64,000 nt of DNA, taken from the NCBI GenBank assembly GCA_964057225.1, contig OZ059895.1:4960001-5024000 (forward strand). The letters are read 5' to 3'. The notes under the pieces were generated by a model that did no database searches, had not been told where the DNA came from, and saw only the letters and a program-made list of their open reading frames with translations. Every line of letters starts with the position of its first letter. Within the stretch, counting starts at the first letter, position 1. The DNA is from Auanema rhodensis. Its lineage: Eukaryota; Animalia; Nematoda. The position numbers and the translations under genes were made by a program. Of the stretch, positions 1 through 64,000 are shown piece by piece.

Positions 1-3000
1 GCAAATCTGATAACACAGATCGACGCAGCTTAAAAATCCGCATCGAATGCACTATACTACATTGAAAAACGCTTAATACAAAAATTAGTTATGATCGTTT
101 GAAAAATGATGCATTAGTGTATGTTGAGTTGCCATGTACACTCAACATTGCTTCCAAAAACATTTTGACAAAAATTTTTTCGAAAAATTTCAAAATAATT
201 TAGCAAAAAGTAGATGTTTTTAGATTCTTTTTTTCAAGGCAAAGACGATGGACAATGTTATTCAACGAAAAAATTAATTCTTCAGGGTGAAAATCGAGGA
301 TATAAGTGTGAACATATATCAGTTGATATCTCGGTGCATTTTCAAGCTAGCGCAAATCTGATAACACAGATCGACGCAGCTTAAAAATCCGCATCGAATG
401 CACTATACTTCATTGAGAAACGCTTAATACAAAAATTAGTTATGATCGTTTGAAAAATGATGCATTAGTGTATGTTGAGTTTCCATGTACACTCAACATT
501 GCTTCCAAAAACATTTTGACAAAACTTTTTTCGAAAAATTTCAAAATAATTTAGCAAAAAGTAGATGTTTTTAGATTCTTTTTTTCAAGGCAAAGACGAT
601 GGACAATGTTATTCAACGAAAAAATTAATTCTTCAGGGTGAAAATCGAGGATATAAGTGTGAACTTATATCAGTTGATATCTCGGTGCATTTTTAAGCTA
701 GCGCAAATCTGATAACACAGATCGACGCAGCTTAAAAATCCGCATCGAATGCACTATACTACATTGAGAAACGCTCAATACAAAAATTAGTTATGATCGT
801 TTGAAAAATGATGCATTAGTGTATGTTGAGTTTCCATGTACACTCAACATTGCTTCCAAAAACATTTTGACAAAAATTTTTTCGAAAAATTTCAAAATAA
901 TTTAGCAAAAAGTAGTTGTTTTTAGATTCCTTTTCTCAAGGCAAAGACGATGGACAATGTTATTCAACGAAAAAATTAATTCTTCAGGGTGAAAATCGAG
1001 GATATAAGTGTGAAGTTATATCAGTTGATATCTCGGTGCATTTTTAAGCTAGCGCAAATCTGATAACACAGATCGACGCAGCTTAAAAATCCGCATCGAA
1101 TGCACTATACTACATTGAAAAACGCTTAATACAAAAATTAGTTATGATCGTTTGAAAAATGATGCATTAGTGTATGTTGAGTTTCCATGTACACTCAACA
1201 TTGCTTCCAAAAACATTTTGACAAGAATTTTTTCGAAAAATTTCAAAATAATTTAGCAAAAAGTAGATGTTTTTAGATTCTTTTTTTCAAGGCAAAAACG
1301 ATGGACAATGTTATTCAACGAAAAAATTAATTCTTCAGGGTGAAAATCGAGGATATAAGTGTGAACATATATCAGTTGATATCTCGGTGCATTTTCAAGC
1401 TAGCGCAAATCTGATAACACAGATCGACGCAGCTTAAAAATCCGCATCGAATGCACTATACTTCTTTGAGAAACGCTTAATACAAAAATTAGTTATGATC
1501 GTTTGAAAAATGATGCATTAGTGTATGTTGAGTTTCCATGTACACTCAACATTGCTTCCAAAAACATTTTGACAAAAATTTTTTCGAAAAATTTCAAAAT
1601 AATTTAGCAAAAAGTAGATGTTTTTAGATTCTTTTTTTCAAGGCAAAGACGATGGACAATGTTATTCAACGAAAAAATTAATTCTTCAGGGTGAAAATCG
1701 AGGTTATAAGTGTGAACTTATATCAGTTGATATCTCGGTGCATTTTTAAGCTAGCGCAAATCTGATAACACAGATCGACGCAGCTTAAAAATCCGCATCG
1801 AATGCACTATACTTCATTGAGAAACGCTCAATACAAAACTTGGTTATGATCGTTTGAAAAATGATGCATTAGTGTATGTTGAGTTTCCATGTACACTCAA
1901 CATTGCTTCCAAAAACATTTTGACAAAAATTTTTTCGAAAAATTTCAAAATAATTTAGCAAAAAGTAGATGTTTTTAGATTCTTTTTTTCAAGGCAAAGA
2001 CGATGGACAATGTTATTCAACGAAAAAAATAATTCTTCAGGGTGAAAATCGAGGTTATAAGTGTGAACTTATATCAGTTGATATCTCGGTGCATTTTCAA
2101 GCTAGCGCAAATCTGATAACACAGATCGACGCAGCTTAAAAATCCGCATCGAATGCACTATACTTCATTGAGAAACGCTTAATACAAAAATTAGTTATGA
2201 TCGTTTGAAAAATGATGCATTAGTGTATGTTGAGTTTCCATGTACACTCAACATTGCTTCCAAAAACATTTTGACAAAAATTTTTTCGAAAAATTTAAAA
2301 ATAATTTAGCAAAAAGTAGATGTTTTTAGATTCTTTTTTTCAAGGCAAAGACGATGGACAATGTTATTCAACGAAAAAATTAATTCTTCAGGGTGAAAAT
2401 CGAGGTTATAAGTGTGAACTTATATCAGTTGATATCTCGGTGCATTTTCAAGCTAGCGCAAATCTGATAACACAGATCGACGCAGCTTAAAAATCCGCAT
2501 CGAATGCACTATACTTCATTGAGAAACGCTTAATACAAAAATTAGTTATGATCGTTTGAAAAATGATGCATTAGTGTATGTTGAGTTTCCATGTACACTC
2601 AACATTGCTTCCAAAAACATTTTGACAAAAATTTTTTCGAAAAATTTCAAAATAATTTAGCAAAAAGTAGATGTTTTTAGATTCTTTTTTTCAAGGCAAA
2701 GACGATGGACAATGTTATTCAACGAAAAAATTAATTCTTCAGGGTGAAAATCGAGGTTACAAGTGTGAACTTATATCAGTTGATATCTCGGTGCATTTTT
2801 AAGCTAGCGCAAATCTGATAACACAGATCGACGCAGCTTAAAAATCCGCATCGAATGCACTATACTTCATTGAGAAACGCTTAATACAAAACTTGGTTAT
2901 GATCGTTTGAAAAATGATGCATTAGTGTATGTTGAGTTTCCATGTACACTCAACATTGCTTCCAAAAACATTTTGACAAAAATTTTTTCGAAAAATTTCA

Positions 3001-6000
3001 AAATAATTTAGCAAAGAGTAGATGTTTTAAGATTCTTTTTTTCAAGGCAAAGACGATGGACAATGTTATTCAACGAAAAAATTAATTCTTCAGGGTGAAA
3101 ATCGAGGTTACAAGTGTGAACTTATATCAGTTGATATCTCGGTGCATTTTTAAGCTAGCGCAAATCTGATAACACAGATCGACGCAGCTTAAAAATCCGC
3201 ATCGAATGCACTATACTTCATTGAAAAACGCTTAATACAAAAATTAGTTATGATCGTTTGAAAAATGATGCATTAGTGTATGTTGAGTTTCCATGTACAC
3301 TCAACATTGCTTCCAAAAACATTTTGACAAAAATTTTTTCGAAAAATTTCAAAATAATTTAGCAAAAAGTAGATGTTTTTAGATTCTTTTTTTCAAGGCA
3401 AAGACGATAGACAATGTTATTCAAACGAAAAAATTAATTCTTCAGGGTGAAAATCGAGGTTATAAGTGTGAACTTATATCAGTTGATATCTCGGTGCATT
3501 TTCAAGCTAGCGCAAATCTGATAACACAGATCGACGCAGCTTAAAAATCCGCATCGAATGCACTATACTTCATTGAAAAACGCTTAATACAAAAATTAGT
3601 TATGATCGTTTGAAAAATGATGCATTAGTGTATGTTGAGTTTCCATGTACACTCAACATTGCTTCCAAAAACATTTTGACAAAAATTTTTTCGAAAAATT
3701 TCAAAATAATTTAGCAAAGAGTAGATGTTTTAAGATTCTTTTTTTCAAGGCAAAGACGATGGACAATGTTATTCAACGAAAAAATTAATTCTTCAGGGTG
3801 AAAATCGAGGTTATAAGTGTGAACTTATATCAGTTGATATCTCGGTGCATTTTTAAGCTAGCGCAAATCTGATAACACAGATCGACGCAGCTTAAAAATC
3901 CGCATCGAATGCACTATACTTCATTGAAAAACGCTTAATACAAAAATTAGTTATGATCGTTTGAAAAATGATGCATTAGTGTATGTTGAGTTTCCATGTA
4001 CACTCAACATTGCTTCCAAAAACATTTTGACAAAAATTTTTTCGAAAAATTTCAAAATAATTTAGCAAAAAGTAGATGTTTTTAGATTTTTTTTTTCAAG
4101 GCAAAGACGATGGACAATGTTATTCAACGAAAAAATTAATTCTTCAGGGTGAAAATCGAGGTTATAAGTGTGAACTTATATCAGTTGATATCTCGGTGCA
4201 TTTTCAAGCTAGCGCAAATCTGATAACACAGATCGACGCAGCTTAAAAATCCGCATCGAATGCACTATACTTCATTGAAAAACGCTTAATACAAAAATTA
4301 GTTATGATCGTTTGAAAAATGATGCATTAGTGTATGTTGAGTTTCCATGTACACTCAACATTGCTTCCAAAAACATTTTGACAAAAATTTTTTCGAAAAA
4401 TTTCAAAATAATTTAGCAAAAAGTAGATGTTTTTAGATTCTTTTTTTCAAGGCAAAGACGATGGACAATGTTATTCAACGAAAAAATTAATTCTTCAGGG
4501 TGAAAATCGAGGTTATAAGTGTGAACTTATATCAGTTGATATCTCGGTGCATTTTCAAGCCAGCGCAAATCTGATAACACAGATCGACGCAGCTTAAAAA
4601 TCCGCATCGAATGCACTATACTTCATTGAAAAACGCTTAATACAAAAATTAGTTATGATCGTTTGAAAAATGATGCATTAGTGTATGTTGAGTTTCCATG
4701 TACACTCAACATTGCTTCCAAAAACATTTTGACAAAAATTTTTTCGAAAAATTTCAAAATAATTTAGCAAAAAGTAGATGTTTTTAGATTCTTTTTTTCA
4801 AGGCAAAGACGATGGACAATGTTATTCAACGAAAAAATTAATTCTTCAGGGTGAAAATCGAGGTTATAAGTGTGAACTTATATCAGTTGATATCTCGGTG
4901 CATTTTCAAGCCAGCGCAAATCTGATAACACAGATCGACGCAGCTTAAAAATCCGCATCGAATGCACTATACTTCATTGAGAAACGCTTAATACAAAAAT
5001 TAGTTATGATCGTTTGAAAAATGATGCATTAGTGTATGTTGAGTTTCCATGTACACTCAACATTGCTTCCAAAAACATTTTGACAAAAATTTTTTCGAAA
5101 AATTTCAAAATAATTTAGCAAAAAGTAGTTGTTTTTAGATTCCTTTTTACAAGGCAAAGACGATGGACAATGTTATTCAACGAAAAAATTAATTCTTCAG
5201 GGTGAAAATCGAGGATATAAGTGTGAACTTATATCAGTTGATATCTCGGTGCATTTTCAAGCTAGCGCAAATCTGATAACACAGATCGACGCAGCTTAAA
5301 AATCCGCATCGAATGCACTATACTTCATTGAGAAACGCTTAATACAAAAATTAGTTATGATCGTTTGAAAAATGATGCATTAGTGTATGTTGAGTTTCCA
5401 TGTACACTCAACATTGCTTCCAAAAACATTTTGACAAAAATTTTTTCGAAAAATTTCAAAATAATTTAGCAAAAAGTAGATGTTTTTAGATTCTTTTTTT
5501 CAAGGCAAAGACGATGGACAATGTTATTCAACGAAAAAATTAATTCTTCAGGGTGAAAATCGAGGTTACAAGTGTGAACTTATATCAGTTGATATCTCGG
5601 TGCATTTTTAAGCTAGCGCAAATCTGATAACACAGATCGACGCAGCTTAAAAATCCGCATCGAATGCACTATACTTCATTGAGAAACGCTTAATACAAAA
5701 CTTGGTTATGATCGTTTGAAAAATGATGCATTAGTGTATGTTGAGTTTCCATGTACACTCAACATTGCTTCCAAAAACATTTTGACAAAAATTTTTTCGA
5801 AAAATTTCAAAATAATATAGCAAAAAGTAGATGTTTTTAGATTCCTTTTTTCAAGACAAAGACGATGGACAATGTTATTCAACGAAAAAATTAATTCTTC
5901 AGGGTGAAAATCGAGGATATAAGTGTGAACTTAAATCAGTTGATATCTCGGTGCATTTTTAAGCTAGCGCAAATCTGATAACACAGATCGACGCAGCTTA

Positions 6001-7749
6001 AAAATCCGCATCGAATGCACTATACTTCATTGAGAAACGCTTAATACAAAACTTGGTTATGATCGTTTGAAAAATGATGCATTAGTGTATGTTGAGTTTC
6101 CATGTACACTCAACATTGCTTCCAAAAACATTTTGACAAAAATTTTTTCGAAAAATTTCAAAATAATTTAGCAAAGAGTAGATGTTTTAAGATTCTTTTT
6201 TTCAAGGCAAAGACGATGGACAATGTTATTCAACGAAAAAATTAATTCTTCAGGGTGAAAATCGAGGTTATAAGTGTGAACTTATATCAGTTGATATCTC
6301 GGTGCATTTTTAAGCTAGCGCAAATCTGATAACACAGATCGACGCAGCTTAAAAATCCGCATCGAATGCACTATACTTCATTGAAAAACGCTTAATACAA
6401 AAATTAGTTATGATCGTTTGAAAAATGATGCATTAGTGTATGTTGAGTTTCCATGTACACTCAACATTGCTTCCAAAAACATTTTGACAAAAATTTTTTC
6501 GAAAAATTTCAAAATAATTTAGCAAAAAGTAGATGTTTTTAGATTTTTTTTTTCAAGGCAAAGACGATGGACAATGTTATTCAACGAAAAAATTAATTCT
6601 TCAGGGTGAAAATCGAGGATATAAGTGTGAACTTATATCAGTTGATATCTCGGTGCATTTTCAAGCTAGCGCACATCTGATAACACAGATCGACGCAGCT
6701 TAAAAATCCGCATCGAATGCACTATACTTCTTTGAGAAACGCTTAATACAAAACTTAGTTATGATCGTTTGAAAAATGATGCATTAGTGTATGTTGAGTT
6801 TCCATGTACACTCAACATTGCTTCCAAAAACATTTTGACAAAAATGTTTTCGAAAAATTTCAAAATAATTTAGCAAAAAGTAGATGTTTTTAGATTTTTT
6901 TTTCAAGGCAAAGACGATGGACAATGTTATTCAACGAAAAAATTAATTCTTCAGGGTGAAAATCGAGGATATAAGTGTGAACTTATATCAGTTGATATCT
7001 CGGTGCATTTTCAAGCTTGCGCAAATCTGATAACACAGATCGACGCAGCTTAAAAATCCGCATCGAATGCACTATACTTCATTGAGAAACGCTTAATACA
7101 AAAATTAGTTATGATCGTTTGAAAAATGATGCATTAGTGTATGTTGAGTTTCCATGTACACTCAACATTGCTTCCAAAAACATTTTGACAAAAATTTTTT
7201 CGAAACATTTCAAAATAATTTAGCAAAAAGTAGATGTTTTTAGATTCTTTTTTTCAAGGCAAAGACGATGGACAATGTTATTCAACGAAAAAATTAATTC
7301 TTCAGGGTGAAAATCGAGGATATAAGTGTGAACTTATATCAGTTGATATCTCGGTGCATTTTCAAGCTTGCGCAAATCTGATAACACAGATCGACGCAGC
7401 TTAAAAATCCGCATCGAATGAACTATACTTCTTTGAGAAACGCTTAATACAAAACTTAGTTATGATCGTTTGAAAAATGATGCATTAGTGTATGTTGAGT
7501 TTCCATGTACACTCAACATTGCTTCCAAAAACATTTTGACAAAAATTTTTTCGAAAAATTTCAAAATAATTTAGCAAAAAGTAGTTGTTTTTAGATTCCT
7601 TTTCTCAAGGCAAAGACGATGGACAATGTTATTCAACGAAAAAATTAATTCTTCAGGGTGAAAATCGAGGATATAAGTGTGAACTTATATCAGTTGATAT
7701 CTCGGTGCATTTTTAAGCTAGCGCAAATCTGATAACACAGATCGACGCA

Positions 7750-8182
7750 ACATACACTAATGCATCATTTTTCAAACGATCATAACTAATTTTTGTATTA
7801 AGCGTTTCTCAAAGAAGTATAGTGCATTCGATGCGGATTTTTAAGCTGCGTCGATCTGTGTTATCAGATGTGCGCTAGCTTGAAAATGCACCGAGATATC
7901 AACTGATATAAGTTCACACTTATATCCTCGATTTTCACCCTGAAGAATTAATTTTTTCGTCTTCACTGATGGCTTGACTGAGCTATCCACGTGGGTGGTG
8001 TATTTCTCATCCAGGCATGGTAGATGGGCGAATGGAGAATCGAGTATTGGGAGCTCAGATAAGATGTCGGCTCTTTCAGTGTGCGTCATGGAGCAACCGG
8101 AGGCAAGACGCTCGAAGTCGGCAAGTTCGGAACCGGAGAGGCGGACTACAGGCCTGGTTCTAGGTCCTTGAGATTCTGGTTT
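7750..8182. repeat. Composite insertion copy 1: 211-bp inverted satellite segment (7750-7960) + 222-bp foreign GC-rich fragment (7961-8182), replacing 13 bp of the monomer
   Basis: The monomer breaks after GATCGACGCA, continues as the reverse complement of the satellite (ACATACACTAATGC...TTTTTTCGT), then non-satellite CTTCACTGATGG...GATTCTGGTTT, and resumes at CATCGAATGCAC. GCTTAAAAATCCG is missing. Confidence 0.95.
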
Positions 8183-9222
8183 CATCGAATGCACTATACT
8201 ACATTGAGAAACGCTTAATACAAAAATTAGTTATGATCGTTTGAAAAATGATGCATTAGTGTATGTTGAGTTTCCATGTACACTCAACATTGCTTCCAAA
8301 AACATTTTGACAAAAATTTTTTCGAAAAATTTCAAAATAATTTAGCAAAAAGTAGATGTTTTTAGATTCCTTTTTTTAAGGCAAAGATGATGGACAATGT
8401 TATTCAACAAAAAAATTAATTCTTCAGGGTGAAAATCGAGGATATAAGTGTGAACTTATATCAGTAGATATCTCGGTGCATTTTTAAGCCAGCGCAAATC
8501 TGATAACACAGATCGACGCAGCTTAAAAATCCGCATCGAATGCACTATACTACATTGAGAAACGCTTAATACAAAAATTAGTTATGATCGTTTGAAAAAT
8601 GATGCATTAGTGTATGTTGAGTTTCCATGTACACTCAACATTGCTTCCAAAAACATTTTGACAAAAATTTTTTCGAAAAATTTCAAAATAATTTAGCAAA
8701 AAGTAGATGTTTTTAGATTCTTTTTTTTAAGGCAAAAATGATGGACAATGTTATAAAACGAAAAAATTAATTCTTCAGGGTGAAAATCGAGGATATAAGT
8801 GTGAACTTATATCAGTTGATATCTCGGTGCATTTTCAAGCTTGCGCAAATCTGATAACACAGATCGACGCAGCTTAAAAATCCGCATCGAATGCACTATA
8901 CTACATTGAGAAACGCTTAATACAAAAATTAGTTATGATCGTTTGAAAAATGATGCATTAGTGTATGTTGAGTTTCCATGTACACTCAACATTGCTTCCA
9001 AAAACATTTTGACAAAAATTTTTTCGAAAAATTTCAAGATAATTTAGCAAAAAGTAGATGTTTTTAGATTCTTTTTTTCAAGGCAAAGACGATGGACAAT
9101 GTTATTCAACGAAAAAATTAATTCTTCAGGGTGAAAATCGAGGATATAAGTGTGAACTTATATCAGTTGATATCTCGGTGCATTTTCAAGCTTGCGCAAA
9201 TCTGATAACACAGATCGACGCA

Positions 9223-9655
9223 ACATACACTAATGCATCATTTTTCAAACGATCATAACTAATTTTTGTATTAAGCGTTTCTCAAAGAAGTATAGTGCAT
9301 TCGATGCGGATTTTTAAGCTGCGTCGATCTGTGTTATCAGATGTGCGCTAGCTTGAAAATGCACCGAGATATCAACTGATATAAGTTCACACTTATATCC
9401 TCGATTTTCACCCTGAAGAATTAATTTTTTCGTCTTCACTGATGGCTTGACTGAGCTATCCACGTGGGTGGTGTATTTCTCATCCAGGCATGGTAGATGG
9501 GCGAATGGAGAATCGAGTATTGGGAGCTCAGATAAGATGTCGGCTCTTTCAGTGTGCGTCATGGAGCAACCGGAGGCAAGACGCTCGAAGTCGGCAAGTT
9601 CGGAACCGGAGAGGCGGACTACAGGCCTGGTTCTAGGTCCTTGAGATTCTGGTTT
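9223..9655. repeat. Composite insertion copy 2
   Basis: Same junctions and sequence as copy 1; offset 1473 = 3x351+420. Confidence 0.95.
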
Positions 9656-10695
9656 CATCGAATGCACTATACTACATTGAGAAACGCTTAATACAAAAAT
9701 TAGTTATGATCGTTTGAAAAATGATGCATTAGTGTATGTTGAGTTTCCATGTACACTCAACATTGCTTCCAAAAACAATTTGACAAAAATTTTTTCGAAA
9801 AATTTCAAAATAATTTAGCAAAAAGTAGATGTTTTTAGATTCCTTTTTTTAAGGCAAAGATGATGGACAATGTTATTCAACAAAAAAATTAATTCTTCAG
9901 GGTGAAAATCGAGGATATAAGTGTGAACTTATATCAGTAGATATCTCGGTGCATTTTTAAGCCAGCGCACATCTGATAACACAGATCGACGCAGCTTAAA
10001 AATCCGCATCGAATGCACTATACTACATTGAGAAACGCTTAATACAAAAATTAGTTATGATCGTTTGAAAAATGATGCATTAGTGTATGTTGAGTTTCCA
10101 TGTACACTCAACATTGCTTCCAAAAACATTTTGACAAAAATTTTTTCGAAAAATTTCAAGATAATTTAGCAAAAAGTAGATGTTTTTAGATTCTTTTTTT
10201 CAAGGCAAAGACGATGGACAATGTTATTCAACGAAAAAATTAATTCTTCAGGGTGAAAATCGAGGATATAAGTGTGAACTTATATCAGTTGATATCTCGG
10301 TGCATTTTCAAGCTAGCGCAAATCTGATAACACAGATCGACGCAGCTTAAAAATCCGCATCGAATGCACTATACTTCATTGAGAAACGCTTAATACAAAA
10401 ATTAGTTATGATCGTTTGAAAAATGATGCATTAGTGTATGTTGAGTTTCCATGTACACTCAACATTGCTTCCAAAAACATTTTGACAAAAATTTTTTCGA
10501 AACATTTCAAAATAATTTAGCAAAAAGTAGATGTTTTTAGATTCTTTTTTTCAAGGCAAAGACGATGGACAATGTTATTCAACGAAAAAATTAATTCTTC
10601 AGGGTGAAAATCGAGGATATAAGTGTGAACTTATATCAGTTGATATCTCGGTGCATTTTCAAGCTTGCGCAAATCTGATAACACAGATCGACGCA

Positions 10696-11128
10696 ACATA
10701 CACTAATGCATCATTTTTCAAACGATCATAACTAATTTTTGTATTAAGCGTTTCTCAAAGAAGTATAGTGCATTCGATGCGGATTTTTAAGCTGCGTCGA
10801 TCTGTGTTATCAGATGTGCGCTAGCTTGAAAATGCACCGAGATATCAACTGATATAAGTTCACACTTATATCCTCGATTTTCACCCTGAAGAATTAATTT
10901 TTTCGTCTTCACTGATGGCTTGACTGAGCTATCCACGTGGGTGGTGTATTTCTCATCCAGGCATGGTAGATGGGCGAATGGAGAATCGAGTATTGGGAGC
11001 TCAGATAAGATGTCGGCTCTTTCAGTGTGCGTCATGGAGCAACCGGAGGCAAGACGCTCGAAGTCGGCAAGTTCGGAACCGGAGAGGCGGACTACAGGCC
11101 TGGTTCTAGGTCCTTGAGATTCTGGTTT
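10696..11128. repeat. Composite insertion copy 3
   Basis: Same junctions; offset 1473. Confidence 0.95.
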
Positions 11129-12168
11129 CATCGAATGCACTATACTACATTGAGAAACGCTTAATACAAAAATTAGTTATGATCGTTTGAAAAATGATGC
11201 ATTAGTGTATGTTGAGTTTCCATGTACACTCAACATTGCTTCCAAAAACATTTTGACAAAAATTTTTTCGAAAAATTTCAAAATAATTTAGCAAAAAGTA
11301 GATGTTTTTAGATTCTTTTTTTCAAGGCAAAGACGATGGACAATGTTATTCAACGAAAAAATTAATTCTTCAGGGTGAAAATCGAGGATATAAGTGTGAA
11401 CTTATATCAGTTGATATCTCGGTGCATTTTCAAGCTAGCGCACATCTGATAACACAGATCGACGCAGCTTAAAAATCCGCATCGAATGCACTATACTTCT
11501 TTGAGAAACGCTTAATACAAAACTTAGTTATGATCGTTTGAAAAATGATGCATTAGTGTATGTTGAGTTTCCATGTACACTCAACATTGCTTCCAAAAAC
11601 ATTTTGACAAAAATTTTTTCGAAAAATTTCAAAATAATTTAGCAAAAAGTAGATGTTTTTAGATTCTTTTTTTCAAGGCAAAGACGATGGACAATGTTAT
11701 TCAACGAAAAAATTAATTCTTCAGGGTGAAAATCGAGGATATAAGTGTGAACTTATATCAGTTGATATCTCGGTGCATTTTCAAGCTAGCGCAAATCTGA
11801 TAACACAGATCGACGCAGCTTAAAAATCCGCATCGAATGCACTATACTTCATTGAGAAACGCTTAATACAAAAATTAGTTATGATCGTTTGAAAAATGAT
11901 GCATTAGTGTATGTTGAGTTTCCATGTACACTCAACATTGCTTCCAAAAACATTTTGACAAAAATTTTTTCGAAACATTTCAAAATAATTTAGCAAAAAG
12001 TAGATGTTTTTAGATTCTTTTTTTCAAGGCAAAGACGATGGACAATGTTATTCAACGAAAAAATTAATTCTTCAGGGTGAAAATCGAGGATATAAGTGTG
12101 AACTTATATCAGTTGATATCTCGGTGCATTTTCAAGCTTGCGCAAATCTGATAACACAGATCGACGCA

Positions 12169-12601
12169 ACATACACTAATGCATCATTTTTCAAACGATC
12201 ATAACTAATTTTTGTATTAAGCGTTTCTCAAAGAAGTATAGTGCATTCGATGCGGATTTTTAAGCTGCGTCGATCTGTGTTATCAGATGTGCGCTAGCTT
12301 GAAAATGCACCGAGATATCAACTGATATAAGTTCACACTTATATCCTCGATTTTCACCCTGAAGAATTAATTTTTTCGTCTTCACTGATGGCTTGACTGA
12401 GCTATCCACGTGGGTGGTGTATTTCTCATCCAGGCATGGTAGATGGGCGAATGGAGAATCGAGTATTGGGAGCTCAGATAAGATGTCGGCTCTTTCAGTG
12501 TGCGTCATGGAGCAACCGGAGGCAAGACGCTCGAAGTCGGCAAGTTCGGAACCGGAGAGGCGGACTACAGGCCTGGTTCTAGGTCCTTGAGATTCTGGTT
12601 T
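12169..12601. repeat. Composite insertion copy 4
   Basis: Same junctions; offset 1473. Confidence 0.95.
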
Positions 12602-15045
12602 CATCGAATGCACTATACTACATTGAGAAACGCTTAATACAAAAATTAGTTATGATCGTTTGAAAAATGATGCATTAGTGTATGTTGAGTTTCCATGTAC
12701 ACTCAACATTGCTTCCAAAAACATTTTGACAAAAATTTTTTCGAAAAATTTCAAAATAATTTAGCAAAAAGTAGATGTTTTTAGATTCTTTTTTTCAAGG
12801 CAAAGACGATGGACAATGTTATTCAACGAAAAAATTAATTCTTCAGGGTGAAAATCGAGGATATAAGTGTGAACTTATATCAGTTGATATCTCGGTGCAT
12901 TTTCAAGCTAGCGCACATCTGATAACACAGATCGACGCAGCTTAAAAATCCGCATCGAATGCACTATACTTCTTTGAGAAACGCTTAATACAAAACTTAG
13001 TTATGATCGTTTGAAAAATGATGCATTAGTGTATGTTGAGTTTCCATGTACACTCAACATTGCTTCCAAAAACATTTTGACAAAAATTTTTTCGAAAAAT
13101 TTCAAAATAATTTAGCAAAAAGTAGATGTTTTTAGATTCTTTTTTTCAAGGCAAAGACGATGGACAATGTTATTCAACGAAAAAATTAATTCTTCAGGGT
13201 GAAAATCGAGGATATAAGTGTGAACTTATATCAGTTGATATCTCGGTGCATTTTCAAGCTAGCGCAAATCTGATAACACAGATCGACGCAGCTTAAAAAT
13301 CCGCATCGAATGCACTATACTACATTGAGAAACGCTTAATACAAAAATTAGTTATGATCGTTTGAAAAATGATGCATTAGTGTATGTTGAGTTTCCATGT
13401 ACACTCAACATTGCTTCCAAAAACATTTTGACAAAAATTTTTTCGAAAAATTTCAAGATAATTTAGCAAAAAGTAGATGTTTTTAGATTCTTTTTTTCAA
13501 GGCAAAGACGATGGACAATGTTATTCAACGAAAAAATTAATTCTTCAGGGTGAAAATCGAGGATATAAGTGTGAACTTATATCAGTTGATATCTCGGTGC
13601 ATTTTCAAGCTAGCGCAAATCTGATAACACAGATCGACGCAGCTTAAAAATCCGCATCGAATGCACTATACTACATTGAAAAACGCTTAATACAAAAATT
13701 AGTTATGATCGTTTGAAAAATGATGCATTAGTGTATGTTGAGTTTCCATGTACACTCAACATTGCTTCCAAAAACATTTTGACAAAAATTTTTTCGAAAA
13801 ATTTCAAAATAATTTAGCAAAAAGTAGATGTTTTTAGATTCTTTTTTTCAAGGCAAAGACGATGGACAATGTTATTCAACGAAAAAATTAATTCTTCAGG
13901 GTGAAAATCGAGGATATAAGTGTGAACTTATATCAGTTGATATCTCGGTGCATTTTCAAGCTTGCGCAAATCTGATAACACAGATCGACGCAGCTTAAAA
14001 ATCCGCATCGAATGCACTATACTACATTGAAAAACGCTTAATACAAAAATTAGTTATGATCGTTTGAAAAATGATGCATTAGTGTATGTTGAGTTTCCAT
14101 GTACACTCAACATTGCTTCCAAAAACATTTTGACAAAAATTTTTTCGAAACATTTCAAAATAATTTAGCAAAAAGTAGATGTTTTTAGATTCTTTTTTTC
14201 AAGGCAAAGACGATGGACAATGTTATTCAACGAAAAAATTAATTCTTCAGGGTGAAAATCGAGGATATAAGTGTGAACTTATATCAGTTGATATCTCGGT
14301 GCATTTTCAAGCTTGCGCAAATCTGATAACACAGATCGATGCAGCTTAAAAATCCGCATCGAATGAACTATACTTCTTTGAGAAACGCTTAATACAAAAC
14401 TTAGTTATGATCGTTTGAAAAATGATGCATTAGTGTATGTTGAGTTTCCATGTACACTCAACATTGCTTCCAAAAACATTTTGACAAAAATTTTTTCGAA
14501 AAATTTCAAGATAATTTAGCAAAAAGTAGATGTTTTTAGATTCTTTTTTTCAAGGCAAAGACGATGGACAATGTTATTCAACGAAAAAATTAATTCTTCA
14601 GGGTGAAAATCGAGGATATAAGTGTGAACTTATATCAGTTGATATCTCGGTGCATTTTCAAGCTAGCGCACATCTGATAACACAGATCGACGCAGCTTAA
14701 AAATCCGCATCGAATGCACTATACTTCATTGAGAAACGCTTAATACAAAAATTAGTTATGATCGTTTGAAAAATGATGCATTAGTGTATGTTGAGTTTCC
14801 ATGTACACTCAACATTGCTTCCAAAAACATTTTGACAAAAATTTTTTCGAAACATTTCAAAATAATTTAGCAAAAAGTAGATGTTTTTAGATTCTTTTTT
14901 TCAAGGCAAAGACGATGGACAATGTTATTCAACGAAAAAATTAATTCTTCAGGGTGAAAATCGAGGATATAAGTGTGAACTTATATCAGTTGATATCTCG
15001 GTGCATTTTCAAGCTTGCGCAAATCTGATAACACAGATCGACGCA

Positions 15046-15478
15046 ACATACACTAATGCATCATTTTTCAAACGATCATAACTAATTTTTGTATTAAGCG
15101 TTTCTCAAAGAAGTATAGTGCATTCGATGCGGATTTTTAAGCTGCGTCGATCTGTGTTATCAGATGTGCGCTAGCTTGAAAATGCACCGAGATATCAACT
15201 GATATAAGTTCACACTTATATCCTCGATTTTCACCCTGAAGAATTAATTTTTTCGTCTTCACTGATGGCTTGACTGAGCTATCCACGTGGGTGGTGTATT
15301 TCTCATCCAGGCATGGTAGATGGGCGAATGGAGAATCGAGTATTGGGAGCTCAGATAAGATGTCGGCTCTTTCAGTGTGCGTCATGGAGCAACCGGAGGC
15401 AAGACGCTCGAAGTCGGCAAGTTCGGAACCGGAGAGGCGGACTACAGGCCTGGTTCTAGGTCCTTGAGATTCTGGTTT
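15046..15478. repeat. Composite insertion copy 5
   Basis: Same junctions; offset 2877 = 7x351+420. Confidence 0.95.
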
Positions 15479-16869
15479 CATCGAATGCACTATACTACAT
15501 TGAGAAACGCTTAATACAAAAATTAGTTATGATCGTTTGAAAAATGATGCATTAGTGTATGTTGAGTTTCCATGTACACTCAACATTGCTTCCAAAAACA
15601 TTTTGACAAAAATTTTTTCGAAAAATTTCAAAATAATTTAGCAAAAAGTAGATGTTTTTAGATTCTTTTTTTCAAGGCAAAGACGATGGACAATGTTATT
15701 CAACGAAAAAATTAATTCTTCAGGGTGAAAATCGAGGATATAAGTGTGAACTTATATCAGTTGATATCTCGGTGCATTTTCAAGCTAGCGCACATCTGAT
15801 AACACAGATCGACGCAGCTTAAAAATCCGCATCGAATGCACTATACTTCTTTGAGAAACGCTTAATACAAAACTTAGTTATGATCGTTTGAAAAATGATG
15901 CATTAGTGTATGTTGAGTTTCCATGTACACTCAACATTGCTTCCAAAAACATTTTGACAAAAATTTTTTCGAAAAATTTCAAAATAATTTAGCAAAAAGT
16001 AGATGTTTTTAGATTCTTTTTTTCAAGGCAAAGACGATGGACAATGTTATTCAACGAAAAAATTAATTCTTCAGGGTGAAAATCGAGGATATAAGTGTGA
16101 ACTTATATCAGTTGATATCTCGGTGCATTTTCAAGCTAGCGCAAATCTGATAACACAGATCGACGCAGCTTAAAAATCCGCATCGAATGCACTATACTTC
16201 ATTGAGAAACGCTTAATACAAAAATTAGTTATGATCGTTTGAAAAATGATGCATTAGTGTATGTTGAGTTTCCATGTACACTCAACATTGCTTCCAAAAA
16301 CATTTTGACAAAAATTTTTTCGAAACATTTCAAAATAATTTAGCAAAAAGTAGATGTTTTTAGATTCTTTTTTTCAAGGCAAAGACGATGGACAATGTTA
16401 TTCAACGAAAAAATTAATTCTTCAGGGTGAAAATCGAGGATATAAGTGTGAACTTATATCAGTTGATATCTCGGTGCATTTTCAAGCTTGCGCAAATCTG
16501 ATAACACAGATCGACGCAGCTTAAAAATCCGCATCGAATGCACTATACTTCGTTGAGAAACGCTTAATACAAAAATTAGTTATGATCGTTTGAAAAATGA
16601 TGCATTAGTGTATGTTGAGTTTCCATGTACACTCAACATTGCTTCCAAAAACATTTTGACAAAAATTTTTTCGAAACATTTCAAAATAATTTAGCAAAAA
16701 GTAGATGTTTTTAGATTCTTTTTTTCAAGGCAAAGACGATGGACAATGTTATTCAACGAAAAAATTAATTCTTCAGGGTGAAAATCGAGGATATAAGTGT
16801 GAACTTATATCAGTTGATATCTCGGTGCATTTTCAAGCTTGCGCAAATCTGATAACACAGATCGACGCA

Positions 16870-17302
16870 ACATACACTAATGCATCATTTTTCAAACGAT
16901 CATAACTAATTTTTGTATTAAGCGTTTCTCAAAGAAGTATAGTGCATTCGATGCGGATTTTTAAGCTGCGTCGATCTGTGTTATCAGATGTGCGCTAGCT
17001 TGAAAATGCACCGAGATATCAACTGATATAAGTTCACACTTATATCCTCGATTTTCACCCTGAAGAATTAATTTTTTCGTCTTCACTGATGGCTTGACTG
17101 AGCTATCCACGTGGGTGGTGTATTTCTCATCCAGGCATGGTAGATGGGCGAATGGAGAATCGAGTATTGGGAGCTCAGATAAGATGTCGGCTCTTTCAGT
17201 GTGCGTCATGGAGCAACCGGAGGCAAGACGCTCGAAGTCGGCAAGTTCGGAACCGGAGAGGCGGACTACAGGCCTGGTTCTAGGTCCTTGAGATTCTGGT
17301 TT
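16870..17302. repeat. Composite insertion copy 6
   Basis: Same junctions; offset 1824 = 4x351+420. Confidence 0.95.
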
Positions 17303-19044
17303 CATCGAATGCACTATACTACATTGAGAAACGCTTAATACAAAAATTAGTTATGATCGTTTGAAAAATGATGCATTAGTGTATGTTGAGTTTCCATGTA
17401 CACTCAACATTGCTTCCAAAAACATTTTGACAAAAATTTTTTCGAAAAATTTCAAAATAATTTAGCAAAAAGTAGATGTTTTTAGATTCTTTTTTTCAAG
17501 GCAAAGACGATGGACAATGTTATTCAACGAAAAAATTAATTCTTCAGGGTGAAAATCGAGGATATAAGTGTGAACTTATATCAGTTGATATCTCGGTGCA
17601 TTTTCAAGCTAGCGCACATCTGATAACACAGATCGACGCAGCTTAAAAATCCGCATCGAATGCACTATACTTCTTTGAGAAACGCTTAATACAAAACTTA
17701 GTTATGATCGTTTGAAAAATGATGCATTAGTGTATGTTGAGTTTCCATGTACACTCAACATTGCTTCCAAAAACATTTTGACAAAAATTTTTTCGAAAAA
17801 TTTCAAAATAATTTAGCAAAAAGTAGATGTTTTTAGATTCTTTTTTTCAAGGCAAAGACGATGGACAATGTTATTCAACGAAAAAATTAATTCTTCAGGG
17901 TGAAAATCGAGGATATAAGTGTGAACTTATATCAGTTGATATCTCGGTGCATTTTCAAGCTAGCGCAAATCTGATAACACAGATCGACGCAGCTTAAAAA
18001 TCCGCATCGAATGCACTATACTTCATTGAGAAACGCTTAATACAAAAATTAGTTATGATCGTTTGAAAAATGATGCATTAGTGTATGTTGAGTTTCCATG
18101 TACACTCAACATTGCTTCCAAAAACATTTTGACAAAAATTTTTTCGAAACATTTCAAAATAATTTAGCAAAAAGTAGATGTTTTTAGATTCTTTTTTTCA
18201 AGGCAAAGACGATGGACAATGTTATTCAACGAAAAAATTAATTCTTCAGGGTGAAAATCGAGGATATAAGTGTGAACTTATATCAGTTGATATCTCGGTG
18301 CATTTTCAAGCTAGCGCACATCTGATAACACAGATCGACGCAGCTTAAAAATCCGCATCGAATGCACTATACTTCTTTGAGAAACGCTTAATACAAAACT
18401 TAGTTATGATCGTTTGAAAAATGATGCATTAGTGTATGTTGAGTTTCCATGTACACTCAACATTGCTTCCAAAAACATTTTGACAAAAATGTTTTCGAAA
18501 AATTTCAAAATAATTTAGCAAAAAGTAGATGTTTTTAGATTTTTTTTTTCAAGGCAAAGACGATGGACAATGTTATTCAACGAAAAAATTAATTCTTCAG
18601 GGTGAAAATCGAGGATATAAGTGTGAACTTATATCAGTTGATATCTCGGTGCATTTTCAAGCTTGCGCAAATCTGATAACACAGATCGACGCAGCTTAAA
18701 AATCCGCATCGAATGCACTATACTTCATTGAGAAACGCTTAATACAAAAATTAGTTATGATCGTTTGAAAAATGATGCATTAGTGTATGTTGAGTTTCCA
18801 TGTACACTCAACATTGCTTCCAAAAACATTTTGACAAAAATTTTTTCGAAAAATTTCAAGATAATTTAGCAAAAAGTAGATGTTTTTAGATTCTTTTTTT
18901 CAAGGCAAAGACGATGGACAATGTTATTCAACGAAAAAATTAATTCTTCAGGGTGAAAATCGAGGATATAAGTGTGAACTTATATCAGTTGATATCTCGG
19001 TGCATTTTCAAGCTTGCGCAAATCTGATAACACAGATCGACGCA

Positions 19045-19477
19045 ACATACACTAATGCATCATTTTTCAAACGATCATAACTAATTTTTGTATTAAGCGT
19101 TTCTCAAAGAAGTATAGTGCATTCGATGCGGATTTTTAAGCTGCGTCGATCTGTGTTATCAGATGTGCGCTAGCTTGAAAATGCACCGAGATATCAACTG
19201 ATATAAGTTCACACTTATATCCTCGATTTTCACCCTGAAGAATTAATTTTTTCGTCTTCACTGATGGCTTGACTGAGCTATCCACGTGGGTGGTGTATTT
19301 CTCATCCAGGCATGGTAGATGGGCGAATGGAGAATCGAGTATTGGGAGCTCAGATAAGATGTCGGCTCTTTCAGTGTGCGTCATGGAGCAACCGGAGGCA
19401 AGACGCTCGAAGTCGGCAAGTTCGGAACCGGAGAGGCGGACTACAGGCCTGATTCTAGGTCCTTGAGATTCTGGTTT
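19045..19477. repeat. Composite insertion copy 7 (one G>A change at ~19452)
   Basis: Offset 2175 = 5x351+420. GGCCTGATTC instead of GGCCTGGTTC, matching the T>I change in the ORF track. Confidence 0.95.
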
Positions 19478-22400
19478 CATCGAATGCACTATACTACATT
19501 GAGAAACGCTTAATACAAAAATTAGTTATGATCGTTTGAAAAATGATGCATTAGTGTATGTTGAGTTTCCATGTACACTCAACATTGCTTCCAAAAACAT
19601 TTTGACAAAAATTTTTTCGAAAAATTTCAAAATAATTTAGCAAAAAGTAGATGTTTTTAGATTCTTTTTTTCAAGGCAAAGACGATGGACAATGTTATTC
19701 AACGAAAAAATTAATTCTTCAGGGTGAAAATCGAGGATATAAGTGTGAACTTATATCAGTTGATATCTCGGTGCATTTTCAAGCTTGCGCAAATCTGATA
19801 ACACAGATCGACGCAGCTTAAAAATCCGCATCGAATGCACTATACTTCATTGAGAAACGCTTAATACAAAAATTAGTTATGATCGTTTGAAAAATGATGC
19901 ATTAGTGTATGTTGAGTTTCCATGTACACTCAACATTGCTTCCAAAAACATTTTGACAAAAATTTTTTCGAAACATTTCAAAATAATTTAGCAAAAAGTA
20001 GATGTTTTTAGATTCTTTTTTTCAAGGCAAAGACGATGGACAATGTTATTCAACGAAAAAATTAATTCTTCAGGGTGAAAATCGAGGATATAAGTGTGAA
20101 CTTATATCAGTTGATATCTCGGTGCATTTTCAAGCTAGCGCAAATCTGATAACACAGATCGACGCAGCTTAAAAATCCGCATCGAATGCACTATACTACA
20201 TTGAGAAACGCTTAATACAAAACTTATTTATGATCGTTTGAAAAATGATGCATTAGTGTATGTTGAGTTTCCATGTACACTCAACATTGCTTCCAAAAAC
20301 ATTTTGACAAAAATTTTTTCGAAAAATTTCAAAATAATTTAGCAAAAAGTAGATGTTTTTAGATTCTTTTTTTCAAGGCAAAGACGATGGACAATGTTAT
20401 TCAACGAAAAAATTAATTCTTCAGGGTGAAAATCGAGGATATAAGTGTGAACTTATATCAGTTGATATCTCGGTGCATTTTCAAGCTAGCGCACATCTGA
20501 TAACACAGATCGACGCAGCTTAAAAATCCGCATCGAATGCACTATACTTCATTGAGAAACGCTTAATACAAAAATTAGTTATGATCGTTTGAAAAATGAT
20601 GCATTAGTGTATGTTGAGTTTCCATGTACACTCAACATTGCTTCCAAAAACATTTTGACAAAAATTTTTTCGAAACATTTCAAAATAATTTAGCAAAAAG
20701 TAGATGTTTTTAGATTCTTTTTTTCAAGGCAAAGACGATGGACAATGTTATTCAACGAAAAAATTAATTCTTCAGGGTGAAAATCGAGGATATAAGTGTG
20801 AACTTATATCAGTTGATATCTCGGTGCATTTTCAAGCTAGCGCACATCTGATAACACAGATCGACGCAGCTTAAAAATCCGCATCGAATGCACTATACTA
20901 CATTGAGAAACGCTTAATACAAAACTTATTTATGATCGTTTGAAAAATGATGCATTAGTGTATGTTGAGTTTCCATGTACACTCAACATTGCTTCCAAAA
21001 ACATTTTGACAAAAATTTTTTCGAAACATTTCAAAATAATTTAGCAAAAAGTAGATGTTTTTAGATTCTTTTTTTCAAGGCAAAGACGATGGACAATGTT
21101 ATTCAACGAAAAAATTAATTCTTCAGGGTGAAAATCGAGGATATAAGTGTGAACTTATATCAGTTGATATCTCGGTGCATTTTCAAGCTAGCGCAAATCT
21201 GATAACACAGATCGACGCAGCTTAAAAATCCGCATCGAATGCACTATACTACATTGAAAAACGCTTAATACAAAAATTAGTTATGATCGTTTGAAAAATG
21301 ATGCATTAGTGTATGTTGAGTTTCCATGTACACTCAACATTGCTTCCAAAAACATTTTGACAAAAATTTTTTCGAAAAATTTCAAGATAATTTAGCAAAA
21401 AGTAGATGTTTTTAGATTCTTTTTTTCAAGGCAAAGACGATGGACAATGTTATTCAACGAAAAAATTAATTCTTCAGGGTGAAAATCGAGGATATAAGTG
21501 TGAACTTATATCAGTTGATATCTCGGTGCATTTTCAAGCTAGCGCAAATCTGATAACACAGATCGACGCAGCTTAAAAATCCGCATCGAATGCACTATAC
21601 TACATTGAGAAACGCTTAATACAAAACTTAGTTATGATCGTTTGAAAAATGATGCATTAGTGTATGTTGAGTTTCCATGTACACTCAACATTGCTTCCAA
21701 AAACATTTTGACAAAAATTTTTTCGAAAAATTTCAAAATAATTTAGCAAAAAGTAGATGTTTTTAGATTCTTTTTTTCAAGGCAAAGACGATGGACAATG
21801 TTATTCAACGAAAAAATTAATTCTTCAGGGTGAAAATCGAGGATATAAGTGTGAACTTATATCAGTTGATATCTCGGTGCATTTTCAAGCTAGCGCACAT
21901 CTGATAACACAGATCGACGCAGCTTAAAAATCCGCATCGAATGCACTATACTTCATTGAGAAACGCTTAATACAAAAATTAGTTATGATCGTTTGAAAAA
22001 TGATGCATTAGTGTATGTTGAGTTTCCATGTACACTCAACATTGCTTCCAAAAACATTTTGACAAAAATTTTTTCGAAACATTTCAAAATAATTTAGCAA
22101 AAAGTAGATGTTTTTAGATTCTTTTTTTCAAGGCAAAGACGATGGACAATGTTATTCAACGAAAAAATTAATTCTTCAGGGTGAAAATCGAGGATATAAG
22201 TGTGAACTTATATCAGTTGATATCTCGGTGCATTTTCAAGCTTGCGCAAATCTGATAACACAGATCGACGCAGCTTAAAAATCCGCATCGAATGCACTAT
22301 ACTTCTTTGAGAAACGCTTAATACAAAACTTAGTTATGATCGTTTGAAAAATGATGCATTAGTGTATGTTGAGTTTCCATGTACACTCAACATTGCTTCC

Positions 22401-25400
22401 AAAAACATTTTGACAAAAATTTTTTCGAAAAATTTCAAGATAGTTTAGCAAAAAGTAGATGTTTTTAGATTCTTTTTTTCAAGGCAAAGACGATGGACAA
22501 TGTTATTCAACGAAAAAATTAATTCTTCAGGGTGAAAATCGAGGATATAAGTGTGAACTTATATCAGTTGATATCTCGGTGCATTTTCAAGCTAGCGCAA
22601 ATCTGATAACACAGATCGACGCAGCTTAAAAATCCGCATCGAATGCACTATACTTCATTGAGAAACGCTTAATACAAAAATTAGTTATGATCGTTTGAAA
22701 AATGATGCATTAGTGTATGTTGAGTTTCCATGTACACTCAACATTGCTTCCAAAAACATTTTGACAAAAATTTTTTCGAAACATTTCAAAATAATTTAGC
22801 AAAAAGTAGATGTTTTTAGATTCTTTTTTTCAAGGCAAAGACGATGGACAATGTTATTCAACGAAAAAATTAATTCTTCAGGGTGAAAATCGAGGATATA
22901 AGTGTGAACTTATATCAGTTGATATCTCGGTGCATTTTCAAGCTTGCGCAAATCTGATAACACAGATCGACGCAGCTTAAAAATCCGCATCGAATGCACT
23001 ATACTTCATTGAGAAACGCTTAATACAAAAATTAGTTATGATCGTTTGAAAAATGATGCATTAGTGTATGTTGAGTTTCCATGTACACTCAACATTGCTT
23101 CCAAAAACATTTTGACAAAAATTTTTTCGAAACATTTCAAAATAATTTAGCAAAAAGTAGATGTTTTTAGATTCTTTTTTTCAAGGCAAAGACGATGGAC
23201 AATGTTATTCAACGAAAAAATTAATTCTTCAGGGTGAAAATCGAGGATATAAGTGTGAACTTATATCAGTTGATATCTCGGTGCATTTTCAAGCTTGCGC
23301 AAATCTGATAACACAGATCGACGCAGCTTAAAAATCCGCATCGAATGCACTATACTTCATTGAGAAACGCTTAATACAAAAATTAGTTATGATCGTTTGA
23401 AAAATGATGCATTAGTGTATGTTGAGTTTCCATGTACACTCAACATTGCTTCCAAAAACATTTTGACAAAAATTTTTTCGAAACATTTCAAAATAATTTA
23501 GCAAAAAGTAGATGTTTTTAGATTCTTTTTTTCAAGGCAAAGACGATGGACAATGTTATTCAACGAAAAAATTAATTCTTCAGGGTGAAAATCGAGGATA
23601 TAAGTGTGAACTTATATCAGTTGATATCTCGGTGCATTTTCAAGCTTGCGCAAATCTGATAACACAGATCGACGCAGCTTAAAAATCCGCATCGAATGCA
23701 CTATACTTCATTGAGAAACGCTTAATACAAAAATTAGTTATGATCGTTTGAAAAATGATGCATTAGTGTATGTTGAGTTTCCATGTACACTCAACATTGC
23801 TTCCAAAAACATTTTGACAAAAATTTTTTCGAAACATTTCAAAATAATTTAGCAAAAAGTAGATGTTTTTAGATTCTTTTTTTCAAGGCAAAGACGATGG
23901 ACAATGTTATTCAACGAAAAAATTAATTCTTCAGGGTGAAAATCGAGGATATAAGTGTGAACTTATATCAGTTGATATCTCGGTGCATTTTCAAGCTTGC
24001 GCAAATCTGATAACACAGATCGACGCAGCTTAAAAATCCGCATCGAATGCACTATACTTCATTGAGAAACGCTTAATACAAAAATTAGTTATGATCGTTT
24101 GAAAAATGATGCATTAGTGTATGTTGAGTTTCCATGTACACTCAACATTGCTTCCAAAAACATTTTGACAAAAATTTTTTCGAAACATTTCAAAATAATT
24201 TAGCAAAAAGTAGATGTTTTTAGATTCTTTTTTTCAAGGCAAAGACGATGGACAATGTTATTCAACGAAAAAATTAATTCTTCAGGGTGAAAATCGAGGA
24301 TATAAGTGTGAACTTATATCAGTTGATATCTCGGTGCATTTTCAAGCTTGCGCAAATCTGATAACACAGATCGACGCAGCTTAAAAATCCGCATCGAATG
24401 CACTATACTTCATTGAGAAACGCTTAATACAAAAATTAGTTATGATCGTTTGAAAAATGATGCATTAGTGTATGTTGAGTTTCCATGTACACTCAACATT
24501 GCTTCCAAAAACATTTTGACAAAAATTTTTTCGAAACATTTCAAAATAATTTAGCAAAAAGTAGATGTTTTTAGATTCTTTTTTTCAAGGCAAAGACGAT
24601 GGACAATGTTATTCAACGAAAAAATTAATTCTTCAGGGTGAAAATCGAGGATATAAGTGTGAACTTATATCAGTTGATATCTCGGTGCATTTTCAAGCTT
24701 GCGCAAATCTGATAACACAGATCGACGCAGCTTAAAAATCCGCATCGAATGCACTATACTTCTTTGAGAAACGCTTGATACAAAACTTAGTTATGATCGT
24801 TTGAAAAATGATGCATTAGTGTATGTTGAGTTTCCATGTACACTCAACATTGCTTCCAAAAACATTTTGACAAAAACTTTTTCGAAACATTTCAAAATAA
24901 TTTAGCAAAAAGTAGATGTTTTTAGATTCTTTTTTTCAAGGCAAAGACGATGGACAATGTTATTCAACGAAAAAATTAATTCTTCAGGGTGAAAATCGAG
25001 GATATAAGTGTGAACTTATATCAGTTGATATCTCGGTGCATTTTCAAGCTAGCGCAAATCTGATAACACAGATCGACGCAGCTTAAAAATCCGCATCGAA
25101 TGCACTATACTTCATTGAGAAACGCTTAATACAAAAATTAGTTATGATCGTTTGAAAAATGATGCATTAGTGTATGTTGAGTTTCCATGTACACTCAATA
25201 TTGCTTCCAAAAACATTTTGACAAAAATTTTTTCGAAACATTTCAAAATAATTTAGCAAAAAGTAGATGTTTTTAGATTCTTTTTTTCAAGGCAAAGACG
25301 ATGGACAATGTTATTCAACGAAAAAATTAATTCTTCAGGGTGAAAATCGAGGATATAAGTGTGAACTTATATCAGTTGATATCTCGGTGCATTTTCAAGC

Positions 25401-28400
25401 TTGCGCAAATCTGATAACACAGATCGACGCAGCTTAAAAATCCGCATCGAATGCACTATACTTCATTGAGAAACGCTTAATACAAAAATTAGTTATGATC
25501 GTTTGAAAAATGATGCATTAGTGTATGTTGAGTTTCCATGTACACTCAACATTGCTTCCAAAAACATTTTGACAAAAATTTTTTCGAAACATTTCAAAAT
25601 AATTTAGCAAAAAGTAGATGTTTTTAGATTCTTTTTTTCAAGGCAAAGACGATGGACAATGTTATTCAACGAAAAAATTAATTCTTCAGGGTGAAAATCG
25701 AAGATATAAGTGTGAACTTATATCAGTTGATATCTCGGTGCATTTTCAAGCTTGCGCAAATCTGATAACACAGATCGACGCAGCTTAAAAATCCGCATCG
25801 AATGCACTATACTTCATTGAGAAACGCTTAATACAAAAATTAGTTATGATCGTTTGAAAAATGATGCATTAGTGTATGTTGAGTTTCCATGTACACTCAA
25901 CATTGCTTCCAAAAACATTTTGACAAAAATTTTTTCGAAACATTTCAAAATAATTTAGCAAAAAGTAGATGTTTTTAGATTCTTTTTTTCAAGGCAAAGA
26001 CGATGGACAATGTTATTCAACGAAAAAATTAATTCTTCAGGGTGAAAATCGAGGATATAAGTGTGAACTTATATCAGTTGATATCTCGGTGCATTTTCAA
26101 GCTAGCGCAAATCTGATAACACAGATCGACGCAGCTTAAAAATCCGCATCGAATGCACTATACTTCATTGAGAAACGCTTAATACAAAAATTAGTTATGA
26201 TCGTTTGAAAAATGATGCATTAGTGTATGTTGAGTTTCCATGTACACTCAACATTGCTTCCAAAAACATTTTGACAAAAATTTTTTCGAAACATTTCAAA
26301 ATAATTTAGCAAAAAGTAGATGTTTTTAGATTCTTTTTTTCAAGGCAAAGACGATGGACAATGTTATTCAACGAAAAAATTAATTCTTCAGGGTGAAAAT
26401 CGAAGATATAAGTGTGAACTTATATCAGTTGATATCTCGGTGCATTTTCAAGCTTGCGCAAATCTGATAACACAGATCGACGCAGCTTAAAAATCCGCAT
26501 CGAATGCACTATACTTCATTGAGAAACGCTTAATACAAAAATTAGTTATGATCGTTTGAAAAATGATGCATTAGTGTATGTTGAGTTTCCATGTACACTC
26601 AACATTGCTTCCAAAAACATTTTGACAAAAATTTTTTCGAAACATTTCAAAATAATTTAGCAAAAAGTAGATGTTTTTAGATTCTTTTTTTCAAGGCAAA
26701 GACGATGGACAATGTTATTCAACGAAAAAATTAATTCTTCAGGGTGAAAATCGAGGATATAAGTGTGAACTTATATCAGTTGATATCTCGGTGCATTTTC
26801 AAGCTAGCGCAAATCTGATAACACAGATCGACGCAGCTTAAAAATCCGCATCGAATGCACTATACTTCATTGAGAAACGCTTAATACAAAAATTAGTTAT
26901 GATCGTTTGAAAAATGATGCATTAGTGTATGTTGAGTTTCCATGTACACTCAACATTGCTTCCAAAAACATTTTGACAAAAATTTTTTCGAAACATTTCA
27001 AAATAATTTAGCAAAAAGTAGATGTTTTTAGATTCTTTTTTTCAAGGCAAAGACGATGGACAATGTTATTCAACGAAAAAATTAATTCTTCAGGGTGAAA
27101 ATCGAAGATATAAGTGTGAACTTATATCAGTTGATATCTCGGTGCATTTTCAAGCTTGCGCAAATCTGATAACACAGATCGACGCAGCTTAAAAATCCGC
27201 ATCGAATGCACTATACTTCATTGAGAAACGCTTAATACAAAAATTAGTTATGATCGTTTGAAAAATGATGCATTAGTGTATGTTGAGTTTCCATGTACAC
27301 TCAACATTGCTTCCAAAAACATTTTGACAAAAATTTTTTCGAAACATTTCAAAATAATTTAGCAAAAAGTAGATGTTTTTAGATTCTTTTTTTCAAGGCA
27401 AAGACGATGGACAATGTTATTCAACGAAAAAATTAATTCTTCAGGGTGAAAATCGAGGATATAAGTGTGAACTTATATCAGTTGATATCTCGGTGCATTT
27501 TCAAGCTTGCGCAAATCTGATAACACAGATCGACGCAGCTTAAAAATCCGCATCGAATGCACTATACTACATTGAGAAACGCTTAATACAAAAATTAGTT
27601 ATGATCGTTTGAAAAATGATGCATTAGTGTATGTTGAGTTTCCATGTACACTCAACATTGCTTCCAAAAACATTTTGACAAAAATTTTTTCGAAAAATTT
27701 CAAAATAATTTAGCAAAAAGTAGATGTTTTTAGATTCCTTTTTTTAAGGCAAAGATGATGGACAATGTTATTCAACAAAAAAATTAATTCTTCAGGGTGA
27801 AAATCGAGGATATAAGTGTGAACTTATATCAGTAGATATCTCGGTGCATTTTTAAGCCAGCGCAAATCTGATAACACAGATCGACGCAGCTTAAAAATCC
27901 GCATCGAATGCACTATACTACATTGAGAAACGCTTAATACAAAAATTAGTTATGATCGTTTGAAAAATGATGCATTAGTGTATGTTGAGTTTCCATGTAC
28001 ACTCAACATTGCTTCCAAAAACATTTTGACAAAAATTTTTTCGAAAAATTTCAAAATAATTTAGCAAAAAGTAGATGTTTTTAGATTCTTTTTTTTAAGG
28101 CAAAAATGATGGACAATGTTATAAAACGAAAAAATTAATTCTTCAGGGTGAAAATCGAGGATATAAGTGTGAACTTATATCAGTTGATATCTCGGTGCAT
28201 TTTTAAGCCAGCGCAAATCTGATAACACAGATCGACGCAGCTTAAAAATCCGCATCGAATGCACTATACTACATTGAAAAACGCTTGATACAATAATTAG
28301 TTATGATCGTTTGAAAAATAATGCATTAGTGTATGTTGAGTTTCCATGTACACTCAACATTGCTTCCAAAAACATTTTGACAAAAATTTTTTCGAAAAAT

Positions 28401-31400
28401 TTCAAGATAATTTAGCAAAAAGTAGATGTTTTTAGATTCTTTTTTTCAAGGCAAAGACGATGGACAATGTTATTCAACGAAAAAATTAATTCTTCAGGGT
28501 GAAAATCGAGGATATAAGTGTGAACTTATATCAGTTGATATCTCGGTGCATTTTCAAGCTAGCGCAAATCTGATAACACAGATCGACGCAGCTTAAAAAT
28601 CCGCATCGAATGCACTATACTACATTGAGAAACGCTTAATACAAAACTTAGTTATGATCGTTTGAAAAATGATGCATTAGTGTATGTTGAGTTTCCATGT
28701 ACACTCAACATTGCTTCCAAAAACATTTTGACAAAAATTTTTTCGAAAAATTTCAAAATAATTTCACATTTTTAGATTTCTTTTTTTAAGGCGAAGACGA
28801 TGGACAATGTTATTTAACGAAAAAATTAATTCTTCAGGGTGAAAATCGAGGATATAAGTGTGAACTTATATCAGTTGATATCTCGGTGCATTTTCAAGCT
28901 TGCGCAAATCTGATAACACAGATCGACGCAGCTTAAAAATCCGCATCGAATGCACTATACTTCTTTGAGAAACGCTTAATACAAAAATTAGTTATGATCG
29001 TTTGAAAAATGATGCATTAGTGTATGTTGAGTTTCCATGTACACTCAACATTGCTTCCAAAAACATTTTGACAAAAATTTTTTCGAAAAATTTCAAAATA
29101 ATTTAGCAAAAAGTAGATGTTTTTAGATTCTTTTTTTCAAGGCAAAGACGATGGACAATGTTATTCAACGAAAAAATTAATTCTTCAGGGTGAAAATCGA
29201 GGATATAAGTGTGAACTTATATCAGTTGATATCTCGGTGCATTTTCAAGCTAGCGCAAATCTGATAACACAGATCGACGCAGCTTAAAAATCCGCATCGA
29301 ATGCACTATACTTCATTGAGAAACGCTTAATACAAAAATTAGTTATGATCGTTTGAAAAATGATGCATTAGTGTATGTTGAGTTTCCATGTACACTCAAC
29401 ATTGCTTCCAAAAACATTTTGACAAAAATTTTTTCGAAAAATTTCAAAATAATTTAGCAAAAAGTAGATGTTTTTAGATTCTTTTTTTCAAGGCAAAGAC
29501 GATGGACAATGTTATTCAACGAAAAAATTAATTCTTCAGGGTGAAAATCGAGGATATAAGTGTGAACTTATATCAGTTGATATCTCGGTGCATTTTCAAG
29601 CTTGCGCAAATCTGATAACACAGATCGACGCAGCTTAAAAATCCGCATCGAATGCACTATACTTCATTGAGAAACGCTTAATACAAAAATTAGTTATGAT
29701 CGTTTGAAAAATGATGCATTAGTGTATGTTGAGTTTCCATGTACACTCAACATTGCTTCCAAAAACATTTTGACAAAAATTTTTTCGAAAAATTTCAAAA
29801 TAATTTAGCAAAAAGTAGATGTTTTTAGATTCTTTTTTTCAAGGCAAAGACGATGGACAATGTTATTCAACGAAAAAATTAATTCTTCAGGGTGAAAATC
29901 GAGGATATAAGTGTGAACTTATATCAGTTGATATCTCGGTGCATTTTCAAGCTAGCGCAAATCTGATAACACAGATCGACGCAGCTTAAAAATCCGGATC
30001 GAATGCACTATACTTCTTTGAGAAACGCTTAATACAAAAATTAGTTATGATCGTTTGAAAAATGATGCATTAGTGTATGTTGAGTTTCCATGTACACTCA
30101 ACATTGCTTCCAAAAACATTTTGACAAAAATTTTTTCGAAAAATTTCAAAATAATTTAGCAAAAAGTAGATGTTTTTAGATTCCTTTTTTTAAGGCAAAG
30201 ATGATGGACAATGTTATTCAACAAAAAAATTAATTCTTCAGGGTGAAAATCGAGGATATAAGTGTGAACTTATATCAGTAGATATCTCGGTGCATTTTTA
30301 AGCCAGCGCAAATCTGATAACACAGATCGACGCAGCTTAAAAATCCGCATCGAATGCACTATACTACATTGAGAAACGCTTAATACAAAAATTAGTTATG
30401 ATCGTTTGAAAAATGATGCATTAGTGTATGTTGAGTTTCCATGTACACTCAACATTGCTTCCAAAAACATTTTGACAAAAATTTTTTCGAAAAATTTCAA
30501 GATAATTTAGCAAAAAGTAGATGTTTTTAGATTCTTTTTTTCAAGGCAAAGACGATGGACAATGTTATAAAACGAAAAAATTAATTCTTCAGGGTGAAAA
30601 TCGAGGATATAAGTGTGAACTTATATCAGTTGATATCTCGGTGCATTTTTAAGCCAGCGCAAATCTGATAACACAGATCGACGCAGCTTAAAAATCCGCA
30701 TCGAATGCACTATACTACATTGAAAAACGCTTGATACAATAATTAGTTATGATCGTTTGAAAAATAATGCATTAGTGTATGTTGAGTTTCCATGTACACT
30801 CAACATTGCTTCCAAAAACATTTTGACAAAAATTTTTTCGAAAAATTTCAAGATAATTTAGCAAAAAGTAGATGTTTTTAGATTCTTTTTTTCAAGGCAA
30901 AGACGATGGACAATGTTATTCAACGAAAAAATTAATTCTTCAGGGTGAAAATCGAGGATATAAGTGTGAACTTATATCAGTTGATATCTCGGTGCATTTT
31001 CAAGCTTGCGCAAATCTGATAACACAGATCGACGCAGCTTAAAAATCCGCATCGAATGCACTATACTTCTTTGAGAAACGCTTAATACAAAACTTAGTTA
31101 TGATCGTTTGAAAAATGATGCATTAGTGTATGTTGAGTTTCCATGTACACTCAACATTGCTTCCAAAAACATTTTGACAAAAATTTTTTCGAAAAATTTC
31201 AAAATAATTTCACATTTTTAGATTTCTTTTTTTGAGGCGAAGACGATGGACAATGTTATTTAACGAAAAAATTAATTCTTCAGGGTGAAAATCGAGGATA
31301 TAAGTGTGAACTTATATCAGTTGATATCTCGGTGCATTTTCAAGCTTGCGCAAATCTGATAACACAGATCGACGCAGCTTAAAAATCCGCATCGAATGCA

Positions 31401-32429
31401 CTATACTTCTTTGAGAAACGCTTAATACAAAACTTAGTTATGATCGTTTGAAAAATGATGCATTAGTGTATGTTGAGTTTCCATGTACACTCAACATTGC
31501 TTCCAAAAACATTTTGACAAAAATTTTTTCGAAAAATTTCAAGATAATTTAGCAAAAAGTAGATGTTTTTAGATTCTTTTTTTCAAGGCAAAGACGATGG
31601 ACAATGTTATTCAACGAAAAAATTAATTCTTCAGGGTGAAAATCGAGGATATAAGTGTGAACTTATATCAGTTGATATCTCGGTGCATTTTCAAGCTAGC
31701 GCAAATCTGATAACACAGATCGACGCAGCTTAAAAATCCGCATCGAATGCACTATACTTCATTGAGAAACGCTTAATACAAAAATTAGTTATGATCGTTT
31801 GAAAAATGATGCATTAGTGTATGTTGAGTTTCCATGTACACTCAACATTGCTTCCAAAAACATTTTGACAAAAATTTTTTCGAAAAATTTCAAAATAATT
31901 TAGCAAAAAGTAGATGTTTTTAGATTCATTTTTTTAAGGCAAAGACGATGGACAATGTTATTCAACGAAAAAATTAATTCTTCAGGGTGAAAATCGAGGA
32001 TATAAGTGTGAACTTATATCAGTTGATATCTCGGTGCATTTTCAAGCTTGCGCAAATCTGATAACACAGATCGACGCAGCTTAAAAATCCGCATCGAATG
32101 CACTATACTTCATTGAGAAACGCTTAATACAAAAATTAGTTATGATCGTTTGAAAAATGATGCATTAGTGTATGTTGAGTTTCCATGTACACTCAACATT
32201 GCTTCCAAAAACATTTTGACAAAAATTTTTTCGAAAAATTTCAAGATAATTTAGCAAAAAGTAGATGTTTTTAGATTCTTTTTTTCAAGGCAAAGACGAT
32301 GGACAATGTTATTCAACGAAAAAATTAATTCTTCAGGGTGAAAATCGAGGATATAAGTGTGAACTTATATCAGTTGATATCTCGGTGCATTTTCAAGCTT
32401 GCGCAAATCTGATAACACAGATCGACGCA

Positions 32430-32862
32430 ACATACACTAATGCATCATTTTTCAAACGATCATAACTAATTTTTGTATTAAGCGTTTCTCAAAGAAGTAT
32501 AGTGCATTCGATGCGGATTTTTAAGCTGCGTCGATCTGTGTTATCAGATGTGCGCTAGCTTGAAAATGCACCGAGATATCAACTGATATAAGTTCACACT
32601 TATATCCTCGATTTTCACCCTGAAGAATTAATTTTTTCGTCTTCACTGATGGCTTGACTGAGCTATCCACGTGGGTGGTGTATTTCTCATCCAGGCATGG
32701 TAGATGGGCGAATGGAGAATCGAGTATTGGGAGCTCAGATAAGATGTCGGCTCTTTCAGTGTGCGTCATGGAGCAACCGGAGGCAAGACGCTCGAAGTCG
32801 GCAAGTTCGGAACCGGAGAGGCGGACTACAGGCCTGGTTCTAGGTCCTTGAGATTCTGGTTT
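32430..32862. repeat. Composite insertion copy 8
   Basis: Same junctions and sequence as copy 1. Confidence 0.95.
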
Positions 32863-34253
32863 CATCGAATGCACTATACTACATTGAGAAACGCTTAATA
32901 CAAAAATTAGTTATGATCGTTTGAAAAATGATGCATTAGTGTATGTTGAGTTTCCATGTACACTCAACATTGCTTCCAAAAACATTTTGACAAAAATTTT
33001 TTCGAAAAATTTCAAAATAATTTAGCAAAAAGTAGATGTTTTTAGATTCCTTTTTTTAAGGCAAAGATGATGGACAATGTTATTCAACAAAAAAATTAAT
33101 TCTTCAGGGTGAAAATCGAGGATATAAGTGTGAACTTATATCAGTAGATATCTCGGTGCATTTTTAAGCCAGCGCAAATCTGATAACACAGATCGACGCA
33201 GCTTAAAAATCCGCATCGAATGCACTATACTACATTGAGAAACGCTTAATACAAAAATTAGTTATGATCGTTTGAAAAATGATGCATTAGTGTATGTTGA
33301 GTTTCCATGTACACTCAACATTGCTTCCAAAAACATTTTGACAAAAATTTTTTCGAAAAATTTCAAAATAATTTAGCAAAAAGTAGATGTTTTTAGATTC
33401 TTTTTTTTAAGGCAAAAATGATGGACAATGTTATAAAACGAAAAAATTAATTCTTCAGGGTGAAAATCGAGGATATAAGTGTGAACTTATATCAGTTGAT
33501 ATCTCGGTGCATTTTTAAGCCAGCGCAAATCTGATAACACAGATCGACGCAGCTTAAAAATCCGCATCGAATGCACTATACTACATTGAAAAACGCTTGA
33601 TACAATAATTAGTTATGATCGTTTGAAAAATAATGCATTAGTGTATGTTGAGTTTCCATGTACACTCAACATTGCTTCCAAAAACATTTTGACAAAAATT
33701 TTTTCGAAAAATTTCAAGATAATTTAGCAAAAAGTAGATGTTTTTAGATTCTTTTTTTCAAGGCAAAGACGATGGACAATGTTATTCAACGAAAAAATTA
33801 ATTCTTCAGGGTGAAAATCGAGGATATAAGTGTGAACTTATATCAGTTGATATCTCGGTGCATTTTCAAGCTTGCGCAAATCTGATAACACAGATCGACG
33901 CAGCTTAAAAATCCGCATCGAATGCACTATACTTCATTGAGAAACGCTTAATACAAAAATTAGTTATGATCGTTTGAAAAATGATGCATTAGTGTATGTT
34001 GAGTTTCCATGTACACTCAACATTGCTTCCAAAAACATTTTGACAAAAATTTTTTCGAAAAATTTCAAGATAATTTAGCAAAAAGTAGATGTTTTTAGAT
34101 TCTTTTTTTCAAGGCAAAGACGATGGACAATGTTATTCAACGAAAAAATTAATTCTTCAGGGTGAAAATCGAGGATATAAGTGTGAACTTATATCAGTTG
34201 ATATCTCGGTGCATTTTCAAGCTTGCGCAAATCTGATAACACAGATCGACGCA

Positions 34254-34686
34254 ACATACACTAATGCATCATTTTTCAAACGATCATAACTAATTTTTGT
34301 ATTAAGCGTTTCTCAAAGAAGTATAGTGCATTCGATGCGGATTTTTAAGCTGCGTCGATCTGTGTTATCAGATGTGCGCTAGCTTGAAAATGCACCGAGA
34401 TATCAACTGATATAAGTTCACACTTATATCCTCGATTTTCACCCTGAAGAATTAATTTTTTCGTCTTCACTGATGGCTTGACTGAGCTATCCACGTGGGT
34501 GGTGTATTTCTCATCCAGGCATGGTAGATGGGCGAATGGAGAATCGAGTATTGGGAGCTCAGATAAGATGTCGGCTCTTTCAGTGTGCGTCATGGAGCAA
34601 CCGGAGGCAAGACGCTCGAAGTCGGCAAGTTCGGAACCGGAGAGGCGGACTACAGGCCTGGTTCTAGGTCCTTGAGATTCTGGTTT
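34254..34686. repeat. Composite insertion copy 9
   Basis: Offset 1824. Confidence 0.95.
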
Positions 34687-36077
34687 CATCGAATGCACTA
34701 TACTACATTGAGAAACGCTTAATACAAAAATTAGTTATGATCGTTTGAAAAATGATGCATTAGTGTATGTTGAGTTTCCATGTACACTCAACATTGCTTC
34801 CAAAAACATTTTGACAAAAATTTTTTCGAAAAATTTCAAAATAATTTAGCAAAAAGTAGATGTTTTTAGATTCCTTTTTTTAAGGCAAAGATGATGGACA
34901 ATGTTATTCAACAAAAAAATTAATTCTTCAGGGTGAAAATCGAGGATATAAGTGTGAACTTATATCAGTAGATATCTCGGTGCATTTTTAAGCCAGCGCA
35001 AATCTGATAACACAGATCGACGCAGCTTAAAAATCCGCATCGAATGCACTATACTACATTGAGAAACGCTTAATACAAAAATTAGTTATGATCGTTTGAA
35101 AAATGATGCATTAGTGTATGTTGAGTTTCCATGTACACTCAACATTGCTTCCAAAAACATTTTGACAAAAATTTTTTCGAAAAATTTCAAAATAATTTAG
35201 CAAAAAGTAGATGTTTTTAGATTCTTTTTTTTAAGGCAAAAATGATGGACAATGTTATAAAACGAAAAAATTAATTCTTCAGGGTGAAAATCGAGGATAT
35301 AAGTGTGAACTTATATCAGTTGATATCTCGGTGCATTTTTAAGCCAGCGCAAATCTGATAACACAGATCGACGCAGCTTAAAAATCCGCATCGAATGCAC
35401 TATACTACATTGAAAAACGCTTGATACAATAATTAGTTATGATCGTTTGAAAAATAATGCATTAGTGTATGTTGAGTTTCCATGTACACTCAACATTGCT
35501 TCCAAAAACATTTTGACAAAAATTTTTTCGAAAAATTTCAAGATAATTTAGCAAAAAGTAGATGTTTTTAGATTCTTTTTTTCAAGGCAAAGACGATGGA
35601 CAATGTTATTCAACGAAAAAATTAATTCTTCAGGGTGAAAATCGAGGATATAAGTGTGAACTTATATCAGTTGATATCTCGGTGCATTTTCAAGCTTGCG
35701 CAAATCTGATAACACAGATCGACGCAGCTTAAAAATCCGCATCGAATGCACTATACTTCATTGAGAAACGCTTAATACAAAAATTAGTTATGATCGTTTG
35801 AAAAATGATGCATTAGTGTATGTTGAGTTTCCATGTACACTCAACATTGCTTCCAAAAACATTTTGACAAAAATTTTTTCGAAAAATTTCAAGATAATTT
35901 AGCAAAAAGTAGATGTTTTTAGATTCTTTTTTTCAAGGCAAAGACGATGGACAATGTTATTCAACGAAAAAATTAATTCTTCAGGGTGAAAATCGAGGAT
36001 ATAAGTGTGAACTTATATCAGTTGATATCTCGGTGCATTTTCAAGCTTGCGCAAATCTGATAACACAGATCGACGCA

Positions 36078-36510
36078 ACATACACTAATGCATCATTTTT
36101 CAAACGATCATAACTAATTTTTGTATTAAGCGTTTCTCAAAGAAGTATAGTGCATTCGATGCGGATTTTTAAGCTGCGTCGATCTGTGTTATCAGATGTG
36201 CGCTAGCTTGAAAATGCACCGAGATATCAACTGATATAAGTTCACACTTATATCCTCGATTTTCACCCTGAAGAATTAATTTTTTCGTCTTCACTGATGG
36301 CTTGACTGAGCTATCCACGTGGGTGGTGTATTTCTCATCCAGGCATGGTAGATGGGCGAATGGAGAATCGAGTATTGGGAGCTCAGATAAGATGTCGGCT
36401 CTTTCAGTGTGCGTCATGGAGCAACCGGAGGCAAGACGCTCGAAGTCGGCAAGTTCGGAACCGGAGAGGCGGACTACAGGCCTGGTTCTAGGTCCTTGAG
36501 ATTCTGGTTT
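36078..36510. repeat. Composite insertion copy 10
   Basis: Offset 1824. Confidence 0.95.
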
Positions 36511-38672
36511 CATCGAATGCACTATACTACATTGAGAAACGCTTAATACAAAAATTAGTTATGATCGTTTGAAAAATGATGCATTAGTGTATGTTGAGTT
36601 TCCATGTACACTCAACATTGCTTCCAAAAACATTTTGACAAAAATTTTTTCGAAAAATTTCAAAATAATTTAGCAAAAAGTAGATGTTTTTAGATTCCTT
36701 TTTTTAAGGCAAAGATGATGGACAATGTTATTCAACAAAAAAATTAATTCTTCAGGGTGAAAATCGAGGATATAAGTGTGAACTTATATCAGTAGATATC
36801 TCGGTGCATTTTTAAGCCAGCGCAAATCTGATAACACAGATCGACGCAGCTTAAAAATCCGCATCGAATGCACTATACTACATTGAGAAACGCTTGATAC
36901 AATAATTAGTTATGATCGTTTGAAAAATGATGCATTAGTGTATGTTGAGTTTCCATGTACACTCAACATTGCTTCCAAAAACATTTTGACAAAAATTTTT
37001 TCGAAAAATTTCAAAATAATTTAGCAAAAAGTAGATGTTTTTAGATTCTTTTTTTTAAGGCAAAAATGATGGACAATGTTATAAAACGAAAAAATTAATT
37101 CTTCAGGGTGAAAATCGAGGATATAAGTGTGAACTTATATCAGTTGATATCTCGGTGCATTTTTAAGCCAGCGCAAATCTGATAACACAGATCGACGCAG
37201 CTTAAAAATCCGCATCGAATGCACTATACTACATTGAGAAACGCTTGATACAATAATTAGTTATGATCGTTTGAAAAATAATGCATTAGTGTATGTTGAG
37301 TTTCCATGTACACTCAACATTGCTTCCAAAAACATTTTGACAAAAATTTTTTCGGAAAATTTCAAGATAATTTAGCAAAAAGTAGATGTTTTTAGATTCC
37401 TTTTTTCAAGGCAAAGATGATGGACAATGTTATTCAACGAAAAAATTAATTCTTCAGGGTGAAAATCGAGGATATAAGTGTGAACTTATATCAGTTGATA
37501 TCTCGGTGCATTTTCAAGCTTGCGCAAATCTGATAACACAGATCGACGCAGCTTAAAAATCCGCATCGAATGCACTATACTTCTTTAAGAAACGCTTAAT
37601 ACAAAACTTAGTTATGATCGTTTGAAAAATGATGCATTAGTGTATGTTGAGTTTCCATGTACACTCAACATTGCTTCCAAAAACATTTTGACAAAAATTT
37701 TTTCGAAAAATTTCAAGATAATTTAGCAAAAAGTAGATGTTTTTAGATTCTTTTTTTCAAGGCAAAGACGATGGACAATGTTATTCAACGAAAAAATTAA
37801 TTCTTCAGGGTGAAAATCGAGGATATAAGTGTGAACTTATATCAGTTGATATCTCGGTGCATTTTCAAGCTAGCGCAAATCTGATAACACAGATCGACGC
37901 AGCTTAAAAATCCGCATCGAATGCACTATACTTCTTTGAGAAACGCTTAATACAAAAATTAGTTATGATCGTTTGAAAAATGATGCATTAGTGTATGTTG
38001 AGTTTCCATGTACACTCAACATTGCTTCCAAAAACATTTTGACAAAAATTTTTTCGAAAAATTTCAAAATAATTTAGCAAAAAGTAGATGTTTTTAGATT
38101 CCTTTTTTTAAGACAAAGACGATGGACAATGTTATTCAACGAAAAAATTAATTCTTCAGGGTGAAAATCGAGGATATAAGTGTGAACTTATATCAGTTGA
38201 TATCTCGGTGCATTTTCAAGCTAGCGCAAATCTGATAACACAGATCGACGCAGCTTAAAAATCCGCATCGAATGCACTATACTTCTTTGAGAAACGCTTA
38301 ATACAAAAATTAGTTATGATCGTTTGAAAAATGATGCATTAGTGTATGTTGAGTTTCCATGTACACTCAACATTGCTTCCAAAAACATTTTGACAAAAAT
38401 TTTTTCGAAAAATTTCAAAATAATTTCACATTTTTAGATTTCTTTTTTTAAGGCGAAGACGATGGACAATGTTATTTAACGAAAAAATTAATTCTTCAGG
38501 GTGAAAATCGAGGATATAAGTGTGAACTTATATCAGTTGATATCTCGGTGCATTTTCAAGCTAGCGCAAATCTGATAACACAGATCGACGCAGCTTAAAA
38601 ATCGGCATCGAATGCACTATACTACATTGAGAAACGCTTAATACAAAAATTAGTTATGATCGTTTGAAAAAT

Positions 38673-38837
38673 ACTGATATATGTTCACACTTATATCCTC
38701 GATTTTCACCCTGAAGAATTAATTTTTTCGTTGAATAACATTGTCCATCGTATTCGCCTTGAAAAAAGGAATTTAAAAACATCTACTTTTTGTGAAATTG
38801 TTTTGAAATTTTTCGGGAAAATTTTTGTCAAAATGTT
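38673..38837 (-). repeat. Inverted, more diverged partial satellite monomer terminating the array
   Basis: ACTGATATATGTTCACAC...TTTTTGTCAAAATGTT is the reverse complement of the monomer segment AACATTTTGACAAA...GTGTGAAC(A)TATATCAGT, with extra substitutions. Confidence 0.92.
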
Positions 38838-38847
38838 CGCTACAATT

Positions 38848-38876
38848 TTTTTGCTTAGGCTCAGCCTATGCAAAAA
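38848..38876. other. 29-bp palindrome containing the telomere repeat; candidate DNA-elimination (SFE-like) motif, copy 1
   Basis: TTTTTGCTTAGGC-TCA-GCCTATGCAAAAA. The palindrome is seen directly; the function is inferred. Confidence 0.6.
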
Positions 38877-39343
38877 CGAAAACACTGTAAGTAATGAACT
38901 CATCAAATAATATTACAAATTTTTAAAATATGTAACTCTCTACATATACTCTTATAAAGAGAGATGAACAACTAACTATTTCAAACAGGACTATATATAG
39001 AGAGATGAACAACTTTTTTGATACTATATAACTATTTGCTCAAATTCGGAAAGCTCGATCTCAGTCGGAAACAAGGCCTGTAAGAAATTGGAGAATATGA
39101 AGAATGAAGAAGAATTTTTAACTTAGATCTACATTGCGTTGTTATTAATCTTAAGAAAATCGAAGAATCGAACATTGCATAAATCCCTTGTTTTTGACTG
39201 AGATCGAGCTTTCCGAATTTGAGCAAATAGTTATATAGTATCAAAAAATTGCTCATCTATCTTTATAAGAGTATATGTAGAGAGTTACATATTTTAAAAA
39301 TTTGTAATATTATTTGATGAGTTCATTACTTACAGTGTTTTCG

Positions 39344-39372
39344 TTTTTGCATAGGCTGAGCCTAAGCAAAAA
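39344..39372. other. 29-bp palindrome, candidate SFE-like motif, copy 2 (inverted)
   Basis: TTTTTGCATAGGC-TGA-GCCTAAGCAAAAA, with a perfect GCCTAA on the gene-rich side. Confidence 0.62.
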
Positions 39373-39506
39373 AATTGTAGCGAAGACTGAATTTAAATAT
39401 TTATGAACTTTGCACATATTTACAATACGTTAAATCTTCATTGTTTCATTGAATAGATCTTCATAACATACGACATCAAGAAGTTTTCCATTTCAGTTTT
39501 ATAAAA

Positions 39507-39794
39507 TCAATGTTTTGTGTTATTGAGGGTAATTTTCTCACTTTGGTAAGAAATAGTTCCAAATGTTGTGAGTGTTGATACGATTAACACAATAAATAGT
39601 AAAATTATAATGATACTGTAGACTAATTTACAAGAAAATTGTGATCGAATTGGTTCCGTAGGTGGAACACTGCCGATAGTTAATACTTCTAAATTTACTG
39701 AAGTACTTTCGGGTTGCGTTAAATTTGATACAGCCTTGTGATTATTACAGTTCGAGTCAGCTGTCTTCGAAGTGCTTAAAGTATTAACAATCAT
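39507..39794 (-). CDS. Hypothetical 95-aa protein with one C-terminal transmembrane segment
   Basis: S/T/N-rich N-terminus followed by LVYSIIIILLFIVLIVSTL. A TTTTCAG acceptor lies ~57 nt upstream of the ATG (~39852-39858). No recognised family. Confidence 0.4.
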   Translation of the reverse strand: MIVNTLSTSKTADSNCNNHKAVSNLTQPESTSVNLEVLTIGSVPPTEPIRSQFSCKLVYSIIIILLFIVLIVSTLTTFGTISYQSEKITLNNTKH

Positions 39795-41342
39795 ATTTGA
39801 ACAGCTCAGTATTCATACAGTTACAGATTTAAAGATTTGATTGAATACAACCTGAAAATATTAGTTTGTGTAATGTTCTAACAAATACTCTTATGAATTT
39901 TGAACATTATATTACTTGCCTTAAATAGCGTTCGAAATGTAAAACGTATGTTCAAGCAGGATGAACGTGAAATATCTAAACAATTATGTTTTCAGTGTTG
40001 TATAATCGATTGTTCGTCACCTACTTTCCATGTCGTGCGTTTCATAACCTGATCTCAGCACATAGCCAACTTTTCTAAAGTGCTATAATTTTAAGAAACT
40101 GATGTTATATATAAAAGAAGTATTGAAATATCAAATTATATGTAAGATCACAATTTGAAGCAGTTTACTGATTGGAAGTGTTTGTTAAAGAATTTAAAGA
40201 AAACCATATACTCGTTTTTGCTTTTTGTTTCCGAATAATGCTTTATTGATTTAACCAACTTCCTCGGCATAATATAATCTTTTAGTAAATTTTCGTCGCT
40301 CATGTAGGCTTACAAACACTTACAATAAATCTGGTATGTAATCTAGCAAACATTTAAATAGTCTGTTTTCGGGTGAAAGTTCAAATCTTCAAAACAGTTA
40401 TACTAGAATGAATATAAACTTTGGACTGACTGCTCGGATCTAGTATTACATTATATAGTATTCCTTATTATAACAAACTGTAGAGAGTATATGAAGTCAT
40501 CATATTTATCTAAATTCCATAATAAATTCAATAAGATTATACCGAGTAAACGAACGTATCAGAATTTATATTTAGCCTACATTTCATCTTATTCTCATGT
40601 AAAAAACCATCGAAGTGAAAGTTCGCTATGATAAGAAACATAAGATTAAGACTATACATATTTAAGAATTATTATTTATTATTATCATGTAAATCATGTA
40701 AAATTTTATGTTACGAAATTATAAACTACTAAAAGTAGTCTTTGGGCATCTTTTCAAATATCCATAAAAGCTTAATAATTTAATTAAAGTATACTTATTT
40801 AAGAGTAAATTTAAAACCAAATTAAGATTGAGGTAGAAGTACCTATCACTTTATTAATGTTAGGCTAAAATTCTAAATACGTTTGCAAGCGTAGACAGGA
40901 ATTTGACTAGCATTAAGCTCATTTAAGAAAAGTAATACTATTTCAAATTAATTCTGAGCAACCAATACGACTCCAAAATGGAAACAATTTTATTTATAAC
41001 AACACATTTTCATTGAAACGGTGATACGTAAATAGGGTGAAGTATTTAGATAAATGCTGTTTTATTTGCTTGGTTTAATCATGAAAAGTATTCTAAGTAT
41101 TTTCTTCAGCTGATAAAACCAATAATTCCTGGTTTTATCAAATTCAATGAACGAGATGTTTTCGAATTGTGATTGTGCAAAATTAAAAATTTTCGAGCCT
41201 ATTGTCTTATATACATATAAAAAAGTATACACATATATCTATATATATATATTAGACTCAATACATTTTTTGTCCGTCACGAAGTAATTAGTATTTACCA
41301 GAACTTTGTGTAACTGGGCAACTTTGTGGAAACACAGATGTG

Positions 41343-43184
41343 ATGCAGATTGCTAGATCTTCTCTTTATATATCTAGAGGAGCCAGAAATTCTCGCTGGA
41401 ATGCAGATGCGCATTTAAGGTAATATTAGTTTTGTTGAAGTAAACTCGTTTTTTAAGGGCTCATGAACGATCAGTTGCCATTGAAGAAGATGCCATATTA
41501 CGCATTGATACATGCCAATTAGCCGCGAACAGTCCTATAGAAGATTTTTACTCAGCTGCTAAATGTAGGCTTAGATCTTTAATTTATCTAAATCTATCTC
41601 ATTTATCTAAATAATTTTTGAAATGAAGGTCTCTCATCTCGTGCTTTACTTGTGGGTGTTTTTGATGGTCACGGAGGACCACAATGTAGCCGTTATATCT
41701 CCACTAATTTATATCCTTATCTGTGTGCTTCGGTTCTCAAAAAGCATGAGGTATCAAGTGTGTTTATTTCATCATTTCTATATTTGGTATAGATTGAAGA
41801 AATTGAATTGGAGAAACGACTAGAATGGATATTTAGCAGTGCCGATGTGCATCCTAATCAATTTTTGTAGCGTTTCTCATGTGTGAAGGATTTTTTATTT
41901 TTTTCAGCAAAAGCAAAGGAGGTGGCGTATCGAAGTATCATAATAAATTTTTGAGAAGCAATGATTTTTACTTGGGAACCGTAAGGGAAGCATTGAAGGT
42001 TCTCTCTTCAGACCGTGTAATGTTTTCAAATTTTTAATTTTTTTTAGTCTGCATTCGAAGCGTGCGATGAGGATTTATCAAATGCAGCTCTACCTGATGC
42101 CAAAGGAATAGTAGATAGGTGTGATAGGATTATATGTATATATTTTTAGTAAAAGCATTCTAGGCTTTCTGTTCGAATTGCAGCTTCTGGCTCATGTTCA
42201 ACACTAGCCCATATTCGATCCAATCATCTTCATGTCGCAAATTCCGGGGATGGTGCAGCTGTATTAGGTTGGTACATTCTTCTATTCAATTAGTTTGCTC
42301 TTCAGGAATTACGGGACCCAACGGCGGTGTTACTGCACGACAGCTTTCTCGTGCTCATTGTATCGATAATCCTGATGAAGTTCGCTATATGTTCTATGCT
42401 AATGTTAATTCATATTGTTAGGCTCAAAGAATACGAAATAGCCATCCGAGATCTGAAACCAATATTCTGCGTGGTGGACGTCTCTTGGGTGAATTATTCC
42501 CTCTTCGTGCTTTTGGTGATGTCAGATATAAATGGCCATTAGAGTTACAAAAGGTATAAATTTCAAATGAGCTAATACCTAAGAGTTCTGTGTTAGGTTG
42601 TCTTGGAACCACTAGGAAATCCTCCACCTCCCAATCTACTAACTCCTCCTTATCTAACGGCCTCTCCTGAAGTTTTCTATCACAAACTAACTCAGAATGA
42701 TAAATTTCTTGTGTTAGCCACAGACGGATTATGGGAATGGTTGGATCCAGATACTGTTGTTCGACTGGTGCATGATCATACACTAGGTACTCAAACTTTG
42801 CAACCCTTTCAACCAAAACCTGCTTCAACTTTATTTGAGGTATATACTTTGGTTTCTTTCGAAGTTTAAATTTGTGCTATAGGTATATAAAGAACTTAGA
42901 GACAGAAAAAAAGGGGAACAAAAACAGAAAAAACCTATTGATGATAATTGTGCTACTCACATTATCCGTCATGCCCTCGGAGGTATAACTGGCGGTGCTA
43001 GTAGACAATATGAACGACTTATAGACATTCTACAGGCATGTCTAAATAAAAGAGTTATTTAATAATTATTTATAATTTTAAGATTCCTCCTGGACGAGCA
43101 CGTAATTATCGCGATGACATTTCGGTTATAGTAGTTCATTTCAACGAGAAATACTTGTCACAATTGCCTGATGATGTAGAGTAA
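41343..43184 (+). CDS. pdp-1: Pyruvate dehydrogenase phosphatase (PP2C/PPM family), multi-exon
   Basis: Spliced translation gives MQIARSS..., QLAANSPIEDF, GVFDGHGG, LHVANSGD, GRLLGELFPLRAFGD, TPPYLTASPEV, FLVLATDGLWE and ARNYRDDISVIVVHF...VE*, all PP2C/PDP motifs. Confidence 0.95.
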
Positions 43185-43362
43185 TAATATTGTATATTCG
43201 TATATATTTTTATAAAGATTAATATAGTATTATATCGTGAAATCATCTTTATAGCCGTTCATATGCATATAGGAACACAAATCTTATAAATATTTTGTGA
43301 AAATGACATGCCCGTGAAGCAGAAATAAGTTGAGAGTAGAGTTTAAAAAATGAGATTCGTCG

Positions 43363-44300
43363 CTAACGTGGGAGATTCAAAAAGTTCTGCGGTTGCTGGC
43401 CTTGTGGCGGATTGCGCATTTGATGAGATTGATGCATTAAATCATGGTGTACATATCCGCCGGGTCCTTGATAAGGATTAGGCTGCATTCCTTGCTAAAA
43501 AAGAACAGAAAATAAAAACAGGTCTTACATTTTTCTAACCTGATGATGAAACCCATAAGGTTGGGGCGGCATTACCATTTGAGAATATTGCAAGCCTTGA
43601 TTAGTTGGAGTGTTTCCTTGTCCTGGATTTTGTGGATATTGATGAGGCATCATTTGAGATGGAAGTTGCTGATGTACAGGATGTGCTGGATGTGCAGGAG
43701 CCGTACCAGGCTGATGATGAGATGGTATTCCGGGTTGTTGTGGCGCAGAGCCCGAAGGAATTCCTTGCGGTGGTACACTGCTCGAATGGGGAGGTTGCGA
43801 TATACTGGGATTGTCTATTCAATTCGTTTTACTAAAAAAAGTATTTCATGATAGCTTACTCTGATTTGGATCAGCCTGTTGTTGCGTAGAAGATTGGTGT
43901 TGCGCCTGAGGCTGTTGTATGGTGGTCTCGTGCTGCGAGTGAAGCGCCATTTGATTTTCATTTGGCATTGGTCTCTCCGCTATATCCTCCTTTAAATAAT
44001 AAAAAAAGTAAATTAATATATGTTATAAGTACTTTCAATTGGTTTAAAAGAGAGTGATCAGCCAGTTTGGCCAGCATCATAAGATTTCGATGTAGTAATT
44101 GCTGGTGTAGAACAGCCTCTTCTGCACGACCCTAAAACTTTATATATATATATATACAGAGAAACGTTAACGACAACCTGATCGTGACACTCTTTGATTT
44201 TTGTAATTAATTGAGAATTTTCATCTAAAAGTTTTTGGACTGTTGCCTGTTGATCAGGAGCCCCTTGTCTCACTTGGCTGGGCGCAAAAGCGAGTGACAT
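43363..44300 (-). CDS. SS18/CREST-family (SSXT domain) BAF subunit with Q/P/G/Y-rich tail, multi-exon
   Basis: MSLAFAP...QATVQKLLDENSQLITKIKECHDQ|GRAEEAVLHQQLLHRNLMMLAKLAD matches the SSXT domain. The last exon QGMQPNPYQGPGGY...LPR* is QPGY-rich. Confidence 0.88.
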
Positions 44301-44433
44301 CTTAATCAAAGTACAAATAATAAACATAACAACAAGAACAATAGAAATGGAAAATAACCACCATTAGAACAGCTTCAAAAAAGTTGACTAAATTTTTTTT
44401 TCAAGAACGTCTGTGCTACAATAACTAAAAAAT

Positions 44434-45141
44434 CTACTTAGTGCTGACACGGCCTCTCTTGTTCCAGGAAAAGTTAATACCGTAATTTTTAGGCTTGATT
44501 TGACGCTCATGGACTTCCTAAAATTATTCTTGAGAAACGGATTCTGATTATAAAGCTTACCTCTAATTCGAAAGACCATCTGTTTTTCTCACAGAAAGCT
44601 ATAGCGTCTTCCTTGGAGGAGAACTTCAAGTTCATTCCTATGTTTGATAAAGGATCAGCGCTGAAATTAAAATATAATTAGACAAATTCTATAACAAACG
44701 TTTACGTTCCCGTCCATCCCATCAATGGATTTTCCCAACGTTCCTTATTATCAAGCTCAATGCGCCATGTCTGGAAAAATATTAAATTAAAAATATATCA
44801 ATAAGGGAAAATATACATTAGTGTTGTTCCAAGGACTCTGTGTTGCCTCACGTGTTGGTTGAAAAATACGAGCAATACGTTCTTCCTGATGTTCCATTGG
44901 TACGCCTCCAATATCCATAGTTTCATCAACAACAACAGTAATAGGAACCTATTATAACCATTAATTCTCATTATCCATATGTAGTAAAAAATACTTTGGG
45001 AGTAACTTTTTCCAAAATTTCATTCACATCCTTTTTTTTTGCATCGTGTAATCTAGTTTGAGGGAGATTTTTAACAGCGCTAGAGAATGCACGTACCAAC
45101 GCAGTTTGACGACAAATCGTTGAGACACCCAATTTGAGCAT
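44434..45141 (-). CDS. lpd-5: NADH dehydrogenase (complex I) subunit NDUFS4, multi-exon
   Basis: Mitochondrial-type leader [12 protein letters not shown]..., then [46 protein letters not shown] and [13 protein letters not shown]. Confidence 0.95.
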
Positions 45142-45444
45142 CTGTAATATTAGAAATACACGAATATGCGAGATAATTAATGAATTTATGTATAAATGTA
45201 ATTTTTATTTAAAATTACAAAATCAACACTATCATTAAAAACTTATGATAATCAGATTATTTTTTAATACTATTCGATATTCAAAATAGTCGTGGAACTA
45301 ATAATAATGTACGAAGTTTTGAAAGACCATATTTCTTTTACGTACAAATTTATTACGGTATTTATAGATATATAATATAGCTAACGAGGGAATATTTGAT
45401 CGATAAGTTATTTATTATTCCTAGTTTTTTGGTGATTTTATATA

Positions 45445-48192
45445 ATGGCTTCAGATAGTGAAGGTGTGGAAGAGGTTTGTACTTAATTTCTGATTAAAAT
45501 AATTGATAACCTTCAGTCTGATGGTACATATTTCATAGTTGATTCTATCGTTGGTGTTGATCTCATTGATGGCGATATAAAATATAGAGTAAGATGGCAA
45601 AATTATCAAGCGGGTGACGACACCTATGAGCCTGAAAGCCATTTCAGATGTAAAAAAACATGTAAAATCAAATATATTTTCCATGTTTATTCAGATGAAT
45701 CTGTTCTTAGTAAAATGATGGATGACTTTCAAACTAAAAATATGACACGAATCCAAGAATTGAGAGAAATGGCTAAAGTGGCAAGAAAAAAGAAAAAAGT
45801 TATTAGACGTTCAGTACGAAAAACTTATGAGTATGTTGATGTATGCGTAATCTCTTTCTCTCTCTCTACTATTTTTCATTGTTAGGAATCTAAAGAAGAA
45901 AACGGACTGATGGTTTCTCGAGAGCCTCTAGCCAATGATGAATTTTATGGCACTACTGTAGCTGATGCAACAGGAGAATTGAAGAGGCTGATTGATCCTT
46001 CTCATAAAAATTCTTCAACAGAATTGGTTTAATTGTTCGAATATAGCATAACAATTACGTAATATCAGATATTAGCTCAAATGAACTCCAATGCTCGGGT
46101 GACACGTCGACAAATGAAGAATATGTTACCAGAAGTTGTAAAACCAGATTCTGGCCAAAATTCTGTTAGTTAAACTAAGTTAATGTTCAAAGTATTATTT
46201 TTCTTAAAGGCTTCTCCTACCCCTCCATTATTAGGTAGTAAACGACAAAGTGCTGGAAAAGAAACTGAGGTTTCGATTGGAGCTAAAAGATGTTTGAATC
46301 AGGTATAGGTATTATTTTGTACTCAGAAATAGTTTTTGCTTTAGAATATGAGTGATGTTTTTGATGCGGAAGATGATAACGATGAAATTAAGACCGACGA
46401 CACTACTACATCGTCAGAAGAGATTTTTGAAGTGTTTTCGTTAATTCGAAATTCCGGAGCATCTGACACTACCAGTGAAACTGTGGTTCTAGTTAGTGTT
46501 TTAGTCTACATAGATATAATACTTTTTATAGGACAATGTAGAAGCGGACGAGACCGCTTTTGAGAAAAAGACAAATGCACAAGCAGTAAAATCTTCAAGT
46601 GAAAGAGTTAAGAGGGAAAAAGATAAGAGTAGCACAAAAGCTGAAAGAGCTGTACACTTAGAAAAATGTATAGAAGCCTCTCCGAAGGTTGAAACGTCAA
46701 ACGAAATAAAAGAAGGTAGTAGAAACAATGATTTTCAAATCTCAAGTTGGGACAATATCTCTGCAAACTGTACTGATGAAACCTCATGTTCTCAAGTAGC
46801 TGTAAGATATTCATTATCACCACTTGTGAGCTTCATGTTTAATAACATATTTTTTAAACTTTTTTAGGAATTAAATACTATTATTCGAGAAGGAGACATA
46901 AAGCTATTTAAGAAAACTATCCATCTTGCCAAATGCGATAAAGATTTTTATCGTTGGACAGACAGAGACACAGGCTTCACATTTTTTCATACTGTAAGAA
47001 ATTGCTTGAAAGCGCAGTATTTCCGTCTTTTTACAGTTATGTGCTTATGTTAAATGCCCTGAAAATCATGAAACAGATGATTTTCTGACTTATCTTTGTG
47101 ATTCATCTGTGTTTGGTCAAATAATTGATTATCAAGAGAAGAGCAACTTATTCACTGCTTTACATTATTCTGTAGAAAATGGAGCAGTATGTTGTATTGA
47201 GCTATCTGTTTACTTAACTGTTTCAGACATGTCGAGTTTCGAGACTATTAGCATTCAACTGTGCTGTAAATTACCCAGATCGAAATGGTTATACACCCCT
47301 CCGCTTAGCTTATAGAAAAAATCATGCAAAAATGATGAAACTTCTCCTGCAAAAGGGGGCAAATTTTGCTCAACTAGAACTAGAAGAGAAAAGGTTACTT
47401 TTCATTTCTCCTATATATGTTTTTTACATATTACTGTTTCAGAAAGGCTCCAGAAGAGAGGAAAAAGAGAGCATATGAAGTTTTAACGAGACATGTAGAT
47501 ACAGTGCGTAATTTGCTGTCTACGACAAGAAATCGTGTGTTTAGGTTAATTTTTTAAATGTTATGGTTTTTTCTAATTCTTAAATGAATTTTCTAGAAAT
47601 TTAGTGGATGCATGTGAAAGCACTTTCCAATCTCCTATAATGACCTCTCCTTGCCATGAAGGGCCCACTTTCATTTTCCCGGTAAATCGATTAGTTTGAT
47701 TTCAGTAATCATTAATTTTAGTATAATTTGCCGGCAATAGAAATTCCTAATGAGACATATATGTTTTTACTTTTTATTTATATGTGTAATTTTGAATCAA
47801 ATGATTTTTCTAAGGTAAGTTCATGCTATATATCTTAATTAAAAATTCTAAATGTAGTGGACGGCACGTTGTTGGCCTGAACTTCATGTTAGATGTGAAG
47901 TCAACAATTGCGCGCTTGAACCGGTTCAAAACTCAACACATCCTATGGTCTTCTTCGCTAACTCGTTCAAAACGGGTGATAATATTTTGAAAATTGAATT
48001 CACAAATCCGGATGTAGTGTAAGAAATAGGTTTTAAACTTCAAAAATTGAATACATTTTTAGGATTAATTTTGTTTTGGCTGCTCAAGTTGTTTTAGTTA
48101 AACGAACAGAGGAAATTTTGCAATATGCGGCTACTCCATGGAGTATTAATAGCGGGCTTGAAGTTGCTCCATTAGTTGGACCTATGTTTTAA
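45445..48192 (+). CDS. Chromodomain + ankyrin-repeat protein (MPP8/MPHOSPH8-like architecture), multi-exon
   Basis: Exon 2 reads FIVDSIVGVDLIDGDIKYRVRWQNYQAGDDTYEPESHF (chromodomain). An acidic/S-rich linker follows, then ankyrin motifs FTALHYSVENG and DRNGYTPLRLAYRKNHAKMMKLLLQKGA. The beta-rich C-terminus ends FVLAAQVVLVKR...PMF*. Confidence 0.85.
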
Positions 48193-48302
48193 TGTTTTAT
48201 TTGTTACTATAACGGGCAAAGACTAGACGTTGATTTTTTTTTTTGAGAAAAATATTAACAAAATGAGAATTAGTATTTACAATGTTTCATGACCAAAGTC
48301 CA

Positions 48303-48581
48303 TCACTCGTGCTTTTCGTGTTCGATTTCTTCTTCATATTCTTCGTCCTCATCAGGATAAAATTCTTCTCGATCAACGGAAAAATCAGCCGAGCATACAC
48401 TTTGAATGTTTTAATAAATAATCAATTCAGCAACTTTTTTACCTGTAGCAAATGATACTGAAGAAGGCTATGGGAACTCCGAATAAACAAGCAGATAATA
48501 AGGGTTGTGTAGCAAACATCTGAATAACGTTTGAATACACCTCATAAGTCATTCTTCTAATTCGTATTGGCCAGGACCGCC

Positions 48582-48615
<34 letters not shown>

Positions 48616-50109
48616 ACTTTTTAATAGAACCTCCAAGTGGTACGGCAGTTTCTTTAATTATTGAATCCGATAATGTTTCTAACCATAGTAATATTGATTG
48701 CCGAGTCATATGTTCAGAATCATCATAAGACAAGAAATATTCATAGGCGGTATAATTAAAAACCAATAATCCTTTAAAAAAATTAGTACAGATATAAAAA
48801 AATGGATACCTGGTGGATTCATAGCACCCATTATGATGCTTGAGGCTATTTCTGGGCCATCGAGCCAGGCAAACTGAAACATGTCCCAAAGGTGTTCTGC
48901 TCTTCTCATATCATTAGCAGCTTTCAAAGTTTTGTCATAAAATATGCCAATAGGAGACGACATGTTGAAACGATCCATCTGTTATTAGACTATCCACTGC
49001 ATTTTTGAAAATAAACAAACCTCAGTCACTACACATAAAACCAATAATTTTCCGGTCGTTGAAATATCTGTTATAGTAGATGGGGTAGCTTTAGGCATAA
49101 GGGGCCATCTTTCTTTTGTTATCCAAGTTCTGAGTCCTTCTATATATTTTTTAAATGCTTGCATATATAGATAGTTCAACCTAATTCTCCGTGATAAGCT
49201 ATATAGCGGTCATCTTTGAAAACAGCCACACGAGCTTCTTTTAACGAGGCAGGCACAGATTCTGGCTTCGCAGAGAAGAATCTTGTCTGAAAGGAATATA
49301 TTTCCCCTTTTAATATAAATATTACATACCTTTGAAAACAAACTATCAGCAATATTTTCGAATTCCAGTCTCCAACCATCCTTTTTTTCTCCAATGAGTA
49401 CAAACACGGGATCATTACCTTGTTCCCTTTTTATCTGAATTCAAATGATTGGGACTGAAAGGAATTACTATGAAGAGATATTTACATCGCTCAGTTTGAC
49501 AGCATTTATACTTTCTATGAGAGGCGCAGAGCTTTTCATACAAAAGCTTACAAGAGCATCTTTCGAACGATCTCCCTGGTATTCAATTCGGCGACCATTA
49601 CGAAAGCTAAATGTTTGAGTAAAGTTATTCCACAAGATAATAATAAATACAAATTATTTCTATCATCTTAAAGTGGAAGTTATTTTTATTATTTTGAAGT
49701 AGAAAACTAACTTACAATATAAGAGTTGGATATCCTCTTATTTCCATTTGATTGCAAGCAGAATTAAATCTAAGACGATATCTGATTACTTATTAGATTT
49801 GAAGAAATTCACCTTGTACAATCCATTTTTGCAACTCTAATTGGCAAGTTTTTATCTTGTAAAGCATGTCCTAAATGTTCCCAGGTGGGAGCCAAGCGTT
49901 TGCAGTGAGCACACCAAGGAGCATAAAACTTAAATGTTTAAAGTTGTAATATATGTTTATGGCAAAGGAATTGTCACCTTAACCAGCCACATGCCATCAT
50001 CTTTGACATCAAGGAATTTGTCATTTAAATCTAAAACAACGCTAGTTGGGACGGCCCCATTAACCCTCAAAGGCAGATGTAAAAGGAAAATCAATATGAA
50101 ATACTCCAT
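48303..50109 (-). CDS. TMX3-like transmembrane protein disulfide isomerase, multi-exon
   Basis: Signal peptide MEYFILIFLLHLPL; WLVK|FYAPWCAHCKRLAPTW (thioredoxin CxxC); TM segment LSACLFGVPIAFFSIICY; acidic tail ending HEKHE*. Confidence 0.92.
48585..48612. repeat. (TA)14 microsatellite in a TMX3 intron, abutting the acceptor
   Basis: Direct read. Confidence 0.9.
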
Positions 50110-50618
50110 TATTAGCTATCGGTTAATTGCCTGAAAATAAACAAAAGAAAATTTTCATTAGATGTTAAAATCTGAAAAGAATAAAAAATATCGACTTTCT
50201 TTACTGGTAGAGACTGCAACAGTGTTATATTAAAAGGGTACGTGAAAGTTCGTCAATGTAATGGTCCCAGTATTAAGGGTGACCGCTGAGCTGTATCAAA
50301 GCTATTAAGCCACGGCATTTATTTACAACATAATGTCGCTGTCTGGCCACTATTTCAAAACAAATTCGTTATCGAAATATGAACAAAAGATATAACAAAC
50401 TGAAATTCGAGACAGTATATTACTGATTACATCATATGAAAAACTTGATAATAGTTAACTAAGCATAATTTCGTATGAAACTACTTTTTAGTTGATATAT
50501 CTTTGAGCCTTTTATGATTTTGTAATATTAGGAACTTTTTTATAAAATGAACATATAATTTAATATGTTTTGTGTTCAACGGTAGTCAAGCGCTTGCATA
50601 ACTGCAGTTTATCCAAGG

Positions 50619-50632
50619 GTTACTATGACAAC
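50619..50632 (+). promoter_or_regulatory. X-box (RFX/DAF-19 binding site) upstream of the IFT57 gene
   Basis: GTTACTATGACAAC fits the consensus GTHNYY-AT-RRNAAC and lies ~180 bp upstream of the ATG of a ciliary IFT gene. Confidence 0.85.
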
Positions 50633-50811
50633 TTCCAATAAGCGGCATTATTCAATATGTTTTCTAGCATTTATTGTCTATTGATTATTTCTTTCAATAA
50701 TGCTTAATGCATAAATCAATTCAAGCCCAAAAATTGTTTTATTACAATATCAAATAATTTAAAAAATCTTTTCGACATACAGTTTTCATATGAGTGATTT
50801 AAGAGTGAAGA

Positions 50812-53800
50812 ATGGATGACGACGAGACAGTAGATGCAGCGAATAATCAAGGTGATGGTCCTGGAAAGAACTACGAAGTGTACAAAAAAAATGAACAGCT
50901 TCTTGATAAGTTGAAACTTTTGAATTACGAAGATGGTTTTCTTAGCTTACAATATAGACCAATTCAAAGGTTTATTTTTTTCTATGCAATCTGACAGTTA
51001 CAATAATAACAAATTATATGTTGAATCTCTAGGCATTATTTCACATTGTCCACAAATGTCGGAGAGCAGTTTTATCTGTTCACAAGTTTAGCTGCTTGGT
51101 TAATTAGAAAAATAGGAAACGAAAACTTTGATGTACCACAAGAGGTAATGCTTAATTATTATTTACCCGCATACTATTTTTGCAGTTTGACGACCCAAAC
51201 TCTACTATAACAAATATTTTGAGTGAATTACGATCTAAGGTTAGTATTTTTTTAATTTAACTCATCAATCTTACTTCAAAGACGGCACCCGTCTAACGAT
51301 TGTTCAAATTTAAAGTTTTGTAAGTAATGTACATATATGCTGTTAAAACTGGAGAGCGATTCATACGTTTCAACAACGTTAATGCAGCGTACTCCAGTGA
51401 ATCTGGGAATATTGCAGAGTTCTGGGCCCTGTAATCAGTAAAATAGTTATCAATTTAGAATCTTGGCAAAGTACCTTACAAGTTCCGTGGCGTTCTCCAT
51501 TATAAAATATTTTATTATAACATTTCTCTATCAAAGGGTAATATAACATAGTTGAAGGCATGTTGTGGTACAAATCCATTCGAAACTAAATAGTACTTAT
51601 AAGTCACTAGAACACCAAAAACCTACTTTCATTTTTTCAGCAAATGATTTTTCGATCTCATTTATATCCCCTTGCTCTAGTATGGGCACAGTTTGATTTT
51701 TCAGAAGTAATGGGTCATATTTAGGAATTTTTTCAATGTTTTTGATTTTGTTCAAATGTGTCCAGTAGCGTAAATGTATTACAGAATTATTGTGAACCGG
51801 CAAACTGTACTAAAAATATAACGAAAATATCAAAATATAAAAGACAATAAATTGCTCATACCTGGCTATAGCCATTTTTAATACCATAGCTGCTATGAAT
51901 CCACACGCTGTTCACAAGGGATGGTTTCACAACTAGTTTTCCCCATCTAAGAGAAATAAAGAAAAAATCAGTATCTATTTTTGTTCTTACCTGATTTCTC
52001 CTTTAAATGAAATAGATTTCAAAGTAGACGAGAGAGAGAATGTATCAGGAGAATCACCTGAAACAAAAATATCACTGTCAATTCTAAATTTTATACTACC
52101 AGATGTTAATTCGGCTTGGGACATATTATATGCAATAGCTGCAGCATTTGGAAAATAAGCAAAGATCTGAATGATTTAAAAGTTTTCATAAGAATCTGTT
52201 GCTAAGAAAAACTTGTTGAAATTCCTGAAAATAACCCTTTCTGTCTAATCGAGGAATAATAACATCATCAGGATCAGGGAAAATTATATATTTGGCGGAA
52301 GCCTTGTATCGCAGCAAGCAATCTGTCATAGCGGATGCTTGATTTCGAAACTCCAATTCTATGTTGGGATCAAACTCTTGTGCACTAGCTCTGTGCTTGC
52401 CTGTAGTAAATATATCAAAAGGAACAAGAAAACTATAATCTGTAAAATTTTATTTACTGGTATACCTAATCTTACTCTTGGCCATGCAGTTATTCTAACA
52501 TTACGATACAATGATAACAGTTGAAAAAGGTCTGTAAGCATACTTCTTACATAGAATTGCATAAAAGCACCATAATGGGAATAAATCTGAAAGTACTAAA
52601 TATTAAGATATTTCTTTTGAATATTTGTACTTCAGAAGACAATAGTAAAAGTTGCCATTTTTCATTAAGAAATAATGGGGTAAAACAGACGACTACATCA
52701 TGCTTCCTAGTATAAGGCAGTCTTAACCCAACCTTTAAACATTAAATTTAATATCGAACAGATGCTTTTGACATACTTCCAGTTCATCACCAAAAGTATT
52801 CTGAATTTGAATACTATTTGCACCATCTACAACTTGCCCCGTTGCCAAATACGGAACCCATTTACAATAAAATGGAGTTTGTCCAACAACTTGTTCAACT
52901 CTTAAAACATTATTAATGCCTTGAGTCTAAACCAGTTAAACAGCACTTGAACGGTATTTTCATCATAGATGTTTCATTGCGAGATATAAGTAAGAGATTA
53001 GGATGTTTCAGATGAAAAACTTGATGAGCATTCAATAGTAGAACAGCTGTGTTTGGTTTATAACTTCAAATTAAAAAAAAATTAAAATAGCTTGAATAAA
53101 AAGTCTTACAAGGATGAATTTTTAAATAGAGTTGCTGAAAGAATAACTAAATCATCCTCTCGTGCGACATAATCTTGTAAAATATGATTGTGTTGAGTGT
53201 CAAATATTGTAAGCCCAATGGTTAAAACGGTTGCCATTATGCCTAATATTGTTAGTAGTATTCGGAGCACAACGCGTCTGTATCGCGGAACTGAAATCAA
53301 ATCTCGAAATACTTAACAACTAACTGTATACCTCCTATTAATCTAAATACATAAGGTCTGTAGGTATGATTGACGGAATTATTCATTAGAAACAGTGATT
53401 TTGCAAAAATTCAAGAAAAATTCGAGGAAAATTTCGTGAAGACACTGAAAACAGTCAGATTAGTCTTTCTCGAAATACCCAGAAGATAAGGAGAAGAGAT
53501 ACCGCCTAACAAACAGGCTGTCTCCCTATAGATTCAAATCTGACACCATTCGAAAGAAAAATGTTCACTCTTCCGAAGATATTACAAAATAGCTAAGCAA
53601 TGTCCAGATAAACGTTGTTTATTTACCACACACATTGACAAGATCAGGTTTTTATGAAATAAATCTTTAAAATATTCTCTTCAGAATGTTATCGTTGATT
53701 TCTCAGCTAATAAGCTTCGACAAGGCAGTGGCGAAAATGCACTTTATGTTCTGAATTCCCTTGCAGATTTAGCACTAATAAACACAAATTTCAAATGGCA

Positions 53801-54869
53801 AAAGTACGATTCCCGAAACATCAAGAGTAACAACTATTAAATTAATTTTTAGAATAATTCCACCGATCAATGAAGACGAAGATGTTGATGTAGATAAAGA
53901 AGATGAAGACCCTGAGACTGATAACGAGGTTATTACATTATTTTATACAGCTTAAATTAAGCAAGTTCTGTTTCAAGGATTCGGAACCAGAATGGGCAGA
54001 CGATGAAGATGATGCTGAGCATGTTGATTTAGCAGTTCCAACTACAACCAAGGTATATTTATCTGTTATTGTATTTTCATTCCAAATCTATAAAGGACCA
54101 ACCACTGCAAACCATTTTACATAGCGATACCGATATCAACCAATGGAAAGGTGAATTAGAACGGGTTACACCCATGCTCAAAATCGTTATTCGTCAGGAT
54201 GCTAAGGTATAGGTGACTCTTTACATACTATTAAATATTCAATATTTAGGACTGGAGAATGCATCTTGAACAAATGGGGAATTTCCAGAGATCAATCACA
54301 GAATTGATTGATCAAACAACTCCGCAACTCGATAAAGTGAGAACGGCATAAATATTTCAGTGAAATTCATTATTACAGATCCATATCGATCTCCAACAGT
54401 CATTGGAAAGAATTGAAAGTCGCGAGAAAACACTAAATCAGCAAATGAGTAACATATTGTCCAAATTCAGAGAAGCCCAAGATAGACGAGCTGAAACGAA
54501 AGAGAAATATAAGTTCGTCCAAAAACTTGGAGACGATAATTTTAGTGATTCATTTTCTAGATCTGCTTCAGGGGGAGTCGATCAACGCACAGAAACTTTG
54601 CAGAAAATATCAGAGGAAATTGAACAACTGAAGCAACAAATCGAAGAACAAGGAGCAAAAACAAGTGACGGAGGTATATATAATTATTACTGTAAAGAAA
54701 TATATATGAATGTTCAGCTCCGATGGTAAAAATTAAACAAGCTGTTGCGAAAATGGAAGCAGATATTGATCGTATGAATGTACAAATCGGAGTTTTGGAG
54801 CAAGGTCTTCTGAATGCTCAATTAAGAGATAGAGTAGCTTTCACAACAGAAGCATATTCTTTCATTTGA
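50812..54869 (+). CDS. che-13: Intraflagellar transport protein IFT57, multi-exon, with a 2.4-kb intron (51240-53684)
   Basis: LLDKLKLLNYE, NVGEQFYLFTSLAAWLI, PQEFDDPNSTI, KLRQGSGE, WKGELERVTPMLK, KDWRMHLEQM, LERIESREKTLNQQ, SDGAPMVKIKQA...FI*. Confidence 0.95.
51379..53386 (-). CDS. Glycosyltransferase family 92 (DUF23) type II membrane protein, nested antisense in the che-13 intron
   Basis: MNNSVNH...; N-terminal TM segment ILLTILGIMATVLTIGLTIF; VVVCFTPLF; RNQASAMTDCLLRYK...IIFPDPDDVIIP (GT92 signature with a DxD-like motif); ends IHWSTLH*. Confidence 0.82.
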
Positions 54870-55014
54870 ATGAGAAAACTAAAAAAAACTAATGAACAGA
54901 AGTACGATTCATTTCCTAATTGTGATTAGTTTAATCATTGATAAATGAGGTTATTATAAAAAGTGCAAGATACAAGAGAGAACCCGGTAAATAAAATTTT
55001 AAAAAATGTATACA

Positions 55015-56740
55015 TTAGTTGCGGTTCCAGAGACCTAAAGTCGCAATCCTTTTTTTAGTCTTATCAGGGCTAGTTCGGGCAGCGTTTTCATTACTCCCCA
55101 ACAAAGAAATTTTTGAGTCGCTGTTATTACCCCTGCGTAGTTCTTCTACCTAAAACCAAACAGAAAACTATAAAAACCAATAGAATAAAAAACCTCAGCT
55201 TTAAGCTTCTCAACGTCTTGTTTTTTCAGGACTACCATCTGACGCTGTTCTTTTTCCAATAGCACTAACTAAATTTTATCAATAAGTAAACACTTAAAAC
55301 AGTTGTCAATACGTCATTTCCTCTTTTGGCAATATTACTCTCGCGCTCTCTCACCTTATCTTCGAAGAGCTATAATAAAAAAATAAGGAAGAGAAAAATA
55401 AGATAACTTTACTTTGTCCATGTTAGCTTTCTTATCAGAGAGTTCTTTTTCTTTATTACGTCTTTCCTCTTCCATTTGAGTAAATGGATCCCTGCATTAT
55501 AGTTTGAAGTGAGAAAACAATTTAGAACACCAACCTGTCACCGGAATTTTTAGGTAATTTTTCCATCTGTCGGTAACGATAATTTTCGTAATGTACCGAC
55601 CTTGTGACATCTATCATATCAATCAAGTTAGTACGCACAATAAGATCCCTCAAAGCAATAAAGTCATTATGGGACATATTTTCTACTTCAACGATTCCCC
55701 ATGGATATTCTCTGAATTACAAAATGATTGATTGATTACAAAAAATGTGGTACCTATATCTCACTTTCTTCCCATCCTTATCTTTAATCATGTTACTTCC
55801 AACTATAGCGAAAGGCAATTTGTTACGCAAATCATGAGTAATTTTGTCGGTGTCCTCCTCTGCATCAGGAAACTTATAAAGCTTAATATTATTGCTCTCG
55901 ATATCTTTTGTGATCTGAAACAAAAACAGTTAAATAAATAAAACGACGAATAACAGTCAATAGTCACCTGTGACTTAAAACGCAGAAGCTCATCTTTTGT
56001 TAAGCAATCGGCTTTAGCAATTACAGGAACTATGTTGATAAGCCCGCTAAGGTTCTTCATAAATTCAATATCAATTGGTTTTAAACTACAAACAAATATC
56101 AATTCCACCTTAAAGAAACTACCTCACCCGTGGCCAGAAGGTTCAATAAAGTACAAGCAGAGGTGCACGCATTTGTCGACCCACTTCTCACTGCGTTCGA
56201 TGCGAATTTCTTCGGAAAAATATTCCAAATATTTGCTTTCAACATACTTAATGATTGGTTCCCAACTAAAAAAATGAAATAAGCAGAAAATATGTTAATA
56301 AAAAAACCATTTAGAGTTGTTAACTGCGTCTCCAAAACCTGGGGTATCAACCAATGTAAGATTCAAAGTTACACTGTTTTCCACCAATTTAACCTGAATT
56401 AATTGAAAATTAAAGAATAAAACTATATCTTTACATGTTTTTCCTCAATTCGTACAGTTGAGCTCGGCAATTCTGGGGTATAATCAGTGATATCATTGAT
56501 TTCGGCAAGGAAGAGAGTGTTTATAAAAGTGGATTTTCCTAAACCACTTCGCCCTTAATTAAATAATTTTATTCAAGTACTAAATGTTCACTAACCTACA
56601 ACCATTAGAGTGAAGTCAAAACCATTTTTAATTGCTCGTCGGAACACTTGATTAGGAAAATTAGCAAAACCCCAATAATTTTGCGGTTCTTTGTAATTGG
56701 AATTACGCGACTCTTCTAGTTCACTTTTCACACGTGTCAT
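55015..56740 (-). CDS. unc-59: Septin (SEPT7/CDC10 group), multi-exon
   Basis: [38 protein letters not shown] (P-loop), [37 protein letters not shown], coiled-coil tail ending LGLWNRN*. Confidence 0.95.
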
Positions 56741-57054
56741 CTGAAGTATTACATTTCTTAGTTCAATGTTAAGCTAAATAATAAATGCATAAAATAACTT
56801 CCACATTACACATTAATAAAAATTTTAAACCTAGTTTACAGACATTCAAATGTTAAAATTTCGCGGTTGTTTATGTTATGGTGTCGTTTCGGGACCAATA
56901 CCTAAAATACCTTGAATAATATATTTGCAAGGATATGCACATTTTTTACATTATTAGTTTTCAGCTTCTTGCGTTTTTAAGATGTTTATATTTAACCTTG
57001 CTTAATTATAAATTTTTTAGGCTGCTAAAGTTTTAATAACGGGAGAAACATATA

Positions 57055-58240
57055 ATGGTACAATTTTATTTTTGGAAAATGTAATAGTTAATGACGTATT
57101 TTAGCCACAAAACGATCACATTGAATTACATCGTAAACGATATGGTCGTCGTCTTGATTATGAAGAAAGGCTGTACGTTTTTTTAAATATGAAGTTTGAA
57201 TATGTATTATTTTTTAGTCGCAAGAAGCAAGCTCGTGCTGTTCATGAACGTTCCCAAAAGGCTAAAAAGCTGAGAGGTCACAAAGCTAAATTGTATCATA
57301 AGAAAAGATATTCTGAGAAGGTACGGTGTATATAAAGCAATTAGCATACAATATATTTTTAAGGTTGAAATGAGAAAACTCCTGAAACAACATGAAGAAA
57401 AGGATCAAAAAAGTACAGTGGACACTCCTGACAAAGTAAGAGTATGATATGTTCATTTATATAAGAGTTTTAGGGAGCTGTTCCAGCTTATCTTCTTGAT
57501 CGTCAGCAACAAACCAGTGGAACAGTATTATCAAATATGGTTAAACAGAAAAGAAAAGAAAAAGCTGTGAGTATCTTATGGATTATTCCCATTTTTGATA
57601 TGCTGATTATTAGGGAAAGTATCAAGTACCTATTCCACAAGTACGGGCTGTAAGTGATGCTGAAGCATTCAAAGTTGTTAAAACTGGTAAAACCAGAAGA
57701 AAGGGATGGAAACGAATGGTTACTAAAGTAAGAATATTCAAAATATACTTGATATTGGGTGGAATATCATACTTAGGTCACTTTTGTGGGAGAATCATTT
57801 ACTCGCAAACCAGCTAAATTCGAAAGATTTATTCGCCCTATGGGGTTACGCTTCAACAAGGTTTTTCTTTGTATTATTTTATTTCCTAGTTTTTTACTTT
57901 TAGGCCCATGTTACTCATCCTGAATTACAAACAACTTTCCATCTTCCAATTGTTGGTGTGAAGAAAAACCCATCAAGTCAAATGTATACATCTTTAGGTA
58001 CATTACATATTCTTATTATGTTAATTACAAGTTTATTACAGGTGTTATTACCAAGGGTACAATTATTGAAGTTAATGTTTCTGAATTGGGAATGGTGACA
58101 CAGGGAGGAAAAGTTTGTTACATAGAATGTTTTAGTTTATGATCCTAGCTATATTTTTTTAGGTTGTGTGGGGTAAATATGCGCAAGTTACAAATAATCC
58201 AGAAAACGATGGTTGTATAAATTCTGTACTTCTGATCTAA
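57055..58240 (+). CDS. NSA2: Ribosome biogenesis protein NSA2, multi-exon (first coding exon is the ATG only)
   Basis: ATG|[87 protein letters not shown]. Confidence 0.97.
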
Positions 58241-58598
58241 TCAAGTATTTCGTTTATATAAGAAACACTTGTTGAAATTTTTTTCGTTCTGATCTTTCTG
58301 TTTTAGAGCAATTTTTAATTGTTCTTTTTGTTATTGACCGTATTTTGTTACATGGAATGTAGTAAAAATAACATGTTGATGAATTATCTTTTGTTTTCTT
58401 TAAACGTTTTCGGCATATTCATCTTGGAAATCTATTTCTTAGCTCGGTTTGCCGACAGCTATTCTATTATTCGTCATCAATTTAGTCTTTGGAGATTTGG
58501 TTAAGAATCATTGGGCGAGTATTATGCTCTTGAAAGTACTGTACTTCTACATATACTGTGTTTTATTACTCATTTAAAATCAAATAACAGACAAATTA

Positions 58599-59300
<702 letters not shown>

Positions 59301-60218
59301 TCTCATGAACGTTTTGTGAAACTGAATTACGTTCTTTCTCATCCGGAAAAGCTGTGAAGAATCCCAGGAGAGACATTTGATGTCGGCGCTGGTTGTCAAA
59401 TACGGTAGAGGCGGATCATGTAATTCATTTAGCGCATATCATTGTGGAACTTTGTTGTTGCAATTGTCAGCTTAAAAATAAGAGTATTCCGAGATTATAT
59501 ACTATTAAAGTTGTTTGAAAATATTTAAATGTTCATCATGCTCCTTAATTTAGATCAGATAGGTAATATGCTTGTTCCAATTTTGATCAGTTAGCTATTT
59601 TTTTGTTTTCAACAAAATATTCTTGTTCCAGCTAAAATTACAATTTGAGTATTTCTTAACTTGAATGAAATATGAAACATAGGTACATTAAAGGAACGAA
59701 ATATCATATTCGAAAATTACCGGTTTTCCTAAGTTTTTTTGAAATTAAAATTGGATAGTCAAGAAAAGATTATATTCTTGTTATAAAAAATGGAAATCAC
59801 TGTTATTAAGATATATAATTTATTTTACAACATATATTTAAGTTTGAATAATTCTTTAAACAAAAAGCATTACCCGATTGACAGGCAGTTCACATGGGAA
59901 TTGGCTTGGCAACATGCTGAACAAAAAATTTGCATATTTCGCGATAGAGAATTTCGAGAAAATTATTAAATGACGGCAGCTTAGAGACTATGATGAAAAA
60001 TGACAGTGATGACAGCTACAAATTGAGGGGAAGTGTTTAAAGAAAGCCGAAAAGATAAAGAATAACATGCCAAAATTATATTATTTTGAATAACAAAACT
60101 ATTCATTTGCATCTTTTCTATTTATTTTACAATTTATACTTTAAAATTAAAACAAATAAAGATTTAATTAATTTGATCTGTTCGAGCGTTCCATCTAGAG
60201 GTATCTCTTTTGTATTTT

Positions 60219-61114
60219 CTAAAAAATATATACCAACATAAGCAGTGTTGCCAGTATAATTCTGAAATAAACATGTGAAACGCAAATCAGCATAAATTAA
60301 TTTTTACCCCATTTTAGAGGATGAATCTATATCATAATCATCTCGAATATTATATGTTTCATAAGTAACATTTGACCAATCGGGTTCAACTGTTAACGGA
60401 GCGAAAAAAATTTTTTTTAGATTCTCGAGTGTTCCCTAAACTTGTACAAAAAGTTATTGTTCTAATACTGAAGAAGACAACAATCAAGAATTCAAGAACT
60501 AACAGGTTCCAATATGGGATCGGGAGATTCCAAACGAGGTATTTTAAGCACTTGCCCTAACCCATTATAGTCAAATCTTGTTGGATATCTTCTTAATTCT
60601 TTTCTGATATAATTTGTATCACTGTCAGCAAACGAAACAGCTAGTGTAAGCTCTGCAGTAGCATTATCTACGTAAAGCCTAGCATACTCAAGTTGATGCG
60701 AAAGCATTAAATGATCGGCAGCCAATTTGTCTGGGAAAAGTCCTAGACAAATCTGAAACAAATAGTAAATTAACTACTTCTCCCAACATTTAATTCTAAT
60801 TAATTGTTGTACCGCGGTGTTAAAATATTCATAAAAAAAGAAGTATAGAGAAAAGTCATAAACTTACAGCTTCACAAACTTCAATAATTCTTGATTCACT
60901 GGGAGCATTCAAGTGATTTTTTTGGTTTGCTATATAACTCTCCATTTTGTTATGAAAATTAGCGCCCTATAATATGAACATATCACAAATAATCTGCATT
61001 AAATCAAACCGGCTGAGTACAATAACTTATTTGATAATTAGAAGAATTGACAAGTTGACGTTTTGAGCTAACAGTATTTACAACAGTAAATAAAAACAGC
61101 CAATTAAACAGCAT
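60219..61114 (-). CDS. Uncharacterised secreted, probably GPI-anchored protein (5 exons)
   Basis: GT-AG splicing keeps the frame at the junctions checked. Signal peptide MLFNWLFLFTVVNTVSS; C-terminus SSSKMGIILATLLMLVYIF* resembles an omega site plus hydrophobic tail. Confidence 0.72.
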
Positions 61115-64000
61115 ACTTGCGTAGAAAATGAACTTGAGTTGCATTCACGTCAAACTTCACGTTGTAACGTTGTTAACTCTGAAAAGATGCAGACACGTCA
61201 TTTAAGTGAAAACAATATATTTCTTGTTACCTACATTGCTACGAGTATATTTATATTGATGTACATACATTTATGCATGCAAACATCTCTATCTCTTTAA
61301 ATCGTGTATAGTACGTGTTCAATAAAGCCAAAGAAACACGTTCTAGGGCGATGTACATGAGAATGACACTTCAGAATGTTGAAGTAACCTCCCACAGAGT
61401 CAATTTTATTTCTATCTTTATACAAAAAAAAAGATTTTAATTCGCAATGCTTTGTAAAAAAATGGTTCTGAGATACTGTCAAGTATTTATCTGATGTGAC
61501 AATATGTATCGTACCATGTAATAACTAAAACAATTGACCATAATCTAGAACTAAACGATTGCTTTCTAGTCATACGATGAAACTGCTCCATGTTTTCGAT
61601 AATTTGTATAATGTTTTTCCTATTCAGCATGATATTATGTTCTTTTAATAAATTAGTCTTACATATAAAACTAATCACTTCTTTTGAACCAAAACGAAAA
61701 AAAACAGAACGGCCAATCTCAAAACCAAAATCGATGTGTCGTTTTACTCAAAGAAGTTCTATGTATATATGTATGTGTAAAAGAAAACAAGAGTATGCAA
61801 GTCAAGCACATATGTATGTAACGGTAACAAAAAGATAATTAAAAAAGAAAATCACATCTTCATGTATGGAAAAAATCTTTATTTTTTAAATGGATCATTA
61901 ACATTGCTGCCACATATGGGTTATTTATATGTGTATGAATGTTTATAACTAGACATTCTTTTTCGTCGACGAAGAATGCTTCAAACTCTACGAGAAACTT
62001 TCGAAAAAATTAAATGATATCGAGGAGTAGACAGGAATATGCCCAAACAATTGTGAGAAACAAAGAGAAAAATGCTTGATACCTGAGGCGATCTTTCTCT
62101 CGTGTCTTTAATCTTTTTATATTATAAGTCAAGTGTTCCAATTAACGCCCATCAGAACTTAAAAAACCGGCCCAATCGGAATAGTCTCAAAACCAAAAAC
62201 GATTTATTGTTGTACTTGAATGTGTTATATGTATTTTTTGTTGAATAGAACGAATAAAATTTTAATTTGCTTTAGAGCTCTTACATTTCTCTCTTTTTTG
62301 CGAGAAATACATTAAGCAACAAAGACGAACTCATAAGTAGCCAGCATGGTTTCTGTAATTGTTTAATGGTCCAACCAGTTATAGAGTTTCAACAATTTTT
62401 CTTTCTTTCAGAAGCTCAAAACGTATTTTTTTTGTAGTTGCATTGCTATTTTTGGTTTACTATTTGTGTGCATTTTCTCAACCTTTTTTAACATTACATA
62501 GTTTTAGAGCTCATATACACTTGATTTTGAAGTATATTATTACGAATAGATGAAGAAATTTTGATGTGGCAGTGTGTACGATGAGATAATGTTGCATTTT
62601 ATTCTCTTTTCACCTTTTCTGAAGTCTTGCAGCTACCCCGTAGCTATGCATGTATATGTATATTGAATGAATCCAGTTTGACTATTGGATACTGTTTAAA
62701 GTTAAAGAAATTACAATGAACTTATGAACATAGGTCTATTCATATGCATGAGCTTTAGAGCCTTAAAATTAATCAGAAAAAAATTTCTTTAGAGTGAAAA
62801 TTTCTGGTATAAAATACTACCGACCAAGGCATATTTCCCATATTGTACTCATAATAAAATTTTTCTTCTATGGGCATCGTTTTTAGAAAGGTTTGGAAAG
62901 ATATCATGTCTGATAAACTACTTTACTTTCTCTTATTATCATAGTTGATCTACCAAGCCTAGCTAAGATTTGCCAAAATAACTCAGCTATTATGCTTTCA
63001 AAAAGGGATGAAAGCTGAAAAGATGAACGTAATTTCAAGAGAAACAGTATTAAAAAGAAGATAGTGAGAGAACAAGAATATAACAGAGAGAGAGAAAAAA
63101 AATTGACAACGGCGACCAGCTGGAGATGTCTATCCAGTTTTGGCATTCCCATCATCGTCGCCAAACGTGATGATGGTCGGGTTAAGCCAGCGGCTGATCT
63201 TCATTCATTCCTTTTTTTACAGATCAGTATCTTAAGTTTTTTTACAAATCATTTTTTTCATAAAATTCCTTATGGAAAATCAACGTTACGTCCATTCTTA
63301 TCTCTTTTAATTGGTACTTCTTTTCTGTATAATTTGTGTTCCGTAGCTCACCCTCTTAACTCGCTTCTTAGAGGTCATCGAGTATATAATCTATGATCAT
63401 ATACATATGTATGGCTTCAGGAGCTAGAGATATTTTCATTGTCATCATCATATGTATTGTTATTTGAAACACTTCTTTCGACTGTCAGACGAGGACAGAT
63501 TTTATCTGTTGAAGTCATACAAAGTAACACCCGACACTAATTTGTTCAGTTGAAATATTCAAGCTGTTCTCGATAGATTCAAGTTATTCTTCTTTTATTT
63601 GTATATTGTACGGAAATCACTGAATGTAATGATTATTGCATATATATTTTCTTATACTTTTTCAACTTTTCAACACATTTTTCCTGAACAAAATTAGTTT
63701 TTTCTAAGTTTTTCAGGAAAAAGAAACGTTCGACAATTTACTATATTATACGTTTATTTTTTTTAAAGATACTGTAGTTTTTATCTTCCAATCTAATAGT
63801 TTTTTAAAGTTACTCCTTTGTTTTCATATTATTTTTTAGCGCAAACAAGCTTGATTTTTAATACTGATGATATTAAAAAAAAATAATGTTATTCGGTCTC
63901 TATAATAACTGAACGTTTTAGAAAAGCCCAAAACATTATTTTCAACATGTTCTTATAGCAGACTTTATTGAACTTGCGCTATATTTCTTTATAATTTTCA

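Follow-up and report, generated by a model that had tools for sequence, protein, structure and literature searches.

A mirrored pair of SFE-like palindromes at a satellite/gene boundary of Auanema rhodense: a candidate site of programmed DNA elimination

Sequence-defined DNA elimination is among the few cases in animals in which a short motif directs both chromosome breakage and the formation of a new telomere. The stretch of A. rhodense DNA analyzed here (the window, 64,000 nucleotides in length) passes from a satellite block into a block of genes, and two 29-nt palindromes lie at the border in inverted orientation. This raises the question of whether the border is a site at which the chromosome is cut and healed, and how the putative signal came to be present twice. 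The preferred reading, to which a probability of about 0.8 is assigned, is that the gene-proximal palindrome (39344-39372) is a break-site motif (Sequence For Elimination, SFE) of the type described in A. rhodense and Oscheius tipulae, which would be cut and telomere-healed with loss of the satellite side. The elimination system itself is already known from publications of 2022 and 2026 for O. tipulae (Dockendorff et al. 2022; bioRxiv 10.64898/2026.03.06.709695) and for A. rhodense in August 2026 (Gonzalez de la Rosa et al., bioRxiv 10.64898/2026.08.27.747507). The only novelty of the site, and a small one, is that its paired motifs belong to a fold-back. The coordinates of the features are collected in Table 1.

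Table 1. Features at and around the satellite/gene boundary (positions are those of the window)
Feature	Position	Strand	Remarks
351-bp satellite tandem array, 108 copies, some 340-bp units	1..38672	+	TRF; presumed germline-restricted, eliminated side
Inverted satellite segment, 165 nt	38673..38837	-	94% identity to ~98 units, all minus; adjoins the fold-back
Fold-back (mirror-image duplication), 549 bp, one SFE-like palindrome per arm	38836..39384		Inverted-repeat and alignment analysis
Distal SFE-like palindrome	38848..38876		Presumed eliminated side; likely back-up break site
Stretch present in the left arm only, 42 bp	38972..39013	+	From a 41-bp tandem duplication
Asymmetric central loop, 85 nt	39089..39173		Inverted-repeat and folding analysis
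Gene-proximal SFE-like palindrome	39344..39372		Predicted functional break and telomere-addition site; innermost motif
9 nt fully in telomere register, AGCCTAAGC (opposite strand GCTTAGGCT)	39359..39367	-	3' end of the retained half-site
AT-rich unique spacer between break site and first recognizable gene	39385..41600		No repeats; short ORFs only; ~2.2 kb
PP2C-type phosphatase exons, first recognizable gene of the retained side	41652..42869	+	PF00481, E = 1e-11; 13 PP2C homologues

Composition and rarity of the palindromes

Two 29-bp sequences in inverted relation had been singled out by the first-pass annotation, and on re-reading their letters, coordinates and orientation proved to be exact. 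The distal copy (38848-38876) reads TTTTTGCTTAGGCTCAGCCTATGCAAAAA and the gene-proximal copy (39344-39372) reads TTTTTGCATAGGCTGAGCCTAAGCAAAAA, each being the exact reverse complement of the other, and the spacing between the copies is 496 bp. Both are built of two 14-nt arms around a single base (14 + 1 + 14), with a GGCT-N-AGCC core, and 13 of the 14 pairs are complementary, the mismatched pair being that of positions 8 and 22. The distal copy splits as TTTTTGCTTAGGCT-C-AGCCTATGCAAAAA, with its central C at 38862, and the gene-proximal copy as TTTTTGCATAGGCT-G-AGCCTAAGCAAAAA, with its central G at 39358. Each palindrome thereby has a GGC-NNN-GCC center, in which GGC occupies positions 11-13 and GCC positions 17-19. 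The flanks are AT-rich, with values of 74-78% AT in all four of the adjoining 50-nt segments.

A scan of the 64 kb for 14 + 1 + 14 palindromes with at most two mismatched pairs returned these two sequences only; for palindromes with at most one mismatched pair, the mean expectation from shuffled sequence is 0.04. Occurrences of the degenerate SFE-like motif expected by chance in the window amount to 0.00, and the cores GGCTNAGCC and GGCNNNGCC are each confined to the two palindromes in a search of the window.

The two halves of each palindrome differ in the extent of their agreement with the telomere repeat. The outward half consists of TTTTT followed by 9 nt in telomere register, compared to 6 nt in the inward-facing half, where the register is limited by the mismatch at position 8. 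The perfect GCCTAA previously noted at 39360-39365 in the gene-proximal copy was confirmed, and position 15 of the motif is the first base to depart from a continued telomere repeat. The motif amounts to a pair of 9-nt telomere segments in head-to-head arrangement (GCTTAGGCT-N-AGCCTAAGC). This prompts the tentative and rather doubtful idea that it originated in a telomere-telomere junction and is recognized by a telomere-repeat-binding protein acting as a dimer.

Two adjacent fold-backs at the satellite border

The palindromes had been put forward as a pair of break-site motifs. Both are real, but they are not independent of each other, since they form part of the arms of a single 549-bp fold-back. 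This placement accounts for their exact reverse complementarity, and the mirror symmetry of the fold-back explains why the perfect half points outward in each copy. The outermost 125 bp of the arms mirror each other perfectly (38836-38960 versus 39260-39384), and the inner parts of the arms are ~93% identical. The 41-bp tandem duplication (38953-38973 / 38994-39014) is found in the left arm only, and the arms have therefore diverged after the mirror duplication took place. When folded as a single strand, the element yields -217.7 kcal/mol (z = -40.6).

Missed adapters in long-read data can yield palindromic artefacts, and a chimeric palindromic read of this kind might in principle have introduced a false fold-back into the assembly. 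Such an adapter artefact would be a perfect, loop-free palindrome, and for this reason it is disfavored here, where a 42-bp insertion and several substitutions distinguish the two arms, which enclose an asymmetric loop of 85 nt. On the basis of the differing arms and the asymmetric loop this explanation was rejected, and it is considered extremely unlikely.

The satellite block of more than 38 kb reported to the left of the site is likewise real, occupying positions 1-38672 with a period of 351. TRF gives 84% matches over the ~38.7-kb array, and the spacing of an anchor within the satellite is 351 in 67 of 86 intervals. Neither TTAGGC nor GCCTAA hexamers occur in the array. The published FISH probes AT-1, XR-1, XT-1 and XT-2 were all without a match in the window (0 of 4), their best ungapped matches being equal to those of shuffles; the satellite of the window therefore represents another family than those of the four probes. 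At its last unit the array turns back on itself rather than simply stopping, and the order at the border is S+ S- followed by U- U+ and then the genes (S denoting satellite and U the unique sequence of the fold-back). The border is thus composed of two adjacent fold-backs, one of satellite and one of the SFE-bearing element, which meet at 38836/38837. The distance from the motif to the end of the satellite is 164-700 bp, and that from the motif to the first gene is 2.3 kb.

Fold-back junctions which lack an SFE are present within the 351-bp satellite itself, and a variant unit of this kind, having been amplified, is present in ten copies. These are located at 7700-8250 and then at 9434, 10907, 12380, 15257, 17081, 19256, 32641, 34465 and 36289. 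Each variant unit comprises an internal fold-back, formed by a satellite copy in inverted orientation, and after it the same foreign insert of 235 bp, which is GC-rich (53%) and unmatched in the rest of the window. Among the ten copies, nine show 100% identity. The variant units with their 235-bp insert are the cause of the alternating blocks of GC content 0.31 and 0.34 along the array.

Another interpretation would regard the 549-bp element as a non-autonomous fold-back or MITE-type transposon, whose telomere-like palindrome arose by chance and which is either unrelated to elimination or serves as a vehicle for the spread of SFEs. The long, near-perfect inverted arms and the short loop would suit such an element, as would the position of the palindromes, which begin just 12 bp inward of its outer ends. 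A target-site duplication is lacking, however, in that no direct repeat of 2-10 bp was found at 38835/39385, and the 64-kb window contains no second copy of the element. The published number of strong motif matches is, moreover, ~47 genome-wide, and not in the hundreds (Gonzalez de la Rosa et al.), and the left end of the element adjoins the second, independent fold-back of the satellite, which is better explained by repair scars than by insertion. Given the absence of a target-site duplication and of other copies in the window, the transposon interpretation was rejected and is judged to be very unlikely.

For the origin of the pair we infer a fold-back (inverted) duplication, a type of rearrangement frequent in this satellite DNA, in which copying would have turned back along the same sequence from a broken end or through a template switch during replication. 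The presence of fold-backs without an SFE in the same satellite implies that the SFE-bearing fold-back is most simply another product of the same process. The border resembles other fold-back inverted duplications in its two adjacent mirror structures, in its short asymmetric loops and in the lack of a target-site duplication, yet it differs from them in that a whole break signal, presumably a functional one, is contained in the duplicated segment, which ends only 12 bp beyond it. A further proposal, tentative and rather doubtful, is that the mirrored pair is the heritable scar of a cut made by the elimination nuclease in the germ line and repaired by folding back. This would provide a route to the duplication of SFEs and the origin of back-up sites, and might also contribute to the many fold-backs in the germline-only satellites of this species.

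Predicted break, telomere healing and loss of the satellite side

The motif of A. rhodense is present at each of the 28 internal break sites (Gonzalez de la Rosa et al.). It is described as a 29-nt sequence with two 14-base arms, an unconserved central base, highly conserved residues beside the center and AT-rich flanks, and it is located at the transitions between tandem-repeat blocks and gene-rich DNA. On each of chromosomes 1, 2 and 3, there is a second strong motif at a distance of up to 1.1 kb, toward the eliminated side (Gonzalez de la Rosa et al.). The site in the window shares with this motif its 29-nt, 14 + 1 + 14 form and its AT-rich flanks, the comparison being made with the verbal description rather than with a weight matrix. 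It also shares the location exactly at a repeat/gene transition and the second motif on the presumed eliminated side, at a distance of 496 bp in this case, and there is no difference in the features tested. The length, the symmetry, the core, the flanks, the repeat/gene boundary and the nearby second motif thus support, as far as sequence can, the earlier suggestion of an SFE-type break site, and the site very probably belongs to the 28 already published.

Strong matches to the motif are distributed among break sites (28), eliminated DNA (15) and retained DNA (4), and the four high-scoring motifs in retained DNA show no telomere addition (Gonzalez de la Rosa et al.). In addition, some satellite blocks of the X chromosome (XR-1/2) persist in somatic cells (Gonzalez de la Rosa et al.). 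A satellite border which carries a motif is therefore not absolute proof of a break site. The palindromes of the window might by analogy be silent and uncut, with the fold-back a mere repair scar at the edge of a satellite that is kept in the soma, for example an X-retained one like XR-2, and the SFE-less fold-back junctions within the same satellite would be in keeping with this. Against such a view, strong matches are extremely rare genome-wide, whereas here two of them lie exactly at the transition from repeat to genes, and the satellite has no match to the XR-1 probe. A silent motif is consequently held to be unlikely.

From the anatomy of the sequence and its agreement with the published descriptions, we infer that the gene-proximal palindrome is cleaved and healed and that the satellite side is lost. 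In early somatic blastomeres, the elimination machinery would recognize the 29-nt palindrome and break both strands at its center, 39358. After resection, the 3' end on the gene side would read ...TTTTTGCTTAGGCT, with its last 9 nt in telomere register, and telomerase would then add TTAGGC repeats to this end, such that the somatic chromosome would begin at 39359. The interior of the fold-back and the 351-bp satellite, i.e., all DNA leftward of this base, would be lost. The first-pass annotation had placed the somatic start at ~39360, an estimate which is here refined on the basis of the telomere register, although it is still a prediction. In A. rhodense, telomeres are added at the junction of motif positions 14 and 15 (Gonzalez de la Rosa et al.), in agreement with the departure from the telomere repeat at position 15, and the first base to be retained is thus predicted to be 39359.

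The mirror copy at 38848-38876 would itself lie within eliminated DNA, where it is probably cut as well or may stand in as a back-up should the proximal copy fail. If both copies were cut, a fragment of 495 bp (38863-39357) would be freed and lost together with the satellite. Since the gene-proximal copy is the innermost, it is the cut at this copy that would set the somatic end.

The block of genes previously described to the right of the site is real, and includes PP2C, SSXT, NDUFS4 and homeodomain genes. For the PP2C exon, a protein-index search found relatives at 86% identity or less only. Rfam and tRNA scans of the window returned nothing. An ORF of 95 aa on the minus strand (39507-39794), located 135 bp from the putative break site, includes a hydrophobic stretch. 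A search of 5.8 billion proteins gave no relatives of this ORF and Pfam gave no match, and it is probably not a gene. A low-coverage metagenome contig (L002:1-4780, ENA ERZ22382522) exhibits the same PP2C-SSXT order as the window at 41.6-44.3 kb, and carries two further ORFs upstream of PP2C, where the window has the putative break site and the satellite. Both the SFE core and the telomere repeat are absent from this contig. It derives from a more distant and more GC-rich nematode, and therefore says little about the break site.

Significance and relation to known elimination systems

The site adds no new principle to what has been established for sequence-defined elimination. It does offer a clean example, at the level of single bases, of how a putative break signal and its fail-safe copy can arise in a single step through inverted duplication, and the half-site toward the retained DNA terminates in 9 nt that fit the telomere register perfectly. 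That paired motifs may be inverted or mirror copies of one another is not mentioned in the text of the A. rhodense preprint (Gonzalez de la Rosa et al.). If it is true that all three of the published paired sites are fold-backs, this would suggest a general origin for back-up SFEs.

The SFE of O. tipulae is a degenerate palindrome of 29 bp, in which GGC at positions 11-13 and GCC at positions 17-19 are separated by a 3-bp spacer; it is broken at its center, the GGC/GCC priming TTAGGC addition on both ends, and it is both necessary and sufficient for breakage (Dockendorff et al. 2022; bioRxiv 10.64898/2026.03.06.709695). Among its back-up sites, one is 473 bp away from a canonical site, and two SFEs at a spacing of 1 kb are both functional (Dockendorff et al. 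2022; bioRxiv 10.64898/2026.03.06.709695). The palindromes of the window share with this motif the identical positions of GGC and GCC, the 29-bp length and the T-rich outer positions. Beyond the core, there is little agreement with the O. tipulae consensus: TTTA (positions 1-4) and AGGT (positions 4-7) are replaced here by TTTT and TTGC, and only T1-3 and G6 are common to both. The SFEs of O. tipulae also contain 3-8 mismatched pairs, compared to one in the present case, and elimination in that species trims the chromosome ends only and removes little satellite DNA.

The SFEs of Caenorhabditis species (C. auriculariae and C. monodelphis, as well as C. parvicauda) are of another kind, being non-palindromic, bipartite or single 24-bp elements which sit upstream of the addition site without spanning it (PMC13370393). 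In Ascaris, unlike the site proposed here, the breaks are spread over chromosomal breakage regions of 3-6 kb with no sequence motif, yet the outcome is alike, in that satellite-rich DNA is lost from the soma and the breaks are healed by telomere addition.
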